A DNA stretch of 64,000 nt, taken from contig JANLHG010000020.1 of assembly GCA_024654575.1 (NCBI GenBank), positions 55,991 through 119,990 of the forward strand, in the 5' to 3' direction. The number at the start of each line of letters is the position of its first letter. Positions within the stretch are counted from its first letter, which is position 1. A program made the position numbers and the translations under genes. Source of the stretch: Patescibacteria group bacterium (lineage in GTDB: Bacteria > Patescibacteriota > Minisyncoccia > Phycocordibacterales > PALSA-1337). The notes under the pieces are model-generated. The model was given only the letters and a program-made list of their open reading frames with translations, ran no database searches and was not told the DNA's origin. Positions 1-64,000 of this stretch are shown here, piece by piece.

Positions 1-1130
1 GCTTCGTCAGCAATTCTGGCGTTGATTCCTTTCTCAAGACAAGTCCGAGGTAAAGGAAAACTATACACACGATTACTGCATCGGTAGTATAAATGTTTGC
101 CATATTGCGGACCTTCACCTGTTCTTCTTCTACCACACCCAGCACACCAAATATTTCCCGCAATAAGATAATCATTTTTTTTAAACCTTCCCAATGTAGC
201 AAAATTGGCTTTAAGTTGAGCTCCCGCACGCTCAAAGATACTTTTGTCAGTAATTATCGCAGGAACTTTAATATTTTTCCATTCACCTATTGGCTTTAAT
301 CTTCTACTCGACTTTTTTACTTTCCTATATACGTCATTCTTTGTAGGATTTGTCGGAGCTACCCCATAAGTTTTTCCCCAATGAGCGATACCTATATATG
401 CTTCATTTCGCAGAAGTGTGCTTAAAGTACTTGTATTCCAAACTCCTCTTTTACTTTTTCTTGGCAATATATTTGATTCTTGTAGTTTTCGTACCACAGC
501 ACGAAGCGTTAATCCATCATCTGCAACTAAAGAAAATATTTGTTTGACATTATTAGCTTCATATTCATTAATTTCAAAATGTCCCACTTCATAATCTGTT
601 CCACCTTTTTTACCTTTATTTGGAATGTAACTATATCCATATGGGGCCTCACTAACCAAAACATTACCATTACTAACTCGATTATTCTTACCTATTCTAA
701 AACGCTCAGTAATCTTTGCTTTTTCATATTGAGCGAATAATCCTCGTATGCCGAACATAAGCTCATCACTTTCATTTTTTATTGGCGGCATAGTCACAAA
801 CAGAATTTCAATTCCCAACTGCTTTAATTCGTCTATAACAATCTGTTGATAGAATAATCGTCTTCCAAGTCTGTCGGGGTCGTAAATAATTACAGCTTGC
901 CATAAATGCTTTCGAGCGTCTTGACGAAGTTGATCAAGAGCTGGGCGAGCTAATATATCGCCTGACCACCCTTCGTCTAAATATTTTTTAACAATTGTGT
1001 ACTTGTCTTTTGCAAATGCATCCACTTCAAGCAGTTGAGCTTCAATCGTTTTCTGATCTTCCTGGTTTGAAGTTGAAACTCTGCCATACACAGCTACTAA
1101 TTTAATTTCTTTTGGTGTAGATTCAGTCAT
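1..1130 (-). CDS. Large serine recombinase (resolvase/invertase catalytic domain plus recombinase domain), partial; C-terminus lies beyond window start
   Basis: Manual translation of minus strand from ATG at 1130-1128 gives MTESTPKEIKLVAVYGRVSTSNQ... (catalytic Ser motif YGRVSTxxQ), continues >375 aa without stop to position 1; absent from ORF track because no stop in window. Confidence 0.8.
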   Translation of the reverse strand, partial: MTESTPKEIKLVAVYGRVSTSNQEDQKTIEAQLLEVDAFAKDKYTIVKKYLDEGWSGDILARPALDQLRQDARKHLWQAVIIYDPDRLGRRLFYQQIVIDELKQLGIEILFVTMPPIKNESDELMFGIRGLFAQYEKAKITERFRIGKNNRVSNGNVLVSEAPYGYSYIPNKGKKGGTDYEVGHFEINEYEANNVKQIFSLVADDGLTLRAVVRKLQESNILPRKSKRGVWNTSTLSTLLRNEAYIGIAHWGKTYGVAPTNPTKNDVYRKVKKSSRRLKPIGEWKNIKVPAIITDKSIFERAGAQLKANFATLGRFKKNDYLIAGNIWCAGCGRRRTGEGPQYGKHLYYRCSNRVYSFPLPRTCLEKGINARIADE

Positions 1131-1139
1131 ATTTTATTG

Positions 1140-1457
1140 TTACATTATACTACCGGTTCGATTTTTAATTACTTCATCAAATAAAATATCAAACACATCA
1201 TCAATTCGTTGTTGATAATCTTTTGCATTTTCCATCCAATATGTCACATGCACTTTTCCAATCATACATTCGTCAAAAGTCACTCTGGCTTTTACATTAA
1301 CCGAATCGGAGCAGAAAATTGAAAGTATTTCGTTATCATTAGTTTTTTTCATAATTTTATAATTTAATATTCCCTCTTTGGACCATTTCCTTATGTGTTT
1401 TAGCTTCAATGGATACACTGGGTGCGATTTAAATTCAAAACACAGGGAAAGTATCAC
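1140..1457 (-). CDS. hypothetical protein
   Basis: ORF 105 aa, co-directional just upstream of recombinase; no recognisable motif. Confidence 0.3.
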   Translation of the reverse strand: MILSLCFEFKSHPVYPLKLKHIRKWSKEGILNYKIMKKTNDNEILSIFCSDSVNVKARVTFDECMIGKVHVTYWMENAKDYQQRIDDVFDILFDEVIKNRTGSIM

Positions 1458-1526
1458 TAGGAAAGAAATGCTATTAAGAAGAGCCTGCTATAAATATTTT
1501 GTGTACATTTTTACAAGCATTAGTTG

Positions 1527-1778
1527 TTAATCTAACGATTTCACTGACTCTAAATATTCTTTTAATGCCCAATCGGTTATCTGCGACATTGTTTCGTGTC
1601 TTCGTTTAGATAATTCCTTGACTGCTTCCTTGATACTCCTATCAACGCGGATTGGCGTTGTATCTCTGAATTTATGTGCCTTTTGTAACTTTTCCCCTTT
1701 AACTATCGGCAAAACTGCCTCATTGGCTATATTTTCCATATATTTTTTTGTTAGAACTAATAAAAACCCTGTAAACAA
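1527..1778 (-). CDS. putative ribbon-helix-helix (CopG/ParD-like) DNA-binding protein; true start probably internal Met (MENIANE...)
   Basis: C-terminal segment RVDRSIKEAVKELSKRRHETMSQITDWALKEYL resembles RHH antitoxin/repressor pattern. Confidence 0.35.
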   Translation of the reverse strand: MFTGFLLVLTKKYMENIANEAVLPIVKGEKLQKAHKFRDTTPIRVDRSIKEAVKELSKRRHETMSQITDWALKEYLESVKSLD

Positions 1779-1888
1779 GCCACTATTTCTAATTTATGAG
1801 GGTGCAAACTAGAGATTTTTCCATATACATATTCATATTTAGTTTAATGTTAACATAGTCCCAAAAATGTAATCAAATCAAAAAATAA

Positions 1889-1920
1889 AAAAGCAGTTAT
1901 AAGTAAATATAACTGCTTTA
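1889..1920 (-). terminator. hairpin AAGCAGTTATA-N6-TATAACTGCTT downstream of 1935..2189
   Basis: perfect 11-bp inverted repeat flanked by A/T runs. Confidence 0.4.
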
Positions 1921-1934
1921 ATTATTTTCCACCA

Positions 1935-2189
1935 CTACCTTAACGGCGCGAATAAAAGATCATTTATAGCTTCATTTGCATCGATGTAGTTATAGCTCTC
2001 AATTTCCGCACATCTTCTTTCAATTTCGTCGGGATTATCAATGCGAGCATAAATTAAACCTATAATCGTTTTTCTTTGATTTTCAGAAATAGGTCTTTCT
2101 TCTTCACATAAATAATAATCTTCTGGTAGAACATAACTTCCTTTTTTTGGACCATCAAAACCACTAACGGCTATTGTGTTTGTTGTCAT
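1935..2189 (-). CDS. hypothetical protein
   Basis: ORF 84 aa. Confidence 0.3.
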   Translation of the reverse strand: MTTNTIAVSGFDGPKKGSYVLPEDYYLCEEERPISENQRKTIIGLIYARIDNPDEIERRCAEIESYNYIDANEAINDLLFAPLR

Positions 2190-2210
2190 AAGTATTTAAT
2201 ATATTTAATT

Positions 2211-2816
2211 TTAATAACTGCCACTTTTAAACCCAGCAATCATTTCTGATGCCTGATCCTTGGAAAGACTAGCCATTTCGCTTTCAAAACGTTCTCTTTC
2301 ATCTCCGTCAGTAACATTTGTGCTTATGAGTGAGGTTAGATAGGAAATTTGTTTTTCACTAGCAGGTTCAGGTGCGTATTCATTGACTTCTGATTTGTTA
2401 TATAGCTGATCAAGTGGAATTTCACTGTCTTTTTTGTCTGTTGCATCAAGATACAAAGCATCTAGCGTTTTTGTGGAACGAACTACTGCATCGATTAGAC
2501 TCGCATTAAACGCAGAGCGAACTGTCCTTTCAACGTATTTATTCATCCTGTTTAGCACCGCATTTCCTCTCCCAACACTCAATATGTCGTTTCCTTTCTT
2601 TAGAAAGCAGATGAATGCGATAAAGCCAGGAATATGATCTTTAAAAAGATTGGCTGTCTGTGTGTCTTCCTCTATCGTTGCAGTTAAATTGATTGTGCCA
2701 ACACTTTTTGTCATTTCTCTACTAGCTGGATGTCTTTTATCTTGGACATCAAATGCCTTACTTCTCATAATCTGTAATGGTGAAAGTACACTCGGTTGTT
2801 TATATATTGTTTTCAT
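2211..2816 (-). CDS. hypothetical protein
   Basis: ORF 201 aa, no recognisable motif. Confidence 0.35.
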   Translation of the reverse strand: MKTIYKQPSVLSPLQIMRSKAFDVQDKRHPASREMTKSVGTINLTATIEEDTQTANLFKDHIPGFIAFICFLKKGNDILSVGRGNAVLNRMNKYVERTVRSAFNASLIDAVVRSTKTLDALYLDATDKKDSEIPLDQLYNKSEVNEYAPEPASEKQISYLTSLISTNVTDGDERERFESEMASLSKDQASEMIAGFKSGSY

Positions 2817-2822
2817 AATGTT

Positions 2823-3137
2823 TTAATTAGTTATTGGTTCCACGGATTTGTAATAGTACAAATTTATTTTTCGTGGATAGCGTTGAATAATATTTCCTAA
2901 AGCGTCTTTCCTTTCGATATAAGTGACGCTTTTTAATGCTTTGCTTCCTCTCTTGGGTCTGTAACCCAAACGAAACCAAACAGAAAATGGTAGAGCATTT
3001 CTTTCTGGGGAATAATTTTTTACTTCATCCTTACCCCAGATTTTTGAAATTTGCTGAGCCACCATTTTTCTAGTCTTGGGGGAATTCTGATAGTTACTGA
3101 CCTTCGGACCTTCTAAAATCTCTTTTATAGTTTGCAT
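2823..3137 (-). CDS. hypothetical protein
   Basis: ORF 104 aa, basic. Confidence 0.3.
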   Translation of the reverse strand: MQTIKEILEGPKVSNYQNSPKTRKMVAQQISKIWGKDEVKNYSPERNALPFSVWFRLGYRPKRGSKALKSVTYIERKDALGNIIQRYPRKINLYYYKSVEPITN

Positions 3138-3235
3138 AATGTTAATAATTTAATAATAATTTTTATACGAGAGAATAACTCATATTTTGAAGTGTTGCAT
3201 CGACCTAACTTCTCAATAAAATAGTTTGGTTCGGC

Positions 3236-3365
3236 ACTGAGTATATTTAGTGAGAGGGGTACGGGGGGCGGTTTGACTGGTGCCATACTAGGTACGGCAT
3301 GATGTAGGGTAAAGATTCCTTCCGTACCCGCGAGGTTTGTTGTAGAAAGGGGTGGTTTGGTTTTA
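3236..3365. ncRNA. GC-rich intergenic island, candidate structured RNA (unclassified)
   Basis: GGTACGG / CCGTACC complementary segments and G-runs in an otherwise AT-rich intergenic region; no ORF. Confidence 0.2.
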
Positions 3366-3519
3366 TTTCTGTTTTAAAAGTGAGGGACCAAAAAAAATTC
3401 CGCAAAAAATTACAGAAAATGGGATTGTAGTTTTTAATAATGAGATGTATTATTAAAGAGTTAGTAAAATTGAATATAGTAATCTAAATCAGTGAGTAAT
3501 CGCTGACATGATGAAAAGT

Positions 3520-3587
3520 CCAGACACGGGTAGAAAACCTATCATATTAGGATCGCCGTGTCTGGCCGTACCAGAGAAATTTGGTAC
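3520..3587 (+). promoter_or_regulatory. Two adjacent perfect hairpins (CCAGACACGG-N26-CCGTGTCTGG; GTACCA-N8-TGGTAC) in the leader of the 3642.. gene
   Basis: 10-bp and 6-bp perfect inverted repeats read directly from sequence. Confidence 0.35.
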
Positions 3588-3641
3588 TGGAGAACCGAAA
3601 GGAACTCGCTTAATGTGGTAGGTTTTTTGCGTGTAGAAATT

Positions 3642-3899
3642 ATGAATAATCTATTAGAACAAATTTCTAAAAAACTAGATATCAAACCAAATCAGAATCT
3701 TATTGGTTTGACTATAGGATTAATTACCGTAGGTGTAGCGGAATTCTTTTCTCTCAGATATCTATTTGTATTCGGATCAATAACTACAATTATATTTTTA
3801 CTATCCGTAGAGTCCACCACACGCTCTTATACAAAAAATTATTGTTTAAATAAAATGATTGAAATTTCAGATAAGAAAAAAGTTAATAACATACTATAA
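3642..3899 (+). CDS. small membrane protein (start trimmed to MNNLLEQ...)
   Basis: hydrophobic TM segments; ORF-track start 3558 overlaps hairpin so internal Met preferred. Confidence 0.35.
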   Translation: MNNLLEQISKKLDIKPNQNLIGLTIGLITVGVAEFFSLRYLFVFGSITTIIFLLSVESTTRSYTKNYCLNKMIEISDKKKVNNIL

Positions 3900-3904
3900 T
3901 TATA

Positions 3905-4570
3905 ATGAAAGAAAAAGAAACTATATTAATGCAAGATCAAATTTTATCTAAAAATTGTAATGCCCTTTTGGAGTGGAGAAAACAATTTTCTAGAAAAGAG
4001 TATCCTCAACATGTGGTTAGAAAGATGTTCTATGATTTTTATACCGATCAAGAGCTCTGGCCATTTATTGTAGATATTTTTAATGATATGAGTGACGTTA
4101 GAACTCTTCTAAACTTACGAATATGTGAACATATTGAATACATTGATGAAGTAAACTTCTTATTTGAAGCAAGAAAGAAGTTAAAAACGGAAAAAATTCT
4201 ACCAAGATTAGATGCTTTGTTAAATGAAAATATTCCAGTTGTAAATAATATACGTTTTTCAGATTATTCTCAGATGATAGAAAATGCAATAAATGGTAAT
4301 GATTCTGATCTTGAAAAAATAGAGTATCATTTCATGTTCTATAAGATGACATCAGATCTTATTTCCTTTTGGGCCGCCGCTGGGATTTATGGAAAGAAAT
4401 GGGATGATGCAATGTTTTTTGTTACAGGAATGTTGGTGGGAGGAAAAATTGAAACTTTTGAGGATGTTTTTATGAAGTTTAGTAAGATTTCAGGTCTATA
4501 TCTTGCTGGGATTAATACTACTACTGGCAAAAATTTTGGGAAATATAAGCCTCTCCCTCCTTTTAAATAA
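3905..4570 (+). CDS. hypothetical protein
   Basis: ORF 221 aa. Confidence 0.4.
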   Translation: MKEKETILMQDQILSKNCNALLEWRKQFSRKEYPQHVVRKMFYDFYTDQELWPFIVDIFNDMSDVRTLLNLRICEHIEYIDEVNFLFEARKKLKTEKILPRLDALLNENIPVVNNIRFSDYSQMIENAINGNDSDLEKIEYHFMFYKMTSDLISFWAAAGIYGKKWDDAMFFVTGMLVGGKIETFEDVFMKFSKISGLYLAGINTTTGKNFGKYKPLPPFK

Positions 4571-4578
4571 TATAAAAT

Positions 4579-5157
4579 ATGGAAGATTCTATAAATTCAT
4601 TTCTTGGTAGTCACAGATTACTAGTTATATTAGTGGGAGGATTTATTATTATAGGACCTTTTGTAATTCCGTCTATAAAAGATTATTTTTCTTCAGATAG
4701 TAAGTTAAGACGTAAAAAAAGTCGAGAAAAAAGAAACTACGAACTAAAACAACAAATACAGGAGAAACTAATGCTTACTAAAGAAACTGAAAACAGAAGA
4801 AAAATAGAGCGACAAAAGATACAAGAACAAAGACAAAGAATAAAGGATGGGGAACACCAAAAATACCTTGATCTGAGAAAGCAAATCGAGAAAATGCCGA
4901 TTTATCAGAGATGGAAACAAGAAATAATGAACAAGTGTGGAAGCAAGTGTCAGATGTGTGGATCTAGTAATAATCTACAAGTTCATCACCTTGATTCGTT
5001 CTATTCAATCATAAAGCAGTATAATATTACCTCAATAGAAAAAGCTTTTGAATGTAAACAACTGTGGAATGTCGATAATGGAGAAATCCTTTGTAAAAAC
5101 TGTCACGATAAAATGGAAAGTTCAATTAATAGGCAGACTTTAATGTATAATACGTAA
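4579..5157 (+). CDS. membrane-anchored HNH endonuclease domain protein
   Basis: N-terminal TM helix, Lys/Arg/Glu-rich coiled-coil region, C-terminal CQMCGSSNNLQVHHLDSF...NGEILCKNCHDK (C-x2-C...HH...N...C-x2-C-H HNH signature). Confidence 0.6.
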   Translation: MEDSINSFLGSHRLLVILVGGFIIIGPFVIPSIKDYFSSDSKLRRKKSREKRNYELKQQIQEKLMLTKETENRRKIERQKIQEQRQRIKDGEHQKYLDLRKQIEKMPIYQRWKQEIMNKCGSKCQMCGSSNNLQVHHLDSFYSIIKQYNITSIEKAFECKQLWNVDNGEILCKNCHDKMESSINRQTLMYNT

Positions 5158-5159
5158 GC

Positions 5160-6077
5160 ATGAAAACTCTATACAAAAAAATAAATCAGCTTTGGTTGCG
5201 GTGTCGAAAGTGGAGCGAGATTAGTATAATCGGTGATTTTGTTATTAACACAGGAAGGATTGTTTTCATCATTACTATTTTCTTCTCAATCTTTTATATC
5301 ATTACTGTGATAGAGATATATAATGAAAATAAATTTCCTCAACTATCCCCCTCGAATAATTCTAAATCTACTACAGACAATAACTGCTCTGTTGCTGGTA
5401 TCAATTTACATGGGACGATAGTCACATATATTCCAGTATATAGTGATAATGATTCTTCATATGACGATATGATTGCAAGCGAAAGAGTTATCTGGGCCAT
5501 TAGACAGGCAAACAATGATTCAAAGATAAAAGCGCTTGTAGTTGAGGTAGATTCTATCGGAGGATATCCTGTAGCAGGTGAAGAAGTAGCTAATGCTATA
5601 AAAGATAGTAAAAAACCAGTTGTAGGATTTATAAGAGAAACAGGAGCTTCAGCTGCTTATTGGGCTATCAGTAGTGCTGACAAAATATTCGCTTCAGCAA
5701 ATTCTGATGTGGGGAGTATAGGAGTCACTCGTTCCTATTTAAGTAATGCTGAGAAAAATATTAAAGACGGCTATGTGTATGAAGATTTGAGTGTGGGTAA
5801 ATATAAGGACTCTGGAAACCCAGACAAAGTGCTAACAAACGAAGAAAGGGCTTTGTTTTTGAGAGATTCAAATATCATATATGAGAATTTTATTAAAGCT
5901 GTGTCACAAAATCGTAAAATTCCAATAGAAAAGGTAAGAAAGTTCGCTGACGGTTCAACTTTTTTAGGTGAAAAAGCAAAATCACTTGGACTGATAGATG
6001 AGATTGGTGGAATAAATGAAGTTGAAAAATACCTTGAGGAAATAACGGGAGAGAAACCAGAGATTTGTTGGCAATAA
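5160..6077 (+). CDS. sppA: S49 family peptidase (signal peptide peptidase SppA-like; same family as phage prohead proteases)
   Basis: N-terminal TM, then VVEVDSIGGYPVAGEEVANAI...GASAAYWAIS...GSIGV motifs typical of SppA/ClpP-fold serine peptidases. Confidence 0.7.
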   Translation: MKTLYKKINQLWLRCRKWSEISIIGDFVINTGRIVFIITIFFSIFYIITVIEIYNENKFPQLSPSNNSKSTTDNNCSVAGINLHGTIVTYIPVYSDNDSSYDDMIASERVIWAIRQANNDSKIKALVVEVDSIGGYPVAGEEVANAIKDSKKPVVGFIRETGASAAYWAISSADKIFASANSDVGSIGVTRSYLSNAEKNIKDGYVYEDLSVGKYKDSGNPDKVLTNEERALFLRDSNIIYENFIKAVSQNRKIPIEKVRKFADGSTFLGEKAKSLGLIDEIGGINEVEKYLEEITGEKPEICWQ

Positions 6078-6101
6078 AAAGGACGATGATATTATAGTGA
6101 A

Positions 6102-6671
6102 ATGACAACATCACTTATAGAGAACTCTTTTGCTATAACTACTCATTTATTAAAAAAAGATCTCAAAAAAGCACGACAAAAAACGCCTATAAATGGATAT
6201 TTGAATATATTCCATAATAATAAGCCATCTATAGCGGACTATTTAATAGAATATGACGGCGAAAATACATATCTTGTGATTAATTTTGCCGAAAAGTCAC
6301 AGAAAATCCTATTATCAGAACACCAATTAACTTTCGGAACACGAACATATCTAAATTGCGCTTGCGGACATAGGACCAATTCTCTTTATTTGAATAAAGG
6401 AATTTTTGCTTGTAAAAAATGCCATAATTTACACTATCAATCTACATCAATAAACCGTAATACCTTGCATGGTAAATTTCTTTACCAACAGAATCAGATA
6501 TTGAAAATAATAAATATGAGAGAAAGTATGAATCGTATTTTCTATAAATCCCGCTACAGTAAGCCATTTGTGCGCTGGCTAGATCTATGTGGAAAAGCAG
6601 GACTGATTAAGGAGGTAGAAGATGCGCAAGCACTTATTACGGCTATAAATAACTATCGACAGCAAGTTTAG
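6102..6671 (+). CDS. hypothetical protein with Cys/His cluster (CACGH...CKKCH)
   Basis: ORF 189 aa, putative zinc-binding motif. Confidence 0.35.
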   Translation: MTTSLIENSFAITTHLLKKDLKKARQKTPINGYLNIFHNNKPSIADYLIEYDGENTYLVINFAEKSQKILLSEHQLTFGTRTYLNCACGHRTNSLYLNKGIFACKKCHNLHYQSTSINRNTLHGKFLYQQNQILKIINMRESMNRIFYKSRYSKPFVRWLDLCGKAGLIKEVEDAQALITAINNYRQQV

Positions 6672-6949
6672 ATAAATTCAATAGTTTTTTGATATATAAA
6701 AAGTGGGAATGCCGATATTTCGGTAAATATGGCTGTATCAAGCCGTGTTTTTGATTTTTATAATTGGTTGACAATTCTAAAAAGTACTATGGTACACTTA
6801 AATTAATTATGAATATAAATTATTTAGGTATGAATTTTTGTTTCTTTACAATTCAAATTCCAAAATATGGAATAAAGGGTAACCATATTAAACATCCCTT
6901 TTAAATGGTGAGGATAATGTCCAGTAATAATTGCCTGGCTTTGAAACAC

Positions 6950-7210
6950 CGAAGAAATGCCGTGATTACGAATAGATTGTTGGGCCAAGAATCCTGACAT
7001 GCTATGGTATCGCATTTGGATCGTCCATTGTTGTGAAAGCTGGGAGAACAGCGAGCTTCACGGATATTGCCCAAGCTACCCAGCCGTTTGAACAGTGTGT
7101 GATCTAAATGAGGAGTTAGTTGGCTAAAGTGCCCGTTGCTTTCACACGGGATTTGTAGTGGGTTGTCTAAAAGTTTCGTCCACCTTAAATGGTGCCTTCA
7201 TTTTTAAGAT
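6950..7210. ncRNA. GC-enriched non-coding segment, candidate structured RNA (unclassified)
   Basis: 850-bp gap without credible ORF; local GC rise; hairpins CCGTGA...TCACGG and CCCGT-N9-ACGGG. Confidence 0.2.
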
Positions 7211-7526
7211 TTTGACTACAGCTAGGGAAGAATTAATGATGCACAACTGAACTGAAAGGAATTTGATATATAAAGACGATTGCTACTTGAAAAAACAGAA
7301 ACAAAGAAGAAATTGGACGAAAAGATTTAGCTAAACGCCCAATTTTATAGCACATATACACTTATATGCTTATTTGTTTCTAGTTTTACATCCCAAGCAA
7401 GACAACCACTTCAGCTTTTTTCTAGGGAAGGGGTAATCCGTCCTGCCTAAATAGTGCTGTATAGAAACTTCAATAAACCTATATGTAAATTAGAAGCAAA
7501 TTATTAATTAAGCTAACTTTACTCAA

Positions 7527-7778
7527 ATGACAATAAAAAACGCAAGAATGAATGTAGGTGTCAGGCAAAAACTGGCATCCTTACCTCGTACTCGATGTGC
7601 TAAATGTAATAGTGTTAAATCTTACACGAACCCTATGGCTAAATGCTGGGAATGTAAGAAAAAGTTTTGTTTTGACGATATTCGAAGCGGACAATTCAAA
7701 CAAGGTATGAAGCGTATAGACCAGTTAAGAAGAATTTGTGATGAGTGCAAAGAGAAATATGGATATGATGGGATATAA
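7527..7778 (+). CDS. small zinc-ribbon protein (three CxxC pairs)
   Basis: CAKCN...CWECKKKFC...CDEC. Confidence 0.4.
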   Translation: MTIKNARMNVGVRQKLASLPRTRCAKCNSVKSYTNPMAKCWECKKKFCFDDIRSGQFKQGMKRIDQLRRICDECKEKYGYDGI

Positions 7779-7790
7779 CTTTTGTAAAAT

Positions 7791-8264
7791 TCAATTTATC
7801 GTTGATGGTCGCAACTGCCAATCTTTATACAGATATCTTTTAAATGATCCTGGAAAATAAGGTTTCAACCATAAAATAGCTTGATTATCAGCATCTCTTT
7901 CCATCTTTGTATTAAGAACGCCATCTTCTGTATCTTCAATTCTTCTAAACCCATGTCTTTTATATACATGTGCAACTTCGTGGGCAATAGCAAACGCTAT
8001 CCTTTTTTCACTTTTGGACCAAAGTGAATTAGATAATATAATTAATCCCCGCTTACCTTTAAGACGAAAATCATTTCTTGCTATATACTCTCCCCTATCT
8101 TTCTTATCTAGAGATATAAAAACACATTTTTCAATCACAAAATCAACTATATTCTCTGGTAGATACGATAAAGCTTTTGCTAAAGGGTTTATATTTTCCT
8201 CAGAAATGAAATCCTTGAAATACACACAGTCCATTTCATTAGTAACTTCTCTTTGTGTATACAT
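7791..8264 (-). CDS. ImmA/IrrE-family-like zinc metallopeptidase
   Basis: AIAHEVAHVYKRH (HExxH) followed by ...ERDADNQA; size 157 aa. Confidence 0.5.
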   Translation of the reverse strand: MYTQREVTNEMDCVYFKDFISEENINPLAKALSYLPENIVDFVIEKCVFISLDKKDRGEYIARNDFRLKGKRGLIILSNSLWSKSEKRIAFAIAHEVAHVYKRHGFRRIEDTEDGVLNTKMERDADNQAILWLKPYFPGSFKRYLYKDWQLRPSTIN

Positions 8265-8271
8265 AAAAGTA

Positions 8272-8469
8272 TTATAGCGTATTTAATTCATTTTTCTCTT
8301 TCATTAACCTAATCTCTCTTTTAAGTGCTATGCCTGTTAATTTGAGAAGTTTTACACCAATATCATTTATTGTCTTATCATCAAGTTTAGCTAAATATTC
8401 TTTTCCAAAATCTTTTCTCAATATTTCCTTTAATTTATTAAATGCTTTTGGGGATAGTTTAGTAGTCAT
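8272..8469 (-). CDS. hypothetical protein
   Basis: ORF 65 aa, overlaps next gene by 4 nt. Confidence 0.3.
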   Translation of the reverse strand: MTTKLSPKAFNKLKEILRKDFGKEYLAKLDDKTINDIGVKLLKLTGIALKREIRLMKEKNELNTL

Positions 8470-8774
8470 TTTTTAACTTTATTATGATATTGTAATACCT
8501 TTTCTGCTGGCGATAGGCCATCAAGAGCTTCGTGAGGAAAGTAATTCCAGGCATCGCTTACTAATTCAAGAATGTCGCTTAATTCTGAAGCATCTCCGCC
8601 TCTATCAAACATTGCCACAGCTTTCATCATGTCGTCATTATCTTCTTCAAAAAAAATGACATCTGCTATATCTTGCAAGCCAAAATCACTTTCAGTTTTC
8701 TTTAGCATTTCCACTAGTTCCTTTTCAATCTCTTTCCTTCTTTTTATAATTTGTTTTTTTGATTCAATTTGCAT
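8466..8774 (-). CDS. hypothetical acidic protein
   Basis: ORF 102 aa. Confidence 0.3.
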   Translation of the reverse strand: MQIESKKQIIKRRKEIEKELVEMLKKTESDFGLQDIADVIFFEEDNDDMMKAVAMFDRGGDASELSDILELVSDAWNYFPHEALDGLSPAEKVLQYHNKVKK

Positions 8775-8838
8775 AAATTAAAATATATTTACTATTTTAT
8801 AATAACATCGACAACTTGTTTTTGAATAAAAAGATTGC

Positions 8839-9315
8839 TCAAAAAAATGTAAGAAAAGATGAAATAATCGCAACACTCACTGGTACCCATATTTGTAGTA
8901 GTTTTTCTCTTTGTTTTTCTGTTTTGTATCTAAAGAAACAAAACCAATGATCAGTAAAGTCATAAAAAGATGATTGTATCGTTATTATTTTATTGTAATG
9001 TTTTTCTAATAACTCTTGTGTGAAAATTAGATGATCTATTTTTTCTTCGTTAAGGTCCTTAGAATTTATTACTAAACAATCACCAACATGATAAATTTTA
9101 TCATTGCCACCAGTTTCAACTGTAACTAAATGTTCCCGTTCCAGAAAATCTAGAGTATAAAATATTTCATCTAATTCGCTAAGAGATTTCAGGTTTTTAC
9201 TACATATTCCATTATCACAAACAATTAAGTTTAATTCTTGACGACTAAGAAGTTCATTGACTCTTTTTTGTCGTCCAGTTTTTAATAAATCAATTAGATT
9301 CTTATTTAATTTCAT
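8839..9315 (-). CDS. hypothetical protein (C-terminal TM)
   Basis: ORF 158 aa immediately downstream of GIY-YIG gene. Confidence 0.35.
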   Translation of the reverse strand: MKLNKNLIDLLKTGRQKRVNELLSRQELNLIVCDNGICSKNLKSLSELDEIFYTLDFLEREHLVTVETGGNDKIYHVGDCLVINSKDLNEEKIDHLIFTQELLEKHYNKIITIQSSFYDFTDHWFCFFRYKTEKQREKLLQIWVPVSVAIISSFLTFF

Positions 9316-9320
9316 AAAAT

Positions 9321-10160
9321 TTACTTCCTAACATTTTCATCAAGTGAATGTCCTTGATTATCTTTCCAAGTATCCCAGCCGTTACAAATACCACCAATAA
9401 TTACATTTCCAGCAGAACTAGGGCTGGTAAATATGTAATCCTTAGTAAAGATATAAGAATTTTCGTCGTGATCTTTGAGAATACCGTCTTCAATCAACCT
9501 GTTTTTTAGTTGTTTACTAGAATTTCTTAAAAAAGACGGCTGTTCTTTTTTTCGAGCAAGCGAATTTTTATAAACTATAAATTCTTCTGTAGGAAGTAAT
9601 GTCCCATGCCCATCTGCACCCTTCAAGGTTACATATTTCATAGAATACATAACGCCACCAATTTGTTTTTTCGAATCTTCAAATACTAGATAGCCAAACA
9701 ATCCAGCCACAAGCTTGATATGTTCGAAACATTGAAAGGCGACTATCTTCTGTGCTTCAGAAAGCCTATTTTCTCTTGGTATTGCAGTATTAGAAATATC
9801 ATATCGATCTGCCTTCTTGGCAGTATCCACAGAAATACTTTCAAGATACTTTATAAGGGCACTGTCCAAACTACCAACGAATATAAAGGCAACATTCCAC
9901 TCATCTTCTTCTCTGTCAGCATCATGCGATATTAGTCTCCCAATAACATTTTCTGATTGGCCAATATATACTGATGGTCGTTCCTTTCCTTCACCGAATA
10001 AAAAATATAATCCAGGTTGTCCTACTTCTTCTCTAGCACGAAGTTCCGCAAGTTTTCCTCTTGGGGCAATAAACACCTTTCCAGTTCTTCCTTCCATTTC
10101 AATTAGCCGAAGTCCCTTTGGGTTATCATTCAGTAGAATTGTTGTTATTACTTGTGCCAT
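9321..10160 (-). CDS. GIY-YIG nuclease family protein with C-terminal uncharacterised domain
   Basis: GLYFLFGEGKERPSVYIGQSENVIGRLISH matches GIY-x(9-11)-YIG plus conserved Arg. Confidence 0.6.
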   Translation of the reverse strand: MAQVITTILLNDNPKGLRLIEMEGRTGKVFIAPRGKLAELRAREEVGQPGLYFLFGEGKERPSVYIGQSENVIGRLISHDADREEDEWNVAFIFVGSLDSALIKYLESISVDTAKKADRYDISNTAIPRENRLSEAQKIVAFQCFEHIKLVAGLFGYLVFEDSKKQIGGVMYSMKYVTLKGADGHGTLLPTEEFIVYKNSLARKKEQPSFLRNSSKQLKNRLIEDGILKDHDENSYIFTKDYIFTSPSSAGNVIIGGICNGWDTWKDNQGHSLDENVRK

Positions 10161-10203
10161 GAAATTATTTAATAGGATTATATCACTTACTTCACTAATT
10201 TGA

Positions 10204-11043
10204 TTATTTTAATTTTTTTGCAATTTCGTATTCTTTTTTAGTAAGCTCTAAATTGCATTTTTTACATTTATATAAATCCGAAAAAGTTCTACTTGAACCA
10301 TATAAACTAGCAGCTTGTGGAAAAATGTCTGAATCTGATCCATCTAAAGAAAAGTCATATGCACCACAACGTGGACATTCTTCGCCAGTAATACTATACC
10401 CATAAGCAGAACTACGTGTATACATTGGAATAGCGAGACCGCCAAAAACCATTGTCTCCAGTGTATTTTTAATTGGTGTTATCTTTGTTTTGACTTCTTC
10501 AATTAAAACTTTCTCTAGTTCTTCTTCAGAGTATTTCTTTTTAGGTTTATTAGCTTTTATTAAATCCTTACCGAATATAGATATTGCTTGAGTAGATATT
10601 TTTTCCCATACTGTTCCTATTTTTTTAACTATATTTTCTCTGTCAGATAAAATACCAGCATCCGACTTATATCCATGAACAAAATGATTTCTAACCTTAT
10701 AAATATCAATTAAGACCTGCATCTCATCATCAGAAAAATCATTTTTGAACATTAATTTATATCTATCGAGGGTTTCTCTTATTCTAATAGTCTCAATATT
10801 CAATTCCTTTCCTTTTATAATTGCCACAAGAGAGTCATTCTCTTTGATTTTAGTATTTTCATAAACCAAAACTGGATTTTCATCATGTAGTTTAATTTTT
10901 AAAATTTTTTCTGTTACAATACAAAAAGAAACCACTATTTCTGGCAAGTCCTCTTGTTTGGTTGGAACATCAAAGAGATACTCGCCGACAACTGAATAGA
11001 GTCTAAGAAGATATTTATAATTTTTATCATTTTTTTCTTTCAT
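10204..11043 (-). CDS. putative HEPN-domain protein with C-terminal zinc ribbon
   Basis: IDIYKVRNHFVHGY (R-x4-H-x-Y HEPN-like motif); C-terminal CPRCG...CKKCN. Confidence 0.45.
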   Translation of the reverse strand: MKEKNDKNYKYLLRLYSVVGEYLFDVPTKQEDLPEIVVSFCIVTEKILKIKLHDENPVLVYENTKIKENDSLVAIIKGKELNIETIRIRETLDRYKLMFKNDFSDDEMQVLIDIYKVRNHFVHGYKSDAGILSDRENIVKKIGTVWEKISTQAISIFGKDLIKANKPKKKYSEEELEKVLIEEVKTKITPIKNTLETMVFGGLAIPMYTRSSAYGYSITGEECPRCGAYDFSLDGSDSDIFPQAASLYGSSRTFSDLYKCKKCNLELTKKEYEIAKKLK

Positions 11044-11048
11044 AATTT

Positions 11049-11981
11049 TTATGAAGGCTTTTTTTCTGATGTATCGATTTTCATATTCTCTATTTTCTCA
11101 GGACCAACATCTTGAATCTTTGCTTCCTCCTTTTTGGTTGGGAGAATCTTATCTATAATTTCAAATATCAATTCTGTAGGTACAACCCTTACTAATCCTG
11201 TTTGTTCAGTAAATACTATCCGTGGTTCTCCTGTCTGTTGGCTAATAGCAATATCAGAGTAGGTTTCTCCAGAACTAATAACTCCAATTAATCCTGCCGA
11301 AGAATTACTTTGAGTGCCTGTAATCGCCACTACCTCAGGCTTGTTGATAACAGGACCTCCACTATTTCCAGGATAAGCAGAGGCATCTATATAAAAGAAA
11401 CAATCTTCTAATACTTCTTCATCAACTCTAGCTATTATCCCTTGTCTCACAATTACGAAATTTCTTGTCTTGCCACTTATGCGCATCGGAAATCCAAGCA
11501 CAAACAATCCATCTCCAGTTGAAATATTTTCTATTGAGAAATCTTTAGCATAAAATATACTGTCCTCTCTAAAAAAGTAAAAATTTATTTTTGCATCATT
11601 AATTGCTACAGCATTAATAGGAAGAACAGCTAAATCAACTTTTTCACTCTCATGCATAAGCCAAAGAGGACTTTTGTCCTCTTTTAATAAAGGTACTTTA
11701 AAGTAATGACTTTTACTATCTAGGGTATTAAACCTAAAAAAGACTTCCTTTAATAGCTCTTTTGTTTTTGGATTTTGGAAAACATGTCTATTTGTTACAA
11801 CAAATAATTTAAAAAGGGGTTGTTTTTGATCATTTTCTCCCACTTTCTTACCAACTAAAAATCCTGTTGCAATTGAAATTTTACTTAATACTCCAGTAGT
11901 GTCTTTATTTTCTACCTCAATTGATACAACTGAATTTAAATATTGTGGTGGTATTAGAGACATAATTTCTATTCCTCCCAA
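11049..11981 (-). CDS. trypsin-like (S1 family) serine protease
   Basis: catalytic triad context TNRHV (His), DLAVL (Asp), GNSGGPV (Ser). Confidence 0.7.
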   Translation of the reverse strand: MGGIEIMSLIPPQYLNSVVSIEVENKDTTGVLSKISIATGFLVGKKVGENDQKQPLFKLFVVTNRHVFQNPKTKELLKEVFFRFNTLDSKSHYFKVPLLKEDKSPLWLMHESEKVDLAVLPINAVAINDAKINFYFFREDSIFYAKDFSIENISTGDGLFVLGFPMRISGKTRNFVIVRQGIIARVDEEVLEDCFFYIDASAYPGNSGGPVINKPEVVAITGTQSNSSAGLIGVISSGETYSDIAISQQTGEPRIVFTEQTGLVRVVPTELIFEIIDKILPTKKEEAKIQDVGPEKIENMKIDTSEKKPS

Positions 11982-14482
11982 AGTTTAGCTAGGGTGTCTT
12001 TAGTCTTTTGTTCATAAATCTCGATCAGTTTTTTATTACCTTCGACGAGAGTACGCTCCGATTCAATACGTTCCACGATTTGTTTTTGAATTCCGAGAGG
12101 TGGAAGAGGAATTTCAAAGCTAGAAACTTGGGCCAAAGATAAATTACTTTGAGCAACGCCCACTTTCAAACCAAGAATTTGGTTCTGAATCATATCTGAT
12201 CTTAAAACTTGTTCGAGGTATTTTGAATTTAGTTCTTTTTTTGGTGAAATTATTGCAAGTGCTTGGTTAGTATTGGCAGGTAATACAGAAGAATCTACCA
12301 AAGCAACTCGTCCAAGAGCGCCGGCGATTGAAAACAAGACATCATTTTCTTCCAACTGAGATCGTTTTAGAGATTCGTTACATTTCTGATTTATATGGGC
12401 AAATTTCTTCTTGATAAAATATCCATCATTATCAATTGATTCTATTTTAATAAAGTTAATTCCACTTTCTTGAAACTCAAATCCATTTGTGGTGGGAGTT
12501 GTCCCTTTTGTTACTCTGTTTGATACTTCTTCTAATTTCACCTTCTTCCACGAAGGATCAATTACTATGATTGGCTTCCAACTTGAAATGATTTGCTTAG
12601 CGCCGGCGATGATGTTTTGGTAGCCGTCTAGTTCAGCGACAATTTGCTGTTGGATTTCTAATGGCGGAATAGGAATTTTTTGATTTGCAATAGTTACATG
12701 CCCTAAATGCTTTTGAATCCCGCCCTTCATTTGCTGTTGTAATAAACCTTGGAATAAATCACTCTCCAGAATATTAAAGAGATATTTTTGATCCACCTTG
12801 TTTTTATCAAAAGAAATTCTAAATAAATTATTGCTTAATATCCCTGGAACAGCCATAAAAGCCCTGCCTGGTGTGCCGGTATTTGCCATAACAAGGTCTT
12901 CAACAGTGACTTCCTTGGTTGCATATATATCTTTAACATAAATTGATTTATCCTCGCCTTTAAAATCTTGTATATATAAATACCTTTTGTAACCACTTCT
13001 AAATTCATTTAACTGCTTTTCTTTAGGTATTTGTACACCCTGAGTAAATTCACAAACATCCCCCAACCTAACTATTGGCCATTTGGCATTGGTGTAATCT
13101 GTTGCTATGCGATAGCGATCTCCAGAAAGATTGTAGTCGCCAGATTCAGTAATCTTTTCTTTTTTCACTAACCAAGCAAAAAAACTACCGTCAGATATAA
13201 GTTGATTTTTTGTTCCCGTTTCAATAGCAATTTTCTGTGCTTTAAGAACATCAAGAGCTGCACCATCATCAGTTAAATCATTTATATGACTATCAGGAAG
13301 TGGTCGTCGACGAGCACCTAAATCAAAACCATCACTTTCAACTTTAATAAATAATATCTCATCTGTTTTCTTTGCTATCTCATTATCAAAAAATAGAATA
13401 CTGGTCTTTACTCCTGCATAAGGATTAAATACACCTTGTGGTAAAGAGACAACAGCATAGAGTCCATCTTCTACAAGATTCTTACGAAGTTGCTTATGTG
13501 CTGTACCGGACTGAAAAATAATACCTTCGGGAACAATAATACCTGCTCGGCCTTGAGGCCTTAGATGGTTCATTATGTAATCCACAAATAACACTTCGGA
13601 CCGGCTAGACTGAATACTAAACTTACTATGGGTGCTAACCCCGCCTTTTGGCGACATAAATGGGGGGTTGGCGAGAATTACAGAGAATTTGTCGCCCCAA
13701 CGTTCATCCATAGAGAGCGTGTCATATTGAAATATTTTTGGATTCTTGAATTGGTGTAGATACATATTGACTTGAGCTATACGGACCATTCCAGGGTCTA
13801 TGTCGTAGCCTTCAAAATTACCCATCAAGTTTTTACGCTGATCAGGGGTCAGAGGTTTTTCCTTTTTCTTTGGATCATTTTTACCGTCGTGTTGCTCGAG
13901 TATGTGTTTGTAGGCACTCACCAAGAATCCTCCAGTACCGCAGGCAGGGTCCAATACTTTGTCTTCCTGTGTCGGATCTACTACATCCACCATAAAATCA
14001 ATAATATGGCGTGGGGTGCGGAATTGTCCCGCATCGCCTTGAGATGACATGATAGAGAGCAGATATTCGTAGGCATTACCCAATTCTTCGGGGTGTGAAT
14101 AATCAAAGTAATTAATTTCCTTCAAAAATAAGCCTAGCACTTCAGGGCTTCGATACGGCAAAAATGCGGACTTAAAAATCTCACGAAAAAGTTGTGGAAG
14201 TTGTTTTGATTCAGAAAACTTTATAAGGGCTTCACTATAGATATTCATTCGCTCTTGATTGCCTATACGAGTATCAGCAAGACGAGTCCACGCATACTGC
14301 TCCAAGTCGCCTACAAAGAACGAGGGATCTCCACCCTGCTTAATCGCAGACTGGTCCATATCATCCATAAACTTGTAGATAAGAGCATTGGTGATCTGAT
14401 CTATTTGAGAAGTTGGATTTGGGACCACGCCGACAAGGACTTGGCGAGCGGCGTCTATATGTCTTTTTGTTTCGGTGTTCAT
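11969..14482 (-). CDS. hsdM/hsdS: Type I restriction-modification fused HsdM (N6-adenine MTase) - HsdS (specificity, two TRDs) polypeptide
   Basis: DPACGTGGFL (motif I), NPPF (motif IV); C-terminal half has two target-recognition domains with conserved spacers IPIPPLEIQQQIV and IPLPPLGIQKQIV; single 837-aa ORF. Confidence 0.85.
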   Translation of the reverse strand: MNTETKRHIDAARQVLVGVVPNPTSQIDQITNALIYKFMDDMDQSAIKQGGDPSFFVGDLEQYAWTRLADTRIGNQERMNIYSEALIKFSESKQLPQLFREIFKSAFLPYRSPEVLGLFLKEINYFDYSHPEELGNAYEYLLSIMSSQGDAGQFRTPRHIIDFMVDVVDPTQEDKVLDPACGTGGFLVSAYKHILEQHDGKNDPKKKEKPLTPDQRKNLMGNFEGYDIDPGMVRIAQVNMYLHQFKNPKIFQYDTLSMDERWGDKFSVILANPPFMSPKGGVSTHSKFSIQSSRSEVLFVDYIMNHLRPQGRAGIIVPEGIIFQSGTAHKQLRKNLVEDGLYAVVSLPQGVFNPYAGVKTSILFFDNEIAKKTDEILFIKVESDGFDLGARRRPLPDSHINDLTDDGAALDVLKAQKIAIETGTKNQLISDGSFFAWLVKKEKITESGDYNLSGDRYRIATDYTNAKWPIVRLGDVCEFTQGVQIPKEKQLNEFRSGYKRYLYIQDFKGEDKSIYVKDIYATKEVTVEDLVMANTGTPGRAFMAVPGILSNNLFRISFDKNKVDQKYLFNILESDLFQGLLQQQMKGGIQKHLGHVTIANQKIPIPPLEIQQQIVAELDGYQNIIAGAKQIISSWKPIIVIDPSWKKVKLEEVSNRVTKGTTPTTNGFEFQESGINFIKIESIDNDGYFIKKKFAHINQKCNESLKRSQLEENDVLFSIAGALGRVALVDSSVLPANTNQALAIISPKKELNSKYLEQVLRSDMIQNQILGLKVGVAQSNLSLAQVSSFEIPLPPLGIQKQIVERIESERTLVEGNKKLIEIYEQKTKDTLAKLWEE

Positions 14483-14486
14483 AGTT

Positions 14487-14936
14487 TTACATTATTCCTT
14501 TAAATTGTTCTTTTGTCTGTCCTATACTTTCACTGGCATTTTTCCCATCAGCCGAATATAATTCCTTCCAATCATATTCTCTAAAATTACTTTTCTTTTT
14601 CCACGATGAATATTCGTCATAAGAAATAGGGGGTTGTGGAGAATTACCATTTAGGCTAATCAGTGGAGTTTCTGGTTCAATCTTTTTAAGATACGCTACC
14701 GCATCTTCTCTTTTTGAAAAATGATTTATTGTAAAAAGAGGGTAACGATTACAATTCCTATATGTTGCAACGCACCATATAAAATCAGTTGGCGGTTGCT
14801 CATGATAGATCTTTGTCCAAACGGCTCCATCAGCGTTAGGTTCTATTTCAACTGTCCCTTTACACAAATACAAGACAAAAATTCTGTCATCAAAATAATT
14901 CTGTCCTTGAAATTCAATTGTGTTTAGGTGATTCAT
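14487..14936 (-). CDS. hypothetical protein inserted between hsdR and hsdMS
   Basis: ORF 149 aa, 2-4 nt spacing to neighbours. Confidence 0.4.
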   Translation of the reverse strand: MNHLNTIEFQGQNYFDDRIFVLYLCKGTVEIEPNADGAVWTKIYHEQPPTDFIWCVATYRNCNRYPLFTINHFSKREDAVAYLKKIEPETPLISLNGNSPQPPISYDEYSSWKKKSNFREYDWKELYSADGKNASESIGQTKEQFKGIM

Positions 14937-14939
14937 ATT

Positions 14940-17507
14940 TTAATTCATAAAAGTGTTAAGAGACACATAATCTTTTACATATGTAGGGACTGTAGTCTTG
15001 AAGCCATTGAGTCTCTGATATTCTTCGAAATCAAATGAGGCGCAAAAATTAAGCTGTGCTAATTGCTTAGTCTCAATAATCTCTCGAACTTGCGGATCTA
15101 CTATATATGCTTTGAAAAAGCTTTTAACTGGCGCATAGTGCTCTTGATCTACTGTATTTACTTCCGTGAATTTACTCCATTCTGATTCAAGTAACTCATC
15201 TTTGGATTCAAAATTACTTTTCTGTCCAAAAGCGACCTGTAGAAATTCACGAATAGTAATGCGACGATCAACATTAAAAGTTTTTCTAATTCCTTGTAGA
15301 TTAAGAAAGTGATTTGGTTTGTCGAAAATGTTGGTTTTAGTATAGTCTTCAGCTGCTGCTACGTCTCCATTATTCCAAAGGTTCTTTAACGTTTCGTTGG
15401 CAAGCACATCTTCTTCTACAGCACGCTTGAAGCCTTCGCGGTCAATACGCATACCTTCGGAGCCAATATGTTTTTCTGAAATTGTAGCAAGCTCATCCTG
15501 TGTAGCTAAATCTATTGGGCCTTTGAAAATATTAGTGCCATCTTCGTCAACGAATATATCTGAACCACCGGAATCTTTACCAGTTGTTGTATCAGTTTCT
15601 TTTATCTTCTTAATCTTCGGAAGTTTAATCTTTTCGTCATATTTAAATTCATTTTCAAAATATTCACAAGTAGCAAAAAAATCAAAGAATTTGAAATGTT
15701 CTTTATGTTTTGTGATAGTTTCTTTTGTTGCATAATCAATATATTCAAATTGATATTTTCTTGTGCCTCTTCCTTTAATTTGCACAAACTCCGCAGGGCT
15801 AAACACTGGACGCATCAGTGCTAAGTTTAAAATATCTTGACAGTCATAACCTGTAGTCATCATTCCAACAGTAACCGCTATGCGACTTTTACTAGAATCA
15901 TAACCCTCAGGACTTTTAACTTTGCCATTAAGCATATTATTAGAGAAGTTAATGGTCATTTGTTGAGCATTTTGGACCAAAGAAGTCACTTGCACGGCAA
16001 AATTTGATTCACTGTATTGTTCTGGCCATTTTTCAAAAGCCAGTTTGTTTAATATATTAGTTATTCTTGAAGCATGCTTTTGAGACACACAGAAAACAAT
16101 TGATTTTCCAAACAAGTCCAAATTATATTTTTTAGCAACAGGATCAAAGAGTCCGTTATCTATAAACGCTTTACACATTGCGATATTAGTTTCTTCGTTA
16201 AAGAATTTTCTTTCGTAATGACGTTCATTAAACACTTCGTTGATTGTCTCTCCTTGCTCTGTGGTGGAATGGACCGCATAACCATCTTCTGAGAGAAGTT
16301 CTGTGGTAATATCTGTGCGAGCGTCTACTACTATAGGATTTATAAGAAAACCATCTTTAACACCTGAAAGTAAATCATAGCTGAATGTTGGTTTACCTGA
16401 CTCGCATCCGAATGTCTTATATGTATCTAATAACTGTCTTCGTTCAAACTCTCTCTGTGTATCCGCACCTTCGCCATCAAATCCTTTGAGATAGTTTTTT
16501 GGCGTTGCGGTAAGTCCTAATTTATAGCCCACAAAGTATTCAAATACCGCACGACTGTTGCCACCAATGGACCTATGACTTTCATCACTGATAGTCAATT
16601 CAAAATCTGTAGGCGAAAATTCTTTTTTATACCTATCACCCGCAAGAAATGTCTGAATAGTAGAAACCACAATTTGAGCATTACGCCATGAATCACGGCT
16701 ATCTTTGTAGATAACACTAGTGTAATCCTTTCCTAAATATTGTTTGAAAGCTTTTTGTGCTTGTTCCTCAAGCTCTATGCGATCGACTAGAAATAGGATA
16801 CGACGAGCATTACCTGATTTAAGAAATAATTTTATGACTGCGGCAGAAATAAGCGTTTTACCAGTCCCAGTAGCCATTTCAAATAAGAATCTATTTTTAT
16901 TTTCAAATGCAGAAGATTGTAAACTTTTAATTGCCCCAACTTGATATGGACGCAATTGTTTAAGGTTATTATTATGTAGAAATTCTCGTTTCTTTGATTC
17001 GTCTTTAAAATCAGGATCATTAGCATAGCTAGGCATTTGCGATTCAATAATATAGTTTTCGTCTACTTTTGTACTAGCTAGTTCTGAAGGATTAGGAATA
17101 TATTTTTCATATTGTGTAATAGATTCTTGTGTTGGAAAACGGGAAATAGTATCAGGATTGCCATGTTTTGTATCCCATAAATAATGAATGTTGCCATTGG
17201 ATAATATAACGAATCGAGCATTTACAGTACGAGCATAATTTTTAGCTTGATCTTTAGCCGAAAGTGGATCGATCGATTCTTTCTTTGCCTCTACTACAAC
17301 AAGAGCCCTGCCGTCTTTATCTAAAAGAAGAAAATCAATAAATCCGTGCGTCTCTTGTTCAAAGTCGTCTCCAAGTTCTGAATACTTTACTCCTGGCTCA
17401 AGTTCAATATTAGCTTTTCCATTTTTATCATCTTCAAAACGCCATCCTGATTCTTCAAGCAGTTTGTTTATCTTAATACGAGCCGATGCTTCTTTTAATT
17501 TCATCAT
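14940..17507 (-). CDS. hsdR: Type I restriction enzyme R subunit (PD-(D/E)xK nuclease + SF2 helicase)
   Basis: N-terminal FIDFLLLD...VVVEAK nuclease motif; MATGTGKT Walker A; DESH; TATP. Confidence 0.85.
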   Translation of the reverse strand: MMKLKEASARIKINKLLEESGWRFEDDKNGKANIELEPGVKYSELGDDFEQETHGFIDFLLLDKDGRALVVVEAKKESIDPLSAKDQAKNYARTVNARFVILSNGNIHYLWDTKHGNPDTISRFPTQESITQYEKYIPNPSELASTKVDENYIIESQMPSYANDPDFKDESKKREFLHNNNLKQLRPYQVGAIKSLQSSAFENKNRFLFEMATGTGKTLISAAVIKLFLKSGNARRILFLVDRIELEEQAQKAFKQYLGKDYTSVIYKDSRDSWRNAQIVVSTIQTFLAGDRYKKEFSPTDFELTISDESHRSIGGNSRAVFEYFVGYKLGLTATPKNYLKGFDGEGADTQREFERRQLLDTYKTFGCESGKPTFSYDLLSGVKDGFLINPIVVDARTDITTELLSEDGYAVHSTTEQGETINEVFNERHYERKFFNEETNIAMCKAFIDNGLFDPVAKKYNLDLFGKSIVFCVSQKHASRITNILNKLAFEKWPEQYSESNFAVQVTSLVQNAQQMTINFSNNMLNGKVKSPEGYDSSKSRIAVTVGMMTTGYDCQDILNLALMRPVFSPAEFVQIKGRGTRKYQFEYIDYATKETITKHKEHFKFFDFFATCEYFENEFKYDEKIKLPKIKKIKETDTTTGKDSGGSDIFVDEDGTNIFKGPIDLATQDELATISEKHIGSEGMRIDREGFKRAVEEDVLANETLKNLWNNGDVAAAEDYTKTNIFDKPNHFLNLQGIRKTFNVDRRITIREFLQVAFGQKSNFESKDELLESEWSKFTEVNTVDQEHYAPVKSFFKAYIVDPQVREIIETKQLAQLNFCASFDFEEYQRLNGFKTTVPTYVKDYVSLNTFMN

Positions 17508-17556
17508 ATAATTCTTAGAGTATAGCGTAAAAATACACTACTTGACAAGTAGATAG

Positions 17557-17578
17557 TAACACCTGTCTTGTGGTGTTA
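17557..17578. promoter_or_regulatory. palindrome TAACACC-N8-GGTGTTA ~50 bp upstream of hsdR start (candidate operator)
   Basis: perfect 7-bp inverted repeat. Confidence 0.25.
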
Positions 17579-17787
17579 TAATTTTAAATATATAAATGAA
17601 TCAAAGTAATAGCCATTACTCAGTCTTTCTTTAAACGCTCTCTAGCTACATCTTTAACCAAATCAATAAGAGTATATTCTTCACCAAACCCTTTCTCTTT
17701 TCTTTTCTTTTCCAATCCAGTTTAGTGAAGGCATATTTTAATCTTACCAGTTTTTATATCACATTACTACCACCTATTGACACTATT

Positions 17788-17873
17788 AAAAATTTGGTGT
17801 GCAACTAAAAATTTATCCCCTTTTTTTGATTTTTTTCTTTGAAGCAACCACCCACATTGCTATAATTTAACAT
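17788..17873 (+). promoter_or_regulatory. Copy 1 of ~85-bp conserved promoter element (GTGCAAC...TTTATCCAC...TTGAAG-17-TATAAT)
   Basis: near-identical copies at 37660-37738 and 40338-40420; contains TTGAAG -35 and TATAAT -10 with 17-bp spacer and upstream A/T tract. Confidence 0.5.
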
Positions 17874-18222
17874 GTTGAGTACTGAAATATAATTTTATCT
17901 TTGTTTGTCTAATTTCTTCTCGTTAGTTACTGTAAATAATCGGTAATTAACGGGAGGGCGTTAGAAGGTAATACAGTCAATCCCTCAAATATACTGTAGT
18001 CAAGCATAGACTTAAAAAGCACTGCAAATGAAAACAAAATTTGCAAGATGTTTTCCACTTCCAGACGGCAACATGTGTTGCAAACATTGGAATGGAAACT
18101 ATATCGTCTTTCCCATGAAAGGAGATCATCGTTCAAGAAACGAAAAATCCCCCAATGAGGAGGACGATTCGGAAGAATAAACTACCAAATTTATTTTTCA
18201 ACCCACATTTCAAATTGAAGCG

Positions 18223-18476
18223 TGGGCAGAGGAAGTAATATAAAGCATGATTGGCTCTATAACTTAATGGATAAAGCAACAGATTAGTAATCTGTATCCA
18301 TCACAGGATGATTTATTCTTAAGTCATGATCTCGGTTCGAATCCGAGTAGAGCCGTTTTACTTCCTCTGTCCACTCTTCAAATTTTATAAAGAACGAAAA
18401 ATTACCCCATTTGGGGTGTGAACTAATCTTTTTATTAGAGTAGAATCATGTTTCATTTTTATCACCATATTAAATA
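18223..18476 (+). repeat. Repeated tRNA cassette copy 1: 16-bp inverted repeats (TGGGCAGAGGAAGTAA / TTACTTCCTCTGTCCA) flanking the tRNA-like gene plus ~100-bp conserved tail with CCCCATTTGGGG hairpin
   Basis: second copy at 38076-38313 with the same IRs and >90% identical tail but a different embedded tRNA-like sequence. Confidence 0.55.
18253..18355 (+). tRNA. atypical tRNA-like gene (103 nt): canonical acceptor, D arm (G18G19), anticodon arm (loop UUAGUAA) and T arm (GGTTCGAATCC), but a 35-nt insertion at the variable-arm position
   Basis: manual fold: GGCTCTA/TAGAGCC acceptor, ACAGA-TTAGTAA-TCTGT anticodon arm, CTCGG-TTCGAAT-CCGAG T arm; identity unresolved. Confidence 0.45.
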
Positions 18477-18709
18477 AACCGCGTATGTGTATCGTATTTG
18501 TTACTATATTAACGATACATTCAGTACAGGTACATTATACTATACGGCTAGTTACATAAAAGCAAGTTTCTGGGGAAAACACACATTCTAGGATATAAAA
18601 TATGAAATAAGTATGAATTATTAGTTTATGTCAATATAAGTTATACAATGCTAGTAAAATTAATATTTGGTACGATAACAACAAATGGATAGTTTTGCAT
18701 TAAACATAG

Positions 18710-19354
18710 TTAATTATTTAATATTTTCCCAATTATTAAAATAATCCCTCTCGCTTGTGAAGCATAAAATTTATAGGAATTGATCATGTTTGTATTTGCA
18801 ATTTCATAATTTTCTGATGTAATACCATTTTGAAATGAAAGCTTATAGTAATAACGAGCTTCATCAGCAATTTCGTTTAAAAATCCCATACGAGTTCTAA
18901 CTTCTAATAACTGGCTTTGAAATATTGAATCAAATCTGGCTAGTACTACCATGTTTGTGTTTAGTATAGATAGAGAATGTTTTTTTAGTGATATACCAGA
19001 ATTTGATTTACGTTGCTGTTTTGCCATTTCCGAATACGAAGCCATTTCATCCTTTGTTAATTTCAAAAGTGGGCCTATTGCTTTCAGTAGAGAACCACTT
19101 GAATTAATGCTTGTATATCTACTCAAAATAGTCTGTGCCCATTCAAAAAATTCATGATCTAATTTACCGTGTTTAGATTCAATTATGTACACATTTAACA
19201 TAAGCCTATATCGAAACTCTTGGAGTTCTGATATCAGTGCTTTTTTTATTATTATACTTTCGCGACGATTCCTAATAGCGTCAACAATAATTGGCGATAA
19301 CAAACCAAACAACCAACCAAGTACAAGAATTAAAATATCTCTATTAATTATCAT
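18710..19354 (-). CDS. hypothetical membrane-anchored protein
   Basis: ORF 214 aa, N-terminal TM. Confidence 0.4.
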   Translation of the reverse strand: MIINRDILILVLGWLFGLLSPIIVDAIRNRRESIIIKKALISELQEFRYRLMLNVYIIESKHGKLDHEFFEWAQTILSRYTSINSSGSLLKAIGPLLKLTKDEMASYSEMAKQQRKSNSGISLKKHSLSILNTNMVVLARFDSIFQSQLLEVRTRMGFLNEIADEARYYYKLSFQNGITSENYEIANTNMINSYKFYASQARGIILIIGKILNN

Positions 19355-19769
19355 AAGTTGTGTAATTTTAAAAAAAGTATTACCGATAATTATTCCACAT
19401 TTTTGGTGTTTTTTCCACTTTATTTGCTATAATACTATTATGTTTATATTCCTTATTGGCTTATTTTGTTTTTTGTTGGTTATAGGATTTTTTGCGACAA
19501 GTGGAGAATCTTCATTATCTTTTGCTGTTATGGCTATGATTGCACTTGGGGCACTAGCTTTTGTGGGGTTTATTGGAATGATGGCTTATATGTTTGTTTC
19601 TCATTGACGATAAGTAAAAAATATATGGACCAAGAAATATATCGTTTAATGCAGGATCATGGTATTGATAAAGACATTGCGGAAAAAACGCAGGAGCTTA
19701 TTGATGATGGATTGAGTGAAGACGAGGCGGTTGAAATTGCAGAGGATATGTAGTTTGCTATAATACACA

Positions 19770-20030
19770 TTAAGAGCGGCGAGAGTTGGTATTTTCTAGC
19801 TTAGGCTAGGAACGGGGATCGTGAATTAAGTCCGTCATCCGCCTTTGTGCGGTGGATTTACTCGAAAGAGTAGAGGGTAGCGGTTAAAAGCGATAACTGG
19901 TTTACGGATGTACCAAGAGCCTCAATATGAGGAAGTGAACGCTAGGGACACGTGAGATAATGATTTCCTAGTAAGTAACTGGTTGCTCAAACAAAAAACT
20001 GTCATTTATTTGGCAGTTTTTTGTTTGCTA
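19770..20030 (+). ncRNA. candidate ~250-nt structured RNA with its own promoter and intrinsic terminator (unclassified)
   Basis: TTGCAG-16-TATAAT at 19733-19765; GC-rich body; terminator AAAAAACTG-loop-CAGTTTTTT at ~19989-20018; no ORF. Confidence 0.3.
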
Positions 20031-20102
20031 TATTCCACCACTTAATGATAAAATTCAAATTACTATTAATCTTAATCAGAGTAAACAAGTAAAATACTTC
20101 TC

Positions 20103-20516
20103 ATGACGAATACAAATAAGGATAATTGTTTTTACTCTGATAGTTTTAAAGATTATCGTGGAAAACCAATTAAATTATGTTGGTCGGAAGAACTATGGAT
20201 AACACATTTAAATAAACATCCTGAAATAATTGACCCACTTCATACATCTGAATTAATAAGTAAGACTGTTTTAGAACCAAGTCTTGTAATGACAGGATAT
20301 AGGCCAGGGAATGCAAAAGAAATGTTAGTATGTTATTATAAAGAGCATAAAAGAAGTGAAAGTGATGTATACTATAGTAAAGTTGTTATAGGGTGTAGTG
20401 GTCCCGATTTGTATGTAAAAACAGTTTTTATGGGATGGGCATTGTATATATATGTTGTTCAAGAGAAAAAATATAATTTTAAAGAATTATATAGAGATAA
20501 AAAAACATTCCTATGA
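20103..20516 (+). CDS. hypothetical protein
   Basis: ORF 137 aa; overlaps next ORF by 4 nt (ATGA). Confidence 0.4.
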   Translation: MTNTNKDNCFYSDSFKDYRGKPIKLCWSEELWITHLNKHPEIIDPLHTSELISKTVLEPSLVMTGYRPGNAKEMLVCYYKEHKRSESDVYYSKVVIGCSGPDLYVKTVFMGWALYIYVVQEKKYNFKELYRDKKTFL

Positions 20517-20911
20517 TAAATATTACTGACATTTTTAATATAGCAAAAAGAGATAAATGGGTAATGGAATATAATCCAGACCTAGATTCCTTGTATTGGT
20601 CAAAACCAAAGATTTCTCCTTCTACACAATTAAAAAAGTTTTTGCAGGATTTTTCGCTATACATTACTGAGCAGGGTTTGATTGAAGGCTTGTTTATTGA
20701 ATATGCTAAAGGTAATTTCATCTCTCACAATACGGAATATGCAGAATTAATTAATAAAATGGTGAAAGTTAATGATATATATGTTCTACCGCAGAATAAA
20801 GTTAAGGGTGTAGAGCCATTACTCAAAAGTATGGCAAATATGGTTGGTAATGAAACATTTGATGCAGTAAATAAAGGTTTGGACTTAGAGAAGTTTGTGA
20901 TGACTAGATAA
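20513..20911 (+). CDS. hypothetical protein
   Basis: ORF 132 aa. Confidence 0.4.
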   Translation: MINITDIFNIAKRDKWVMEYNPDLDSLYWSKPKISPSTQLKKFLQDFSLYITEQGLIEGLFIEYAKGNFISHNTEYAELINKMVKVNDIYVLPQNKVKGVEPLLKSMANMVGNETFDAVNKGLDLEKFVMTR

Positions 20912-20922
20912 TACCTTTTACT

Positions 20923-20970
20923 TTCCTAAACACCCAACTCTCCCCTTTCTTAAATCCATAATCAACTCCC
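20923..20970. repeat. 48-bp perfect direct repeat, copy A (second copy 21845-21892)
   Basis: TTCCTAAACACCCAACTCTCCCCTTTCTTAAATCCATAATCAACTCCC identical at both sites. Confidence 0.85.
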
Positions 20971-20982
20971 TTTCAACTCAAT

Positions 20983-21336
20983 CTATTTTACTTTAACCCC
21001 AATCGCATAAATCCCAAACTTTTTGATTCGTCCTTCATAACCATTTAAGCTGTTATAACTTTTTATTCCTCCCTCTATATCAAGACCACTAGATAAAACA
21101 TTTTCTATACCTTCTGTTTCAAGCATTTTTCTAACATCTGGATATTTTCTTATCCTCAACACTTCGCAAGTGATTTGCTTCCCTGTAATATTATTTGTAA
21201 ATATCAAAACATCCCTAGAAACCATTTGATCGTATCTTTTATCACTTTCATCCTTTGGTGTACGCCCCTCAATTTTCTTAGTTCCGGCCTCTATAGCTTT
21301 GAATGGCCTATCATTTAAACTTAAGTTGTAATTCAT
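20983..21336 (-). CDS. ASCH/PUA-like domain protein (putative)
   Basis: 117 aa; N-terminal KAIEAGTKKIEGR pattern resembles ASCH family; weak. Confidence 0.35.
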   Translation of the reverse strand: MNYNLSLNDRPFKAIEAGTKKIEGRTPKDESDKRYDQMVSRDVLIFTNNITGKQITCEVLRIRKYPDVRKMLETEGIENVLSSGLDIEGGIKSYNSLNGYEGRIKKFGIYAIGVKVK

Positions 21337-21818
21337 GATTGAGATATTTTATTAAGTATGTATTTAGCTGTCTCTTCAGAAGTTTGTTTTTCATTATTAA
21401 TAATTTCTCCAAATGTTGGATTTGTTATTCCAATATTATAGTGGTGTTTTATTCTTTCTCTTTCCCAATCGTTCAATTTTCTATTTCCTCTATTAGTAAG
21501 TGCAACTTCTATTTTTGGTACTAAAGTAAAAAAGTAAATTTTAGTATCAAGTACTTTAAGATTTTCTAGCATAAATTCATAATTTTTTTGAGAGAGTGGA
21601 TATGGCACAATTACATTCAAACCTTTTCTTACAAAATTAGAAATAACTGAAACGGCATTTTCTAAGTTTAATGGCACAGCTTGATCAATTGGCATCCACT
21701 CAATCATTTCGTGAAATACATCAATTTCCAAAAGAGCAGTGTTTGGCATATTTTTAGCCAATATCTTGGCAACTGTACTTTTGCCTGCATTTATTGAACC
21801 ATTTAGAAAGATAATCAT
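21333..21818 (-). CDS. P-loop NTPase / small-molecule kinase-like (AAA_33 / CPT-like)
   Basis: Walker A GSINAGKST at N-terminus; 161 aa. Confidence 0.55.
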   Translation of the reverse strand: MIIFLNGSINAGKSTVAKILAKNMPNTALLEIDVFHEMIEWMPIDQAVPLNLENAVSVISNFVRKGLNVIVPYPLSQKNYEFMLENLKVLDTKIYFFTLVPKIEVALTNRGNRKLNDWERERIKHHYNIGITNPTFGEIINNEKQTSEETAKYILNKISQS

Positions 21819-21837
21819 AAATTATATTCTATCACTA

Positions 21838-22044
21838 TTATTTCTTCCTAAACACCCAACTCTCCCCTTTCTTAAATCCATAATCAACTCCCCTTTTATA
21901 TGGTGGCGGAAGCTGAATCGTAAATTCAAAAGGTACACACGGAATCGTTTTTAACCTAAAATTGTTGTCAAAAAAATGTTCGACAGTGTTCGTTTCGTGC
22001 CGATACTTAAACTCATAATAAAAAGATTCTAGCATACTTTTCAA
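21838..22044 (-). CDS. hypothetical protein whose last 16 codons are encoded by the direct repeat
   Basis: ORF 68 aa. Confidence 0.3.
   Translation of the reverse strand: MKSMLESFYYEFKYRHETNTVEHFFDNNFRLKTIPCVPFEFTIQLPPPYKRGVDYGFKKGESWVFRKK
21845..21892. repeat. 48-bp perfect direct repeat, copy B; lies inside the 3' end of ORF 21838..22044
   Basis: identical to 20923-20970. Confidence 0.85.
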
Positions 22045-22100
22045 TTATTATTATTGTGATAAAAAAACACGCCACGGACTGCTCCGAAGCGTGCTATTGA

Positions 22101-23495
22101 CTACAAGAGATACGCAATCGCATCTTTTGCGGTGTACGATGTTTTTTCATCAAACATTAAATGACGAAGAAAACTAAAATCGTCACCGAGTGTGAATATT
22201 GGCGGTTCATCTGGATTACCCAATCCAACCGCTGAAAGGAGTCCGTTGCATATACAACAAGTGCCGATAGTGTCTTCTAATTTTCCGCCCTTGCGAACAT
22301 ATTCTTCAACTGGTTCACCCGAACAGCGGAAGTCAACAGTACCGTCTTCACGCTGATACGGAGTGCGTAGAACACATATATCGCATAGGCGTTTGCGTGC
22401 TTCGCAAACAGATGACTCAGATTGTGTACCAGGCAACTCAACCACTTTGAACGGAAAACCCGTTGGTGATGCTTTCGGGTCTGTGCGAACGACAAGTTCA
22501 TTTCTATAACCAAGTCGTCGTATTTCTTTGCGAAATGTTGTATCCATACCGGAATCTTCACAAAGTGCAAAAATAGAACCGGCTTGAATACCTTCAGCTC
22601 CCAATTCTTTTGCTTTCGCAAGATTTTCTGGAGAGGCAAAACCACCGCCAACCCAAAATGGAATGCCTAAGTCCTGTAGTTTTTTGAAGTTAACTTCATC
22701 TCGTGGACCGTAGATTGGTTGACCTTTTTCGTCCAATGTTAATTTACCTCGCGGAGGAGCATTGTGACCTCCAGCTATCGGTTGTTCTATGACAAAGCCT
22801 TGGATGCTTCCTTTCGGTAGACGTTTAGTCATAAGTTCTGCAAGGACATCTGTCGAAACGATAGGAAGAAATCCAGGACGCTTGAGTTCGGGAATTTTTT
22901 CTTGAAAGAATTTTTTTGGTTCAAAAGTTATTACTTCGGAGCCATTTTTGTTTCCTTCAACTAGAACACGATAACTTGGATTTCCGCCTTGAGAAATAGT
23001 ATCTAATACGCTAGGAATCTGAAGTGTGATACCTGCCCCCATTGTTACGAAATCAACACCGGCGAGCATAGCACCAAAGAGCGCGAATATATGAGGAATT
23101 TGTATTTTTTCCAAATAATTCACACTAACATGGTTTGAATGTCCTTCTTTGGCAAGCCAAACAAACGCGAAACTTCCGGCCACCGTAAGTTCAATGAGGT
23201 CATATGCAGGATTCATTGTGAATACCGGCACGGACTTGAACTTTTGATTTTTTGGAATGCCACCATCCACAAAGTATTTTTCTATAATGCGTTCCGCAAT
23301 TCCCGGAAAAGGAAAATTCGCAAGCGCACGACGAAAATGACCACCAATATCTCCAGACTGGAGAATTCTAGCCAACACCTTTTCTAAAGCAACACCAGAA
23401 ACGGTGCCGAGAACTTGAGGTTGATTGGAACAAATTTTGGCAAGAAATGGGGTCGATATGAAGACCCCCATGCCACCTTGAATTATTTTATACAT
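22101..23495 (-). CDS. nitronate monooxygenase / 2-nitropropane dioxygenase family (FMN-dependent, FabK-like) protein
   Basis: GMGVFIS...MGAGITLQIPS...GGHNAP motifs; 464 aa. Confidence 0.7.
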   Translation of the reverse strand: MYKIIQGGMGVFISTPFLAKICSNQPQVLGTVSGVALEKVLARILQSGDIGGHFRRALANFPFPGIAERIIEKYFVDGGIPKNQKFKSVPVFTMNPAYDLIELTVAGSFAFVWLAKEGHSNHVSVNYLEKIQIPHIFALFGAMLAGVDFVTMGAGITLQIPSVLDTISQGGNPSYRVLVEGNKNGSEVITFEPKKFFQEKIPELKRPGFLPIVSTDVLAELMTKRLPKGSIQGFVIEQPIAGGHNAPPRGKLTLDEKGQPIYGPRDEVNFKKLQDLGIPFWVGGGFASPENLAKAKELGAEGIQAGSIFALCEDSGMDTTFRKEIRRLGYRNELVVRTDPKASPTGFPFKVVELPGTQSESSVCEARKRLCDICVLRTPYQREDGTVDFRCSGEPVEEYVRKGGKLEDTIGTCCICNGLLSAVGLGNPDEPPIFTLGDDFSFLRHLMFDEKTSYTAKDAIAYLL

Positions 23496-23631
23496 AGGAT
23501 CTCCTTTTATTAAGGAACATTTTTGTTTCTGATTTTATGGTAACAAAATATTTGATATATTGCTATTTTTATGTAATATCATCACTAGAGTTAGAAACAA
23601 CAAAAACACATTGAAAACAAAATAATCTGTT

Positions 23632-26178
23632 ATGAGAACAACAAAAATGACGGTTTTGGTGGTATTGGTAGTCGCTTTGTTTGCTTTAATTCAAACGAAA
23701 GCTCAAGTTCAAACGGCACCTGAAAACATGGTGCTGATTCCAGCGGGAGAGTTTCAGATGGGGGATATGATTGGTGATGGGTATTATGACGAAATTCCTG
23801 TTCATATTGTGTATACGGATTCTTTCTATATAGATAAATACGAAGTAACCGATTCACTTTGGAATGAGGTATATAGATGGGCAATTAGCAACGGATATGA
23901 TTTTGACAATCTAGGTTCATCTCGTATATCTTTTGGACGGATTTTTTCTGATAGTAAAGGTCCAAATTATCCAGTAACTGAAATAAATTGGTTTGATGCA
24001 ATAAAATGGTGTAATGCTCGAAGTGAAAAAGAGGGACGAATTCCAGCTTATTACACAGATAGAGTTCACACGATTGTGTATCATACCGGTCAAAATAAGG
24101 AAATAACATCTTATTATGTAAAGTGGAAAGCAGGCTATCGTTTACCTACAGAAGCTGAATGGGAAAAAACAGCACGTGGCGGTGTTAGTGGACACCGTTT
24201 TTCATGGGCGGATACAGATACAATTACGCATGATAGAGCTAATTATTCTAGTGATTGGGCTTTTACTTATGATTATGATGTGAGTCTTACACGAGGTTTT
24301 CATCCAGCTTATTATGATTACAGTCTTTATAAACCAATAATGTACCTTAGCCCAGTAGGATCATTCGCGCCAAATAATTATGGACTATATGATACAACTG
24401 GTAATGTATTTGAATGGTGTTGGGATAGAGCAATTACTTATGAATCTTCAACTTATGATGATCCACAAGGAAATATCGTTTCGTCATATAGATTTCGTGC
24501 ATTACGCGGTGGAAGTTGGAGTAGTGATGCAAATTGGAACAGAGTGTCTTTCCGTAACGATAAATCGGCAACAAATACATTTTATCAAAGATCATATGAT
24601 CTTGGTTTCCGGACAGTTTTAGGCTCAACGACTGCGATTGCAAAAACCCCAGAATGGAAACAAGCGATTGAAATTCAACCTAAACAGCCGACTTATTCTG
24701 AAGCGCCGAAAAAAGAAGACACGAAAGATAGTTTGGTTTTGGTCACACATGGCTGGCAACCGGCATTTAGGCCTGTTGATATAGCTTGGGTGGAAGAAAT
24801 GACAAATGCTATCACTTCCTACCTCACCGCTAATCAGCTAGATAATTGGCAAGTTAGTGCATATCGGTGGGTGGAGAAGGCATCAACATTTGATCCTGAA
24901 AGTGTTCTTCGTGCAGGAGAACAAGAGGGTAAAAATCTTGGTCAAAGTATAGCGACTAAAGAATGGAAAAATGTCCATCTGATTGCTCACAGTGCTGGGT
25001 CAGCATTAATTCAATCGGCTACAGAAAAAATTAAAGACAAGTGGACGAATACAATCGTTCATCTGACCTTTCTAGATCCTTATGTCGGAGTAACTTACAA
25101 TGGAAGAAAAAATTATGGTAGTTATGCTGATTGGGCAGAAAATTACTTCACCCGTGATTTAAAAACAAGTTGGGAAATATTTTCGTTCACAGAAGGTGCT
25201 TTGAAAAATGCATATAATGTGGATGTAACTTTTCTAGACAAAACAAAAACTACGGGAGATGTTTATTTTTCTTCTTCTGGTACTGTTATTCAACAATGTC
25301 AGGAAGCAACAACCAAACACTCTTGGCCGTATGAGTTTTATACTCAAACGATTTTGCCAAACACTGTTGGTAACTCAAAAGGCTTCGGCTTCCCTCTTTC
25401 AAAAGAAGGCGGAGGTTGGGACTTTGCAAAAAGTCAGTACGCAAAAGGCAACATATCAGAAGTTCTTGGAACTCCAGATCCCTCTTGCTTACCTACTCTC
25501 TTTCAAACAACACCGGCATATTTAGGCCAAATAAGTTTTTCTACAACTTCTTCCACGACATCAAGTCCAACGGGAGTAGTTGAAAAAAATGACTTTGGTT
25601 TCAATCTTGTTAGTTTGATTAAAGAAAGGAGACTTCAATCCTTAAAAGCTGTAGCTCCTTCAGAAGGACCAGCTTGGTTGGCGACAACGGTCTTAATTAC
25701 GAACGCGGTAAATCTTGTTTCTTTTGATTCTCGTTTCTTGAACGATGCAAAAGCAGAAGGTTTACTTTCAGTTTATTGGGATACGAATGTTATCGGGACT
25801 ATAGATGAGCGAGTAGCGCCATCTGAAATGCATCAATACACATTTTCTGTCCCAAGAATTGCGAATGGTATTCAAACTATCGGATTTCGTTTAGATTCTT
25901 TTTCTGATATGACTTCTAGCGTGACTGTCACAAACGTTTCGCTGGGGTTTATTGGAGTGAAAGAACCGTTTTTCTTATCGTCCGCTGGTTCTCAAACAGA
26001 TGGAGTGCAAATGCTTCAGTTAACTGGTCAAAAGGATTTTAACTACACAGTTGAAACTTCTACAGACCTTATTAATTGGGAAGTGTTTGCTATTTTGGTC
26101 AATACGGATGGTGTCGTGAAGTTTAATTCGGCACCACCTAGCAAAACAGCTCATTTTTATAGAGCTGTGGCACAATAG
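23632..26178 (+). CDS. secreted multidomain protein: signal peptide + formylglycine-generating-enzyme (FGE)-sulfatase domain + alpha/beta-hydrolase-like domain
   Basis: N-terminal hydrophobic signal; YRLPTEAEWEKTARGG (FGE-sulfatase signature); later LVTHGW...IAHSAGS lipase-like motif. Confidence 0.6.
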   Translation: MRTTKMTVLVVLVVALFALIQTKAQVQTAPENMVLIPAGEFQMGDMIGDGYYDEIPVHIVYTDSFYIDKYEVTDSLWNEVYRWAISNGYDFDNLGSSRISFGRIFSDSKGPNYPVTEINWFDAIKWCNARSEKEGRIPAYYTDRVHTIVYHTGQNKEITSYYVKWKAGYRLPTEAEWEKTARGGVSGHRFSWADTDTITHDRANYSSDWAFTYDYDVSLTRGFHPAYYDYSLYKPIMYLSPVGSFAPNNYGLYDTTGNVFEWCWDRAITYESSTYDDPQGNIVSSYRFRALRGGSWSSDANWNRVSFRNDKSATNTFYQRSYDLGFRTVLGSTTAIAKTPEWKQAIEIQPKQPTYSEAPKKEDTKDSLVLVTHGWQPAFRPVDIAWVEEMTNAITSYLTANQLDNWQVSAYRWVEKASTFDPESVLRAGEQEGKNLGQSIATKEWKNVHLIAHSAGSALIQSATEKIKDKWTNTIVHLTFLDPYVGVTYNGRKNYGSYADWAENYFTRDLKTSWEIFSFTEGALKNAYNVDVTFLDKTKTTGDVYFSSSGTVIQQCQEATTKHSWPYEFYTQTILPNTVGNSKGFGFPLSKEGGGWDFAKSQYAKGNISEVLGTPDPSCLPTLFQTTPAYLGQISFSTTSSTTSSPTGVVEKNDFGFNLVSLIKERRLQSLKAVAPSEGPAWLATTVLITNAVNLVSFDSRFLNDAKAEGLLSVYWDTNVIGTIDERVAPSEMHQYTFSVPRIANGIQTIGFRLDSFSDMTSSVTVTNVSLGFIGVKEPFFLSSAGSQTDGVQMLQLTGQKDFNYTVETSTDLINWEVFAILVNTDGVVKFNSAPPSKTAHFYRAVAQ

Positions 26179-26195
26179 TTCTTTCCTTTTTCGCG

Positions 26196-26229
26196 AATAG
26201 CCCGTTTAACGATGGGCTATTTCTTTTTT
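26196..26229. terminator. bidirectional intrinsic terminator AATAGCCC-N10-GGGCTATT + T-run (copy also at 27269-27302)
   Basis: perfect 8-bp stem then TTCTTTTTT. Confidence 0.5.
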
Positions 26230-26501
26230 ATATAACCGACAATAGCACCAATTAGTGAACCGATGATGAACCAAATAGGAATGCTCAAAATTGGTGCATA
26301 AACTTCAGCAAAAATCCAACTATAGCCAAAAACTGGTGCTAATAGATTCAGTAAAAATATAACTGGATATATCGGACTTACTATATAAAAAACTAAACAA
26401 AAATAGTCAAAACAAAAACTTACCAATAAATAAAACACAAACGCCACCCCTCCCCCAATCACCCCTCCTTTTAACCAATATGGCATTTTTTTATTATTCA
26501 T
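26217..26501 (-). CDS. small membrane protein, paralog 1
   Basis: MNNKKMPYWLKGGVIGGGV... / ...IGSLIGAIVGYIKKK termini identical to 27290..27583. Confidence 0.5.
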   Translation of the reverse strand: MNNKKMPYWLKGGVIGGGVAFVFYLLVSFCFDYFCLVFYIVSPIYPVIFLLNLLAPVFGYSWIFAEVYAPILSIPIWFIIGSLIGAIVGYIKKK

Positions 26502-26635
26502 AATTATATTATAACATAAATTATCATTTTTTTATTATCTATGATATAACATTTACCAGATTATAGATCATATAAAAACTAAAAAAAGATGTTACATGGC
26601 TACCATAATACTTGATGGCTTTTATCGTATAAGAG

Positions 26636-27235
26636 GTGCGACTGTTCGTCTCACAGACGACGGGTTTATCGCAGAGAAAATTGTACATGCCGAAAGTCGG
26701 GATCGTGCAGTTTATCTCTATTCTCCAGTGGTATTGGAATTACTTAACCAACAAAATTGGTTCAGTACATAAGGTACTCATCGTTGATGACCCTTATTGT
26801 GAAGTTTTCTACACTCCAGATTTTTTGTGCACTTTGCGCAAGAATAATTATTTATCTGAAGATGTAATACAGCGTGTTATTTCTGAATCACAAGGAGTAC
26901 TTCAGAAAAACACTTCATTGGGAAAGTCACATCATCCTTCAAATACGCTTATGATGGTAAAACGGCGACGCAAAATACCACATTGGGTAGCACCCAGTAT
27001 TTATGGAGATGACAACGGGACACTTTTCTATAGAATGACTGCGCGTTCACAGATTTCCCACAATGGTGAACATATTCGTAGTAGAAAAATACGATTAGTG
27101 CGTCTTCAGGCGAAAAATGTTCCTAACGCTGTCAAGGAAATTGTTAAAGATGGACTCTTTGACAGTCATATGAGACAAACGGCGCATTTCAAAAACAACG
27201 GTTTTCGTTCATTGGTTAAGCGATACGCGCTATAA
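26636..27235 (+). CDS. hypothetical protein in a compositionally distinct segment between the two paralogs
   Basis: ORF 199 aa, higher GC than flanks; start uncertain. Confidence 0.3.
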   Translation: MRLFVSQTTGLSQRKLYMPKVGIVQFISILQWYWNYLTNKIGSVHKVLIVDDPYCEVFYTPDFLCTLRKNNYLSEDVIQRVISESQGVLQKNTSLGKSHHPSNTLMMVKRRRKIPHWVAPSIYGDDNGTLFYRMTARSQISHNGEHIRSRKIRLVRLQAKNVPNAVKEIVKDGLFDSHMRQTAHFKNNGFRSLVKRYAL

Positions 27236-27289
27236 GCTTTTCTAATCGCTCCCCTTTCCTTTTTCGCGAATAGCCCGTTTAACGATGGG

Positions 27290-27583
27290 CTATTTCTTTT
27301 TTATATAACCGACAATAGCACCTATTAGTGAACCGATGAGGAACCAGATTACTAATTCGATAGAAAAAATTAGTAGAGATGAGAAAGAGTAAGATGATGG
27401 AAAAGATAATAAAATATTAATAATTGGTATTGATGGAATACTAAATAATAAACATTCTAAACCCCAAGAATCAGATGATGTAAATAAATATAAACATGAA
27501 GTACTTAAAATGTAAGAAACTATTAACACCCCACCCCCAATCACTCCTCCTTTTAACCAATATGGCATTTTTTTATTATTCAT
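27290..27583 (-). CDS. small membrane protein, paralog 2
   Basis: shares N- and C-terminal ~20 aa and 95-bp downstream repeat with paralog 1. Confidence 0.5.
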   Translation of the reverse strand: MNNKKMPYWLKGGVIGGGVLIVSYILSTSCLYLFTSSDSWGLECLLFSIPSIPIINILLSFPSSYSFSSLLIFSIELVIWFLIGSLIGAIVGYIKKK

Positions 27584-27596
27584 ATTTTTAAATTAA

Positions 27597-29255
27597 TTAC
27601 TCCCCTTTCATTTCCACATAAAATTGAGAACCTTTACCTTCGCCTGCCGATTCCGCCCAAATTTTACCTTTGTGTGAAGCCACGACTTCCTTTGCTACAT
27701 AAAGACCAAGGCCTGTGCCGTGAATATTTGTTTCGTTAGCTTTTTTATCACGAGTGAACTTTTGGAATAATTTAGGAATAGTTTTTTCTGCTATTCCGAT
27801 ACCTGTGTCTTTGATTGCAAAAATAATTTTACCAGCATTATTTTTCACAAGAGACACATCAACATTTCCCTGTGGAGTATATTTTATGGAATTATCAATT
27901 AAATTTCCAATGACCTGCTTAAACTTGTCAAGGTCAGCTTCAATTATGTATGTGTTATTGGAATCAGCCGTAAAATTGATGGCCAGACCTGACTTATCAA
28001 TCGTTGGTTTTAACTCAGCGAGAGTATCTTCAATCATTTTTTTCCAATCAATTTTCACGAAATTATATTTCATCGTTCCAAGTTCAATTCTAGAAATATC
28101 AAGATAATCATTAACCACGCTAGCTAATGTTTTTGAAGAATCTGATATTTTTTCAACCGCTTCTTTCACTTTTGGCGTCACTTCTCCCATGTCTCCTTCA
28201 AGAATTAGTGAAGCATAACCCCTCATTGCTGTCAGTGGACTTCTCAATTGATGTGTCGCAAAAGAAACGAACTCTGTCTTTTGTTTATCCAATTCCTTCA
28301 ACCGATCATTAGCTTTTTGTAAGTCTTCAGCCAATTTTTCAATCAACTCTCTTTGTCGCACCTCTTTTCTAACTGATTTGATAAGTAAAATTCCGAAAAA
28401 TATCGTTATGAGTAAAGTTACACTAACCACAATACGCATTACACTCAAATTATTTAAAAATAAAAGTGAACCTGTGAGCATCCAAAGCCCAGCGACAAGA
28501 ACATTCGCACCAATGAGTTTTATATTAAACGTTTTAAACCGAACTACACTATAAGCAAGAAAAGCAATAAATACAGGCATGGCGAATAACCCAATTTGAG
28601 CAAACCGCCAATCTTCAGTGAAGCTACTTATGATGTTACCAGATGAAAATGATAAAAGGAGAAATATGGTACCTGTAGTTAATACCAATATTTGGTGTTT
28701 AGTTTCTTTTATTTTTGTTTTTATAAATTCTTTTATAGAAAATACTATAATCCATAATGTAAGGAGAATTTCCGTACCGTAAGACAAGTAAATAATTATC
28801 GATGATTCTTCACTCAAACATGTAGCTATATTAAAAGATGAAAGACTAAATTTGGTTGGCACTAATATAATTATAGGAAGATAAATTAAACCAATTAGAA
28901 GTTTTTTGTTAAAAGATGTATCTTCCTTTTTAATCAAAACATACAATAAATATAACGCACTTATGTATACGATAGGTTCAAATAATATAACAACAGACCA
29001 AACAAACATAATCACATCACTCCTATTACTCGCCCAAAATATTGAATCAAGAAAAACCCAAGTTGAAAATGCAAGAGTTAAACATAAAATTATTCTATTA
29101 AGTAAACCTTTTTTGTTTTTAAAAAAAACAAAAAATCCAAGAATTAAAGAAATAATAACAACAGGAATATGAGAATAGTATACAAGTGGTGGAACATTTG
29201 ATGAAAATAATAAATATTTAGAACCTTCAAATGCACAAACTGCTGATGTTGTCAT
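27597..29255 (-). CDS. sensor histidine kinase with polytopic N-terminal membrane domain
   Basis: H-box FVSFATHQLRSPL; HATPase motifs DTGIGI...GTGLGL; 552 aa. Confidence 0.8.
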   Translation of the reverse strand: MTTSAVCAFEGSKYLLFSSNVPPLVYYSHIPVVIISLILGFFVFFKNKKGLLNRIILCLTLAFSTWVFLDSIFWASNRSDVIMFVWSVVILFEPIVYISALYLLYVLIKKEDTSFNKKLLIGLIYLPIIILVPTKFSLSSFNIATCLSEESSIIIYLSYGTEILLTLWIIVFSIKEFIKTKIKETKHQILVLTTGTIFLLLSFSSGNIISSFTEDWRFAQIGLFAMPVFIAFLAYSVVRFKTFNIKLIGANVLVAGLWMLTGSLLFLNNLSVMRIVVSVTLLITIFFGILLIKSVRKEVRQRELIEKLAEDLQKANDRLKELDKQKTEFVSFATHQLRSPLTAMRGYASLILEGDMGEVTPKVKEAVEKISDSSKTLASVVNDYLDISRIELGTMKYNFVKIDWKKMIEDTLAELKPTIDKSGLAINFTADSNNTYIIEADLDKFKQVIGNLIDNSIKYTPQGNVDVSLVKNNAGKIIFAIKDTGIGIAEKTIPKLFQKFTRDKKANETNIHGTGLGLYVAKEVVASHKGKIWAESAGEGKGSQFYVEMKGE

Positions 29256-29401
29256 AATTGTTTTATTATATCAAGTATTATTCTTTTCTCAAAATTAATT
29301 AAATAAGTTCAGATATATATGTGGTGTGCGCATACATAAATTTGACAAAAACTGGCTAAAATTGATTTTGTCAATCTTTTAAAATACTGAATTGCGTATT
29401 A

Positions 29402-30370
29402 TTAATTTAATTTCTTTATGTTTATTAATGCATCTTGTGGTTTATTACCATATCTATACTGTATATTTAATTCAATATAATCCCCCTTTTGTACTTCTAT
29501 TTTAGGATTAATGGCAATAAAGATTTCACTATTCAAAAATGTTGTATCGTCTTTTTTTATTACTTTTTCGCTAGGCATAATAACTTCACTATAAATCATT
29601 AAACTATTCAATAATCCACCACTTTCTATTAAAATAGGAATGGTTTTATTTATAAAAATATTTGACTTATTTGTAAAATCTATTTCATCATACTCATAAG
29701 GTGAAGACAAAATGCGGTGAGATATTTTTATATTTCTTTCTGGAGATGTTACAAAAAGTTCTTTATTATGTGGATTATTAGGAAAAGCAACTTGAGAGAA
29801 AGAAACGATTGAACGAATTTTTTTAGGTATACAAATTCCATTAGTATTTAGATATTTGATCAAATTATTCATTATTTGCACTTGATATTCAAAAAACATT
29901 CCAGTATATATATTTTCACTTACAATAACATCCACATTATTTGGTGGTATGAATGTAATTGCGTCATGTAGAAAAAATTCTACTGATGAATTAGGTATAA
30001 ATTTCTTTTTCTCTAAATGATTTTTAATCTCTTGTGCTAATTTAAAAACATCAGGATTTATTTCACATCCATACACTTTCGCACCCAATGAAGCTGCGTA
30101 AAAAGACAAAATTCCTGTGCCAATTCCAGCTTCCAAAACAACATTCCCTTTAGATACTTTTTTATATATTTCATCAATAAAAAAATTTGTTCTTTTTGTA
30201 TCATAAACACAATGAACAGCATCAAGAATATTTAATCCAAACCTTGAAATATTCGACTGATTAAATCTATCACTTTCAGAAATTAAAAAACTTTTTTCAA
30301 GTTCATCGATTAACCCATGTTTTCTACAAAACGTCATTATTTCTTGATAAATATCCATCTTTTGGTTCAT
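29402..30370 (-). CDS. PRMT-like (protein arginine methyltransferase fold) class I SAM-dependent methyltransferase
   Basis: VVLEAGIGTGILSFYAASLGAKVYGCEINP (motif I/post-I) and VDVIVSENIYTGMFFEYQVQIMNNLIKYLNTNGICIP aligning with PRMT1 VDIIISEWMGYCLFYESML...PDGLIFP double-E loop. Confidence 0.65.
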   Translation of the reverse strand: MNQKMDIYQEIMTFCRKHGLIDELEKSFLISESDRFNQSNISRFGLNILDAVHCVYDTKRTNFFIDEIYKKVSKGNVVLEAGIGTGILSFYAASLGAKVYGCEINPDVFKLAQEIKNHLEKKKFIPNSSVEFFLHDAITFIPPNNVDVIVSENIYTGMFFEYQVQIMNNLIKYLNTNGICIPKKIRSIVSFSQVAFPNNPHNKELFVTSPERNIKISHRILSSPYEYDEIDFTNKSNIFINKTIPILIESGGLLNSLMIYSEVIMPSEKVIKKDDTTFLNSEIFIAINPKIEVQKGDYIELNIQYRYGNKPQDALINIKKLN

Positions 30371-30460
30371 AATATATCTAATATAGCATGGATGAAATTA
30401 GATTCATTGATTTGGTGGTAATTTATATAAAATTATGAGATTATTATACCATACACTAGA

Positions 30461-30841
30461 ATGATTATGATTAAGACAAAACTTAGTAAGAGTAAGGTAC
30501 ATGGTATGGGTTTATATGCTGACCAATTTATACCAAAAGGAACTATTACTTGGATTTATTCTGATAAATATGATCAGTCATTTACAAAAAAAGATGTTGA
30601 AAAAATGGATGATATAACTAAGAAACAATTTTTCAAGTACGCTTATTGGGATAAAACTATAAAGAAATACGTTTTATGTTTTGATGATCAGAGATTTATT
30701 AATCATTCATCGAAGCCAAATATATTGTCAACTCAAAAAAAAGATGTTGCTAGCAGAGACATAAAAAAAGGAGAAGAACTTCTTTGTGATTATACAAAAT
30801 TTGATGAGAATTATTTTGATAATATAGGTTTTAAACATTAA
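30461..30841 (+). CDS. minimal SET-domain protein (putative protein lysine methyltransferase)
   Basis: GMGLYADQFIPKG, RFINHSSKPNI, GEELLCDY match SET signatures; 126 aa. Confidence 0.75.
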   Translation: MIMIKTKLSKSKVHGMGLYADQFIPKGTITWIYSDKYDQSFTKKDVEKMDDITKKQFFKYAYWDKTIKKYVLCFDDQRFINHSSKPNILSTQKKDVASRDIKKGEELLCDYTKFDENYFDNIGFKH

Positions 30842-30856
30842 CATAATCAAAAAACC

Positions 30857-31267
30857 ATGCTAAAAGTTAAAACAAAATTACAGATGAGTCATATTCATGG
30901 AATCGGGCTTTTTGCTGACCAATTTATACCAAAAGGAACAATCACATGGGAATATGATCCTCATTTTGACATAAGTTACACTGAACAAGAATTAAAAAAA
31001 TTACCAAAATGGACTAAAGAGCAATTTTTGAAATATTCTTATTTTGATGAAAAAATTAAAAAATATATTTTATGTGCAGATGATCAAAGATTTATTAATC
31101 ACTCTATAGACCCTAATATATTATCTACACCTAATTTTGATAAAGCGGGAAAAGACATTCAACCTGGAGAAGAACTAGTCTGCAATTATAAAGACTACGA
31201 ATCAGATTGGTTTGAACGCCGAGGAATAGATGAAAAAGATTTTACCTATATTGTAAAAGGAAAATAA
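30857..31267 (+). CDS. minimal SET-domain protein, tandem paralog
   Basis: GIGLFADQFIPKG, RFINHSIDPNI, GEELVCNY; 136 aa. Confidence 0.75.
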   Translation: MLKVKTKLQMSHIHGIGLFADQFIPKGTITWEYDPHFDISYTEQELKKLPKWTKEQFLKYSYFDEKIKKYILCADDQRFINHSIDPNILSTPNFDKAGKDIQPGEELVCNYKDYESDWFERRGIDEKDFTYIVKGK

Positions 31268-31299
31268 AAAATCCTCACAGTGCCTAAGCCCCATAAGGA

Positions 31300-31899
31300 T
31301 TATCGTTTTTGTTTTCGAAAAAGTAAAAATGTTATGTAACCATTTAGTGTGACAATATATACTTGGTACACACTTTCACTAAATGCCCACTCACTAATCG
31401 CAAATATGTTTATAATAGATGCAATAGTTGCTAACATCCACCCCCACCTACCTTCACTTTCAGGTCTTAATATTGATTTAATAACAGTTGGATATAATCC
31501 AACAAAATCACTAAGAAGATTGATTATGAGAATAACAAGCGTTGCTACACCAATCTTTAGATATATAAGTATCCCCCAAAGAATGATACTCGTTATGCTA
31601 ATTTTGAAACACAAGATATCGGTTTCAAAACTTTTTCTGTCACTTTTCTCTCCATATTTTATAGAGAATAAAGCGATGATTAAGGGGTTAATAACATAAG
31701 TTATTGGAATCCAGATTGTGTCTTTATTTTCGGATTTCATTTCCGTAAAATAACTCACCAAAATCATTCCACCAACAAATGTCATAATCCACCATGTTAC
31801 TTTGTTAGGTTTTGTATTACCTTTGAAAATACTGACTACATAAATAATAACGGAGAGAAATGAAATAATCCCCGCTATTTTACCAGCGTATTCGTTCAC
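31300..31899 (-). CDS. hypothetical polytopic membrane protein
   Basis: ORF 199 aa, multiple TM segments. Confidence 0.4.
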   Translation of the reverse strand: MNEYAGKIAGIISFLSVIIYVVSIFKGNTKPNKVTWWIMTFVGGMILVSYFTEMKSENKDTIWIPITYVINPLIIALFSIKYGEKSDRKSFETDILCFKISITSIILWGILIYLKIGVATLVILIINLLSDFVGLYPTVIKSILRPESEGRWGWMLATIASIINIFAISEWAFSESVYQVYIVTLNGYITFLLFRKQKR

Positions 31900-32079
31900 T
31901 TATTCCTCCTTGTTAAAGTTCAATTCGACTTGAATTATATCATATTTGACTTTCAGAGTCAATAATCGGGTAATCATGCACTATCATTGTCCTATAAAAT
32001 GTAAATACTATCGATAGACCAATGAGTACAAAAACTGTAATTATTAATATTTTTGATTTTTTGTCCATATATTTTTTAT

Positions 32080-32478
32080 TTAATAAATATTCTCTTTTGG
32101 ATATTTTATGCCCCTTTTAATAAAATTACTTTCAATATCTTTTAAATCGAAAGCTTTTTTAAAATAATTTTCTACAAAATTTAAATCCATACCATTTTTG
32201 CAAGTGTACACATCCGCACTAACAAATCCTCTTTTGGGAAAAGTGTGAATACTAATATGACTTTCATTAATGACTACAAAACCGCTCCATCCTCCTGGGT
32301 CTTTGGAATCGTTTCCATCGGCGTGATAAACAACCGGCTCGGATAATTTAGACATAGATAATAATTCTGGAAGTTCATTTAAAACACTAAAAACCAATTT
32401 TTTATCATTTAATTTATTTTCATTTCCTCCATATCCGTCAATCGTTATATGTTCCCCAAAATGCGAATCTTGATTCAT
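32080..32478 (-). CDS. speH: S-adenosylmethionine decarboxylase proenzyme (class 1b)
   Basis: ESHISIHTFPKRGFVSADVYTC matches the self-processing site region of AdoMetDC. Confidence 0.7.
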   Translation of the reverse strand: MNQDSHFGEHITIDGYGGNENKLNDKKLVFSVLNELPELLSMSKLSEPVVYHADGNDSKDPGGWSGFVVINESHISIHTFPKRGFVSADVYTCKNGMDLNFVENYFKKAFDLKDIESNFIKRGIKYPKENIY

Positions 32479-32570
32479 AAATAAATTATATCACATAATT
32501 CACCCCTACTATAAATTCAAAAATGTAATCGTGAGTTGTAAAACTGTAGCATGAGATTATGTTATCAAAT

Positions 32571-33974
32571 TTATTTAACAACCTTTTTGCACTTATATAT
32601 TGCGACTTGGTTCAAGAGTGTGTCTGGCGAAGTTCTGTCAAAAGATTTATATAATACACAAGAAGATTCGAAAATTTTCCGATCGAAATATCCCTCGAAG
32701 CCCGTGTCTGTGATATTTTGTTTTGGATAATTTGCTATTCGCGCCACAAAATATACTCCATGCTCGACTGCGTCTTGTGACATCACGCCTAGGTCTTGCG
32801 CTCCGGAGGCAAAGCTTTGCGTATTTGTGTCTATGGCGTTATCGAATATTTCCTTGCCAGAGATGAGAGCTACCAGAGGGGCGACTTCTGTCGAGCCATA
32901 TATCGGCAAATCTTCTTTGGCATTTTTTAATACTTCTGCGATCTCCTGCGGGTTATCCAAGACACCTTGTGGTGCAAAAGTATTTGCATATATCGTAATG
33001 GAATAAATAGCGACAAAAATATAAAACAAGCTAAACGTCCAAGCGAACTCTTCTTGTCTAGTATGCAGATATGTAAAAAGTCCTACTGTCAATATTACAA
33101 TAAACGGCATCAAGAGGTGCAGATACATATAATACAAGTCAGTATATATCAAGAAAAAAACAGCAGAGAAAATGAGCGGATAAACGTAAAGTTTTTTTCT
33201 AGCGATAAATATTCCAGCAATACTAGCTACTACCAAGAGCCATTCAAATTTAAAAAAGACGCTGGCGATCTTCCACTTGTCTATTCCGTATGGGCGATGC
33301 AAGTGATGAACGATCAAGTTTTGGAAAGTCTGGTGCGGGGCAATTATGAAAAACGGCGCGAGGACGATGAAAGTGGCAACCAGTCCGCCCAAGATAATTT
33401 TCTTGATTGCTAAAAATTCTTTAGAAATTATTTTGTAAAATAAAAATCCAAGCAAGGCTGGTCCAGCATAGAGCTTGGAGAGGCAGGCGAGAGCCCAAGA
33501 CACGCCAGAATAAAAATGTTTTTCTCTTTGGTCTAAATAAATGGCGAGCAAGAGGAAAAAGATCATCATTTCTGCGCCGGTCATATAGTCTGAAGTGGCG
33601 AGCACTGTAAAAGAGAATAGGTAAAATATCGGGCCGAGGTATGCAAAGACGTTTGTCTTGCGGAGCAGTAGAAAGATGAGCACTGCCGACGCACTGTCAA
33701 AGACTATCGGCAAAGCCTTGAAAAGTATGATGTGCGAGCCAAACAAGCCTTTGAACAGGGCAAGTAGATATATGAAAAACGGTGGATCAGCAAAGAAAAA
33801 GTCTCTGTATGGCACGAGTCCGCGCCAAATGGCGTCTGACATATAGAAATATATATTCTCGTCACCGAATCTAAAATGAAGTGAGGAAAGTTTCCATAAC
33901 GCAAACACTGCGATGGTCACTGTCACTATCCATATATCTCTCTTCAGGTTTGCTATTTCCTCTTTTTTGTCCAT
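32571..33974 (-). CDS. GT-C fold membrane glycosyltransferase (family 39/83, ArnT/PMT-like)
   Basis: 467 aa, >10 TM segments, N-terminal DxD-like loop; family-level call only. Confidence 0.45.
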   Translation of the reverse strand: MDKKEEIANLKRDIWIVTVTIAVFALWKLSSLHFRFGDENIYFYMSDAIWRGLVPYRDFFFADPPFFIYLLALFKGLFGSHIILFKALPIVFDSASAVLIFLLLRKTNVFAYLGPIFYLFSFTVLATSDYMTGAEMMIFFLLLAIYLDQREKHFYSGVSWALACLSKLYAGPALLGFLFYKIISKEFLAIKKIILGGLVATFIVLAPFFIIAPHQTFQNLIVHHLHRPYGIDKWKIASVFFKFEWLLVVASIAGIFIARKKLYVYPLIFSAVFFLIYTDLYYMYLHLLMPFIVILTVGLFTYLHTRQEEFAWTFSLFYIFVAIYSITIYANTFAPQGVLDNPQEIAEVLKNAKEDLPIYGSTEVAPLVALISGKEIFDNAIDTNTQSFASGAQDLGVMSQDAVEHGVYFVARIANYPKQNITDTGFEGYFDRKIFESSCVLYKSFDRTSPDTLLNQVAIYKCKKVVK

Positions 33975-34079
33975 ATAGATATTATATTAATAAACACAGA
34001 GTATAAGCAAATGCTTATCAGCTATTGACTTTTATGTTTGGTTATGGTAAGATGGATATCAAGAAAGGAGGTGGGTTAA

Positions 34080-34172
34080 ATGAATAGTACCCCAAAAGAA
34101 TGGGCGATTGACATTATCGGAGCTATAGCGTTTGTGATCCTCGTTTGGATTGCGCTAAAAATACCTTGGTAG
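34080..34172 (+). CDS. 30-aa membrane peptide with strong SD (AAAGGAGGTG)
   Basis: MNSTPKEWAIDIIGAIAFVILVWIALKIPW; followed by intrinsic terminator. Confidence 0.4.
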   Translation: MNSTPKEWAIDIIGAIAFVILVWIALKIPW

Positions 34173-34190
34173 CTTGGTAGTCCGCCAACA

Positions 34191-34228
34191 GCCCGCGTCG
34201 CCATCGAAAGGTGGCACGCGGGCTTTTT
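34191..34228 (+). terminator. intrinsic terminator GCCCGCG...CGCGGGC + TTTTT
   Basis: GC-rich hairpin then T-run. Confidence 0.6.
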
Positions 34229-34365
34229 ATTTGGTTCATATCTACTTCCATTTTAACGGTATCTTTAACATCCTGACAAACTCCAGTATGTGGGGATACT
34301 ATAATGGTATCTGAGGGGGTTATTTATTTCTCGAATTTTAGAAAATGGTGGCTGACCATATTTTC

Positions 34366-34761
34366 TCAAAGAGATGTATTACGAGTAAATTGTTTTTGAA
34401 ATGAATAATCACCTAAAACACCTAATCTAAAAGTTGTGATACAACTATATATCCATGGCCCGTCATTTGTCTTACCCCCAGAGCAATTATGACTATAATT
34501 AACCGCCAACAAAATCTGTACTAATAAACCAATAACCATAATCGAAGTAAGTATCGTAATAATCTTTGTCATTCCTATCATTTTTTCTGTTTGCTTAGAA
34601 GATTGCTTATTGAAAGTCTCGATTGTTTTCTCTAATTTATTTACTGAACGTTTTATTAACTCATTTGATTCAAGAACTCCATACCTAGGATCATGTTCTT
34701 TTACTCCCATTTTTAATTGTTCGTCTTCTATTTCTTCTAATTTTTGTGAAAAATTACTCAT
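34366..34761 (-). CDS. hypothetical protein with TM segment
   Basis: ORF 131 aa. Confidence 0.35.
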   Translation of the reverse strand: MSNFSQKLEEIEDEQLKMGVKEHDPRYGVLESNELIKRSVNKLEKTIETFNKQSSKQTEKMIGMTKIITILTSIMVIGLLVQILLAVNYSHNCSGGKTNDGPWIYSCITTFRLGVLGDYSFQKQFTRNTSL

Positions 34762-34833
34762 ATATTTATTATTTCCACAATACTACTTTAGTTTTAAAAA
34801 GCAATTTATTTAATCAAAAGTACATAATATTTT

Positions 34834-35610
34834 TTATTTATTGTAATTTTGTATTCGTTTGTTTGCTAAATCCACATATTTTTTTTCTTTTTCGATTCCA
34901 ATCCAGTTTCTCTCAAGTGCCTTTGCGACAACAGCTGTCGTGCCACTTCCTAAAAATGGGTCAAGAATTAAATCACCTTTTTTACTAGAAGTTAAAATTA
35001 CTTGTTGAATAAGTTTTAATGGTTTTTGTGTGGGATGTGATTTTATTCCATTTTCATCTCGTAATCGTTCCTTACCTTTACATAAACCAAACACCCAGTC
35101 AGTATCTTTCATTTGTTTTCCACCGTTTATTTTTTTTAAGAAATCATTATTAAAAGTGTAATTTTTACAATTTTTATTTTTTACAGCCCAAATTAAAATT
35201 TCGTGATTATTTGTAAATCTTCTACCATTAAAATTTGGCATAGCATCAGTTTTGACCCAAATCACATCATTTAAAAACCATAACCCTAAGTCTTGCATAA
35301 TTTTACCAACTCGAAAAACATTATGGTACATACCCATTACCCAAATCGTTCCAGTTGGTTTCAATATTCTTTGACATTCTTTAATCCAATTACCTGTAAA
35401 AGTATCGTAATCTTCATAGCTTTCAAATTTATCCCATTCATCATTTACAGGAATTACTTCCGTTCCGTTTTCTCGTATAAGTTTTCTATTTTTCGGCAAT
35501 TGTAAATTATATGGTGGATCAGCAAAAATTAAATCAAAACTATTATCAGGAAATGTTTTTAATACCTCTAAACAATCACCATAAATTATGGTATTAACTA
35601 TTTTTTTCAT
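34834..35610 (-). CDS. beta-class DNA methyltransferase (N6-adenine or N4-cytosine)
   Basis: FADPPYN (motif IV) before SHPTQKP and LDPFLGSGTTAVVA (motif I): circularly permuted beta order. Confidence 0.8.
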   Translation of the reverse strand: MKKIVNTIIYGDCLEVLKTFPDNSFDLIFADPPYNLQLPKNRKLIRENGTEVIPVNDEWDKFESYEDYDTFTGNWIKECQRILKPTGTIWVMGMYHNVFRVGKIMQDLGLWFLNDVIWVKTDAMPNFNGRRFTNNHEILIWAVKNKNCKNYTFNNDFLKKINGGKQMKDTDWVFGLCKGKERLRDENGIKSHPTQKPLKLIQQVILTSSKKGDLILDPFLGSGTTAVVAKALERNWIGIEKEKKYVDLANKRIQNYNK

Positions 35611-35630
35611 AAAAATACAATAAAACCAAA

Positions 35631-36425
35631 CTATTCATCATATCTAATTTTTTTATATAGATTATCAAATATCTCAATTATTTCTTTATCTTCACTAACT
35701 TCTTTTAAGTAACCATCTAAATCTTCATATCTTATTGAAAAAAATTTATTAAATAAATCTGATCCACGACTTATATAATTCTTTTCTGGAACATAAATAT
35801 TACCTTTCATTCTTTTATAATTAAAGTAATATAGAATTGGTTTTAGATCATTAATATCATTTATTTTTAACTCTTTTACAAGACCTGCATAAGTCTTTAT
35901 GAATTTTCTATTAATATCTACAAACTTCCCTGTATCATGGTCATCATTATATTTAATTTCTAAATAATAATATTTTTTATCTTTTTTATCTTTAAATAAA
36001 CAATCTATATCATGTTTGTTTTCGATAAGATGTACTTTCTGTTTTTGTTCTCGGATAATATCATTTAAAAGTTTTTCAAATTTTTCTGTCAATTTATCAT
36101 CAGTATTATTTTGGCTATTTGATATAAACTTATCTATTATACTATCAGTATTTTCTGTTAAAGATAATTTAATATTCTTTTTACCAGAAAGATGTGGAAT
36201 TATTTCTAGATTTTTTTCTGACTCAACGATTTTATGTATTAATACTTCTATAAAATTACCAAATTGAATATTTAAAGATTGTAATAATCCACCAAAAACA
36301 CGATATTTAACGGGAACAAAATGTAACTTAACTTCGTGTTTTTTTGTTATTAAACCTATTTTATTTTTATTTGACGTATTATTTAGAAGTTCAATAACAG
36401 CGTCCTTTATTAATTTTTTAATCAT
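35631..36425 (-). CDS. putative Type II restriction endonuclease (no recognisable motif; positional inference)
   Basis: 264-aa ORF sandwiched between, and overlapping by 4 nt with, two MTase genes. Confidence 0.4.
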   Translation of the reverse strand: MIKKLIKDAVIELLNNTSNKNKIGLITKKHEVKLHFVPVKYRVFGGLLQSLNIQFGNFIEVLIHKIVESEKNLEIIPHLSGKKNIKLSLTENTDSIIDKFISNSQNNTDDKLTEKFEKLLNDIIREQKQKVHLIENKHDIDCLFKDKKDKKYYYLEIKYNDDHDTGKFVDINRKFIKTYAGLVKELKINDINDLKPILYYFNYKRMKGNIYVPEKNYISRGSDLFNKFFSIRYEDLDGYLKEVSEDKEIIEIFDNLYKKIRYDE

Positions 36426-37498
36426 ATTTTTAAATAAGTGTTTATATAATCCTGTCTTAAATCGTTGATCAGTACAAGTTGTCCTCTACGTTTAATATAC
36501 CAAAATGTCCAACCGTTATTTGTTTCTTTATTTAATAATCTAGCACTAACTTTATGAATTGATCCAATTTCCTCATTTGATGATAAGGTCGAATCTGCTA
36601 ATACTACCGCCTTTTTATCTCCATTCTTTAAATAAAGATTTTCACCAACATTAATTAAACCAGACTCAACTAAATTACCAAATGGAACTTTGGGATTTCT
36701 TGACTCAATCGGATATAGTAGTAGTTTTTCATCAATTAATTTAACTTTTTTTATTCTATCATTTGCTACTTTTATATAAAAATTCTCTTTTTCTATCCCT
36801 ATAAAATTTCTTCTCATTTTTTTTGCTACAGCTCCAGTTGTGCCACTTCCCATAAAAGGATCTAAAATTATATCTCCAATATTTGAAGTTGATAATATTA
36901 TTCTATAAAGTAAAGCTTCCGGTTTTTGAGTTGAATGAGCTTTATTTCCATTTACTTTTATTCTTTCTCCTCCACTACATATAGGTATGTACCAATCACT
37001 TCTCATTTGTTTATCATCGTTGAATGCTTTCATAGATCTATAGTGAAAAGTTGATTTAGACTTATCACTTTTTGATGCCAGAATCAACGTCTCTTGTGCA
37101 TTGTTAAATCTCGTACCTTTAAAATTAGGCATTGGATTAGTTTTAATCCAAATAATGTCATTCAATATCCAAAAACCAATGTCTTGCATAATTTTACCAA
37201 CTCGAAAAATATTATGATAACTACCAATAACCCAAATTGAACCATCTTTTTTTAAAACTCTTTTACATTCTAGTAACCAACTATAAGTAAACTTATCGTA
37301 GTCATCGAAAGAAGGAAATTTATCCCACTTATCATTTACTGCACTTACTTTAGTTTGATTGGGTCTATAAAGATCACCTTTTAGTTGTAAATTATATGGT
37401 GGATCAGCAAAAATAAGATCTACAGAATTTTCTGGTAATTTTTTAAGAGTTTCTATACAATCACCTTTTATTATTGTATTTAAATATTTCTTATCCAT
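36422..37498 (-). CDS. beta-class DNA methyltransferase with C-terminal extension
   Basis: FADPPYN, STQKP, LDPFMGSGTTGAVA; ~120-aa C-terminal extra domain. Confidence 0.8.
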   Translation of the reverse strand: MDKKYLNTIIKGDCIETLKKLPENSVDLIFADPPYNLQLKGDLYRPNQTKVSAVNDKWDKFPSFDDYDKFTYSWLLECKRVLKKDGSIWVIGSYHNIFRVGKIMQDIGFWILNDIIWIKTNPMPNFKGTRFNNAQETLILASKSDKSKSTFHYRSMKAFNDDKQMRSDWYIPICSGGERIKVNGNKAHSTQKPEALLYRIILSTSNIGDIILDPFMGSGTTGAVAKKMRRNFIGIEKENFYIKVANDRIKKVKLIDEKLLLYPIESRNPKVPFGNLVESGLINVGENLYLKNGDKKAVVLADSTLSSNEEIGSIHKVSARLLNKETNNGWTFWYIKRRGQLVLINDLRQDYINTYLKI

Positions 37499-37659
37499 AA
37501 ATTTTATAATCTAATTCTACTGTATGTTCAAATGAAATCATATTTTTGTGAAATTACAGATTTTCAATATAATTATTCTTACTCCATATTATTTCATATT
37601 TTTGAGTTTTTTTCTAGTCAGTTATTTTGAAAGCATTTGTTTTGACAAATACAATAATT

Positions 37660-37738
37660 CAGCGTGCAACCTAAAATTTATCCACATTTTTTGATTTTTT
37701 CTTTGAAGTTATACACCTACATTGCTATAATTTAACAT
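37660..37738 (+). promoter_or_regulatory. Copy 2 of conserved ~85-bp promoter element
   Basis: see 17788-17873. Confidence 0.5.
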
Positions 37739-37875
37739 ATTAGGTATTGAAAATTGAAATTTGTAATTTCTCACTTAACATCTAAATTTGGATTTTGAGT
37801 GAGGAATTAGAAATCGTGACAGCATCCTCTCCATCGTTGACTTGAAATACGAATTGGATAAATAGTCAAAAACCT

Positions 37876-37989
37876 ATGAAAATAGGAAGAAGTGCTAAAA
37901 CTGGAAAGTTTGTTCCAGTGAAAAAGGCTCGAGATAACCCATCTACATATGTAGTGGAAACAATCAAGCCCCAGAAAAAAAGAAAATAG
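37876..37989 (+). CDS. possible 37-aa basic peptide in the leader between promoter copy 2 and tRNA-like gene 2
   Basis: MKIGRSAKTGKFVPVKKARDNPSTYVVETIKPQKKRK; followed by AAATAGCC...GGCTATTT hairpin; weak RBS. Confidence 0.25.
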   Translation: MKIGRSAKTGKFVPVKKARDNPSTYVVETIKPQKKRK

Positions 37990-38075
37990 CCCTCGTGTTC
38001 AAACAAAAGGCTATTTTCTAAAAAATTAATATAAACTTTCTTACGAATTTTTATATACCCATACCTTTTGAAGGT

Positions 38076-38313
38076 TGGGCAGAGGAAGTAACACAAGTGA
38101 TTAGGATCTGTGATGAAATTGGTAGACATAATGATTTATCATATCATCGCCGTACAAGCATGCGAGTTCGAATCTCGCCAGATCCACAATTACTTCCTCT
38201 ATCCACTCTTCAAATTTTATAAAGAACGAAAAATTACACCATTTGGGGTGTGAACTAATCTTTTTATTAGAATAGAATCACGTTTCATTTTTATCACTAT
38301 TTTAAACAAACCG
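38076..38313 (+). repeat. Repeated tRNA cassette copy 2 (IRs at 38076-38091 and 38190-38205 plus conserved tail)
   Basis: see 18223-18476. Confidence 0.55.
38104..38186 (+). tRNA. tRNA-like gene (83 nt) with type II (Leu-like) architecture: 3-bp D stem, D-loop AAATTGGTAGA, 14-nt variable region; anticodon loop UUAUCAU
   Basis: GGATCTG/CAGATCC acceptor, ATGAT-TTATCAT-ATCAT anticodon arm, GCGAG-TTCGAAT-CTCGC T arm; anticodon identity ambiguous. Confidence 0.5.
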
Positions 38314-38433
38314 TATATATATGTCATACTATTACATGAGTATATTATACTAATCATTTAGACAGTTTATGATAAAAAACTGTGGATAACTATCCTATAT
38401 TACATTAACGAATAAATCAACTTTAGAACTCCC

Positions 38434-38832
38434 CTACTCGCTCACCTTTCCGTCGAATTCTTCATTGTCTTTTTCGGCTTCTTCTTTAGTGGAATGGACT
38501 ACACCGTCTCTGTGATGCGCTGGAGAGTAGATAGTGTAGAGCTTCAAGTCCTCTGTCGCCGATGTGTTTATGACATTGTGCTTCGCGCCTGTGGGTACCA
38601 CGATTGCCGAGCCGTCGGCAAGCGCGTATTCGTTGCCGTCTATGATGCACTTGCCCTCCCCTTTTTCTATTCTAAAAAATTGATCATTGCCAGTGTGAAT
38701 TTCTTCGCCGATTTCTTCGTTTGGTTTGAGGGACATCAAGACAAGCTGGCTGTGTTTACTAGTATATAAAACTCGGCGAAAATCTGTGTTCGCCAATGTC
38801 TCTTTTTCGATGTTTGCATTAAATCCTTTCAT
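38434..38832 (-). CDS. cupin-domain protein (start trimmed to MKGFNAN...)
   Basis: ORF-track N-terminus MRAEGIEPT... is the reverse translation of tRNA-Val; cupin-like GxxxH...G motifs. Confidence 0.55.
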   Translation of the reverse strand: MKGFNANIEKETLANTDFRRVLYTSKHSQLVLMSLKPNEEIGEEIHTGNDQFFRIEKGEGKCIIDGNEYALADGSAIVVPTGAKHNVINTSATEDLKLYTIYSPAHHRDGVVHSTKEEAEKDNEEFDGKVSE

Positions 38833-38885
38833 GTTTTTTATTTTATCACATGCTACAATAATATCTATTATAATATGGTGGAGTT

Positions 38886-38957
38886 GCGCGCTTAGCTCAG
38901 TGGTAGAGCGACCCCTTGACGTGGGGTAGGCCGTGGGTTCAATCCCCTCAGCGCGCA
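38886..38957 (+). tRNA. tRNA-Val: tRNA-Val (anticodon GAC)
   Basis: GCGCGCT acceptor, GCTC-AGTGGTAGA-GAGC D arm, ACCCC-TTGACGT-GGGGT anticodon arm, GTGGG-TTCAATC-CCCTC T arm (one U-U mismatch). Confidence 0.85.
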
Positions 38958-39133
38958 CATTTATCTAACGACTTCTTGCAGTTTTGCAATACATCTCACG
39001 CAAACAGTTTGATTTTTTCGAGTTTTAATATATTTATTTCCACAAACACACACCAAAATCTCCGCGATAGTTTTTTTCTCTATCCATTTACCCATTTTTG
39101 AAAAAGGTTTTTGATGAATTGCCGGTTTCATAT

Positions 39134-40270
39134 TTATTCTATAAAAGTTAACGCCTTACCCTTTTTGCCAGCTCTCCCTGTTCTTCCAATTCTATGAATA
39201 TAATCGTCGTAAGTGGCAGGAATATCAAAGTTGATGACATAACTAACGTCACTAATATCGAGCCCTCTGGCAGCCACGTCTGTAGCTACTAAGATTTGAA
39301 CATGATTATCTTTGAAAAGATTTAAGGCCTTTTGTCTTCGTGAATGATTTTTATTTCCATGAATAGATTCGGCTTTAAAACCTTTTTGAGATAGAAGTTT
39401 TGATAGTTTTTCAACGCCGTGTTTGGTTCGTCCGAAGATAAGGACTTTATTGAATTCAGCTTTACTCAAAAGAGCTGAAAGCAATTCAATTTTATTACCC
39501 CCGCGAACATGAACAACATCTTGGTCAACATTTTTTGAAGTATCCCCTGTTTTGACAGAAATGGAAACTGGTTCTCGAAGAAAATCTTTGATAAGCGTCT
39601 CTATTTCTTTGGAAATAGTAGCTGAAAAGAAAAGTGTCTGACGAGTTTTGGGCATAAAAGACATCATCAAACGCATATCGTTTATAAAACCCATATCTAG
39701 CATTCTATCTGCTTCGTCAAGCACAACAGTATTAAATGAAGCGAGATTGATACATTTTCGTTCAACTAAGTCTTTGAGACGGCCCGGAGTTCCAATAATA
39801 AAATTATTATGATGTCGTAGAGCTTTTATTTGAGGAATAATATTCGCTCCTCCCACGCAACACACAGAAAAAATTCCTAACATCGGTGTAAAACCACGAA
39901 GCTCTTGTTCAATTTGAATAGCTAGCTCTCGTGTCGGCACCATAATGATAATATTTTCTTTTGAGTTTAGAAGGACTTTATTTATAAGAGGAATAAGAAA
40001 AGCAGCGGTTTTTCCAGTACCAGTATTCGCAATACCAACCACATCAGAACCCTTTAAAATGTGTGGAATTATTTTATCTTGAATAGGAGTCGGCTCTGTG
40101 TATCCTTTGGTAGTAATATTCTTTTTTAGTCGTCCATCAATAGCAAAATCCTCAAAGCGATGCTCTGGTTTAAAATGTTCTATTTGTTCAGTAATAACCG
40201 CTTTATTTATAAATCTAGAAGTGTTTATTCTCTGATTCTGTGATCCGCCACGTCGTTTTTGTCTGTACAT
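39134..40270 (-). CDS. DEAD-box ATP-dependent RNA helicase
   Basis: Q-motif, ANTGTGKT, PTRELA, DEAD, SAT, HRIGRTGR. Confidence 0.85.
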   Translation of the reverse strand: MYRQKRRGGSQNQRINTSRFINKAVITEQIEHFKPEHRFEDFAIDGRLKKNITTKGYTEPTPIQDKIIPHILKGSDVVGIANTGTGKTAAFLIPLINKVLLNSKENIIIMVPTRELAIQIEQELRGFTPMLGIFSVCCVGGANIIPQIKALRHHNNFIIGTPGRLKDLVERKCINLASFNTVVLDEADRMLDMGFINDMRLMMSFMPKTRQTLFFSATISKEIETLIKDFLREPVSISVKTGDTSKNVDQDVVHVRGGNKIELLSALLSKAEFNKVLIFGRTKHGVEKLSKLLSQKGFKAESIHGNKNHSRRQKALNLFKDNHVQILVATDVAARGLDISDVSYVINFDIPATYDDYIHRIGRTGRAGKKGKALTFIE

Positions 40271-40337
40271 TTACCTACTATATATCAAAACACTTATTTT
40301 GTCAATCAACCGAAAGATATACTAAAATTGACACTCG

Positions 40338-40420
40338 GAAAAATTTGGCGTGCAACTCCAAATTTATCCACATTTTTAGATTTTTTTCTTTGAAGTTAAT
40401 GCTTACGCTGATATAATTTA
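40338..40420 (+). promoter_or_regulatory. Copy 3 of conserved ~85-bp promoter element, 30 bp upstream of nrdJ
   Basis: see 17788-17873. Confidence 0.5.
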
Positions 40421-40451
40421 TTAAATTAATAGATTGATTAAAAAATAATAT

Positions 40452-42764
40452 ATGAAATCAAAAAGGAAATCTACAGCAACAGAGACAGTTGTAAAAAATA
40501 TTCAAAAAAGAGACGGTACTGTTGTTCCTTTTGATGTTCAAAAAATCACTAATGCTATCAACAAAGCAATGCTTGTTGCTAGCGAAGGTTCTTTAAAAGA
40601 AGCTGGAATGGTTGCGAATAAAGTATACGCAGATGCTGTTAGAATAACTAAAAAATATAAAAATTTCATACCGACTGTTGAAGGTATTCAAGATACAGTA
40701 GAAAAAGAACTTATTTTAAGCGAATATGTTAAAACTGCTAAACACTACATTATTTATAGAGAAGAAAGGTCAAAACTTCGGGAAAAAGGATTACGCGTGC
40801 CTGCAAAAGTCAAAAAATTAGCGGAAGATAGCAAAAAATATTTTAGAAACTCACTTGGAGAATTTGTTTATTACAGAACATATTCAAAATGGATTGATAA
40901 CGAACAAAGACGAGAAACTTGGATTGAAACTGTAGACCGTTATATGGCTTTTATGAAAGAAAATCTTGGTAATAAATTGAAAGAAACTGAGTACAAAGAA
41001 GTACAAGAGGCGATTTTAAAACAAGATGCTCTACCATCAATGAGATTACTTCAATTTGCTGGTACAGCAACCAGAACAACAAATGTCTGTGCCTATAATT
41101 GTTCTTTTATCGCACCAGAGTGTTTTCAAGATTTAGCTGAAATAATGTATGTTTTGATGTGTGGCACCGGAGCTGGATTTTCAGTTGAAAGTCAAAATAT
41201 CCAAAAATTTCCTCAAATCAATTTGCAAACTGGAAAAAAAATGCCAACTCATATAATTCCTGATAGCAAAGAAGGTTGGGCGGATGCTTTGGTTGTAGGA
41301 ATGAATGCTTGGGCTGATGGAAATGACATTGAATTTGATTTCTCACAATTAAGACCAGCTGGAGCTCGTTTAAAAACTATGGGTGGCAAGTCCTCTGGCC
41401 CAGACCCTATTAGAAAACTACTTGGTTTTACCAGAGAAAAAATGATTGCAAGACAAGGAAAGCGTTTAAGAAATATTGATGTGCACGATATCATTTGTAT
41501 GATTGGTGAATGTGTTGTGGCGGGTGGAGTCAGAAGAAGTGCTTTAATTTCCCTATCAGATTTAGATGATAATGACATAAGAGATGCAAAAAAGGGTGCT
41601 TTCTACAATACAGAACCACAAAGAATGCTTTCAAATAACTCTGCTGTCTACATGCAAAAGCCATCAAGTGCTGAATTTATGGAAGAATGGATAGCTCTTA
41701 TGAAATCAGGTTCTGGAGAAAGAGGAATATTTAACCGTGGTTCATTAGCCAAAACATTACCAGAAAGAAGAATAAAAGTTTTGAAAGAATACAAAAATTA
41801 TTTTGACGCATCTGGCACAACAATTATCGGTTCAATTGGTACGAATCCTTGTGGAGAAATAATTTTGCAATCAAAACAATTCTGTAATCTTACAAATGTT
41901 GTAGCGAGAGCTGGCGATACAGAAGATGCTCTTTTGAAAAAAATTAAAATAGCTACAATTATCGGAACTTATCAGTCTACTTTAACTAATTTTCCATATT
42001 TATCTAAGGGTTGGAAAATAAATTGTGATAAAGAAAGATTGCTTGGAATTGGTCTGGCTGGACAATGGGATTGTGATGTCGTGAGAAAGCCAGAAATACT
42101 TGAAAAACTAAAAAAGGAAACTATTAAAGTAAATAAAGTTTATGCTAAGAAATTTGGAGTCAGTGAATCCACTGCTATAACTTGTGTAAAACCAGATGGA
42201 AATTCTTCACAAACTTTTGATTATTCTTCAGGAATGCATCCGCGACATTCAAAATACTACATTAGAAGAGTGAGAATTGCGGCCACTGATTCCCTATTTA
42301 AAATGCTTCGAGATCAAGGTGTACCATATTTCCCAGAAGTGGGACAATCTCTTGAAAACGCCACAACCTATGTATTAGAATTCCCAGTTAAAGCTCCATC
42401 AGGGTCAATTTTTAAAGAAGATTTAACTGCCATAGACCAACTTGAGCATTGGAAAATGGTAAAGATAAACTATACCGAACACAATCCTTCAGTGACTATA
42501 TCGGTTGGAGATGATGAATGGATAGAAGTAGCAAATTGGGTTTATAAAAATTGGGATATGATTGGTGGACTTTCTTTTCTTCCAAGAGAAAAGCATATTT
42601 ATCAACTCGCTCCATATGAAAAAATTGATGAGAAAAGATATCTTGAATTATCAGAAAGATTTAAAGATTTAGATTATTCAAAAATAATAACTTACGAAAA
42701 AACAAACGAACTTAATGTCAAGAAAGAGCTTGCTTGCGTAGCTGGTGTTTGCGATATAATGTAA
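40452..42764 (+). CDS. nrdJ: class II (adenosylcobalamin-dependent) ribonucleotide reductase with N-terminal ATP-cone
   Basis: ATP-cone VVKRDGTVVPFDVQKITNAI; active-site GTNPCGEI; C-terminal CVAGVC; no nrdB nearby. Confidence 0.75.
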   Translation: MKSKRKSTATETVVKNIQKRDGTVVPFDVQKITNAINKAMLVASEGSLKEAGMVANKVYADAVRITKKYKNFIPTVEGIQDTVEKELILSEYVKTAKHYIIYREERSKLREKGLRVPAKVKKLAEDSKKYFRNSLGEFVYYRTYSKWIDNEQRRETWIETVDRYMAFMKENLGNKLKETEYKEVQEAILKQDALPSMRLLQFAGTATRTTNVCAYNCSFIAPECFQDLAEIMYVLMCGTGAGFSVESQNIQKFPQINLQTGKKMPTHIIPDSKEGWADALVVGMNAWADGNDIEFDFSQLRPAGARLKTMGGKSSGPDPIRKLLGFTREKMIARQGKRLRNIDVHDIICMIGECVVAGGVRRSALISLSDLDDNDIRDAKKGAFYNTEPQRMLSNNSAVYMQKPSSAEFMEEWIALMKSGSGERGIFNRGSLAKTLPERRIKVLKEYKNYFDASGTTIIGSIGTNPCGEIILQSKQFCNLTNVVARAGDTEDALLKKIKIATIIGTYQSTLTNFPYLSKGWKINCDKERLLGIGLAGQWDCDVVRKPEILEKLKKETIKVNKVYAKKFGVSESTAITCVKPDGNSSQTFDYSSGMHPRHSKYYIRRVRIAATDSLFKMLRDQGVPYFPEVGQSLENATTYVLEFPVKAPSGSIFKEDLTAIDQLEHWKMVKINYTEHNPSVTISVGDDEWIEVANWVYKNWDMIGGLSFLPREKHIYQLAPYEKIDEKRYLELSERFKDLDYSKIITYEKTNELNVKKELACVAGVCDIM

Positions 42765-43150
42765 AAATTAATCCAGATACTAACAAAAGTGAAGTAAAAG
42801 CTGAAAACATACAATACAAACAAATAGCTTTCAATATTTCTATTTGCACATACACAAAATATAGAGATGAAATAAATCCAATTGGTATTAGTATTTTTAT
42901 TATTCTATAAAATAAAACTTTTGGATTAGTAATTAAAGCTACTGAACACAAAAATATTATTAAATAGTAAATTGCTCCCATCAGAGCTACCGGTACTCCA
43001 GCAATGACAGAATAAGAGCTTGTAGTGACAATTTCACATCCTTTAACCAAAGAACAAGGCGGTATCTTCCCAAGAAAATGTTCTATGCTCAAATAACTTG
43101 CATCTATAAAACCAAGAAAAGAAAGGATTAAAAAATAAAGACCGAGTTTT

Positions 43151-45029
<1,879 letters not shown>

Positions 45030-45116
45030 TTAGCAGAATATTATAAAAATTGAAATAAAAATACTCCGAGAGGTTTGACCCTCCCGGAGTAGTATTTGAA
45101 ACGAGGAACTTTGAGA

Positions 45117-46226
45117 TCATCGAACCGCCAGTGTCTCGCCGGCATACTCGAGATTCTTCGGCTTGATGACGACTTTCTTGTCGCCGTCTTCGATGTGTCC
45201 CGCCAAGAATGCACGCAGACCGAGTTTCTTTGCAACATCAATCACTTGGGTCGCTTGCGCTTCGGTCACGTAGAGCGCAAACCCAGCGCCCATGTTGAGA
45301 TTGCCGTAGGCTTCCTCGTCATCGACAGGTCCATGCTTTTGCAGGAAATCAAAGATCGGAAGCTGTGTCGGAAGTTTTTCTATCACGTAGGTGAATGGCT
45401 GTGTCGCCCGCATGAGCTTGCGCCATCCGTGACCCGTGATATTGACCGTGTAGTGAATGTTTCCACCATAATCAAGATTGAGACAATCCTCTACCAAGCC
45501 CACGTAGATATGAGTCGGATCGAGGAGCGTTTCGCCGTAGGTCCGGTCGTCGGAGAGTTTCGTGAGATACCCTTCCGGCAGTTTGTCAGCAATCTTCCGC
45601 GCCAGAGTGAGTCCGTTGGCATGAATGCCGGAACTCTCGATGAGAACGATTGCATCGCCGTGCTGAATCGGACCAGCAATGAGACGCTCCTTCGGTTTGA
45701 CGATACCAATCGCCGAACCGGAGAGCACGACTGCTTCCGGAACCACGACACCCTTGAGAGTCGGCGTTTCGCCTCCACCCCAGGTGCAACGTGCCAGGTT
45801 ACAGGCATTCTTCCAGCCAGTGACAAGATCGCCTGTGCGTTTATCATCATTGAACCAGTCGGAAGTGCCGACCGCCAGATGCATCGCCACAGATAGTGGC
45901 AGTGCGCCAAGCGTGACCAGATCGTTGACAATCATGGCAACTGTGCATTGCGCGATCTGATCGTAATACGATTTGCCGGTGAGGGCATACATCGCATCAG
46001 CAACCAGATTCTTGGTGCCAAGTCCTTCCTCGACGTGGGCGAAGTAGCTTTTGGCCGCCTCGATCAGATAGGCGCTTTCGCCTCTCGAAGGTTCGAATTC
46101 CCGGAACTCCCCACCATTGAGGCGATTGATGTTTCCAGAAGTTTCTCGCGCAGCAAGCTGTGCCATCCGTTTGAATGGGTCCATGGCATCGTAATTGACA
46201 CCGGTACCCGCATAGGTCATGTTCAT
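45117..46226 (-). CDS. PurM-superfamily (AIR synthase-related) protein in a high-GC island
   Basis: GVNYDAMD..., VNDLV..., WGGGET..., SSGIHANG..., ITGHGW align with PurM blocks but divergent (EEGLGTK instead of GTDGVGTK); local GC ~55%. Confidence 0.55.
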   Translation of the reverse strand: MNMTYAGTGVNYDAMDPFKRMAQLAARETSGNINRLNGGEFREFEPSRGESAYLIEAAKSYFAHVEEGLGTKNLVADAMYALTGKSYYDQIAQCTVAMIVNDLVTLGALPLSVAMHLAVGTSDWFNDDKRTGDLVTGWKNACNLARCTWGGGETPTLKGVVVPEAVVLSGSAIGIVKPKERLIAGPIQHGDAIVLIESSGIHANGLTLARKIADKLPEGYLTKLSDDRTYGETLLDPTHIYVGLVEDCLNLDYGGNIHYTVNITGHGWRKLMRATQPFTYVIEKLPTQLPIFDFLQKHGPVDDEEAYGNLNMGAGFALYVTEAQATQVIDVAKKLGLRAFLAGHIEDGDKKVVIKPKNLEYAGETLAVR

Positions 46227-46317
46227 TCTTAATCTCCTATATTTTGTTGTTTTTGTTCTTTGTTTTTTTGATTCTACTAACAGATTAATTCAAATAAATA
46301 TTAAAGTCAATAAAAAA

Positions 46318-46761
46318 TTAATTCTGAACATCTACAATTTCAACATCAAAAGTCAAAGTAGCGTTTGCTGGAATAATTGGTGGAAATCCTTGAGAACCAT
46401 AACCTTTTTCTGGAGGAATAACTAAATGTTTTGTCTCTCCCACTTTCATTCCAATCAATCCTTCATCCCAACCTTGAATAACTTGTCCAATACCAAGAGT
46501 AAATTTAATCGGACCATGATTAGCTGAAGTATCAAAAACTGTTCCATCTTCCAATTTACCAACATAATTAACAGTTACTACTGAACCCTGTTTTGCTAAG
46601 TTAGTATTAGCATTATCGTTATTAACTACCTCTTTTACTTCGTTATTATTGTTTTGTTCATTTATATTCATAGAAGGTTTTTTTGATGATAAAAAATAAT
46701 AAAAAAATCCAAAAATTACTACAATTGAAACTACTACCGCTACCCATTGATTTGTTTTCAT
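46318..46761 (-). CDS. FKBP-type peptidyl-prolyl cis-trans isomerase, membrane anchored
   Basis: VTVNYVGKLEDGTVFDTS...IQGWDEGLIGMKVGE...TLTFDVEIVDV. Confidence 0.75.
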   Translation of the reverse strand: MKTNQWVAVVVSIVVIFGFFYYFLSSKKPSMNINEQNNNNEVKEVVNNDNANTNLAKQGSVVTVNYVGKLEDGTVFDTSANHGPIKFTLGIGQVIQGWDEGLIGMKVGETKHLVIPPEKGYGSQGFPPIIPANATLTFDVEIVDVQN

Positions 46762-46811
46762 ACTCTATGTTTTTTATAGCTATTAAAAATAATTACTGAT
46801 ATTATAGCACA

Positions 46812-47537
46812 ATGATGGAAATAGATGCAAAATATCCAATTCGTATAAACAGATATTTATCGCTTAAAAATTATGCGACTCGAAAAGGTGCGGATGAATT
46901 AATTAAACAAGGTCTCGTAACTATAAATGGAAAAATAGCAGTCCTCGGTGATAAAGTGCAAGAAAATGATAAAGTTGAAGTAAATGAAGAATTGAGAAAT
47001 GAAATAAAACACAGGACATATCTTGCCTATAATAAACCAGCTGGAATTGTCACTTCCCTACCCCAAGGAAATGAAAAAAGTATAGAAGATGTTACCCATT
47101 TTCCTAAAAAGGTTTTTCCTATTGGACGATTAGATAAAGATTCACATGGATTAATTATATTAACTGATGACGGTAGAATTACCGATAAACTACTAAATCC
47201 TAAATATATTCATGAAAAAGAATATGTTGTTCAAGTACATAAAGAAATGACACCTAAATTTTTAAAAAAAATGGAAACAGGCGTCAAACTTGATGATAAT
47301 TATATCACTAAACCATGTGAAGTGTATAGAATGACCAAAAATAAATTTAGAATAATAATCACCGAAGGTAAAAAAAGGCAAATTAGAAGAATGTGTCTTG
47401 CTCAAGGATATGAAGTCATGGACCTTTGTCGTATAAGAATTATGAATATTCAACTTTCTGATATAGGTGAAGGAGAATCTAGAAAAATAAAAGGCAAAAT
47501 GTTAGAGGTTTTTTTAGAGGGATTGGGTATGATATAA
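46812..47537 (+). CDS. rRNA pseudouridine synthase (RsuA/RluB family, S4 domain)
   Basis: S4 N-terminus; GRLDKDSHGLIILTDDG catalytic Asp motif. Confidence 0.8.
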   Translation: MMEIDAKYPIRINRYLSLKNYATRKGADELIKQGLVTINGKIAVLGDKVQENDKVEVNEELRNEIKHRTYLAYNKPAGIVTSLPQGNEKSIEDVTHFPKKVFPIGRLDKDSHGLIILTDDGRITDKLLNPKYIHEKEYVVQVHKEMTPKFLKKMETGVKLDDNYITKPCEVYRMTKNKFRIIITEGKKRQIRRMCLAQGYEVMDLCRIRIMNIQLSDIGEGESRKIKGKMLEVFLEGLGMI

Positions 47538-47553
47538 TAAAATTATTCACAAT

Positions 47554-47940
47554 ATGCAAAAAGATTTTAATGGGTGGAATAAAAAAAAGAAAAAAATGCA
47601 TAATCGGGAAGATACTCCATTTTTTCATACGAGAGAAATTTGGTGGTGTTCTCTAGGAGTTAATATCGGTTTTGAACAAGATGGTACTGGTGAAAACTTT
47701 TACAGACCCGTACTTATTTTAAAAGGTATGAGCAAAGAAACATGTTTTGTAATACCGCTTACCACTTCAGATAAAAGGCATAAGTTTCGTCCATCAATTG
47801 GTATTGTAGATGGAAAAGAAGCTAAAGCATTACTTTCTCAAATGCGTCTAATTGATGCCAAAAGATTAATACGAAAAATGGAATATCTAGATGAAAAGAT
47901 TTTTGAACGCATAAGAAAAACCATCAAAGAAATGCTTTGA
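47554..47940 (+). CDS. MazF/PemK-like endoribonuclease toxin (putative), no obvious antitoxin
   Basis: REIWWCSLGVNIGFEQDG...RPVLILK...CFVIPLTTS fits PemK fold pattern. Confidence 0.45.
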   Translation: MQKDFNGWNKKKKKMHNREDTPFFHTREIWWCSLGVNIGFEQDGTGENFYRPVLILKGMSKETCFVIPLTTSDKRHKFRPSIGIVDGKEAKALLSQMRLIDAKRLIRKMEYLDEKIFERIRKTIKEML

Positions 47941-48168
47941 TGGTTTTTCTCTGTTTGCCTCTTGCGAGGCGAGCCCGAAGGCACTTGTATCTAAAGGATA
48001 GCAAATACTGAGTAATAACACAAGTATTGTAAGATGGTAGCACTTTTTCGTCAGTAGTATGCGATCAACTTTCGAGATTGAATGTATAATCTCGGCTTCA
48101 CAGCAATGTGGAGCTTTTTTATTTTAAAGTTTGTAATCAAATTTGAGGGATGTTATACTTTACCAATC

Positions 48169-48822
48169 ATGAACGAAAATACACAAAATAATCAAACAGC
48201 AGAAACAAGAATTACGGAAATAAATGATGAATTTAAGAGAGGTTTTGCGTTTATAAAAAATTATGAAAAATCGGCATCATTTTTTGGTTCTGCTAGAACA
48301 AAAGAAGATTCTGATAACTATAAATTCGCTTATAAATTAGCAAAAAGAATTTCAGAAGAACTAAAATATACGATTGTGACTGGAGGTGGTCCTGGAATAA
48401 TGGAAGCAGCAAATAAAGGAGCTTTTGACTCTGGAGGTAATTCTCTTGGTATGACAATCAAACTTCCAAGAGAACAAGCTGTTAATCCTTACGTTCAAAA
48501 AAGTGAAGAGTTTTACTATTTTTTTGTCAGAAAAGTGATGCTCTCTTTTTCCGCTGAAGCTTACATTTTCTTTCCTGGAGGGTTTGGAACAATGGATGAA
48601 TTTTTTGAAATATTAACTCTAGTTCAAACACATAAAATTCCTCAAGTGCCTATTATTCTCGTAGGAAAAGAATATTGGGAACCGCTAGAAAATTATTTAA
48701 AACAACATCTCCTAGATGAACACAAAGCTATTGGAGTTAATGATTTAAAACTCTATACTATTACTGATGATGAAGAAGAAATTATGAAAATTGTCCGAGA
48801 AGCTCCAATTAGAAAAGAATAA
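48169..48822 (+). CDS. LOG family protein (cytokinin riboside 5'-monophosphate phosphoribohydrolase-like)
   Basis: TGGGPGIMEA and PGGFGTMDE motifs; start trimmed to MNENTQ. Confidence 0.75.
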   Translation: MNENTQNNQTAETRITEINDEFKRGFAFIKNYEKSASFFGSARTKEDSDNYKFAYKLAKRISEELKYTIVTGGGPGIMEAANKGAFDSGGNSLGMTIKLPREQAVNPYVQKSEEFYYFFVRKVMLSFSAEAYIFFPGGFGTMDEFFEILTLVQTHKIPQVPIILVGKEYWEPLENYLKQHLLDEHKAIGVNDLKLYTITDDEEEIMKIVREAPIRKE

Positions 48823-48824
48823 GA

Positions 48825-49628
48825 TTAGTTTTTTATACAGATATTGTAGGCCTTAACTTGATTGTTATAAGTTTCAATAAAACTCTTTAACTCTGTTATT
48901 GTACTATTTGTTTTTTCGACCATATCGTTGTATTCTTTTATTTTTACAGTATCATTTTGCTTGATTGTCTCGGCATTTTTTTCAATATCAGCTTTTATTG
49001 ATACTAAAGCTGTTTGATAGACATCAATTTTTGTTTGAAGGTTTTTATCTATTGAGGGACAAAGAGAAGCTGGACGAGAAAAAATCTGAATCGCTATCCA
49101 CGTACTTTTACCATTAAATTCCCCTCTCTCAACAGCTATTCCTATTTTTGTAAAACGATTATTAAGAATATTAGCACGATGTCCAGGGCTATCCATCCAA
49201 GCTTTAACGAGAGCTTCATCATCTGGAAAATTTCCCATTGCTATATTTTCACCTATTAAAATATATTCATAACCAATAGATTTTGAAACTTCTGGAGCTC
49301 CAACGCCTTGTGGAGAAAAATGTTCAAAATATTGCTTCGCAAACATATCTTTCAAACGTATTTCAGCAATTTTGTTCAGATCTTTATCAAGTCCAAATGC
49401 TGGTAACTTTCCATTAGTATCTCTTGCTAAATTTGTATAAGTAACTACACCCTCTACAGTAAGGTTTGATACGGGTGCATCATTTTTTAAAATGAGCGGA
49501 ATGTTTTCGACAATGTTTTCAATAATTTTTTCTTCTATTTTGCTTTCTATAATATCATGCGGAACAATTTTTGGTAAAATAATAAAAACAGTTACTACAA
49601 TAAGTAGTATGGTGAATAAAAATTTCAT
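48825..49628 (-). CDS. CAP/SCP/PR-1 domain protein, membrane anchored
   Basis: AWMDSPGHRANIL signature. Confidence 0.7.
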   Translation of the reverse strand: MKFLFTILLIVVTVFIILPKIVPHDIIESKIEEKIIENIVENIPLILKNDAPVSNLTVEGVVTYTNLARDTNGKLPAFGLDKDLNKIAEIRLKDMFAKQYFEHFSPQGVGAPEVSKSIGYEYILIGENIAMGNFPDDEALVKAWMDSPGHRANILNNRFTKIGIAVERGEFNGKSTWIAIQIFSRPASLCPSIDKNLQTKIDVYQTALVSIKADIEKNAETIKQNDTVKIKEYNDMVEKTNSTITELKSFIETYNNQVKAYNICIKN

Positions 49629-49646
49629 ATAAGTATTATAACAGAC

Positions 49647-49679
49647 GAACCTCGCTTTTATGTAATAAAAGCGAGGTTC
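49647..49679 (-). terminator. hairpin GAACCTCGCTTTTA-N5-TAAAAGCGAGGTTC downstream of RRM gene
   Basis: 14-bp perfect stem. Confidence 0.45.
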
Positions 49680-49704
49680 TAGTCTTGTTAGTCAGTAATA
49701 GTTA

Positions 49705-49998
49705 TTACCAGCTGTTTCCTCCTCTGTCGCCTCCACGAGGTGCTCGAGGTTGCATAGGACGAGCCTCATTTACTGTAAGACGTCGGCCTTCAAGCTCCTT
49801 TCCATTAAACATATTGATGGCGTTTTGTGCTTCTTCATCAGAAGACATTTCTACGAATCCGAATCCTTTTGATCGGTTCGTCATCTTGTCCATAATAATG
49901 CTTGCTGATGTAACTGTACCAGCTTGCGCGAAATAAGTCTTCAGCGCATCTTCGCTGGTGCTATAAGCAATACCACCAACATATAATTTCTTAGCCAT
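49705..49998 (-). CDS. RRM-type RNA-binding protein
   Basis: RNP-2 LYVGGI, RNP-1 KGFGFVEM, Gly/Arg tail. Confidence 0.75.
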   Translation of the reverse strand: MAKKLYVGGIAYSTSEDALKTYFAQAGTVTSASIIMDKMTNRSKGFGFVEMSSDEEAQNAINMFNGKELEGRRLTVNEARPMQPRAPRGGDRGGNSW

Positions 49999-50095
49999 TC
50001 TATTTACTTTACCTAGTCTTTAAATTAAACGTAAGGCGACTAGCAAAAACTTACTTCGAGTAGTATAGCATACTCACCTATTTTAGGCAAATAGC

Positions 50096-51991
50096 TTATT
50101 TCTTATCTTCTTCTTTCTTATCCTCTTCTTTAAACTCAGCATCGCGGACATTTTCTTTATCTTGCCCGTCCGAAGGATTAGGGTTTTCCGGCTTTGATTG
50201 CATATACTGCCCTATTTTTTGAATTTCAGTAGAAAGTGCTTCTGATGCTGATTTGACTGTAGCAATATCAGTACTATCTCTTGCAGTTTTAAGCAAAGCA
50301 ATTTTATCTTCAATTGTCTTTTTAACATCTTCCGGAACTTTATCTCCTGCGTCCTTAAGAGCTTTTTCTGAAGTGTAAATTAATTGTTCCGCAAAATTCT
50401 TTGCTTCTACTTCTTCTTTTTTCTTTTGATCTGACGCATTGTTAATTTCTGCATCTTTTTGCATTTTAGCAATTTCTTCTTTTGATAGACCAGATGTCGC
50501 CTGAATTTTAATGGATTGCACTTTACCTGTTGATTTATCCTTGGCAGTCACATTAAGAATACCATTTGCATCAATATCAAACGAAACTTCAATTTGAGGC
50601 ATTCCTCTTTGAGCTGGTGGAATACCATCTAAAACAAATTGACCAATACTTTTATTATCATTCGCCATCGGTCTTTCACCTTGAACGATATTAATTTGTA
50701 CTTGTGTTTGATTATCTGAAGCAGTTGAGAATGTTTGAGATTTTGAAGTTGGAATGGTGGTATTTTTTTCAATCAGTTTTGTAGCAACACCTCCCATAGT
50801 TTCAATTCCCAAAGAAAGCGGAATAACATCGAGTAGAAGAATATCTTTAACATCTCCTCCTAGAATTCCTCCTTGAATAGCTGCTCCGAGTGCAACAACT
50901 TCATCGGGATTAACTCCCATATGAGGTTCTTTATTAAAGAATTCTTTAACTACTTTTTGCATAGCAGGCATTCTAGTCTGTCCACCAACTAAAATAACTT
51001 CTTGAATTTCATTAACTTTAAATGGAGACGCTTCCATAGCTCGTTTAGTAATAGCCATTGCACGGTCAATAAATTCTCGAGTTAATTCTTCCAATTTTGC
51101 TCGTGTAAATGTCATCACTAAGTGCTTTGGTCCATCAGCAGTAGAAGTAACAAACGGAATATTGACTTCTGTTTGTACTGATGTAGAAAGTTCTATCTTT
51201 GCTTTTTCAGCAGCTTCATCAAGTCTCTGTAGGGCTAAGGTATCCTTTGAAATATCAATTCCTGATTCTTTTTTGAACTCATCAGAAAGATATTTGATAA
51301 TTTTCTGGTCAATATCTTTTCCTCCAAGATGTGCATCGCCATCTGTAGATTTTACTTCCACAACATCATCTCCAACTTCAAGTACAGAAATATCAAATGT
51401 TCCTCCACCAAAGTCAAAGACAACAATTTTTTCTTCTTTGTTTTTGTTAAAACCATAGGCAAGTGCCGCCGCTGTAGGTTCATTTATAATTCTTTTAACA
51501 TCAAGACCAGCAATCTTACCAGCATCCTTTGTAGCTTGTCTTTGAGAATCATTAAAGTATGCAGGAACAGTAATAACAGCTTCTGTGATTTTTTCTCCAA
51601 TACGAGCTTCCGCATCATTTTTTAATTTTTGAATAATCATCGCAGAAATTTCTTCCGGACGATACCATTTACCAGACATATTAACTTCTATTCCACCATT
51701 TGCAGATTTTTGCAATTCAAAAGGCACAGACGCTTTATCTTTTTGTACAGCTTCTTCATCAAATGTATGACCGATAAAACGTTTTATTTGATAAATAGTG
51801 TTTTTGGGATTAGTGACAGCTTGTCTTTTTGCAAGCAATCCTATAATTTTTTCTCCTGTTTTAGATTGAGCAACGATTGAAGGAGTAGTTCTAGCCCCTT
51901 CAGCGTTTTCTAAGATTTTTGGATCTCCCGCTTCCATAATTGCGACCGCAGAGTTAGTTGTTCCAAGATCAATTCCTATAATTTTAGACAT
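50096..51991 (-). CDS. dnaK: molecular chaperone DnaK (Hsp70)
   Basis: [18 protein letters not shown], full-length 631 aa. Confidence 0.95.
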
Positions 51992-52030
51992 AATTTTTAT
52001 TATTAGTTTTTAAAATTGAGTAACAAAATT

Positions 52031-52327
52031 TTAAAAACTTGGTGCTCGTGTTGGTTGACTATTAAAAAAGAAAAATTGATTAAATGGTGAAAGAATCGGT
52101 GCAAGTAGTGAAATATATGTAAATTCTTGTGTTTCTTTTTCTTTATATTCAGGAAGAAATGTTTGTTTTTTAATTTGTATATTGATAGGAGAAACAGAAA
52201 TAATCCTACCTTGAAAAGTCCCATTAACTTCAATAATAGTAAATCTCACACGGACAAAAACACCGTTTTTATCTTTAACGACTCTTTCAAAAATATTATT
52301 TAGTTCTTTATTTTGAAATAAAAGCAT
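52031..52327 (-). CDS. doubtful small ORF between grpE and dnaK
   Basis: 98 aa, low-complexity tail; may be non-coding spacer. Confidence 0.2.
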   Translation of the reverse strand: MLLFQNKELNNIFERVVKDKNGVFVRVRFTIIEVNGTFQGRIISVSPINIQIKKQTFLPEYKEKETQEFTYISLLAPILSPFNQFFFFNSQPTRAPSF

Positions 52328-52329
52328 TT

Positions 52330-52890
52330 TTATTTTTTAAATTGTCCTATTTTTACTTTTGGTGATTTTATAATCTTACCATTTAGACTATATCCTTTTT
52401 GAATAACTTTTGTGATTATATCATTTTTTGATTCATCATCAACTATTTCAAATTCAATAGCTTCGTCTCTCATTGGATTAAATTTTTCTCCAAGTGGATT
52501 TATTTCTAAAAGATTATTGTTTACTAATATAGTTTTAAGTTGAGAATAAATATGTTCAACGCCTATTCTCCAGTTTTTATCAACTTTTTCCCACATTTCT
52601 TTGTTCGCCATTGCTATTTCAAAACTATCAAGTACTGGGATAATTTCTATTATCAAATTTTCATTAGCAAACTTAAAAGTATCAATTCTTAATTCTTCAT
52701 CTCTCTTACGCATATTCACAAAATCAGCTTTTGCTCTCTGTAACTCTGTCAAATGTTGCTGTTTTTCTTCAACAGCTTTTTTAAGCTTTTCTTTAAGATT
52801 AGTGATAGTGTCTTTGGCAGATTCCTCCGCAATGACAGAATCATCTAGATTTTCATCAGATTCAATTGTGATATCTTTTTCTTCTTCCAT
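52330..52890 (-). CDS. grpE: nucleotide exchange factor GrpE
   Basis: acidic N-term, RAKADFVNMRKR, C-terminal beta-domain pattern. Confidence 0.85.
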   Translation of the reverse strand: MEEEKDITIESDENLDDSVIAEESAKDTITNLKEKLKKAVEEKQQHLTELQRAKADFVNMRKRDEELRIDTFKFANENLIIEIIPVLDSFEIAMANKEMWEKVDKNWRIGVEHIYSQLKTILVNNNLLEINPLGEKFNPMRDEAIEFEIVDDESKNDIITKVIQKGYSLNGKIIKSPKVKIGQFKK

Positions 52891-52896
52891 ATTTTA

Positions 52897-53304
52897 TTAT
52901 CTCTTACTCCACTGTGGTGCTTTTCTAGCTTTCTTTAGACCGAATTTTCGGCGTTCTTTTGCTCGTGGGTCACGCTTTAGAAAACCAAGTTTTTTGATAT
53001 CTTTACGTAATTCTTTATCATAATCAATCAATCCTCGTGCAATACCATGACGAACTGCTTCTGCTTGAGAATGAACTCCGCCACCTTTAACAACAACAGT
53101 AATTTTAAATTTTTGAGTAATTTTAGCTTTATCTAAACTTTCTACAGCAACCATTCTAAGTTCATCTGTTGGAAAATAAATATTAAGATTCTTGTCATTT
53201 ATAACAAAAGAATTTTTTGCTTGTGGAGTTATACGAACTCTAGCAACAGAAGTTTTTCTTCGTCCAACAGTTTCAATGTACCTGTGATTTGTTTCTGGTT
53301 GCAT
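52897..53304 (-). CDS. rpsI: 30S ribosomal protein S9
   Basis: GRRKTSVARV... ...KKARKAPQWSKR. Confidence 0.9.
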   Translation of the reverse strand: MQPETNHRYIETVGRRKTSVARVRITPQAKNSFVINDKNLNIYFPTDELRMVAVESLDKAKITQKFKITVVVKGGGVHSQAEAVRHGIARGLIDYDKELRKDIKKLGFLKRDPRAKERRKFGLKKARKAPQWSKR

Positions 53305-53305
53305 A

Positions 53306-53659
53306 TTATTCTTTAATTATTAAATTTTTCATCATTCCTTTAGTTAATTTATTGTGTGGAAGCATACCATAAATCGCCGTCTTGAATACTTCACTGTAAC
53401 CTTTATCTTTTATCATTTCGCCCATAGTTTCATTATGAAGACCTCCAGGATAACCACTGTAAGTAAGATAAACTTTTTCCAATTTCTTTTTTACATCTAT
53501 TTTTGCTAATGAAGTGTTAATAACTTCAACTTTAACATCAGGTATTTTATTTCTAACAAAATCTGCTCTATCTTTTCCCATAAGAAAAATGGCCGCTTGA
53601 CTTGCGATTCTCCCTATTTTTTTTCCTTTTGCGTCAATGGTATGCATATTTTTATACAA
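53306..53659 (-). CDS. rplM: 50S ribosomal protein L13
   Basis: IDAKGKKIGRIASQAA pattern. Confidence 0.9.
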   Translation of the reverse strand: MYKNMHTIDAKGKKIGRIASQAAIFLMGKDRADFVRNKIPDVKVEVINTSLAKIDVKKKLEKVYLTYSGYPGGLHNETMGEMIKDKGYSEVFKTAIYGMLPHNKLTKGMMKNLIIKE

Positions 53660-54002
53660 ATTCTATTATTGCCATTTTTGAACCGTCTGATTGACGTCTA
53701 GGCAACTTGATAATTCTAGTGTAACCTCCATTTCTATCTTTATACTTAGGACCAATTTCTTTTATGAGAGCATCCACTCCATCATTATCACCAATTCTTG
53801 ATGAAATCAATCTTCTCATAGCTAAAGTTCCAGTTTTTGACTTTGTGACGAGCTTTTCCACAAAAGGTCTTAATTCTTTAGCTTTAGCTTCTGTTGTTTT
53901 AATTTTTTCTTTTATCAATAAAGATAACGCTAAAGATTTAAGAAGTGCATTTCTCTGATTTTTCTCCCTTCCAAATTTTCTGGTGTTATTATGATGTCTC
54001 AT
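53652..54002 (-). CDS. rplQ: 50S ribosomal protein L17
   Basis: MRHHNNTRKFGR...ALLKSLA... Confidence 0.9.
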   Translation of the reverse strand: MRHHNNTRKFGREKNQRNALLKSLALSLLIKEKIKTTEAKAKELRPFVEKLVTKSKTGTLAMRRLISSRIGDNDGVDALIKEIGPKYKDRNGGYTRIIKLPRRQSDGSKMAIIEFV

Positions 54003-54004
54003 AC

Positions 54005-54973
54005 TTATCTTAATGTAATGCCGTAATTACTAAGAGCTTTCTTTATTTCTTGAATTCCTTTTGTACCAAGACCTTCAATTTCCATAATATCAGCTTCTTT
54101 CTTCCTTGCAAGTCCGCCGACTGTTCTAATATTGGCATTAGATAAAGCTTTTACAGTTCTAGCTGAAAGTCCAATAGAATCTGTCCTCGTTTTCATAAAC
54201 TCAACATCAAATTCTTTCTTTGATTCGGCATTTTTCTTTTCTTTTTGACTTTCTTCTTTTTCAACTTCTGGTTTGACTTCTTCTTTAAAACCAACAATAG
54301 CTTTAAGTTGGTGTATCATAATTTCTATAGATTTTGACAATGCTTCATTTGGCGAGACAGTTCCATCAGTTTCAATAAATATTTTCAAACGATTGAAATC
54401 AGTTCTATCACCCACTCTCATATTCTCAACTTCATAATTAACTCGACGGATTGGGGTAAAAAGGGCATCTAAAGTTATGTTACCTATATCTACCCTATCT
54501 TTCTCTAAAACGTCTTTTGGAACGTAGCCAAGGCCTTTTTCAACGGTCATTTCAATATCAAGTTCGCTATTCTTGTTCGTGATATGAGCAACTGGAAGAT
54601 CTGGATTTAATATTTCAACTTGACCTGGGTGTTCTATATCTCCAGCTGTTATATTTTTTATTCCCTTTAATTTAAGATTTAAAGTTTGAGGTTCGTCAGT
54701 AGACATTTTAATACGAACTCTTTTTAAATTCAAAAGAATAGTAATAACATCTTCTTTTACTCCTTCAATAGTTGAAAACTCATGATTAACTCCATCTATC
54801 TTTACTCTAGTGATAGCCGATCCAGGAATAGAGGACAAAATAATTCTACGAATAGAATTACCGAGAGTATGTCCATAACCAGGATACAAACCATCAATCT
54901 CGTATATACCAGTAAATCCTTCTTCTTTTATAATTCTAGGCTTTGATGGTAACAATACATTTAAGTCAGACAT
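54005..54973 (-). CDS. rpoA: DNA-directed RNA polymerase alpha subunit (start trimmed to MSDLNV...)
   Basis: alpha NTD motifs, C-terminal helix-hairpin-helix; ORF-track N-terminal extension discarded. Confidence 0.9.
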   Translation of the reverse strand: MSDLNVLLPSKPRIIKEEGFTGIYEIDGLYPGYGHTLGNSIRRIILSSIPGSAITRVKIDGVNHEFSTIEGVKEDVITILLNLKRVRIKMSTDEPQTLNLKLKGIKNITAGDIEHPGQVEILNPDLPVAHITNKNSELDIEMTVEKGLGYVPKDVLEKDRVDIGNITLDALFTPIRRVNYEVENMRVGDRTDFNRLKIFIETDGTVSPNEALSKSIEIMIHQLKAIVGFKEEVKPEVEKEESQKEKKNAESKKEFDVEFMKTRTDSIGLSARTVKALSNANIRTVGGLARKKEADIMEIEGLGTKGIQEIKKALSNYGITLR

Positions 54974-55028
54974 AGTGATAAAAAAAATATTAAAATCGCT
55001 TTTAATTTGCTTACTAAAAACTATACCA

Positions 55029-55637
55029 TTACCTGCTATAAAACTCAAGTATTGCTCCAATATCAAACAATAAATCAGTTTTAGCAATAGTTGGTATCCC
55101 TTGAACCTTCCATTCCATTTTCTCCAAATCAAAGGCCAACCAAGATGGAGTATTGTATGTTTTCATTTTTTCTACAATGCTTGAAAACATTGGACTCTTC
55201 TTGCTTCCCTCACGAATAGATATAATATCTCCAATTTTTACTTGATATGAAGGAAAACTCGATTTTTTACCATTTATTAAAATATGACCATGAGTAACAA
55301 CCTGCCTAGCAAAAGCCCTAGATGTAACAATGCCCGACCTCAATACAGCATTATCAAGTCTTGACTCAAGAGAGGACAATAAAATACCAGAAGAATCTCC
55401 CTTTGTTTTTACCGCCTCCTTAACATAGTTTGAAAATTGTCTTTCACCTAGTCCATAACTATATCTAGCTTTTTGTTTCTCAATAACTTTAAGACCGTAA
55501 TCAGTCTTAGCTCTCGGTTTTGATGTTCTTGAAGCTTTTTTTCTAGCTTCACTCATAACAAACTTCTGTGTCTGTGTTTTTTCAAAAACTGGGGCTCCTA
55601 ATCTTCTTGCTATTTTGTATTTTGGTCCAAATTTCAT
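55029..55637 (-). CDS. rpsD: 30S ribosomal protein S4
   Basis: KYKIARRLG..., S4 domain LESRLDNAV. Confidence 0.9.
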   Translation of the reverse strand: MKFGPKYKIARRLGAPVFEKTQTQKFVMSEARKKASRTSKPRAKTDYGLKVIEKQKARYSYGLGERQFSNYVKEAVKTKGDSSGILLSSLESRLDNAVLRSGIVTSRAFARQVVTHGHILINGKKSSFPSYQVKIGDIISIREGSKKSPMFSSIVEKMKTYNTPSWLAFDLEKMEWKVQGIPTIAKTDLLFDIGAILEFYSR

Positions 55638-55652
55638 AAATATAATATTTTA

Positions 55653-56081
55653 TTAAACCCTTCGAGGTTTTTTGGGTTTTGGTCCATTAAATGGCACAGG
55701 CGTAACATCCTTTATAGAAGAAATAGTTATTCCTTTTGATGTAAAACCACGAATTGAGGATTCTCTTCCTGAACCCACCCCTTTTACTACCACATCAACC
55801 TGCTTTACTCCAAATGTTTCTGCAGAAACAGCTAGAGTTTCTCCAACTTTTGCCGCTGCAAAAGGCGTTCCCTTTTTAGCACCTTTAAAACCTAAAGAAC
55901 CACTTGAAGACCATGCTAAAGCGTTTCCTTTTGGATCAGTTAAAAGCACTTTTGTATTATTATATGTAGATTGAACATACAAAACACCTGACTCAAATTT
56001 CTTTTTTGAGCTTACATTTTGAGGACTTTTTATGTCCTTCACCTTATCTCCTTCTTGTGTTACAATTCTTTTTTTTCCCAT
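55653..56081 (-). CDS. rpsK: 30S ribosomal protein S11 (start trimmed to MGKKRIV)
   Basis: ...VKGVGSGRESSIRG... Confidence 0.9.
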   Translation of the reverse strand: MGKKRIVTQEGDKVKDIKSPQNVSSKKKFESGVLYVQSTYNNTKVLLTDPKGNALAWSSSGSLGFKGAKKGTPFAAAKVGETLAVSAETFGVKQVDVVVKGVGSGRESSIRGFTSKGITISSIKDVTPVPFNGPKPKKPRRV

Positions 56082-56085
56082 TTTA

Positions 56086-56466
56086 TTATGTTTTTTCCTC
56101 CTTCTTTCTTCCACTACCCATTGTTTTTCTAACATTACCTCTAACTGTTCTGGAATTTGTTTTCGTTCTTTGTCCTTTAACTGGTAATTTTTTAATGTGT
56201 CTTATTCCACGATACGTCTTAATATCTTTTAAACGTTTTACATTTGCTCCAATCTCACGTTTTAAATCTCCTTCAATTTTATAACTCTCAACAATTTTTC
56301 TAATTCCATTTTCTTCATCTTGAGTCAAATCTTTTGGTATTTTTCCATAATCTATTCCTGCCTTATCGAGAATCTGTTGAGCACGAGAACGGCCCACTCC
56401 GTATAGAGCAGTTAAAGCCATTTCCATTCTTTTGTTATCTGGAAGAGTAATTCCTAAAATTCTCAT
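56086..56466 (-). CDS. rpsM: 30S ribosomal protein S13 (start trimmed to MRILGITLP)
   Basis: MRILGI..P..K.....L..IYGVG. Confidence 0.9.
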   Translation of the reverse strand: MRILGITLPDNKRMEMALTALYGVGRSRAQQILDKAGIDYGKIPKDLTQDEENGIRKIVESYKIEGDLKREIGANVKRLKDIKTYRGIRHIKKLPVKGQRTKTNSRTVRGNVRKTMGSGRKKEEKT

Positions 56467-56470
56467 AAAT

Positions 56471-56587
56471 TTATCCTTGTCTTTGCTTATGTCGCAAATT
56501 AGATTTACAAATAACATAAACGTAGCCCTTTCTTCGGACCACCTTACATTTTGGACACATTTTTTTTACGGATGCTTTAACTTTCAT
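56471..56587 (-). CDS. rpmJ: 50S ribosomal protein L36 (38 aa; below ORF-track cutoff, found manually)
   Basis: [38 protein letters not shown]. Confidence 0.85.
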
Positions 56588-56588
56588 A

Positions 56589-56810
56589 TTATAATCTTTT
56601 TGTAATTCTCGCTCTACCTCCATAAGGGTCAAGTTCTAAAGTTACCTTATCGCCAAGAAGAATACGAATATGGTGTATTCTCATCTTTCCAGCAAGATAA
56701 GCTAAGACGATATCTTCTTTCCCATCAAGTTTAACTTTAAACAGGGTGTTTGGCAGTGTTTCTGTTACAACACCATATGCTAATGTTTCTTTTGATTGAG
56801 CTTGTTGCAT
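56589..56810 (-). CDS. infA: translation initiation factor IF-1
   Basis: S1-like fold sequence ...[24 protein letters not shown]. Confidence 0.9.
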
Positions 56811-56836
56811 TTACAAAAATTAATGTGCGTTTTTCA

Positions 56837-57034
56837 TCATAGCAAACCGAGAGCTATGGTGTCAACTTCTATTGAAAGAGAAACCACTTCTCGAAGTCGT
56901 TCGTAAAGCTGGGGTAATGTTTTAGCCTGTGTATAACAACTCCGTAGAGATGGAACAGTCCCAACAAAATATCCCGATTCGTCTTTTTCGATAATAACAG
57001 GTAGATGTAAGGTTTTTTTAGTAGATATTTTCAT
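56837..57034 (-). CDS. HicB-like (UPF0150) antitoxin-fold protein, no adjacent HicA
   Basis: IEKDESGYFVGTVPSLRSCYTQAKTLPQLYERLREVVSLSIE pattern. Confidence 0.5.
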   Translation of the reverse strand: MKISTKKTLHLPVIIEKDESGYFVGTVPSLRSCYTQAKTLPQLYERLREVVSLSIEVDTIALGLL

Positions 57035-57078
57035 AAATATACTATATCAAAAGTTTAGATTTATTACAATACAAATTA

Positions 57079-58833
57079 TTATCTAAATATCCACTTCCAG
57101 AAATTAGTAAAACTATTAAAGATTGATGCTGTCATTGTGGTATTACTTGAATTCTCTGATACTGGTGAAGAACTCGGACTCGCTGAAGGCGAAGGAGTCG
57201 GTGTGGAAGTAGGAGTAGCTGTGGGACTAGGTGATGGTGTGTAGATGGGAGATGGAGAGTATGTAGGAGAAGGAGTATATACAGGAGTAGGACTTGGAGT
57301 GTATGTATAAACTGGAGTTTGGGTAGGGATTGGAGAATATGTTGGACTAGGAGTATAAATTGGGGTAGGGGTAGGTGTGCCTCCTAAAGATTTTTGGACA
57401 TTATCTATGACATTCTGATTTGCGTTGAATGACTTGAGTAGTCCGAGGATGCTGGAGATTTGGACTGAAGTGAGAAGTTTATTAGAAACATTTGACTTTC
57501 GTACCGGAAGTGGTTTTCCATCAGAACCAAGAATAGAAGGCAGAGTCGGTTGGACTGGCAACTGATTGATATAACCCTCGGTGCGAATTTCTATCGAATC
57601 AGAACCGACTGGTTTGCCGGACGCATCAGTGCATGAAATTGTGTAAACCGTTGAAGGGAAACGAGGTATGACTATGGTGGTGCCGATGCCATTCGTAATA
57701 TCAAGAGTCTCCCGTGTCCAGTTACCAGTGCACGAGGTAGCAGTCGGTGGAATTGTCCATAAAAGCGTAGTCTTGCGACCAATCGTACTATAGAGCGAAC
57801 CGTCAGAAGCGGTGCTGAGAGGGGTAAAGAAAGCGTTTGCTTTTAAATCAACGAATGGGATTGCCGGAACAAAATCCTGATTTAGTGCTGTTTTTGGGAC
57901 TTTATCTATCGACACCGCTGCTGGCTCAAAACCATCAAAAAATATCTTATCTCCATGTTTAGGCTCAGGAAATCTAGTATAAGGATTACCGCCATTAACA
58001 AGGATGTCAAAATTGTATGAATAGTAAGGAACATTCTGAATAGTCGGAGTAATATATGTCTTGCTTTGTCCACGCACAATAAGGTCCACAGTACAATTAC
58101 CTTTCACTGTCTGATTATTAACTTTGATTTTACTGCACAAAATAGGACGAGAGAACCAACCGTTCCTATCAGTAGTAGAAACAATTTCATTGATTCTATC
58201 CGATGGTAAAATTGATGACGCGGAAACATTTAAAGTTATACGATAAAAAGTATCGGACTTTCCTCCTTCAAGAATGAGGTAGGCCTTAGAATTTTCCTTC
58301 ACCTCTTGAACCTCGTCGTACACCAAACCAACACTAGACACTCTAAATTTTAATGTGGTTTTTCCACCACCCTGTGCAAAATCTGGGGAATAAGTATAAA
58401 ATGCAGGGTCGGTAGAAATATCCACATCAAAGATTGGTACTTCTTGATCGTCACACTTTCTCACAGAGCGCCCTTTTTCCGTTGTTTGATTGAAATTGTC
58501 GCTAGTGACACATTGCGTCCGACGGTACGATTTTATAAACCGGTCCGAGTAGTTTTCCGTTACTATTTTAAAAACATTATCCTTGCTCGAATAAGGATAA
58601 TTAAATGTAATTTCTTCATTATAAGAAGTCTTTTCATTCCTACGAGAAAGACAATCTTGTGAACCGTCCGGGCATGAGTAGGTACTCTTCTTTGTGCTAC
58701 GGTATTCATCCAAAATGATTCTCACCTTGGGTGAATTATCCATTTTTGATCCTGATTCGGGAATAGTCTGCGCACGAACTAAAAATGGCGTTAAGATTAC
58801 TGTTAGTAAAATCAAAAATATAATTTTTTTCAT
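57079..58833 (-). CDS. secreted/surface protein with C-terminal Pro/Thr/Ser-rich Y(T/S)PSP(T/S) repeats
   Basis: N-terminal signal peptide; C-terminal ~80 aa of [12 protein letters not shown]...-type repeats. Confidence 0.5.
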
Positions 58834-60062
58834 TATGGGTTTATTTTTTCTATCTTTATCTTATCTTCATTTACTGGAAACGACCGTTTCCAGAAAGGTC
58901 TTATTGATACTTCTGCATTTTTAATACCGGGATAACTACTTAAAGCTGTTACAATATATTGCGATGCTTTTCCTGCTAATTCATGTTTTAACTTATTCTC
59001 TGAAAATTGCCACACCATAAAAAGTTGACCTTCAACAGAAAATGATACTGTACTAGCGTCCTCAAATGAAAAACTTTGAATATTCTTGATATTAAACTTC
59101 AAACTCTCAATATTTTCAGAAACAACCTCATCTTTGGCTATATTCTCAGATAGTTCTTTTACTAATACACTTTCAAGATCTTTTTTATTAAATAAAATTC
59201 CGTAAGCGACAGCTTTTTCTCGAATAGTAACTTTACCAGATACAGCTGGTAAAATTGGAAGTGACTCATATTCTATTGATGAAAGAGCATTATCAAAAAG
59301 AATAAAATCATCTGGTTTTTGATTAAAGGCTTCTTTTGTAACTTCATTTTTCAATTCAGAACGTAAACCAGCCCTAGCATCTTCTAAAGTTTTATCATCT
59401 GCAACCAAAACCATCCCCTCCTGTCCTCCTAAAATATCATCTTTTAACCTAGCGAAAACTGAATCATATTTTGATGAACCTTTAAATCCTGGTATTTTAA
59501 AATCTCCTTTTAGGTCAGAAAGTAACATATTAGAATCTTTTCCAGTTTCATCGGCATAAACCACAGCCGTTATATTTCCATTAGCTGGTATAGTTATTGT
59601 TTGTTGAATTCTATAAATTTTTCCAATACTATTTTCAAAACGAGTGTTTTTTACAAGCACTTGAGGTTTATCTGTTGAATTATATATTGCAATATTTCCA
59701 AAAGCTTTCTCTGATACATTTTTGGTCTGATTAGCACTAACAACCATTTCTTTCTCTTTTTCAATTTTGACACTATTAAAATGAAGTCCTTTAATATCGG
59801 TATCCTTAAAAGCTGTGTAGTTACCACTTGCCTCTACCGTTTGTGTTTTGGAAGTTATTTTAACGGTTGCGGAAGAAAATAGTAAAGTGGCAGAGAAAAT
59901 AAGGAAAACTATACAAAATAAAGCAACTAGCCATATACCGATTTTATTTTTATTTCTTGGATTTCTAATACGTTCCTTTTTATCCACCTTCTTGTTTATT
60001 TTAACTTGTCTATATTCAGGAACTGATATTCTTTTTATATCTCGCACAATTTTTCTTTCCAT
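58833..60062 (-). CDS. hypothetical N-terminally membrane-anchored protein
   Basis: ORF 409 aa, basic N-terminus then TM. Confidence 0.4.
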
Positions 60063-60064
60063 AT

Positions 60065-61126
60065 TTATTTATTATAACATTTATTTAAAGATAATACTCC
60101 AATGAATAACGCTACATCAGATTTAGCTTTTCCACCTAATATGAAATAATTTTTTAATTTTTCTTCATCTAACCTAACAATATCAAACAATTCATGATTA
60201 ATTGCGTCTGCTAAAAAAATACTAAAGATATTATTCATTAAAATAAATATTTTTTTAGGAGAGGTTATTTTATTAAATTGTTCTAACCACCTTTTTTGTA
60301 TTTCTGAAAAAATTATTTCCAGCTTTTTACTCATTTCTAGCTCAATACTTTTATTTAAATACGTTTTTGCTAATGATTCAGACACACCAACTTCTGTATT
60401 AAGGACATTAGAAATGTGTCTTATCATTGAATTAGAACCAAAAGGAAATGATGTACTATAGGTTGATATTCCATTTCTCACAATATCCATATTTGTAAGT
60501 TCTCCATTAACATCAATAAGCATAAAATCTTTTTCATCTGGAAAAATATCATTGATAATTGAACAAGATAAAAGAGTGAATGAATGTGCTAAGCTTTTTT
60601 GAAAATTAAAAGAACGCGATACGACATTTTCTACTTTTGAAAAAATATCTTTACTAATAGCACTTGCGAGTATAGGAAGTTCTATTAAATGAGCTTTTTT
60701 ACCAACGGGATCCAAAACTTCATATCCATTCAATTTTATATTTAATGATTTGTGTTCAATAATCATCATATCCTCATCAAACTTAATTTCTTTTTCTTGC
60801 GATTGCAAAAGATTTTTTATGAAAGAATGAGTTACAGTAATTTCTTTATTTTCCTTATGGGTAAAAGTCTTTGTTTGAGAAATAACCCACGGTGAAGAAA
60901 AAACATAAAAAACCTCTTCAATAATTCCTTCTTGGGGAATTGTTTCTGTGACTTTTTCAAGCGAACGCAACATCTCTGCTAGAAGTTTTTGAGAATCTGG
61001 TTTTTTTTGAAAGAGAATTGGCTGTCTGTTTGTATAAATAATTTTCGGTTCTTTTTTTTCTGACAATTCCACCAACGCTCCTCCAACTGTTCCGCTTGCA
61101 ATATCATAAACAATAGATAAAGACAT
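60065..61126 (-). CDS. actin-fold ATPase domain protein (PilM/FtsA-like), putative
   Basis: N-terminal IVYDIASGTVGGALVEL and central FMLIDVNGELTNMDIVRNG resemble the two phosphate-binding loops of PilM/FtsA; start trimmed to MSLSIVYD. Confidence 0.4.
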   Translation of the reverse strand: MSLSIVYDIASGTVGGALVELSEKKEPKIIYTNRQPILFQKKPDSQKLLAEMLRSLEKVTETIPQEGIIEEVFYVFSSPWVISQTKTFTHKENKEITVTHSFIKNLLQSQEKEIKFDEDMMIIEHKSLNIKLNGYEVLDPVGKKAHLIELPILASAISKDIFSKVENVVSRSFNFQKSLAHSFTLLSCSIINDIFPDEKDFMLIDVNGELTNMDIVRNGISTYSTSFPFGSNSMIRHISNVLNTEVGVSESLAKTYLNKSIELEMSKKLEIIFSEIQKRWLEQFNKITSPKKIFILMNNIFSIFLADAINHELFDIVRLDEEKLKNYFILGGKAKSDVALFIGVLSLNKCYNK

Positions 61127-61133
61127 GGGAATA

Positions 61134-62750
61134 TTATAGCACAACCGCTTTGATTCTACGCACACCGGCGGAGACGGCTTCTTCTTTTAAGATTTTAAAT
61201 GTGCCGAGTTCAGAAGTATTTTTTATATGCGGACCACCACAAAATTCTTTTGAAATTACGTTACCATTTTTATCTTCCACAATATAAACAGATACAACAT
61301 CTGGATATTTTGCACCAAATTCCATTTCTGCACCTATCTTTTCCGCTTCCTTGAGTGGCATTTCTTTACGTACGATATTTAAATCATCTTTTATTTTTTC
61401 ATTTACCCAATCTTCTACTTTTTTCTTTTCATCATCAGTCAGTTTATGGTCGCAAAGAAAATCCATACGCAATCGTTCTTCGGTGATGTTGCTTCCTCTC
61501 TGTTTAATATTTTTATCTACCAATGCTTGTAATCCAGCTAAAAGCAAATGATGTGCGGTATGTAATTTAACAGTTTTTTCATTATGATTTGCTAGTCCGC
61601 CCTTGAACATTCCCGCCGAAGAAGTTTGAGAAAGTTTTTGATGTTCAACCATTTTCTTATTGAAGTCTTCTAGATCTATTTTTTTGCCTTTTCCTGCCTG
61701 CGCAGGCAGGTCTTTTGCCAGTTCAAGCGTTAATTCAAGAGGAAAACCATAGGTAGTAAACAAAATAAACGGATCAGTACCTTTCTCAAACTCCACTAAT
61801 CCGATTGCTAAAGTCTTTCTAAACTTTGTTTCTTCTTCATTAAACTTCTCGCTAATTTTGACCCCAATGCGGTCAGAATAAAGAGTCACACGACGAATAA
61901 GACGACGAAGTACATACCCGCGTCCGGCATTGGACGGTTCTACTCCTTCTTTTATTATTTCTAGTGCTGCTCGTGTATGATCAGCTATAATTCGTTCTTC
62001 TCTTGTTTTTTCATTATTAAACAAATCTGTTTCGTAAACATCTTTCTTTTTTTGCACTGTCGCAACTAATCTCTCAAAGCCCATACCAGTATCAATACCC
62101 ATCACATCAAGCTTTTTTAATTTTGCTTCGCCTTTATCAAGTTTTTCGCGCGAACCATCACAAAAATACTCATTAAAAACAATATTCCAAATTTCCACAT
62201 CTTGTCCGTCAGCATTTTTGCAATAAATTTCTGTTGTTGGACCACAAGGACCTGAATCCCCCGTTGGACCCCAGAAAACATCTGAACCATCTTCACGAAT
62301 ATCTTTAATTCCAAGTTCTTTCCAGATATTTTCTGATTCTTCATCTCTCGGCACCAGACCTTCCCCTTTATAAAACGTGACATAAGAAATTTCAAGTCCC
62401 AATTCTTTTACAATAAAATCGTAAGCATAAGTTATTGCTTCTTTTCGATTATATCCACCAAAAGAAAAATTACCCAACATTTCAAAAAATGTAAGATGAT
62501 TAGCATCACCAACTTCATCTATGTCAACAGTCCGAACGCATTTTTGAACCGAAGCTGTATTTTTAGAACCAAAATCACGAACAGCATTTTCTGGAGCTGT
62601 ATAATAAGATTTAAATTGTTGCATTCCAGCAGTCGTAAATAAGACAGTCGGGTCATCTGGCACTAACGAAGCCGAAGGAATTATTTTGTGTCCCCTATTC
62701 TTAAAAAATTCCAAAAATTTTATACGAATTTCATCAGATTTCATTAGCAA
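61134..62750 (-). CDS. alaS: alanine--tRNA ligase, compact form (538 aa: catalytic + editing HxxxH/GGxH motifs, no C-Ala domain)
   Basis: FTTAGMQQF, TFFEMLGNFSFG, HTAHHLL, CGGPHIKNT...GVRRIKAV. Confidence 0.85.
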   Translation of the reverse strand: MLMKSDEIRIKFLEFFKNRGHKIIPSASLVPDDPTVLFTTAGMQQFKSYYTAPENAVRDFGSKNTASVQKCVRTVDIDEVGDANHLTFFEMLGNFSFGGYNRKEAITYAYDFIVKELGLEISYVTFYKGEGLVPRDEESENIWKELGIKDIREDGSDVFWGPTGDSGPCGPTTEIYCKNADGQDVEIWNIVFNEYFCDGSREKLDKGEAKLKKLDVMGIDTGMGFERLVATVQKKKDVYETDLFNNEKTREERIIADHTRAALEIIKEGVEPSNAGRGYVLRRLIRRVTLYSDRIGVKISEKFNEEETKFRKTLAIGLVEFEKGTDPFILFTTYGFPLELTLELAKDLPAQAGKGKKIDLEDFNKKMVEHQKLSQTSSAGMFKGGLANHNEKTVKLHTAHHLLLAGLQALVDKNIKQRGSNITEERLRMDFLCDHKLTDDEKKKVEDWVNEKIKDDLNIVRKEMPLKEAEKIGAEMEFGAKYPDVVSVYIVEDKNGNVISKEFCGGPHIKNTSELGTFKILKEEAVSAGVRRIKAVVL

Positions 62751-62756
62751 AATATA

Positions 62757-63353
62757 TCACATTTTATACTTTTTTAAAATCTCAAAATCTTTTTTTAATT
62801 CGTCAATTTTATTTGGATTATAAACCGCCATACAAGGATGATATAAAGTGACAATGTTTATGTCCCCATAATTCGTTTTGGCTTCATAGGCTTTGCCGTG
62901 AGCCTTACCTATCGTTTCAATTTTTAAATCAAGGGCAAATTTTTTCATAATATAATTCATAGCATATCGACCAAGTGTGGCGACAACCCGCGGTTTTATA
63001 ATTTCAATTTGCCTATCCAAAAATGGACCATAACATTCTATTTCTTCCGGAAATGGGTCACGATTTTGAGGTGGACGATCTTTAACTATATTTGTCACAT
63101 AAACTGATTCCCTAGCAATATTTACATGTTTCAATAATTTATCTAAAACTTTCCCGGCTGTTCCACAAAAAGGCCTACCGGTTTTAGCTTCATTTCGTCC
63201 TGGAGCTTCTCCAATAAACATAATTATTGCATCATGATTACCTTCGCCGATTACTGGAAACATTTCATTTTTTATTCGATCATTATAAAGTGGAGATTTT
63301 TTTAAATTTAAAACATCCTCTTTTATTTTTCTTAGTTCGTCGAATTTTGACAT
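62757..63353 (-). CDS. uracil-DNA glycosylase, family 4
   Basis: GEAPG...GRPFCGTAG motif. Confidence 0.8.
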   Translation of the reverse strand: MSKFDELRKIKEDVLNLKKSPLYNDRIKNEMFPVIGEGNHDAIIMFIGEAPGRNEAKTGRPFCGTAGKVLDKLLKHVNIARESVYVTNIVKDRPPQNRDPFPEEIECYGPFLDRQIEIIKPRVVATLGRYAMNYIMKKFALDLKIETIGKAHGKAYEAKTNYGDINIVTLYHPCMAVYNPNKIDELKKDFEILKKYKM

Positions 63354-64000
63354 AATGATTTCACTTCTTCAATAACCTGTTCCAGATGTTCTCCTTTAAT
63401 TCCAACTTCTTCAAGAGTTTTATTATCAGTAATCAAAGAATTGCAAGATACTAACCCCCTTTCTATTAAATCTTTTTTTTCAGCAACAGTTAAAGTCGTA
63501 AGACAAGTAATTGGATGAAGTCCAGAATCCTCAATCAAATCTTGTAAATTTCCTTTCATTGGATAATTCCATCCCACTAATCGCAATCCTTGACATTGAG
63601 CATATTCAATAGCACTTGATGTAAACTTAGTATTAGTTATAAGCCAACCCTCGCTTAGTTTTTTCATCTTTCCATAATTAAACATAGCCCCTTCTAAATC
63701 TTCGTAACGTGCCTTAACATACAAAGCTACTTTCAAATCTGATTTAACTCCAGATTGGTTATGAAATTTCGCCTCAATCATAATAAGTTTGTTTTCATTC
63801 CAAGCGATAACATCTACTTCATGTTCAGCACAATGACCTTTAACTATTTTATCTGTTTCAACTGTATATCCTTTTTGTTTCCATATTTCAGCAATAAATT
63901 TTTCAAAAGGAAAACCTGATGGCCCAAAACCTAAAAGTGAACGGCGAAGGGAATACTTTAAAGCTAACGGTTTTTGGCTTTTGTGTAATAAATAAAAAGC
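63332..64000 (-). CDS. Mrr-like restriction endonuclease domain protein, partial (N-terminus beyond window end)
   Basis: Minus-strand reading frame open from 63332 to window end; FPFEKFIAEIWKQKGYTVETDKIVKGHCAEHEVDVIAWNENKLIMIEAKF... typical Mrr_cat PD-(D/E)xK; ORF track reports only the internal-Met portion. Confidence 0.55.
   Translation of the reverse strand, partial: AFYLLHKSQKPLALKYSLRRSLLGFGPSGFPFEKFIAEIWKQKGYTVETDKIVKGHCAEHEVDVIAWNENKLIMIEAKFHNQSGVKSDLKVALYVKARYEDLEGAMFNYGKMKKLSEGWLITNTKFTSSAIEYAQCQGLRLVGWNYPMKGNLQDLIEDSGLHPITCLTTLTVAEKKDLIERGLVSCNSLITDNKTLEEVGIKGEHLEQVIEEVKSLCQNSTN

Follow-up and report, generated by a model that had tools for sequence, protein, structure and literature searches.

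What kind of element occupies the left end of the 64,000-nucleotide stretch of Patescibacteria DNA analyzed here (the window), where a large serine recombinase (LSR), a run of small genes and a set of defense genes follow one another? The initial annotation proposed a degraded integrative element or prophage remnant. An integrative mobile element driven by the LSR is supported by the present analysis; decay and a phage remnant are not. We put at about 0.75 the probability that Patescibacteria (CPR bacteria of the Paceibacteria type) harbor here a site-specific integrative element inserted at the ychF gene, and that the first 6.7 kb or so of the window make up its conserved backbone. The left end of the window is thus an intact-looking member of a ychF/LOOT element family and not a decayed prophage. 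The family, made up of small CPR mobile elements, is widespread and so far undescribed; its LSR insertion lies at the ychF start codon and the LOOT RNA is always present. The features of the locus are as follows.

1-1130, minus strand: LSR, N-terminal 376 of 567 residues (Pfam Resolvase, Recombinase, Zn_ribbon_recom)
1140-1457, minus strand: small conserved LSR-adjacent gene (105 aa), directly upstream of the LSR
1527-1778, minus strand: small protein occupying a variable slot, its sequence pattern RHH-like; weak phrog_5118 match
1935-2189, minus strand: conserved 84-aa backbone protein (homologues in L006, L010 and L011)
2211-2816, minus strand: 201-aa backbone protein, candidate ERF/Rad52-type single-strand annealing protein
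2823-3137, minus strand: 104-aa backbone protein that opens the recombinase arm, divergent from LOOT
3481-3628, plus strand: LOOT RNA (Rfam RF03000 at 3481-3607) with a 3' extension (3613-3628)
3642-3899, plus strand: small membrane protein, first gene of the LOOT-led arm
3905-4570, plus strand: 221-aa protein, variable accessory gene, without a homologue in the related loci examined
4579-5157, plus strand: membrane-anchored HNH nuclease-like protein, accessory (Pfam HNH; TM-like N-terminus)
5160-6077, plus strand: membrane-anchored S49 peptidase (Pfam S49; SppA 36K type / S49 head-protease superfamily), recurrent accessory
6102-6671, plus strand: 189-aa backbone protein, CxC...CxxC invariant; the conserved part of the LOOT-led arm ends with this gene
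6672-7526: ORF-free spacer after the 189-aa gene
7527-17507, minus strand except 7527-7778: probable cargo block (Pfam, PADLOC), far boundary not located
7527-7778, plus strand: Zn-finger protein, Cys-rich, zinc-ribbon type
7791-8264, within the cargo block: HEXXH metallopeptidase
11969-14482 and 14940-17507: type I R-M system, HsdM-S fusion and HsdR, respectively (Pfam, PADLOC)

The backbone (1-6671) reads LSR, small LSR-adjacent gene, ERF/Rad52-like gene, 104-aa gene, LOOT, a variable membrane-protein operon and the 189-aa zinc-ribbon gene. This order recurs in at least eight independent Patescibacteria contigs and therefore represents a stable architecture, not random decay. In L004, L006, L010, L011 and L012-14 the LSR, the 105-, 84-, 201- and 104-aa genes, LOOT and the 189-aa gene have identical order and orientation; L095 has the core in common, with the LSR relocated to the opposite end, and L009 and L019 share LSR, PrimPol and LOOT. 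The 105-, 84-, 201-, 104- and 189-aa proteins, taken for orphans at first, all have syntenic homologues in other CPR contigs. Accessory genes and cargo differ in every copy, and the occupied genomes carry the labels Nomurabacteria, Minisyncoccia, Yanofskybacteria, Paceibacterota and Saccharibacteria. The region is not a syntenic stretch conserved across related genomes: of the 26 CPR-type ychF loci whose upstream sequence is long enough for a verdict, only about 2 carry the insertion. Neither a circular nor an excised form was observed; present-day mobility of the element is presumed.

The LSR runs off the left edge of the window on the minus strand, as first annotated, and matches the Pfam families Resolvase (5.5e-29), Recombinase (1.1e-16) and Zn_ribbon_recom (1.5e-4). 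Its missing part was recovered: the gene extends about 574 nt to the left, and the full-length protein (P0241; 567 aa) is 100% identical to the part encoded in the window. In 12 related loci (L001-L006, L009-L012, L019 and L226), ychF comes next after the LSR gene, the ychF ATG lying 20-70 nt before the LSR stop codon, with an overlap of about 20 codons in a different frame. Occupied ychF genes have three extra N-terminal codons, and an 8-codon start reading MSSSSLSI-GIVG, the exception being L019 with six (MSSLSI). Empty CPR-type ychF genes begin with MSLSI-GIVG or a similar 3-6-codon leader and have AT-rich non-coding DNA in front; 78 of 80 metagenomic ychF loci were without an LSR and had this short native start. 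The junction of the window's own element lies outside the window. However, P0241 ends in RHRRITKCRKKYTF*, and read in the +1 frame this tail can accommodate GIVGLPNVGKSTLF (the YchF P-loop), a property found in none of 200,000 random 15-mers. Since the LSR tail can encode the YchF P-loop in this frame, the window element appears to sit at ychF too, and its LSR gene is predicted to overlap the ychF start beyond the left edge; we count this overlap alongside the junctions of the relatives. Related LSRs in Bacteroidota (46-54% identity) do not adjoin ychF.

These data suggest a model in which the LSR would insert the element at the very start of ychF, a housekeeping GTPase/ATPase gene. After insertion, the LSR reading frame would extend into ychF, out of frame with it, for about 20 codons, the new ATG and the three extra ychF codons would come from the element, and the native ychF promoter and ATG would be displaced to the element's far end. 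In L011, the heptamer ATGTCTC is found just past the last defense gene, preceded by the terminator hairpin of the upstream gene; this single 7-mer is a candidate for the displaced native start. The att site whose recovery the initial annotation had anticipated did not emerge, as no half-site symmetry or repeat was found. The far end of the element was not located within the window, nor was an empty site closely related to an occupied one found.

The backbone is organized as two divergent arms. The recombinase arm comprises the 104-aa, ERF/Rad52-like and small proteins, a variable slot (PrimPol-helicase in some relatives), the LSR-adjacent gene and the LSR; the other arm begins with LOOT, continues with variable membrane or secreted proteins and ends with the conserved zinc-ribbon protein. 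LOOT (RF03000) was described in a survey of 224 motifs (Weinberg et al. 2017; PMC5737381), and the Rfam entry types it as an sRNA gene of unknown function; no discussion of its genomic context was found in the literature searched. The RNA at 3481-3607 is absent from the initial annotation. In the window it scores 57.2 bits against a gathering score of 46.4, with the whole 121-position model matched, and all nine related elements examined carry a copy above the gathering score. Downstream of the model, the extension at 3613-3628 forms base pairs with the second hairpin's loop (3532-3545); a U-run closes it, 13 nt before the start codon of the next gene. Across nine sequences, 42 pairs are 90.4% paired and 34 are changed on both sides, a level of covariation reached in none of 500 shuffles; in the long-range helix, pairing is 92% and 8 of the 13 pairs covary. 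A conserved TGnTATnAT, resembling an extended -10 element, lies 20-40 nt upstream, and an ORF begins 10-70 nt 3' of the U-run in nine of nine elements. The 3' end of LOOT is pseudoknotted and terminator-like and lies immediately ahead of the first ORF. Judging from its position, LOOT may be a transcribed leader or attenuator gating its arm, and possibly a stable regulatory RNA as well. Relative to the Rfam description, LOOT is here associated with serine recombinases and with the backbone of a defined mobile element, lies immediately upstream of an operon, and includes an additional covarying helix and U-run outside the Rfam model.

Putative roles can be suggested for some of the small backbone proteins. 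The gene at 1140-1457, which probably starts at an internal codon and would then encode about 75-85 aa, has homologues directly upstream of the LSR in L002, L004, L005, L006, L010, L011, L012 and L226; it matched nothing in Pfam or PHROG, and its product is a candidate recombination directionality factor or regulator. The neighboring protein (1527-1778) was initially called an RHH regulator. The weak PHROG match and a plausible sequence pattern speak for this name, Pfam and PDB do not; among the related loci examined, a homologue occurs in L012 only, the slot holding a PrimPol-helicase (L005, L006, L009 and L226) or other genes in relatives. The 201-aa protein (137 database homologues) combines an N-terminal alpha-beta-beta-beta-long-helix domain with a C-terminal three-helix, DUF3072-like domain. 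The 104-aa protein is present in seven independent elements and has no match in Pfam or PDB. In the LOOT-led arm, the product of 3642-3899 contains a hydrophobic 19-mer (Kyte-Doolittle 1.98) and has a homologue at the same position in L012. The membrane HNH endonuclease of the initial annotation was borne out: the protein passes the Pfam HNH cut-off (22.6 versus 21.4 bits), matches PHROG HNH families, has a strongly hydrophobic N-terminal 19-mer and has a homologue in the L010 element. Zinc-ribbon proteins were likewise correctly recognized, the products of 6102-6671 and 7527-7778 being Cys-rich; the former belongs to a family with 146 database homologues.

Beyond the 189-aa gene and the spacer, the defense island noted initially does lie directly to the right. 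Its genes include small genes, a PDC-S14 (DUF4357) protein, a PDC-S45 trypsin-like protease (Pfam, PADLOC) and the type I R-M system. A supposed ImmA/IrrE-like peptidase is indeed a HEXXH metallopeptidase, the name itself being based only on weak matches to M48 (2.8e-4) and PADLOC capP (1.7e-6). Whether the element delivered these genes or was parked beside them had been left undecided. Differing defense or R-M genes occur beyond the 189-aa gene in six of six relatives, whereas upstream of empty ychF sites housekeeping genes are found in 10 of 10 and defense genes in none (Fisher exact test, p = 1/8008). Further cases are L009 (methyltransferase) and L226 (Shedu SduA_C, TaqI_C). The link between element and island is thus real and the comparative data favor delivery over parking: the defense and restriction genes beyond the zinc-ribbon gene are probably cargo, and the element probably continues through them to at least 17.5 kb. 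They could also have been gathered by secondary insertions next to the element instead of being carried by it.

A different boundary would follow if the element ended just past the 189-aa gene and the region upstream of ychF were a hotspot gathering defense genes in some other way. This reading has real points in its favor. Sequence conservation between elements ends with the 189-aa gene; an ORF-free spacer of 0.7-1 kb follows (726, 1042 and 750 bp in L011, L012 and L095), with no similarity among the spacer sequences of the window and its relatives and, in the window, no Rfam match and a fold z-score of -0.79; a far att site beyond the island was looked for without success; and serine recombinases are known to mark defense islands (PMC12632615, PMC13552941). 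Nevertheless, we consider it unlikely. At empty sites housekeeping genes extend right up to ychF, so the hotspot exists only where the element is present. In L095 the LSR is on the far side of the 189-aa gene and spacer, placing the spacer region inside the element, and in L226 the Shedu and TaqI_C genes are directly upstream of PrimPol, a small gene and the LSR on the same strand. The candidate displaced ychF start beyond the L011 defense genes points the same way.

The element might alternatively be a phage satellite of the PICI or P4 type, mobilized by a CPR helper phage; LOOT would then be an RNA serving immunity or regulation, either directed against the helper or common to both. Size (7-16 kb), an integrase, the PrimPol-helicase replication module of some relatives, the ERF-like protein, the defense cargo and the lack of structural genes would all suit a satellite, and P4 offers the precedent of a leader-derived small RNA used for immunity. 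Three IMG/VR contigs likewise have LOOT next to an LSR, and one of them (L173) encodes a terminase large subunit; together with the phage-type function of the ERF-like protein, this makes some phage connection possible. On the other hand, the backbone proteins of the family are not shared by L173, whose resemblance is confined to LOOT and a distantly related LSR (about 28% identity). Genes for capsid-size redirection, packaging (small terminase or cos/pac) or helper sensing were not recognized, the window copy has no recognizable replicase, and no helper phage is known. We regard a satellite as improbable.

Still less probable is the prophage remnant initially proposed, that is, a temperate CPR phage with an LSR that lost its structural genes and kept integrase, regulators and a head-protease gene. 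Several observations speak for it. The peptidase at 5160-6077 is an S49 protein (Pfam, 2.8e-32), with a match to PHROG 53, head maturation protease (1.5e-46), and phage S49 proteins about 30% identical to it; ERF-like proteins and HNH nucleases are common phage genes, and on L173, which also encodes a terminase, LOOT adjoins an LSR. The prohead-protease assignment of the S49 protein is at best weakly confirmed, however. The protein has a TM-like segment and reaches the NCBIfam SppA_dom cut-off (155.9 versus 155.45), no portal or capsid gene accompanies it, and its homologue in L011 (1.1e-67) is placed differently. Among the ORFs compared with Pfam (1 to about 51 kb) or PHROGs (1140-6671), none was recognized as a gene for phage structure or packaging, and the recurrent backbone is likewise compact, without capsid, portal, terminase or tail gene, in at least eight independent contigs. 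With the patterns used, 2.9 million IMG/VR contigs yielded no relatives of the 189-aa and 201-aa proteins. Nor are there signs of degradation. The element's backbone genes are all full length compared with those of its relatives, a conserved family of compact elements, while true decay looks like L076, where only the last 60 or so LSR codons and the 8-codon ychF start are left. That this altered start outlasts the element, that ychF takes its start codon from element sequence and that LSR and YchF identities roughly rise and fall together might suggest a vertically inherited LSR-ychF locus domesticated for a host function such as control of ychF expression, a very remote prospect given the few occupied loci, the spread of host labels, the variable cargo and accessory genes and the Bacteroidota LSRs away from ychF.

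The ychF/LOOT element can be compared with several known systems. In mycobacteriophage integration-dependent immunity, attP falls within a gene or at its end and integration alters the C-terminus of the protein, the affected gene being the repressor and the integrase carrying a degradation tag. The integrated CPR recombinase ORF similarly crosses into host DNA, its last 20 or so residues being dictated by the host; the altered gene of the phages is a repressor, whereas no regulatory role was seen for the CPR LSR tail. P4/PICI-type satellites are likewise compact, integrase-bearing and devoid of capsid genes, some of them encoding a primase-type replicase, and in P4 an operon-leader small RNA controls transcription by termination. 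The CPR element differs in having no recognized helper phage, packaging or capsid-remodeling genes and in using a serine, not a tyrosine, recombinase. SCC elements of staphylococci insert at the end of rlmH/orfX by means of Ccr large serine recombinases, and carry variable cargo, no structural phage genes and, in some members, primase/helicase-type replication genes. They resemble the CPR element in all these respects, including LSR insertion at the edge of a housekeeping gene; the latter, however, sits at the 5' end of its target and rebuilds the gene start, and its backbone proteins are unrelated. CcrB is the best NCBIfam match of the window LSR, with 87.7 bits against a cut-off of 900, which rules out a Ccr orthologue. 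Finally, the LSR-encoding pipolins of Actinobacteria are bimodular, defense-carrying integrative elements for which ychF is a reported integration site (PMC11551731). Like the CPR element, they are LSR-driven and join a small conserved core to a varying defense reservoir (PMC11551731). The CPR element does not have the primer-independent PolB (piPolB) that defines pipolins, some relatives having PrimPol-helicase instead; it resides in a different phylum, Patescibacteria, and counts a structured RNA, LOOT, among its core components.

The left end of the window carries a member of an undescribed CPR family of large serine recombinase (LSR) elements that are aimed at the start codon of the ychF gene and have a structured RNA, LOOT (Rfam RF03000), as their hallmark. 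LOOT separates a recombinase arm from a divergent LOOT-led arm, beyond which lie a spacer and a set of defence genes.

Gene organisation at the left end of the window.
1130 to left edge, minus strand: LSR with Pfam Resolvase, Recombinase and zinc-ribbon domains
1140-1457, 1527-1778, 1935-2189, 2211-2816 and 2823-3137, minus strand: five small genes (from the ORF listing)
3481-3607, plus strand: LOOT, in the divergent intergenic region between the two arms
3642-3899, 3905-4570, 4579-5157 (HNH protein), 5160-6077 (S49 peptidase) and 6102-6671, plus strand: operon
6672-7526: ORF-free spacer, 856 bp, downstream of the 6102-6671 gene
beyond the spacer: Cys-rich 83-aa protein, then HEXXH peptidase
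farther right, minus strand: DUF4357 protein, PADLOC candidate system PDC-S14 (2.9e-73)
farther right, minus strand: trypsin-like protein, PADLOC PDC-S45 (1e-24)
farther right, minus strand: type I restriction-modification (R-M) genes, an HsdM-S fusion and HsdR

The initial annotation had described the left 8 kb as a degraded integrative element or prophage remnant abutting a defence island. Most of its gene list was confirmed by the ORF listing and domain searches, and its integrative element linked to the defence island stands; the degraded prophage does not. Every backbone gene of the window (the LSR, the adjacent 105-aa gene, the 84-, 201- and 104-aa genes and the 189-aa zinc-ribbon gene) is as long as its homologues, and the small genes, taken at the time for orphans, recur in the same order beside an LSR at other loci. 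The RHH regulator proposed at 1527-1778 found little support, and none from PDB sequences. LOOT, a full-length Rfam match in the divergent intergenic region, had been overlooked.

The recombinase fragment matches the resolvase catalytic domain (PF00239, 5.5e-29, residues 12-156, with the motif VYGRVSTSNQ) and PF07508 (1.1e-16). PF13408 scores 22.5 bits in the fragment, under the cut-off of 25.3, and is precomputed as present in the full-length protein, P0241 (567 aa), which is 100% identical across the window's 376 LSR residues. Recombinase domain, zinc beta-ribbon, long C-terminal region and a length above 400 aa are those of a large serine recombinase, and the family has more than 1000 members at E <= 1e-60. 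When one genome per species was scanned with the LSR fragment, 10 loci were recovered, eight in Patescibacteria MAGs at 57-73% identity and two in Bacteroidota at 54%. Genes for the 105-, 84-, 201-, 104- and 189-aa proteins and the HNH protein were found beside the LSR, with order and orientation kept, in the related loci L004, L006 and L010. Database homologues of the 189-aa and 201-aa families number 146 and 137, nearly all unnamed and without Pfam domains, the best match being in each case the window's own protein (NUV47_03465 / MCR4334755.1 and NUV47_03435 / MCR4334749.1, respectively). Contigs reached through these homologues, L011 and L012 to L014, share the layout of the window; another, L095, has the same core with the LSR at the opposite end. 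A profile census counted the LSR-adjacent small gene in eight independent elements, the 104-aa gene in seven, and the 201- and 189-aa genes in six each. The S49 peptidase (also in L011, there in the other arm), the HNH protein (also in L010) and the RHH-like protein (also in L012) reappear in single relatives and are therefore recurrent accessories. A variable slot is occupied by a PrimPol-helicase in L005, L006, L009 and L226.

The AlphaFold model of the 201-aa protein (pLDDT 82) consists of an alpha-beta-beta-beta-long-helix domain and a C-terminal three-helix domain. One family member matches Pfam DUF3072, and in a Foldseek comparison with viral models the best matches were ERF and Rad52 proteins of phages (E 1e-5 to 1e-2; TM-scores low). 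With moderate confidence, the protein can be regarded as a candidate ERF/Rad52-type annealing protein. The 189-aa protein has an invariant CxC...CxxC pattern and a model of pLDDT 89, for which no PDB fold match was found; no PDB sequence matched the 201-, 104- or 189-aa family profiles. The HNH, S49 and 85-aa proteins each begin with a strongly hydrophobic segment. As for the HEXXH peptidase, the proposed ImmA/IrrE relationship gained little: there is no PF06114 match at E <= 0.01, the matches being to Peptidase_M48 (2.8e-4) and PADLOC capP (1.7e-6), and the 65-aa protein beside it has no Pfam match, to an HTH repressor (the partner of such peptidases) or otherwise.

The S49 peptidase is the sole match of a structural-module type. 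It combines an S49 domain with a match to phage head protease PHROG 53; it also scores 155.9 bits against the SppA 36K type (TIGR00706), marginally over the cut-off of 155.45, and has the hydrophobic N-terminal 19-mer (Kyte-Doolittle 2.56) of a membrane-anchored SppA. Its assignment as a prohead protease in a head module is at odds with its neighbours, the HNH and 189-aa proteins, none of them a head gene. No capsid, portal, terminase or tail gene or fragment was found by Pfam on the ORFs tested from 1 to ~51 kb (all but a few small ones), nor any such gene by PHROGs on the ORFs in 1140-6671. In pattern-limited searches of IMG/VR, the 189- and 201-aa families had no relatives and the LSR matched only generic LSRs, 29-32% identical. 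A prophage remnant, for which the S49 match might speak, is thus the least supported reading: the patterns used retrieved no IMG/VR relatives of the backbone proteins, and the compact architecture keeps recurring in intact form.

In every relative with sequence past the LSR (12 loci: L001 to L006, L009 to L012, L019 and L226), the next gene is ychF, as identified by Pfam MMR_HSR1 and YchF-GTPase_C, followed by housekeeping genes such as those for a methyltransferase, Sua5, DUF5671 and LeuRS. The ychF ATG lies within the LSR gene, whose frame crosses the P-loop coding region of ychF for ~20 codons to a stop, the position of which varies among relatives. A metagenome scan with YchF found no LSR at 78 of 80 ychF loci. 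At empty loci of CPR type, ychF begins MSLSI-GIVG or similar, straight after AT-rich non-coding DNA and a nearby upstream ORF; at occupied loci it begins with an 8-codon leader, MSSSSLSI-GIVG or similar, and has LSR coding sequence upstream. These sequences are most simply read as a crossover in, or right at, the first two or three ychF codons, by which the element would supply a new ATG and three extra codons to ychF. Insertion is patchy: of the 26 CPR-type ychF loci that have 1.7 kb or more of upstream sequence, only two have an LSR, intact in one (L019) and a stub in the other (L076). The latter is a decayed element, the last ~60 LSR codons (5138-5323) preceding an 8-codon-start ychF (at 5265); L015 resembles it, with an apparent LSR-stub scar (566-637) before an element-type ychF start. 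These scars suggest that the end of the element becomes indispensable for ychF expression.

The ychF junction of the window's own element was deduced from full-length P0241, not read from DNA. The C-terminus of P0241, ...NVNIKFKTGHRHRRITKCRKKYTF, has the pattern of the relatives' read-through tails, and in a codon-compatibility check a DNA sequence encoding RHRRITKCRKKYTF-stop could read GIVGLPNVGKSTLF in its +1 frame; of 200,000 random 15-mers of LSR composition, not one was compatible with the YchF +1 frame. Since the tail is compatible in this way, the window's element would also abut ychF, probably ~0.5 kb to the left of position 1. Searches for att sites, by scanning seven loci with 50-mers for a repeat, inverted or direct, of the junction on the LSR side and the window with P-arm sequences of four relatives, gave nothing above chance. 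Nor did the intergenic regions of the window yield, above chance, a displaced native start of ychF (GACAT); tblastn detected no ychF fragment at the far end, and near-identical pairs of empty and occupied ychF loci were sought and none found.

Two further observations concern the surroundings of the recombinase and of ychF. L012 (1-2460), L013 (1-753) and L014 (1-2507) contain one element at 99.9% identity and diverge totally, exactly at the ychF stop codon, beyond which L014 has genes with Phage_rep_O and AAA_24 domains; this divergence suggests that the ychF 3' end is a second site of variation or insertion. The LSRs (9920-11680) of the Bacteroidota loci L007 and L008 (Chitinophagaceae) are 46-54% identical to the CPR family and have as next gene an N6-methylase-like one, not ychF; the LSR clade therefore crosses phyla, with another target.

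The window's LOOT scores 57.2 bits against a gathering score of 46.4 and covers model positions 1-121, the full model. Nine of the elements have sequence across the divergent region (window, L004, L006, L009, L010, L011, L012, L019 and L095). In each of them LOOT exceeds the gathering score, lies between the arms and is oriented away from the recombinase arm. The nine copies, aligned together with 35 nt of 3' flank, support the Rfam hairpins and, outside the 121-position Rfam model, an extra long-range helix between the loop of the second hairpin (3532-3545) and 3613-3628, directly followed by a U-run. Over the nine sequences, the 42 pairs of the structure are 90.4% paired and 34 of them have changed on both sides; no shuffle out of 500 reached as high, and slid controls were 37-43% paired. 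The long-range helix itself is 92% paired, with 8 of 13 pairs covarying; as its 5' strand is part of another conserved hairpin, the helix represents either a pseudoknot or an alternative fold. A TGnTATnAT element is present 20-40 nt upstream, and all nine copies have a same-strand ORF start 10-70 nt past the U-run. A simple promoter and terminator scanner flagged neither the TGnTATnAT element nor the terminator-like end, the latter as expected because the terminator stem has a long insert. The anatomy would accordingly read promoter, structured leader, terminator-like end and operon, an order that argues for LOOT acting in cis, as a leader or attenuator; it might in addition survive as a small RNA. 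No literature on LOOT function was found.

An nhmmer profile detected LOOT also in another locus, L103, and in three IMG/VR contigs (L172, L173 and L186). An IUPAC-pattern scan of IMG/VR gave mostly chance matches, 3 of 120 being kept after the nhmmer check. In the three viral-database contigs LOOT is each time near an LSR of 426-460 aa. L173 (7,813 bp) carries the LSR at 8-1345 (minus), LOOT at 1506-1644 (plus) and, at 5394-6887 (minus), a terminase large subunit 27% identical to phage SuMu TerL (E 4e-28), so that at least one LOOT carrier looks like a phage; L172 and L186 have LOOT beside the LSR, with no recognised structural gene. In L103, LOOT (8969-9120, minus) and a 201-aa-family protein (10001-10615, plus) belong to an island between uvrABC and polA that contains two tyrosine integrases and a Peptidase_S8 and AAA pair and lacks an LSR; thus, the LOOT/ERF-like module combines with different recombinases. 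From its occurrence in these four contigs, LOOT is therefore a mobile-element RNA of CPR bacteria that extends beyond the ychF elements.

Past the 189-aa gene, every element of this type has an ORF-free spacer of 0.7-1 kb (window 6672-7526, L011 10562-11286, L012 10509-11549, L095 10571-11320), and these spacers have no mutual sequence similarity. The L012 spacer contains several direct repeats of 23-27 nt, iteron-like in look. The window's spacer was considered as a structured RNA or conserved origin and rejected as both, having no Rfam match, a z-score of -0.79, no inter-element similarity and weak repeats only.

Sequence conservation between elements stops at the 189-aa gene, and differing defence or R-M genes are found past it in six of six elements.

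Genes beyond the 189-aa gene.
L006: PD-(D/E)XK, NOV_C, SNF2
L010: D12 methylase
L011: DUF2779, RmuC, DUF4011 helicase
L012: D12 methylase, HATPase_c
window: PDC-S14, PDC-S45, type I R-M

L009 has a DNA methyltransferase past that point, and in L226 Shedu (SduA_C) and TaqI_C genes are in line with the LSR arm. At ten empty sites, a metabolic or housekeeping gene is without exception the largest ORF on the upstream side of ychF (6/6 versus 0/10 with defence genes; Fisher exact test, p = 1/8008). Because insertion always takes place at the ychF start, anything between ychF and the first host gene was inserted. In L095 the LSR lies past the 189-aa gene and spacer, making that side internal to the element. 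The 115-bp spacer between the last defence gene of L011 and a PAP2 gene holds, behind the terminator hairpin of the latter, the reverse complement of ATGTCTC, the canonical native ychF start; this single short motif would put the element at ~16 kb. These four observations, on defence genes, empty sites, L095 and the L011 motif, favour the defence island being cargo of the element. The window's insert probably reaches at least 17.5 kb, beyond which come an odd tRNA-like gene and then ~20 kb whose genes look accessory, with clear housekeeping genes from ~38 kb. No conserved host gene upstream of empty ychF was available as an anchor, the context there not being conserved, and the PAP2/DUF347 neighbours of L011 are not beside any empty ychF. 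A CAP-domain match at 48.8-49.6 kb was rejected as a boundary, the domain being common and housekeeping genes lying in between.

The tRNA-like gene (18253-18355, plus; flanks 18225-18375) sits within a 1.2-kb gap directly after the type I R-M genes. It scores 54.8 bits as an Rfam tRNA, was missed by ARAGORN, has a 32-nt insertion in the variable-loop region and an apparent AGU anticodon, and is nested in perfect 12-nt inverted repeats (CAGAGGAAGTAA / TTACTTCCTCTG); it could mark the island boundary. Farther right, adjacent SET-domain proteins of 126 and 136 aa, unusual as bacterial cargo, are encoded in a low-G+C stretch at 30461-31267 (plus). At 34834-37498 (minus; 25-28% G+C), two N6_N4 DNA methylases, one with a RAMA domain, surround a 264-aa ORF in what resembles a second R-M cluster, just before tRNA genes at 38.1-38.9 kb. 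The ARAGORN tRNA-Asp at 38104-38187 (plus) has an unusual anticodon, 'atc'; as Rfam reports no tRNA there at the gathering threshold, the call may be false or the tRNA degenerate.

CPR mobile elements are barely characterised, and how bacteria with tiny genomes gain defence systems is unclear. The present family can be recognised by searchable markers (the ychF-overlapping LSR tail, the 104-, 201- and 189-aa proteins and LOOT) and places an orphan Rfam RNA in a concrete genetic setting, with a role that can be tested. Its insertion mode rebuilds the start of a conserved gene, which explains the YchF N-termini longer by three codons and the LSR-stub scars in some genomes; LSRs with so defined and highly conserved a natural target, the ychF start and P-loop region, could interest genome engineers. 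A wider proposal, which we consider possible if rather unlikely, is that LOOT is the regulatory heart of an unrecognised, abundant class of CPR mobile elements and related temperate phages. Its pseudoknotted-terminator leader would be an RNA switch or immunity factor gating the second operon, and the elements would hijack the ychF start codon and promoter, make their own 3' end indispensable to the host, and ferry defence systems among ultra-small bacteria that otherwise have few.

Among known systems, phage satellites resemble the element in being small and without structural genes and in the PrimPol of its relatives, and P4 has, like the LOOT-led arm, an RNA in an operon leader; no helper phage, packaging function or packaging signal of the PICI or P4-like kind was identified for the element. 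SCC elements follow a common logic, in which an LSR targets the edge of a housekeeping gene, but the window's recombinase falls far short of the NCBIfam Ccr equivalog thresholds (CcrB 87.7 bits versus 900, CcrC 53.1 versus 900, CcrA 34.8 versus 700). We rate the element as a defence-carrying LSR island. Its closest precedent is provided by pipolins, an LSR-encoding subgroup of which integrates at ychF and carries exchangeable defence systems (PMC11551731). The window's element likewise integrates by an LSR at ychF but lacks the defining piPolB and any PolB domain; its relatives encode PrimPol and, in L005 and L226, a small DNA_pol_B_thumb protein.

What the first reader, a model, noticed from the sequence alone, without database searches (positions are those of the whole stretch)
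9321..17507. Type I RM operon expanded with three extra effector genes (S1 protease, HEPN/Zn-ribbon, GIY-YIG nuclease)
Seven genes (hsdR, orf149, fused hsdMS, trypsin-like protease, putative HEPN protein, GIY-YIG nuclease, further small ORFs to 8272) sit on one strand. Their gaps run from 4-nt overlaps to 4-6 nt in the RM core, with 40-60 bp gaps only around the GIY-YIG gene. This implies a single transcription unit. A classical Type I system needs only R, M and S. The added nuclease, RNase-like and protease genes look like a composite defense island in which the RM complex is coupled to further effectors.
Basis: partly seen in the sequence, partly recalled or inferred. Interest (0 to 1): 0.8.

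Follow-up and report, generated by a model that had tools for sequence, protein, structure and literature searches.

The report
Restriction operon stacked with defence genes
A tiny-genome (Patescibacteria) bacterium carries a restriction-modification system followed on the same strand by three independent, already catalogued candidate anti-phage genes. This is an ordinary defence island, not a new coupled machine, although one small embedded gene family is uncharacterised.

Summary
The RM core is a two-gene Type I-like system, R plus a fused M-S. Its R subunit is 51-53% identical over its full length to plasmid systems in E. coli and Paracoccus, and those lack every extra gene.

The three "effectors" match known single-gene defence modules:
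- the S1 protease matches PADLOC PDC-S45;
- the GIY-YIG/DUF4357 nuclease matches PDC-S14;
- the HEPN + Zn-ribbon protein has the architecture of the validated HEC-08.

These PADLOC families were defined from genes found embedded in Type I RM, BREX, DISARM or Hma systems. In about 200 related loci none of the three co-occurs with another. Each also occurs without any RM system. Tight spacing is the norm in this genome (median same-strand gap 20 nt).

Co-transcription is plausible. Obligate functional coupling to the RM complex is not supported.

Two things are modestly new. orf149 is an uncharacterised, Patescibacteria-restricted family with no fold match, and it lies in or beside RM operons of Types I, III and IIG in 5 of 5 contexts. 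The protease repeatedly sits directly 3' of restriction genes of different types.

The parts
17519..17548 (-). Promoter-like site (TTGTCA-18-TATACT) 12 nt upstream of the hsdR start codon. Candidate operon promoter.
   Evidence: 10 of 12 matches. This is a consensus match only. The total number of promoter-like sites in the region is not above the shuffled expectation.
14940..17507 (-). hsdR-like restriction subunit, 855 aa. It has an N-terminal PD-(D/E)xK nuclease (IDFLL...VVVEAKK), an SF2 motor (GTGKT, DESH) and a long C-terminal region.
   Evidence: Pfam ResIII 2.6e-38 and HSDR_N_2 1e-9. PADLOC REase_I 1.2e-60. NCBIfam EcoAI-type R scores 218 bits, below the 550-bit cutoff. It is 53% and 51% identical over its full length to plasmid proteins of E. 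coli and Paracoccus.
14487..14936 (-). orf149, a small embedded gene of unknown function. It belongs to a Patescibacteria-restricted family that recurs inside or beside RM operons.
11969..14482 (-). Fused hsdM-hsdS, 837 aa: an N6-adenine methyltransferase (motifs DPACGTGGF and NPPF) followed by two target-recognition domains.
   Evidence: Pfam N6_Mtase 2.4e-55 and Methylase_S 6.8e-35 in two stretches. PADLOC MTase_I 1.8e-100 for residues 2-459, and Specificity_I models for about 463-835. The same fusion exists as a single 858-aa CDS on Paracoccus pPZ02 (40% identity, 100% coverage).
11049..11963 (-). Cytoplasmic S1 (chymotrypsin-fold) serine protease, 304 aa from ATG 11963. It has no signal peptide and no PDZ domain. 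It is a PDC-S45-type single-gene defence candidate.
   Evidence: Pfam Trypsin_2 2.3e-13. PADLOC PDC-S45 1.1e-24, nearly full length. Triad H60/D110/S201 is invariant in 24 homologues. More than 1,800 homologues exist, up to 90% identical. A GGAGGA Shine-Dalgarno sequence lies inside the hsdMS 3' end.
10204..11043 (-). HEPN (DUF3644-like) domain plus C-terminal Zn-ribbon protein, 279 aa. Predicted RNase with the architecture of HEC-08.
9321..10160 (-). GIY-YIG nuclease domain plus C-terminal DUF4357, 279 aa. PDC-S14-type single-gene defence candidate.
   Evidence: PADLOC PDC-S14 2.9e-73, full length. Pfam DUF4357 2.9e-19. Y52, Y65-I-G67, R75, E107 and N124 are invariant in 10 sequences from 7 phyla. 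Homologues lie next to Type I RM in 5 of 10 plasmid contexts.
8839..9315 (-). orf158, an unknown protein with a hydrophobic C-terminal segment. It lies 5 nt after the GIY-YIG gene.
   Evidence: No hit in any library. No homologue in any fetched locus.
8466..8774 (-). orf102, an acidic small protein. Homologues mark the downstream end of other Patescibacteria RM cassettes.
   Evidence: 65% identical homologues lie directly after the protease in L021/L022 (Type III RM) and after the NYN gene in L200 (Type I RM with orf149). A promoter-like site with an extended -10 lies at 8826-8799.
8272..8469 (-). orf65, an unknown small protein that overlaps orf102 by 4 nt.
   Evidence: No family hit.
7791..8264 (-). 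orf157, a small HExxH zinc metallopeptidase (ImmA/IrrE- or CapP-like). It is the last gene of the run, and a convergent gene follows at 7527-7778.
   Evidence: HEVAH motif. PADLOC CapP 1.7e-6. PHROG metallo-protease 2.7e-6. Pfam M48 2.8e-4. All of these are weak.

Best explanation
The region is a defence island in a Patescibacteria (CPR) genome, built around a two-gene Type I-like restriction-modification system: R, and a fused methylase-specificity protein.

**Composition**
- One small gene of unknown function, orf149, is embedded between R and M-S.
- Three autonomous single-gene defence modules follow: a cytoplasmic S1 serine protease (PDC-S45 type), a HEPN + Zn-ribbon RNase (HEC-08-like) and a GIY-YIG/DUF4357 DNA nuclease (PDC-S14 type).
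- Four small genes come after these, including an ImmA/CapP-like metallopeptidase.

**Shown.** The gene identities, the intact catalytic motifs, the compact co-directional arrangement, and the fact that each module recurs elsewhere in different company.

**Inferred**
- The genes are largely co-transcribed from the promoter upstream of hsdR, possibly with internal promoters.
- The RM system is the first line of defence. It methylates self DNA and cleaves unmodified invading DNA after translocation.
- The add-ons act independently as back-up or abortive-infection effectors (RNA cleavage, DNA nicking or cleavage, proteolysis) when a phage escapes restriction.
- The co-location reflects the known tendency of mobile defence genes to insert into or next to RM operons, not a multi-subunit machine.
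For: **Source organism.** The window comes from a Patescibacteria MAG.

**Component identities.** Pfam, PADLOC and NCBIfam scans, motif conservation and the HEPN fold.

**Independence of the modules**
- The R/M-S core, at 51-53% (R) and 40-48% (M-S) identity, occurs on E. coli IncF and Paracoccus plasmids without any of the extras. In E. coli it carries a different add-on, Ppl.
- HEPN-ZnR homologues (113 proteins, 17 loci) sit in varied contexts: next to an XRE regulator and a serine recombinase, in a GmrSD/MTase/DUF87 island, or alone between ftsH and recG. They are never with the protease, the GIY-YIG gene or this RM system.
- Protease homologues have heterogeneous neighbours.
- GIY-YIG/DUF4357 homologues are adjacent to Type I RM in 5 of 10 plasmids, and otherwise sit next to large helicases or hypothetical genes.

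**Literature**
- PDC families were derived from genes embedded in Type I RM, BREX and DISARM systems.
- HEC-08 (DUF3644 HEPN + Zn fingers) is a validated single-gene defence that needs the histidine of its Rx4-6H motif.
- Embedded genes share the orientation of the host system in 96.7% of cases.
- TgvAB is an example of an independent system embedded in a Type I RM operon.

**Composition.** G+C is 0.35-0.39 over the RM core but 0.29-0.33 over the add-on genes, which hints at separate origins.
Against: No experiment exists for any of these proteins in this lineage, and PDC-S45 and PDC-S14 are untested candidates.

The protease start codon is arranged for translational coupling with hsdMS. In Patescibacteria the protease lies 13 nt or less downstream of restriction genes in 4 of 7 distinct contexts (window, L025, L021, L023). 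That could indicate a functional tie to restriction enzymes.

GIY-YIG/DUF4357 is next to Type I RM in half of the sampled plasmids.

My locus sample is modest and biased by what the collections hold. Gene calling in the fetched loci was crude (longest ORFs).
Confidence: 0.7

Rival explanations
1. PrrC-like guarded system. One or more of the add-on effectors (protease, HEPN RNase, GIY-YIG nuclease) is held inactive by the R/M-S complex. It fires when a phage anti-restriction protein disables restriction, so the locus works as one coupled two-layer machine.
For: - Tight, same-strand arrangement with no predicted terminator.
- The protease Shine-Dalgarno sequence lies inside the hsdMS end.
- The protease lies directly 3' of Type I, III and IV restriction genes in Patescibacteria, and near Type I RM in more distant loci L071 and L120/L121.
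- GIY-YIG/DUF4357 is embedded between hsdS and hsdR in Acinetobacter pittii and sits next to Type I RM in 5 of 10 plasmids.
- There is precedent in PrrC/EcoprrI.
Against: - Each gene also occurs with no RM gene nearby: the protease between ftsH and smpB, and HEPN-ZnR between ftsH and recG.
- The partners differ in RM type, so no specific protein-protein interface could be conserved.
- The nearest relatives of this RM core lack the add-ons.
- HEC-08 works as a single gene.
- PrrC, by contrast, is almost exclusively embedded in Type I RM.
- No add-on has PrrC's ABC-ATPase sensor domain.
Confidence: 0.15
2. The S1 protease (and possibly orf149) is not an effector but a regulator of restriction. 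It would be a dedicated protease that degrades R or M subunits to prevent self-restriction (restriction alleviation) in organisms with minimal proteostasis machinery.
For: - The protease recurs immediately after restriction subunits of unrelated types (Type I M-S, Type I S, Type III Res, GmrSD-like).
- Proteolytic control of Type I R and M-S by Lon-like proteases is documented in Pseudomonas aeruginosa.
- orf149 is embedded in or abuts RM operons in 5 of 5 contexts.
- The orf149 domain is elsewhere fused to TPR/Sel1 protein-interaction repeats.
Against: - The protease also occurs far from any RM gene.
- It matches a PADLOC family proposed as a defence candidate.
- A generic regulator would have to recognise unrelated substrates.
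- There is no direct evidence of any interaction. This is inference only.
Confidence: 0.08
3. Chance juxtaposition of unrelated (non-defence) genes in a very compact genome, so nothing but the RM system is defence-related.
For: Tight co-directional packing is the norm in this window. PDC-S45 and PDC-S14 have not been validated experimentally.
Against: - Three consecutive genes match defence-candidate models or a validated defence architecture.
- Their homologues sit in islands with GmrSD, Type III RM, SLFN-like helicase, toxin-antitoxin genes and serine recombinases.
- All catalytic motifs are intact.
Confidence: 0.05

Closest known systems
Defence genes embedded in or appended to Type I RM, BREX, DISARM and Hma operons ('guilt-by-embedding', Payne et al. 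2024, bioRxiv 10.1101/2024.01.29.577857). This includes the PADLOC candidates PDC-S14 and PDC-S45.
   Same: - Same-strand defence genes are packed into an RM operon.
- The GIY-YIG/DUF4357 protein matches PDC-S14 over its full length (2.9e-73).
- The protease matches PDC-S45 (1.1e-24).
- The PDC families were defined from genes embedded in Type I RM, BREX or DISARM systems.
   Different: Only orf149 is truly embedded, between R and M-S. The three effector genes are appended downstream of the complete RM core. The host is a Patescibacteria genome and the RM core has a fused M-S. Neither PDC family has been tested experimentally.
[quoted passage not shown]
   Same: - N-terminal HEPN domain with a conserved Rx4H motif, and a C-terminal Cys4 zinc ribbon.
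- The top structural match is the same HEPN toxin, SO_3166 (5yep), that was reported for HEC-08.
- It hits the PADLOC DUF3644 and HEC-08 models.
   Different: - The sequence match is weak and partial (E 4e-5, about 108 of 358 model positions).
- The protein is shorter (279 aa) with one ribbon rather than several.
- The family is essentially confined to Patescibacteria.
- It is not embedded in an Hma system.
PrrC / EcoprrI (and RloC): an anticodon nuclease embedded in a Type IC RM operon and triggered by phage anti-restriction.
   Same: An RNA-targeting suicide effector is encoded in the same operon as a Type I RM system.
   Different: The add-ons here have no ABC-ATPase or PrrC nuclease domain. 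They are not restricted to Type I RM contexts, whereas PrrC is almost exclusively embedded in Type I RM.
TgvAB in Vibrio cholerae VPI-2: a Type IV system embedded in a Type I RM operon.
   Same: An independent restriction-type system nested in a Type I RM cluster gives complementary protection, and it works without HsdR activity.
   Different: It is a different protein family (GmrSD-like two-gene system). It is embedded between hsd genes rather than appended.
R + M(S) two-gene systems on E. coli IncF plasmids (R - 677-aa methylase - Ppl) and Paracoccus zhejiangensis pPZ02 (R - 858-aa M-S fusion).
   Same: - The R subunit is 53% and 51% identical over its full length.
- The M part is 48% identical, and the whole M-S is 40% identical.
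- The gene order is the same, R then M(S).
- The E. coli version also carries an appended defence gene.
   Different: These systems have no orf149 between R and M(S). They lack the protease, HEPN and GIY-YIG genes. The appended gene in E. coli is the unrelated Ppl ATPase.

Membership tests
Type I restriction-modification system (classical HsdR/HsdM/HsdS) | R subunit with a PD-(D/E)xK nuclease and an SF2 translocase motor | tested here: met
   HSDR_N_2 and ResIII. REase_I 1.2e-60. Motifs D...EAK, GTGKT and DESH can be read in the translation.
Type I restriction-modification system (classical HsdR/HsdM/HsdS) | N6-adenine methyltransferase with AdoMet motif I and NPPF/Y motif IV | tested here: met
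   N6_Mtase 2.4e-55. DPACGTGGF and NPPF are present in the translation.
Type I restriction-modification system (classical HsdR/HsdM/HsdS) | Specificity module with two target-recognition domains | tested here: met
   Two Methylase_S stretches. Specificity_I models cover about 463-835.
Type I restriction-modification system (classical HsdR/HsdM/HsdS) | Three separate subunits assembling as R2M2S1 | tested here: not met
   M and S are one 837-aa polypeptide. The same fusion occurs in Paracoccus. Stoichiometry cannot be tested here.
Type I restriction-modification system (classical HsdR/HsdM/HsdS) | ATP-dependent translocation and cleavage far from a bipartite site | not testable with these tools
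   This needs biochemistry and methylome data.
PADLOC PDC-S45 (single-gene S1 protease candidate) | Near-full-length match to the family HMM, with an intact Ser-His-Asp triad | tested here: met
   PDLC05022 1.1e-24, residues 13-277 against model positions 19-281 of 293. Triad invariant.
PADLOC PDC-S45 (single-gene S1 protease candidate) | Acts as a single gene with no conserved partner | tested here: met
   Neighbours are heterogeneous across about 85 loci. No family occurs in more than 2 of 84 flanking proteins.
PADLOC PDC-S45 (single-gene S1 protease candidate) | Anti-phage activity | not testable with these tools
   The family is a candidate only.
PADLOC PDC-S14 (GIY-YIG + DUF4357) | Full-length HMM match, GIY-YIG catalytic residues and a C-terminal DUF4357 domain | tested here: met
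   PDLC04925 2.9e-73. DUF4357 2.9e-19. Y52, Y65, G67, R75, E107 and N124 invariant.
HEC-08 (HEPN/DUF3644 + Zn fingers) | HEPN fold with a conserved Rx4-6H motif | tested here: met
HEC-08 (HEPN/DUF3644 + Zn fingers) | Significant, full-length match to the HEC-08 model | tested here: inconclusive
   E 4.2e-5, covering only residues 36-151 against model positions 42-149 of 358. Pfam DUF3644 was not reported at E <= 0.01.
PrrC/RloC-type RM-guarded anticodon nuclease | ABC-ATPase N-domain plus C-terminal anticodon-nuclease domain, almost exclusively embedded in Type I RM | tested here: not met
   No such domains are present. The add-on genes also occur outside RM contexts.
Hma (helicase, methylase, ATPase) system | Three hma genes, including an ATPase | tested here: not met
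   There is no ATPase gene in the run. None of the listed PADLOC matches carries an Hma name: all 20 for R and the best 25 of 183 for M-S. The ATPase beside the E. coli relative is Ppl.
CapH/CapP-type regulator pair (for orf65/orf157) | ImmA/IrrE metallopeptidase paired with an XRE-type HTH repressor | tested here: inconclusive
   orf157 has HExxH and a weak CapP hit, 1.7e-6. No HTH domain was detected in orf65 or orf102.

The most novel reading that the evidence does not exclude
Patescibacteria may carry a lineage-specific set of promiscuous restriction accessory genes that travel with restriction enzymes of any type: orf149 (new fold), the S1 protease, and the orf102 gene at the downstream end of the cassettes.

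These genes would interact functionally with restriction. They might sense its inhibition, or control R-subunit levels by binding or proteolysis. On this reading the window shows a generic restriction add-on kit rather than independent Abi genes.
Probability: 0.15. Interest if true: 0.6.

Novelty: new member of a known kind. Interest (0 to 1): 0.33.

Why it matters
CPR/Patescibacteria mostly lack CRISPR and have very small genomes, so how they resist phages is an open question. This locus shows that they stack a compact RM system with several single-gene nuclease, RNase and protease modules. These are the same module families that PADLOC flagged from embedding in RM systems of cultivated bacteria.

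The locus offers cheap test material for PDC-S45, PDC-S14 and a short HEC-08-like HEPN protein.

It also points to orf149, and less strongly orf102, as uncharacterised small proteins specifically linked to RM operons. If the coupling reading were true, it would extend the PrrC guard paradigm to proteases and GIY-YIG nucleases. The evidence here does not favour that.

Tried and rejected
- **Exact-sequence look-ups.** Look-ups of the window's protease and HEPN proteins found nothing on record. Context therefore had to come from homologues.
- **Hma hypothesis.** The E. coli relative is flanked by an ATPase, so I tested whether the core is an Hma system. The ATPase is Ppl. None of the listed PADLOC matches for R (all 20) or M-S (best 25 of 183) carries an Hma name; the top hits are Type I REase and MTase models. 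Rejected.
- **Integration-site repeats.** I searched 6600-18700 for direct repeats flanking the island, including copies of the tRNA-like 3' end. Only short, low-identity A/T-rich pairs turned up. No recombinase was found in the flanking genes scanned.
- **IMG/VR scans.** orf149 has no viral relatives, and the protease has only distant ones. These are not phage genes.
- **Conserved partners.** I looked for a conserved partner of the HEPN protein (the downstream 65-aa and 132-aa genes in L016 and L012), and for homology between orf65/orf157 and the small genes after orf102 in L021. Nothing was significant.
- **Solved structures.** The PDB sequence search gave no usable relative for the GIY-YIG protein. 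For the protease it gave only a weak staphylococcal-type serine protease hit.
- **Fold library.** The afdb50 library was not available for orf149.
- **Fused M-S in the literature.** A search for fused HsdM-S returned only papers that use 'hsdMS' for two separate genes.

Full report
**1. What is in the sequence**

Ten ORFs lie head to tail on the minus strand between 17507 and 7791:
- hsdR (14940-17507, 855 aa)
- orf149 (14487-14936)
- a fused hsdM-hsdS (11969-14482, 837 aa)
- an S1 protease (ORF 11049-11981)
- a HEPN/Zn-ribbon protein (10204-11043)
- a GIY-YIG/DUF4357 protein (9321-10160)
- orf158 (8839-9315), orf102 (8466-8774), orf65 (8272-8469)
- a small HExxH metallopeptidase, orf157 (7791-8264)

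A convergent gene (7527-7778, + strand) closes the run.

The gaps are 3, 4, 5, 5, 43, 5, 64, -4 and 7 nt. The protease most likely starts at ATG 11963. That codon lies 9 nt after a GGAGGA embedded in the last codons of hsdMS, and homologues begin M-[AS]-LIPP.

No terminator-like hairpin is predicted on the minus strand inside the run. A promoter-like TTGTCA-18-TATACT lies at 17548-17519. An extended -10-like TGaTATAAT sits in the 43-nt gap before the GIY-YIG gene. A TG-extended -10 match precedes orf102. One long transcript is therefore plausible, but internal starts cannot be excluded.

The arrangement is not exceptional for this genome. The window is 86% coding. The median same-strand gap is 20 nt and 47% of gaps are 15 nt or less. 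Three other runs of 5-7 tightly spaced genes exist. The window comes from a Patescibacteria (CPR) metagenome-assembled genome.

**2. Gene identities**

- *R.* It has HSDR_N_2 and ResIII domains and matches PADLOC Type I REase models at 1e-60. It scores far below the NCBIfam EcoAI equivalog cutoff.
- *M-S.* It has N6_Mtase plus two Methylase_S stretches.
- *Protease.* It matches Trypsin_2. H60, D110 and S201 are invariant in 24 homologues. It has no signal peptide and no PDZ domain.
- *GIY-YIG protein.* Pfam reports only DUF4357. An alignment with ten homologues from seven phyla shows the canonical GIY-YIG catalytic set to be invariant: Y52, Y65-I-G67, R75, E107 and N124.

**3. The RM core is a recurring two-gene family**

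The R protein is 53% identical over all 855 residues to a 'DEAD/DEAH helicase' on E. coli IncF plasmids. It is 51% identical to one on Paracoccus zhejiangensis pPZ02.

In both plasmids, the next gene is the methylase:
- In Paracoccus it is an 858-aa M-S fusion, 40% identical across the whole window protein.
- In E. coli it is a 677-aa version, 48% identical over residues 1-484.

Neither relative has a gene between R and M(S), and neither has the protease, HEPN or GIY-YIG genes. The E. coli system is instead followed by Ppl, another known defence gene.

The core is therefore a self-sufficient R + M-S unit that picks up different passengers in different hosts. It meets the domain criteria of Type I RM but not the three-subunit organisation.

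**4. The three 'extra effectors' are autonomous modules**

*PADLOC matches.* The protease matches PDC-S45 (1.1e-24) and the nuclease matches PDC-S14 (2.9e-73). The HEPN protein weakly matches the DUF3644 and HEC-08 models.

*Literature.* According to Payne et al. 2024:
- the PDC families were built from genes found embedded in Type I RM, BREX and DISARM systems;
- HEC-08 (DUF3644 HEPN + zinc fingers) is a validated single-gene defence that needs the histidine of its Rx4-6H motif;
- embedded genes share the orientation of the surrounding system in 96.7% of cases.

*HEPN-ZnR family.* It comprises 113 proteins at 43-69% identity, essentially all from CPR. It was examined in 17 loci. Contexts include an XRE regulator plus serine recombinase, a GmrSD/MTase/DUF87 island, and a solitary position between ftsH and recG. 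In no case is a homologue of the protease, GIY-YIG, R or M-S present.

*Protease family.* More than 1,800 homologues exist, up to 90% identical in CPR. The family was examined in about 100 loci. None carries the HEPN or GIY-YIG gene. Among 84 flanking proteins, no Pfam family occurs more than twice.

*GIY-YIG/DUF4357 family.* Ten plasmid homologues were checked.
- Five lie next to Type I RM genes. In Acinetobacter pittii the gene is embedded between hsdS and hsdR.
- Three lie next to large helicases or ATPases.
- Two lie among hypothetical genes.

*Composition.* G+C is 0.35-0.39 over the RM core and 0.29-0.33 over the add-ons.

Taken together, the specific linkage in the window is not conserved. 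The general tendency of such genes to settle in RM operons is real and already described.

**5. What is less ordinary**

There are 120 close homologues, and a full HMMER scan found 247 cluster representatives. In all five independent contexts I could read, it lies inside or against an RM operon:
- R-orf149-MS (the window);
- RadC-orf149-hsdR-hsdM-SduA_C-x-hsdS-KTSC-NYN (L200);
- Type III Mod-orf149-Res (L103);
- Mod-Res-x-orf149 beside a serine recombinase (L106);
- an island with an MmeI-like Type IIG enzyme (L198).

Elsewhere the domain is fused to TPR or Sel1 repeats, RHS repeats or an adhesin domain. It is also repeated 9-18 times in giant proteins. That suggests a binding module rather than an enzyme.

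*(b) The protease in CPR.* It sits 13 nt or less downstream of a restriction gene in 4 of 7 distinct contexts:
- Type I M-S in the window;
- a Type I S domain in L025, with the same 13-nt ORF overlap;
- Type III Res in L021;
- a GmrSD-like enzyme in L023.

More distant family members lie near Type I genes in L071 and L120/L121. The protease also occurs alone between ftsH and smpB.

*(c) orf102.* Homologues at 65% identity lie directly after the protease in L021 and at the downstream end of the L200 Type I cassette. The run down to at least orf102 therefore looks like one recurrent cassette frame with variable cargo.

**6. Mechanism**

*Best supported (about 0.7).* The locus provides layered but independent defence.
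- The R/M-S system methylates self DNA and cleaves unmodified DNA.
- The HEPN RNase, the GIY-YIG nuclease and the protease are separately triggered back-up or abortive-infection effectors.
- They are co-expressed because they have inserted into the same operon.

*Rivals.*
- PrrC-like guard coupling (0.15).
- A regulatory role of the protease and/or orf149 in restriction alleviation (0.08). Proteolytic control of Type I R and M-S is known in Pseudomonas aeruginosa.
- Mere juxtaposition of non-defence genes (0.05).

None of the triggers, substrates or interactions is shown. They are inferred from family knowledge.

**7. Verdict**

It is a new instance, in an under-studied phylum, of a known kind of arrangement. 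Interest is moderate to low. The orf149 family, and the protease's preference for positions immediately after restriction genes, are the only leads worth following.

Noticed in passing
window 18215-18381 (+), tRNA match 18253-18355: Rfam calls a tRNA here (54.8 bits) but ARAGORN does not. It has anticodon loop UUAGUAA (AGU) and a 32-nt insertion at the variable-arm position. The whole tRNA is enclosed by a long outer stem (about 17+6 bp). The fold is very stable (-68.7 kcal/mol, z = -9.1). It lies in the 1.2-kb non-coding gap upstream of hsdR. It could be an unusual tRNA, a tRNA-like processing element or an integration-site remnant.
   Followed up: partly
window 3481-3607 (+) and 3558-6671 (+): A LOOT RNA motif (RF03000, 57 bits) lies directly upstream of, and partly overlapping, a five-gene + strand cluster. 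The cluster includes an HNH endonuclease (4579-5157) and a Peptidase_S49 protein (5160-6077). It may be a phage-like or head-maturation module.
   Followed up: no
window 10204-11043 (-): The public annotation of this exact protein is 'rod shape-determining protein'. This rests on a sub-threshold MreB hit (20 bits against a cutoff of 27). The fold and motif are HEPN, so the name is a misannotation.
   Followed up: yes
window 14487-14936 (-); proteins P0358-P0406, P0402, P0445, P0465: The orf149 domain also occurs fused to TPR or Sel1 repeats, RHS repeats and an Adhesin_E domain. It occurs as 9-18 tandem copies in giant proteins of 3,000-5,000 aa. This is reminiscent of binding or immunity-type modules. 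Its function is unknown.
   Followed up: partly
L014 8001-8834; L026/L202 (protease at 8001-8888 / 7001-7888): Both the HEPN-ZnR gene and the S1 protease gene occur as solitary insertions next to ftsH in different Patescibacteria genomes. The ftsH neighbourhood may be an insertion hotspot.
   Followed up: no
L200 8001-16429: Another Patescibacteria Type I RM operon is heavily loaded with passengers. The order is RadC, orf149, hsdR, hsdM, a SduA_C (Shedu-type) nuclease, a 145-aa gene, hsdS, KTSC, a NYN RNase, and then an orf102 homologue.
   Followed up: partly
L207 3403-10951 (E. coli IncF plasmids): A close relative of the window's R/M-S core (R 53% identical) is widespread on E. coli IncF plasmids and is followed by the anti-phage ATPase Ppl. 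RefSeq annotates the R gene only as 'DEAD/DEAH box helicase family protein'.
   Followed up: partly
window 7791-8469 (-): orf157 is a minimal HExxH metallopeptidase with weak CapP/ImmA-like matches. It is preceded by two small acidic or basic proteins (orf102, orf65) in which no HTH domain was detected. This could be a damage- or infection-responsive regulator pair for the island, but it is unproven.
   Followed up: partly

Follow-up and report, generated by a model that had tools for sequence, protein, structure and literature searches.

The serine protease gene and the HEPN and zinc-ribbon (HEPN-ZnR) gene which stand side by side at the 3' end of a Type I restriction-modification (RM) operon are best explained, with a probability of roughly two in three, as two independent single-gene cassettes of defence type, the HEPN-ZnR protein being a self-contained latent RNase from the RM operon. 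The genes are situated in the window, i.e. the whole analysed stretch of 64,000 nucleotides of DNA from a Patescibacteria group bacterium. The window is an ordinary defence-island mosaic and both genes are new CPR-specific members of already described kinds. On this explanation the protease has no dedicated regulatory role towards the HEPN protein, and the adjacency of the two genes appears to be a chance juxtaposition within this mosaic.

The RM operon is part of a tightly packed array of ten co-directional genes, which runs on the minus strand from 17507 down to 7791. The features of the array are the following.

14940..17507, minus strand: hsdR, the first gene of the array, Type I restriction subunit of 855 aa (Pfam ResIII 3e-38 and HSDR_N_2; PADLOC REase_I 1e-60)
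14487..14936, minus strand: orf149, 149 aa, between hsdR and hsdMS with spacers of 3 and 4 nt
11969..14482, minus strand: hsdM-hsdS fusion (hsdMS) of 837 aa, methyltransferase and two target-recognition domains (N6_Mtase 2e-55; Methylase_S 7e-35, matching in two stretches)
11049..11963, minus strand: serine protease of 304 aa, S1C-type, cytoplasmic, PADLOC PDC-S45 family, between hsdMS and the HEPN gene
11784-11786, 11634-11636 and 11361-11363, minus strand: H, D and S of the protease triad, respectively, from the translation
10204..11043, minus strand: HEPN and zinc-ribbon protein of 279 aa, predicted latent RNase
10564..11016, minus strand: HEPN domain of the 279-aa protein, residues ~10-160
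10675..10692, minus strand: RNHFVH, the R-N-x3-H catalytic motif, R118...H123, from the translation
10246..10380, minus strand: C-terminal 4-Cys zinc ribbon, CPRC...CKKC, from the translation, with a hypervariable insert between the knuckles
9321..10160, minus strand: PDC-S14-family gene with a C-terminal DUF4357 (PADLOC PDC-S14 3e-73; Pfam DUF4357 3e-19), next in the array, 43 nt downstream of the HEPN gene
downstream of the PDC-S14/DUF4357 gene, minus strand: array genes orf158, orf102 and orf65
7791-8264, minus strand: HExxH peptidase-like gene of 157 aa, the last of the array

Both reading frames reported in the first-pass annotation were recovered on the minus strand, at 10204-11043 (279 aa) and at 11049-11981 (310 aa when read from the TTG at 11981). 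The start of the protease was assigned to the ATG at 11963 (304 aa) from the alignment of its homologs, including the 90% identical P0114. From hsdR down to the 279-aa gene, the spacers were 3–5 nt long. Those on both sides of the protease, hsdMS/protease and protease/279-aa gene, were 5 nt each, with the same stop-AAATT-ATG arrangement at both junctions. The best minus-strand promoter-like site was located near hsdR at 17548-17519 by a scan whose counts do not exceed chance. No minus-strand terminator-like site was detected between 17.5 and 7.8 kb, where the scan counts did not depart from those of shuffled sequence and are only weakly informative. A split of the array by internal promoters or terminators was considered and rejected on the same, weakly informative ground that the counts did not differ from shuffled sequence. 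The HEPN gene is probably co-transcribed and translationally coupled with the hsdR-hsdMS cassette, and the protease and HEPN genes are probably co-expressed in the window. In the case of orf149, no Pfam or PADLOC match was obtained, and the gene was missing from all the fetched loci, including the otherwise homologous cassette of L043.

The predicted structure of the 279-aa protein consists of an all-helical HEPN part plus the zinc ribbon, and the HEPN part has the four-helix up-and-down bundle fold of the HEPN superfamily. Among 160 full-length members of the family, R118 was conserved in 159, N119 in 152 and H123 in all 160, therefore RNHFVH is no chance match; E45 and K49 were each conserved in 159 members. 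The zinc-ribbon cysteines C223 and C226 were retained in 160, C260 in 158 and C263 in 157 of the 160 members, and the ribbon gave weak Zn_ribbon matches in Pfam. The insert of the zinc ribbon and the linker preceding it (residues 190-221) both had a consensus frequency of 0.20, their lengths varying across the family from 4 to 40 and from 22 to 57 residues, respectively, and both received low pLDDT in the structure model. The HEPN fold, the R-x4-H motif and the zinc ribbon, all of which had been proposed from the letters of the window, were thus borne out, the motif and the ribbon being kept in the homologs as well. The best structural matches were the HepT toxins of HEPN-MNT pairs, with SO_3166 (PDB 5yep) at the top. 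The window protein shares 10–12% identity with HepT, in which neither its additional Lys-rich helix nor its zinc ribbon is present.

A search of the PDB by sequence with the HEPN profile gave only insignificant matches to zinc-ribbon ribosomal proteins; the fold assignment needed a fold search. The 279-aa protein matches a protein of a Patescibacteria (CPR) MAG with 100% identity. The NCBI name of the latter, "rod shape-determining protein", was rejected, as it originates from a sub-threshold MreB_Mbl match of 20 bits against a cutoff of 27.

The HEPN family is patchy and small, forming 83 clusters at 50% identity in an exhaustive profile search of 1.84 billion representative proteins, and is apparently CPR-restricted. 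No member of the family was found in the scans of viral contigs. A phage or prophage origin was rejected, since the viral contigs lacked the HEPN family and held only distant S1 proteases (27–40% identical).

The 279-aa protein matched the PADLOC models DUF3644 and HEC-08 at 4e-7 and 4e-5, respectively, with only the HEPN region covered, and no match to the Pfam-A DUF3644 model was obtained at E ≤ 0.1. The family profile reached P0300, a full-length HEC-08 protein (7e-66) with DUF3644 (9e-34), at E 8e-4 in the library of 1.84 billion proteins. The hhalign comparison of the family with P0300 resulted in 92.8% probability and E 4e-7 over 174 columns, the RNxxxH motifs being aligned. The similarity to HEC-08 is remote, about 23% identity, and detectable only along the HEPN part and the helix that comes after it. 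Judged from these alignments, the CPR HEPN family is a remote relative of HEC-08/DUF3644 with the same architecture and not a scored member.

HEC-08 is an experimentally validated HEPN and zinc-ribbon defence protein, the defence of which is lost on mutation of the motif histidine (H128 mutant), and SO_3166 (5yep) is its best structural match as well (Payne et al. 2024, bioRxiv 10.1101/2024.01.29.577857). Both HEC-08 and the window protein are single proteins which carry a HEPN domain at the N-terminus, of the DUF3644 type in HEC-08 and remotely related to that type in the window protein, and a zinc-ribbon-like region at the C-terminus; both are embedded in another defence system, and they share reciprocal matches and the same structural match. 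They differ in length (~360 aa and 279 aa, respectively) and in the C-terminal region, where HEC-08 has several zinc-finger-like domains and the window protein one 4-Cys ribbon with the hypervariable insert. HEC-08 is Hachiman-embedded, whereas the window protein lies within, or is attached to, RM systems of CPR bacteria. A link with R-M operons has been reported for at least 16 clades of HEPN domains (Anantharaman et al. 2013, PMC3710099), among them the ZnR-fused, DUF3644-overlapping EC042_2821 family, and PrrC-like backup roles were proposed there for RM-linked HEPN clades in general. The window protein resembles the EC042_2821/DUF3644 clade in its HEPN with the R-x4-6-H motif, its ZnR fusion and its R-M operon setting, but lacks the wHTH and REase domains to which that clade is also fused. 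With these clades on record and HEC-08 validated, the first-pass view of PrrC as the only well-known HEPN protein embedded in RM loci is outdated.

The neighbourhoods of the HEPN gene were compared in 37 loci, 34 of which came from genome and metagenome collections and 3 were added for the closest relative. RM genes were located within 4 kb in about 10 of the 22 informative loci (at least 2 kb of flank, window included), which is indicative only, as a raw count without a matched background; the RM kinds were Type I, Type ISP and Type II/III-like. In L043 the HEPN gene comes directly after hsdMS, in L021 and L031 after the gene of a Type ISP enzyme, in L026 after an HsdR-like gene and in L008 after that of a Dam-like D12 methyltransferase. 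In every such case the upstream RM gene was co-directional and either overlapped the HEPN gene or ended no more than 27 nt from it. DNA methyltransferases were also present within 4 kb of the homologs in L015, L005, L022 and L014. The commonest Pfam families in the 147 neighbour proteins, which were drawn from 30 non-redundant loci, were those of DNA methyltransferases and further RM domains (N6_N4_Mtase 4, N6_Mtase 4, D12 2, ResIII 3, Type_ISP_C 2, Methylase_S 2, IceA 1). The remaining half, approximately, of the informative loci had housekeeping or unannotated neighbours, such as LepA in L006 and FtsH in L007. All-against-all clustering of the neighbours revealed no conserved neighbour of any kind for the HEPN gene.

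The closest HEPN relative (P0002, 69% identical) is found in L043-45, where the gene order is hsdR, hsdMS, a 2-nt spacer and the HEPN gene, with the protease absent. The HsdR and HsdMS of L043 are 88% and 63% identical to those of the window, respectively. Two genes of the window have no counterpart in this cassette: orf149, which separates hsdR from hsdMS, and the protease, which separates hsdMS from the HEPN gene. The HEPN gene is the ancestral 3' companion of the hsdR-hsdMS cassette, and its linkage to RM is recurrent and its own. The RM link which had been ascribed to the protease and HEPN genes as a pair holds for the HEPN gene, the pair itself not being recurrent.

PrrC and RloC possess an N-terminal ABC-ATPase regulatory domain and a C-terminal nuclease, and PrrC is almost always RM-embedded. 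The window protein has in common with them the HEPN-superfamily RNase domain, the Type I RM locus and the idea of a latent RNase behind restriction. In contrast to them, its HEPN is N-terminal, its zinc ribbon is C-terminal, and no ATPase domain was detected in it by Pfam, PADLOC or the structure model. Because the defining ABC-ATPase domain is absent, the 279-aa protein does not belong to the PrrC/RloC family. A Type I RM linkage of the PrrC/RloC kind was found in the window and L043-45, whereas family-wide RM genes of several types accompany about half of the loci.

A masking of the PrrC kind, in which HsdMS or HsdR would bind and silence the HEPN-ZnR RNase until a phage anti-restriction protein releases it, is unlikely. 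The conservation of the hsdR-hsdMS-HEPN cassette between the window and L043-45 agrees with such masking, the 2-nt spacer of L043 suggesting translational coupling, as do the short spacing wherever the upstream gene is an RM gene and the nearby RM genes in about 10 of the 22 informative loci. An equal logic has been proposed for the RM-linked HEPN clades (PMC3710099). However, the RM partners are of unrelated types (Type I, Type ISP, Dam-like, N6_N4 methyltransferases), which argues against one specific interface, and the ABC-ATPase regulatory domain of the PrrC/RloC type is missing. Moreover, RM genes are out of reach in about half of the informative loci. The HEPN protein must therefore be controllable without an RM partner, probably by elements of its own and not by the RM complex.

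In the self-contained latent RNase favoured here, the HEPN-ZnR protein would dimerise and the two R-x4-H motifs would form a composite active site, by analogy with the characterised HEPN RNases. The most plausible candidate for sensing or autoinhibition is the zinc ribbon with its hypervariable loops. Upon phage infection, the RNase would cut cellular and/or phage RNA, leading to translation arrest, and might in this way back up restriction as a second defence line. What counts against this explanation is that some HEPN domains lack catalytic activity or have a role in RNA processing. CPR bacteria are not known to have tractable phage-host systems. The putative defence role is drawn from a part of the contexts, the LepA and FtsH neighbours being found elsewhere.

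These latter neighbours, which directly precede the homologs in L006 and L007, together with the HepT toxins as the best structural matches, are the evidence for a non-defence role, i.e. a housekeeping or stress RNase or the toxin of a toxin-antitoxin pair, whose adjacency to RM genes would reflect islands tolerating insertions. Such a role is quite improbable. No MNT antitoxin gene adjoined the HEPN gene in the window or its homologs in the neighbour clustering, and no other conserved partner was found there. The patchy distribution of 83 clusters is unlike that of a housekeeping gene, DNA methyltransferases and other RM domains are the most frequent neighbour families, and HEC-08, to which the family is closest among characterised proteins, acts in defence.

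If the latent-RNase explanation holds, a small, apparently CPR-restricted branch is added to the HEC-08/DUF3644 HEPN and zinc-ribbon defence RNases, a branch which in Patescibacteria accompanies several unrelated RM types at their 3' end. This would fit the reliance of CPR bacteria on RM-centred defence and the "guilt-by-embedding" pattern (Payne et al.). The protein would also be a compact candidate, with its 279 aa, for studying how stand-alone HEPN RNases stay silent, e.g. with the zinc-ribbon loops as a sensor. No new principle is involved, as RM-linked HEPN backup nucleases were proposed in 2013 and a close architectural analogue has been validated.

In the protease-gated model which goes back to the first-pass annotation, the protease would cleave the HEPN protein or its inhibitor and activate the RNase, the two genes constituting an abortive-infection module. 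This model is very improbable. The genes in the window are 5 nt apart, co-directional and free of a terminator-like site between them, the two long, hypervariable, low-confidence linkers of the HEPN protein would be accessible to a protease, and both families are known from RM or defence contexts. Nevertheless, the pairing was observed in this window only. Searches with the window's own proteins detected the protease in 0 of the 37 HEPN-homolog loci, and the HEPN gene was present in 0 of the 7 other distinct contexts of the protease (homologs 63–90% identical; 8 distinct contexts examined in a family with more than 1,100 members). The idea of a module thus failed the co-occurrence test, and the linkage is further contradicted by the sister cassette of L043-45, in which the HEPN gene follows hsdMS directly. 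The protease family is at least about 10-fold larger than the HEPN family (>1,131 matches vs 113; the exhaustive profile search gave 83 clusters at 50% identity for the HEPN family), unrelated genes follow the protease elsewhere, and PDC-S45 is listed in PADLOC as a single-gene candidate.

The other protease contexts were diverse: between FtsH and SmpB, after DnaJ, after ProRS, and among housekeeping genes. A Type III-like Res gene preceded the protease by 6 nt in one further context and an SLFN-type helicase by 12 nt in another, and the last was an island in which another SLFN-type helicase/S24 gene was accompanied by a Panacea-type antitoxin. The uncalled gap of 940 bp that follows the protease in L035/L037 contained no degraded HEPN remnant. 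Because the pair is unconserved and the closest HEPN relative resides in the same cassette without a protease, the protease looks like an insertion which parts hsdMS from the HEPN gene only in this lineage.

It is equally hard to credit that the inserted protease was co-opted in this lineage as a switch, which would cut one of the protein's two disordered, hypervariable linkers and free the RNase from an autoinhibitory zinc ribbon. If true, such a switch would amount to an undescribed kind of RM-embedded abortive-infection module, gated by a protease. At this locus, its positive support amounts to the adjacency and the exposed linkers.

Two further partners of the protease were considered and rejected. 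The orf102 gene adjoins the protease in L046/47, yet its family of more than 1,100 members also occurs beside RM systems without the protease. For orf149 and the 146–149-aa genes near other proteases, no similarity was found that would make them a shared module.

The protease has a chymotrypsin fold and the His-Asp-Ser triad, so the complete S1 serine protease recognised in the first pass stands. It matched PADLOC PDC-S45 over the full length at 1e-24 (residues 13-277 against 19-281 of 293). What defines the PDC families is the location of their genes inside BREX, DISARM or Type I RM systems (Payne et al., bioRxiv 10.1101/2024.01.29.577857). The window protease resembles the PDC founders in being situated inside a Type I RM system, with hsdMS on one side and the remaining array genes on the other. 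With PDC-S45 (the protease) and PDC-S14 (the gene after HEPN), two PDC families are present, and the window is a clear example of the PDC embedding pattern. The protease represents an existing PADLOC candidate family for putative single-gene phage defence. Unlike HtrA, Deg and DegQ, it has neither a PDZ domain nor a signal peptide. The CPR subfamily is unusually conserved, with a mean column identity of 71%, and its genes often follow housekeeping genes.

A 90% identical copy of the protease was found in a different island, in L038. The ORF and its leader of about 96 nt are bracketed there by a 31-nt direct repeat (94% identical) with a palindrome inside, and the leader ends with a degenerate copy, ~45 nt long, of the hsdMS 3' end. 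The simplest reading of this arrangement is that the protease gene, being no component of the HEPN system, is a mobile cassette which lacks a promoter and was formerly situated behind an hsdMS gene.

The protease and the HEPN gene were each usually found a few nucleotides 3' of an unrelated co-directional gene (protease loci L035, L038, L046, L085, L087 and L089; HEPN loci L002-L043). The protease was located 5-20 nt downstream of a DnaJ, ProRS, SLFN-type helicase or Res gene or of hsdMS, and the spacing of the HEPN gene behind RM genes ranged from a 4-nt overlap to a 27-nt gap. In their position, both genes behave like promoter-less hitch-hikers at the 3' ends of operons. In the case of the protease, a closely related copy was detected in L038, one of the fetched comparison loci:

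L038:5874-6910, protease copy with leader and repeats, 90% identical to the window protease; to be compared with window 11960-12010

The L038 protease and its leader of about 96 nt are flanked on both sides by a 31-nt direct repeat, the copies of which are 94% identical. The repeat has the sequence AA[G/A]AATGTAGCAAGAACAGTTCTTG[T/C]TAATT with a palindrome inside, and a degenerate 3' end of hsdMS is still present in the leader. The flanking repeats together with the hsdMS remnant suggest that the protease is a promoter-less mobile cassette which was formerly placed behind hsdMS. A distant S1 protease, 27% identical, was also determined in L049 and L050, IMG/VR contigs classed as viral, with HsdR-like and HsdM-like genes at a distance of about 1 kb. 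This is a hint that the proximity of trypsin-like proteases to Type I RM systems may not be confined to CPR.

Four further genes of the array were compared with Pfam, PADLOC or the fetched loci:

14487-14936, minus strand, orf149, a 149-aa ORF located between hsdR and hsdMS, separated from them by 3 and 4 nt
9321-10160, minus strand, PDC-S14/DUF4357 gene, directly after the HEPN gene
8466-8774, minus strand, orf102, 102 aa
7791-8264, minus strand, HExxH metallopeptidase-like gene, 157 aa, the last gene of the array

The PDC-S14/DUF4357 gene, with a strong PADLOC match to PDC-S14 (3e-73) and a C-terminal DUF4357 domain, is a third single-gene candidate within the array. Orf149 matched neither Pfam nor PADLOC, and no homolog of it was found in any of the fetched loci, including the sister cassette L043, which likewise lacks it. 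Orf149 is considered a defence candidate due to its embedding between hsdR and hsdMS ("guilt-by-embedding"). A CPR Type I RM locus observed in L096-L099 carries three uncharacterised genes (148, 209 and 169 aa) between hsdM and hsdS, and downstream of it are a gene with an NYN domain, a homolog of orf102 and, at a greater distance, a bAvd gene, an accessory of diversity-generating retroelements.

The Pfam search with the orf102 protein gave no match. More than 1,100 homologs with 72-86% identity were determined in many CPR lineages. In L046/47 the gene is situated directly 3' of the protease, whereas in L092-95 it follows a C5-MTase/HATPase_c_3 operon and in L096-99 the HsdM...HsdS/NYN locus. 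Orf102 is a further small CPR gene associated with RM islands. Together with orf65, another small ORF, it precedes the HExxH gene, the product of which resulted in weak Pfam matches to M48, M78/IrrE and SprT and weak PADLOC matches to CapP (2e-6), Lit and RmrA.

The NCBI name of the HEPN protein P0001 (window 10204-11043), "rod shape-determining protein", was rejected as a misannotation, since its basis is an MreB_Mbl match at residues 134-197 which scored 20.3 bits, below the cutoff of 27. One tRNA call in the window was also unusual:

38104-38187, plus strand, tRNA-Asp with anticodon ATC, ARAGORN call, 84 nt

The usual anticodon of Asp tRNAs is GTC. The call may be erroneous, or the tRNA may contain an intron or be atypical.

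Follow-up and report, generated by a model that had tools for sequence, protein, structure and literature searches.

The 64-kb stretch of DNA analysed here (hereafter, the window) most probably carries a functional, Type I-like, ATP-dependent restriction-modification (RM) system, which would be a natural "Type IMS" with a two-gene core, R and MS; this is the explanation that best fits the sequence and its relatives. MS is a complete gamma-class N6-adenine methyltransferase and a full HsdS (TRD1, helix, TRD2, helix) carried by one chain. This architecture has already been described, and the MS of the window is one of a large, conserved natural family. The R-MS layout is common in databases and is hence only mildly unusual. 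What the family brings is that the Type IMS architecture, earlier known from engineered constructs, exists naturally as a large and old group of proteins with two target-recognition domains (TRDs).

The fused gene and its partner R

As stated by the original prediction, M and S lie in a single ATG-to-stop ORF that is read through the window without interruption (Table 1). In this protein, Pfam places N6_Mtase at residues 132-459 (E 2.4e-55) and recognises two Methylase_S stretches (E 6.8e-35), while the PADLOC matches consist of MTase_I over residues 2-459 (E 1.8e-100) and of Specificity_I models spanning about residues 463-833. The C-terminal half is thus HsdS-like, as had been proposed. The Type IIG RMS model of PADLOC also aligns to the whole S half (residues 463-833), and no nuclease domain was found on the MS chain with either Pfam or PADLOC.

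Table 1. Features of the R-MS locus (window positions; residue numbers refer to the MS protein)
Feature	Position	Strand	Basis and remarks
hsdMS fusion gene	11969..14482	-	837 aa; stop codon 11969-11971; ORF, Pfam, homologues, PADLOC, alignment
HsdM portion (residues 1-462)	13097..14482	-	PADLOC MTase_I, Pfam N6_Mtase, conservation
AdoMet-binding motif I DPACGTGGF (residues 178-186)	13925..13951	-	invariant in alignment A1
Catalytic motif IV NPPF (residues 272-275)	13658..13669	-	invariant in A1
M-S junction (residues 447-470)	13073..13144	-	alignment of 77 proteins
TRD1 (residues about 470-605)	12668..13075	-	hypervariable; Methylase_S, Specificity_I matches
Central conserved region/spacer helix (residues about 606-645)	12548..12667	-	conservation 0.39-0.63; modelled helix 608-634
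TRD2 (residues about 646-793)	12104..12547	-	hypervariable; best Pfam Methylase_S stretch 645-808
C-terminal conserved region/spacer helix (residues about 794-837)	11972..12103	-	conservation 0.43-0.56; modelled helix 796-836
149-aa accessory ORF	14487..14936	-	between R and MS; intergenic gaps 3 nt + 4 nt
hsdR-like restriction/motor subunit	14940..17507	-	855 aa; Pfam, NCBIfam, PADLOC, motifs
Best sigma-70-like promoter match on this strand, TTGTCA-18-TATACT	17519..17548	-	just upstream of R start; weak evidence

The HsdM portion is made up of an N-terminal helical domain (the first 130 residues of MS), a catalytic domain, and a short tail helix at residues 409-422 (secondary structure of the AlphaFold model). 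It contains both methyltransferase motifs that had been recognised from the letters, closes with the conserved motif GDYNLSGDRY, and shows a conservation of 0.45-0.91 among 76 homologues (0.6-0.9 in the M core). At the junction, GDYNLSGDRYR is connected through a linker of about 10 residues to KWPIVRLGDV, the start of the TRD, an arrangement kept with a constant length family-wide (77 proteins). The alignment with MTase_I covers profile positions 4-453 of 491, i.e., the fused M is devoid of the last ~38 positions of the unfused profile.

The S portion likewise contains the two complete TRDs with conserved spacer helices that had been announced. TRD1 and TRD2 are 29% identical to each other and, across the homologues, identity to the window residue falls to 0.08-0.26 in TRD1 and to 0.08-0.27 in both TRDs taken together. 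Each TRD has been exchanged or diversified while the helices around it stayed conserved, just as happens in classical Type I systems. In the AlphaFold model, TRD2 is flanked by the two long spacer helices; its pTM of 0.57 means that the inter-domain arrangement is uncertain.

HsdR was predicted to be separate, and a distinct gene on the same strand indeed encodes an R protein, which does not adjoin MS since the 149-aa ORF intervenes. R consists of an N-terminal PD-(D/E)xK nuclease followed by an SF2 helicase motor; its C-terminal region is specific to the family and gave no match in the Pfam search. Pfam identifies HSDR_N_2 (residues 52-116) and ResIII (residues 183-337), PADLOC identifies REase_I (1.2e-60), and the motifs are intact: D..VVEAK (D..ExK), GTGKT at 214, DESH at 308, and QIKGRGTR at 576 (QxxGRxxR). 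Its best NCBIfam match is the EcoAI/FtnUII R family, with 218.4 bits for an equivalog cutoff (NF046051) of 550 bits, so that R is not an EcoAI equivalog. Promoter-like sites are, overall, not more numerous than in shuffled sequences, and no terminator-like site was detected on the minus strand between 17507 and 7791. The 64-kb window carries no separate hsdM or hsdS elsewhere.

The fusion lies far beyond what chance or a sequencing error would produce, because the 120 best MS homologues in the database are all 775-850 aa long and all possess both Pfam domains, with a query coverage of at least 99% for 118 of them, and because the fused ORF is unbroken in 76 related loci. An exact-sequence look-up of the MS protein gave no record. 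Full-length relatives of MS are found in the genomes of at least 594 species of many phyla, the closest ones being Patescibacteria, and also on plasmids and a small number of viral contigs; the fusion is no oddity of the window genome. Niastella sp. OAS944 and Paracoccus zhejiangensis J6 (pPZ02) are cultured carriers, and OZ253446.1, OZ246406.1, and OY775914.1 are examples of complete genomes with the module. An R homologue lies directly upstream of MS and co-oriented with it in 79 of 85 loci, at 30 nt or less in 45 of the 64 loci with a complete R ORF, and the identities of R and of M are correlated (r = 0.96, n = 72). No extra hsdM was found within 6 kb on either side in the 85 loci; two of these loci contain a short additional S-like fragment. 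Taken together, these comparisons show that R and MS form a single inherited unit in many phyla.

These data bear on another explanation, i.e., that hsdM and hsdS were joined by a mistake in sequencing or assembly or by a frameshift that recently turned the gene into a pseudogene, or that MS is a stand-alone Type II/IIG-like enzyme and the helicase belongs to another system. The RefSeq relatives are indeed annotated merely as "DEAD/DEAH box helicase family protein" (R) and "N-6 DNA methylase" (MS), and the match of the Type IIG RMS model to the S half would agree with it. However, the fusion is present with a junction of fixed length in 76 independent loci and in all the 120 top database matches, R and MS are adjacent and co-evolving, and the nuclease (HSDR_N) is on R and not on MS. 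On these comparisons, we regard this explanation as effectively refuted. The annotation can be corrected in consequence, since the two types of relatives would jointly form a complete restriction system.

Relation to known systems

The locus has the three functional modules of classical Type I systems. R presents a PD-(D/E)xK nuclease of the HSDR_N type and an SF2 ATP-dependent motor (HSDR_N_2, ResIII, motifs); M is a gamma-class N6-adenine methyltransferase with motif I and NPPF (N6_Mtase, MTase_I, motifs); and S follows the TRD-helix-TRD-helix order, with two hypervariable TRDs parted by conserved helices (Methylase_S, conservation profile, modelled helices). Family IB (EcoAI/FtnUII) provides the closest curated R model. 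The difference is in the genes: most characterised Type I systems encode M and S apart, as was correctly noted in the original prediction, and assemble three separate subunits (R2M2S1), whereas here M and S share one ORF and one chain, family-wide.

This arrangement, an HsdM-HsdS polypeptide with one or two TRDs and an HsdR apart, corresponds to the definition of Type IMS (Roberts et al. 2012, PMC3510504), a class suggested, on the basis of engineered constructs, to be an evolutionary intermediate. M-S fusions were engineered twice, from EcoKI (Roberts et al. 2012, PMC3510504) and from the S. aureus CC398-1 system (Bower et al. 2018, PMC6158711), and both restrict and modify with a separate HsdR, their specificity being unchanged (PMC3510504, PMC6158711). 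As in the window, HsdM was placed in frame at the N-terminus of a two-TRD HsdS. On the contrary, these constructs are laboratory products derived from IA- and Sau1-type systems, keep the full C-terminal tail of HsdM, and are active with extra or clipped M, while the window family is natural, ancient, and widespread, has a short fixed linker as its junction, and has no separate M gene nearby. The "hsdMS" of Z. mobilis, considered as a characterised natural fusion, was set aside, being actually two genes.

The structure of a natural fusion of M to a half-S has been solved in V. vulnificus YJ016, the M1S1/2 "minimal intact MTase" (Seo et al. 2022, PDB 7EEW, as cited in PMC12429846); according to PMC12429846, it forms an (M1S1/2)2 dimer recapitulating M2S1. 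7EEW is the top Foldseek match of the MS model; it likewise joins HsdM to HsdS covalently and comes from a Type I operon. However, it has one TRD and one helix, is a homodimer with an M:TRD ratio of 1:1 and presumably a symmetric target, while the MS of the window has two different TRDs and two helices (M:TRD 1:2) and resembles it in sequence in the M domain only. The 7EEW architecture is that of the single-TRD members of the family, namely L028 (667 aa) and an E. coli plasmid protein (677 aa, whose residues 246-651 align to 7EEW 214-629), each with one TRD and one conserved helix. By analogy, L028 and the single-TRD members of E. coli IncF plasmids must presumably dimerise, and in that case the M and R of the family would be compatible with a two-M assembly.

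The single-TRD form is carried by IncF plasmids of E. coli and Klebsiella. The module is present on hundreds of such conjugative plasmids, where it could influence how plasmids and phages spread. The trio of genes on the E. coli plasmids led us to consider the "Hma" (helicase-methylase-ATPase) system of PADLOC. This reading was rejected: the proteins match REase_I and MTase_I, the ATPase is a separate defence gene (Ppl), and Hma models are not among the PADLOC matches listed for the window or the plasmid proteins. The scores also stay below the cutoffs of BREX PglX (31.7 bits vs 500) and of MADS MAD2 (123.8 vs 720) and MAD5 (75 vs 400).

The likeness to Type ISP and IIG enzymes put forward in the original prediction is reasonable in spirit; the detached R, which that prediction also pointed out, the two TRDs, and the lack of a nuclease on MS set the window system apart. 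The Type IIB/IIG enzymes AloI, CjeI, PpiI, and TstI also contain one M followed by two TRDs in a covalent chain (1M:2TRD), a stoichiometry termed "a mystery" for the AloI/CjeI-type enzymes (PMC3874165). Nevertheless, in these enzymes the nuclease belongs to the chain of M and the TRDs, an ATP-dependent motor is lacking, and the DNA is cut at fixed places to either side of the site, whereas in the window the nuclease and the motor are on the separate R. Type ISP enzymes (LlaGI, LlaBIII) are also gene fusions of Type I modules and would be mechanistic analogues if the enzyme were a one-motor, one-M unit. In them, however, R, M, and S form a single chain that has one TRD and recognises a continuous, asymmetric site, R being here a separate gene and the TRDs being two.

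Proposed working and assembly of the enzyme

We infer the activity, target, and stoichiometry of the natural two-TRD family as follows. The two dissimilar TRDs would read an asymmetric bipartite target, and its methylation by MS would ensure self-protection. On an unmethylated target, R would dock on the M domain, translocate DNA using ATP, and cleave at a distance. The M domain of a second MS chain might serve the second TRD in trans, giving an R2(MS)2 complex functionally equal to R2M2S1 plus one spare S module. We propose this last step because one chain gives one M for two TRDs. It is the least certain of the scheme, a best guess whose chances we put slightly below even.

An M domain supplied in trans by a second chain has been inferred for AloI and CjeI. 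For the engineered EcoKI fusion, an (MS)2 model was considered and judged less likely (Roberts et al., PMC3510504), while the elution mass of CC398-1 MSfus suggests an (MSfus)2 form (PMC6158711). In neither of them was the second M shown to be another intact chain; it came as free HsdM or as a clipped fragment (PMC3510504, PMC6158711). The 1:1 stoichiometry that the fusion was predicted to force thus applies to the chain as synthesised, but the assembled enzyme need not keep to it, since the engineered fusions worked with a second M. Furthermore, the C-terminal M tail used for docking in trans may be reduced in the fused proteins, because the alignment stops at 453 of the 491 MTase_I positions; this would count against an assembly in trans.

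The same missing ~38 positions speak for another possibility, an R1M1S1 half-enzyme in which an MS monomer would work with one R, as a split Type ISP-like system with a detached R and two TRDs. The tethered M would methylate the adenine under one TRD only, leaving the bipartite site hemimethylated, and the single motor would translocate in one direction, so that cleavage would need two head-to-head unmodified sites, a logic shared with Type ISP and Type III systems. Hemimethylating systems of such logic are known in these two types (PMC3874165). The presence of one M per chain, with no other hsdM nearby in the 85 loci or in the 64-kb window, fits this proposal and, judging from Type I geometry, the fixed tether of ~10 residues would keep one M from reaching both TRDs. 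On the other hand, the two TRDs and the two spacer helices are all kept, both TRDs show the diversification of two-M enzymes, the presumed dimers of the single-TRD members would be two-M assemblies, and the engineered two-TRD CC398-1 MSfus methylated both strands of its target (SMRT table, PMC6158711). We thus consider the half-enzyme rather unlikely. If it is real, a system derived from Type I would operate in a new way and would offer a simple two-protein model of the 1M:2TRD problem of AloI/CjeI-type enzymes; unless it is, the current view of Type I enzymes is unchanged.

The second M could also come from MS itself, through proteolysis or early termination near the junction, the active enzyme being R2 + M + MS, i.e., R2M2S1. 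The engineered fusions offer precedents, as EcoKI MSFusion had to be supplemented with HsdM in vitro and was accompanied by free HsdM in vivo (PMC3510504), and CC398-1 MSfus co-purified with a clipped ~73 kDa fragment and then required no extra M (PMC6158711). In one relative (L034), an in-frame TAA inside the M-S linker, with a possible restart at a conserved Met, places such a split form one mutation away. Nonetheless, a conserved device for producing free M was not found among 77 genes, and the junction is a short, conserved linker of fixed length rather than a floppy, protease-prone segment. In-frame slippery heptamers near it (residues 425-470) occur in 19 of the 77 genes, below several other gene bins. 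It seems unlikely that so widespread a family would depend on adventitious proteolysis, and we hold this route to be quite improbable. A programmed ribosomal frameshift at the junction was likewise rejected: the A_AAA_AAG of the window, at codon 440, is not conserved, and heptamers are limited to those 19 genes.

Whether the second M domain is provided in trans, as we favor, or otherwise, R and MS constitute a tractable two-protein system in which to study how two recognition domains are served by a single methyltransferase domain, the question raised by AloI and CjeI.

A small gene between R and MS

The 149-aa ORF located between R and MS went unmentioned in the original prediction. Its product has 120 homologous clusters (44-91% identity) that carry no Pfam domain, and its family comprises 246 representative clusters. 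A homologue is missing from all of the 85 other R-MS loci; this gene is outside the core R-MS module and is a passenger. The model of the protein is confident (pLDDT 90), yet the fold search gave no match. Elsewhere, members of the family lie within RM operons of Types I, II, and III or next to them, and the protein could possibly be a new RM-associated regulator or accessory factor.

The HsdM-HsdS fusion and its distribution

The MS gene, which fuses hsdM to hsdS, is an ATG-initiated ORF without interruption, and the ORF list of the window confirms it at exactly the extent and length first proposed (see table). The two methyltransferase motifs named in the original prediction are both present, and the profile matches divide the protein cleanly, with N6_Mtase and MTase_I on the M part and, on the C-terminal half, two matches to Methylase_S (Pfam, E 6.8e-35) and many to Specificity_I models. 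An AlphaFold2 model (mean pLDDT 83.4, pTM 0.57) has the long spacer helices expected of an HsdS part with two target-recognition domains (TRDs). The separate HsdR is found as well, upstream and on the same strand, as the R gene. Its protein carries the HSDR_N_2 and ResIII domains (Pfam), and its motifs D..ExK, GTGKT, DESH, and QxxGRxxR are all intact. The fused HsdM-HsdS with a separate HsdR was therefore rightly recognized as a whole, and we add to it an intervening 149-aa ORF that had gone unmentioned.

Features of the R-MS locus and of other sites in the window
Feature	Position	Strand	Remark
Packed gene array	17507 to 7791	-	R, 149-aa ORF, and MS at its head
R	14940..17507	-	855 aa
149-aa ORF	14487..14936	-	3 and 4 nt from its neighbors
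MS	11969..14482	-	837 aa
MTase_I	MS 2-459	-	PADLOC, E 1.8e-100
N6_Mtase	MS 132-459	-	Pfam, E 2.4e-55
DPACGTGGF, AdoMet-type	MS 178-186	-	motif inspection
NPPF	MS 272-275	-	motif inspection
Short amphipathic helix	MS 409-422	-	AlphaFold2 model
Specificity_I	MS ~463-833	-	PADLOC
TRD1	MS 481-600	-	
Spacer helix	MS 608-634	-	AlphaFold2 model
TRD2	MS 661-780	-	
Spacer helix	MS 796-836	-	AlphaFold2 model
Trypsin-like protease	next after MS, 13-nt overlap	-	PADLOC PDC-S45
DUF3644/HEC-08-like	within 7791-11981	-	279 aa
DUF4357 protein	within 7791-11981	-	PADLOC PDC-S14
Three small ORFs	within 7791-11981	-	
157-aa protein	within 7791-11981	-	weak M48-peptidase/CapP-like matches
tRNA	18253-18355	+	103 nt
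tRNA-Asp	38104-38187	+	84 nt, anticodon ATC
LOOT RNA motif	3481-3607	+	Rfam, 57.2 bits, above gathering score
GC spike	45001-46000		0.515 vs ~0.33 elsewhere

Among 5.8 billion protein clusters, the 120 best matches to MS all measure 775-850 aa and carry both PF02384 and PF01420, at 51-71% identity and with at least 99% query coverage in 118 of them. When one genome was scanned per species, relatives turned up in at least 594 genomes. The earlier interpretation stands in outline but makes the fusion rarer than it is. The best 80 of these relatives align across MS residues 1-837 and belong to Patescibacteria (the closest), Bacteroidota, Pseudomonadota, Spirochaetota, Cyanobacteria, Planctomycetota, Nitrospirota, and archaea; relatives are also found on 16 viral contigs. 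The M-S junction does not vary in length among the 77 family members aligned: GDYNLSGDRYR, the motif usually seen at the HsdM C-terminus, is followed by about 10 residues and then by KWPMVELGEV, with which the TRD usually starts. Given the many fused homologs and the constant junction in this alignment, both a sequencing error at the join and a recent pseudogenization are excluded as the origin of the fusion.

Comparable proteins have been engineered. Roberts et al. (2012) removed the frameshift between hsdM and hsdS of EcoKI, and the fused protein with a separate HsdR restricted and modified DNA in vivo, whereas added HsdM was required in vitro (PMC3510504). The name "Type IMS" was proposed there for systems in which HsdM is fused to an HsdS with either one TRD or two and HsdR stays separate (PMC3510504). 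The present locus is a natural Type IMS system, of a kind already known but under-annotated. Foldseek ranks 7EEW chain A first among the structural matches of the MS model; this chain is the V. vulnificus YJ016 "intact MTase". According to Seo et al. 2022, as cited in PMC12429846, the protein is a natural fusion of HsdM with a half-S, and a pair of such chains recapitulates M2S1. We found no description of a natural two-TRD fusion with a detached R in the literature searched, which took in passages from two large reviews.

The R gene, the R-MS gap, and the surrounding array

The MS start is preceded at 4-5 nt by the end of an R gene (848-853 aa) in three metagenomic contexts. tblastn with the window R detected a homolog in 80 of the 85 R-MS loci collected for comparison, the five others each having less than 450 nt of upstream sequence. 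R lies upstream of MS and on the same strand in 79 of the 85, and L050 shows it convergent and downstream. Where the upstream R ORF is complete (64 loci), the gap to MS is at most 30 nt in 45, 31-200 nt in 5, and at least 480 nt in 14. Moreover, the identities of R and of the M part to the window proteins are correlated (r = 0.96, 72 loci). Thus, R and MS are inherited as one module. The best curated model for R, EcoAI/FtnUII of family IB, scores 218 bits where the cutoff is 550 bits, which places R outside that family.

The 149-aa ORF belongs to a family conserved in Patescibacteria (120 clusters at 90% identity, 246 representatives at 50%) that has no domain annotation and no homolog in any of the 85 other R-MS loci. 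Of the eight distinct contexts examined, the window included, seven place it in or beside a restriction-modification (RM) system. In L088 and L089, a homolog separates Mod from Res in a Type III-like system, and in L086 it directly follows a Mod-Res pair of this type. In L090, it precedes a Type I HsdR by 1 nt, and in L098 it is placed between HsdS and HsdR. In L096, it comes behind an m5C-MTase/HpaII/AIPR cluster, and in L097 an NgoFVII system is 1.6 kb away; L092/L093 were the sole context in which RM genes were not seen. The family thus recurs with Type I, II, and III RM operons, often 1-4 nt from a restriction or helicase gene. Its model is confident (pLDDT 90.2, pTM 0.84) and has no structural neighbor among PDB or viral folds. 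Some longer relatives join the domain to TPR or Sel1 repeats. Positions 56-109 of the family profile match 18 times in one protein of 5242 aa (P0290) and nine times in another of 4598 aa (P0356); this part may also occur as a repeat module. A reasonable guess is that the 149-aa protein acts as a regulator or accessory linked to RM systems.

Accessory genes embedded in Type I loci are a familiar feature, and the R-MS gap is a hot spot, a recurrent insertion slot for them. Long gaps encode PemK/MazF, PDDEXK_3, KilA-N, Fic, Schlafen/AlbA_2-HATPase_c_4, Bro-N, ORF6N, RhuM, PIN, and IS200-like transposases, among others (loci L016, L031, L038, L044, L052, L056, L058, L059, L061, L067, L071, L072, L074, L075, L077, L079, and L082-L084).

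The array headed by R, the 149-aa ORF, and MS probably forms a defense island. It contains no terminator-like site on its own strand, and the top promoter-like site immediately precedes R, but such matches do not exceed the shuffled expectation. For the protease, DUF3644-like, and DUF4357 genes, the only relative in the first 85 R-MS loci is a DUF4357 homolog in L011. The tRNA next to the island, found by Rfam (54.8 bits) and not reported by ARAGORN, may hold an intron; the tRNA-Asp was called by ARAGORN without Rfam support. Rfam places no rRNA or tRNA in the GC spike.

Target recognition and subunit assembly

Conservation was measured along the 77-protein alignment as identity to the window residue. 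It reaches 0.45-0.91 in the M core and 0.64 at the junction, falls to 0.08-0.26 in TRD1, rises to 0.39-0.63 in the central helix region, falls again to 0.15-0.27 in TRD2, and returns to 0.43-0.56 in the C-terminal helix. Judged from this alignment, both TRDs have the classical profile of swappable domains between conserved spacers. The layout resembles that of the S subunits of Types IA, IC, and ID (TRD, helix, TRD, C-terminal helix). Because the two TRDs of the window protein share only 29% identity, an asymmetric, bipartite target is predicted. An R that leans toward IB, in a family of natural IMS systems, appears at least compatible with the proposal of Roberts et al. that Type IMS is intermediate between IA/IC and IB (PMC3510504).

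The catalytic and recognition modules that make up a Type I system are all there and conserved, spread over two co-inherited genes. MS would methylate its asymmetric bipartite site, and R would dock on M, then translocate and cleave. The assembly depends on how TRD2 acquires an M domain. tblastn with the M part found no other copy in the 64-kb window, nor any outside the MS ORF within 6 kb on either side in the 85 loci. Programmed frameshifting at the junction, as a way to release free M, was tested and no conserved device was found. The tether of about 10 residues seems too short to let a single M act at both TRDs, and single-TRD relatives must form two-M dimers. The S. aureus CC398-1 fusion engineered by Bower et al. 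(2018) is an active methyltransferase, and an endonuclease with HsdR; it methylates both strands, and its elution mass suggests some (MSfus)2 (PMC6158711).

Since no conserved free-M device was found, and in view of the short tether, the single-TRD dimers, and the both-strand methylation, we tentatively favor, at slightly under an even chance, a model in which a second MS chain lends its M in trans to TRD2, giving R2(MS)2. For EcoKI, Roberts et al. allowed for such an R2(MSFusion)2, in which the spare S is displaced, yet judged it the less likely assembly (PMC3510504). A point against the trans model is that the fused M aligns solely to positions 4-453 of the 491-position unfused MTase_I profile, so the canonical C-terminal docking tail may be reduced; in the structural model, the amphipathic helix ahead of the junction could stand in for that tail. 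The main rival, which we hold to be unlikely, is a half-enzyme with one M and one motor that hemimethylates its site as Type ISP and Type III enzymes do. A clipped M fragment supplying the second M ranks next and is more doubtful still; an M-containing fragment of about 73 kDa did co-purify with the CC398-1 fusion (PMC6158711).

Variants and plasmid carriers

Variants show the family to be plastic. A single-TRD form of 667 aa is found in L028, and its C-terminal helix combines the central helix with the terminal one. Such forms also occur on plasmids. Of 647 plasmid records matching the query, 410 are conjugative IncF plasmids of E. coli and Klebsiella, and the E. coli records among the matches listed (n = 22; NZ_CP116482.1 inspected) encode a 677-aa single-TRD "N-6 DNA methylase", 47.6% identical to the window MS over residues 1-484. 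The alignment of this protein with 7EEW starts in the catalytic domain and takes in the TRD and the helix. In NZ_CP116482.1 (L094, 3403-10951), it directly follows a "DEAD/DEAH box helicase family protein" of 849 aa, in which HSDR_N and ResIII are found, and precedes the defense gene Ppl (PGAP name "TrlF family AAA-like ATPase"), the R+MS module and Ppl lying just downstream of finO. We found no paper characterizing this module in the literature searched. The Paracoccus plasmid pPZ02 carries the two-TRD form (858 aa), and none of the three genes inspected on these two plasmids is annotated as a Type I component.

In L034 (Microgenomates UTCPR1), an in-frame TAA at 1942-1944 falls inside the M-S linker (ERYRESEI*TNQKWPMVELG), and S could restart at the conserved Met of KWPMVELG, so a split M + S state is only one point mutation from the fusion; this locus is either a natural split version or a pseudogene. 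In L063 (Owenweeksia sp., 5998-10539), an FRG domain and a long run of TPR repeats are added after the C-terminal end of MS, all in one ORF of 1513 aa.
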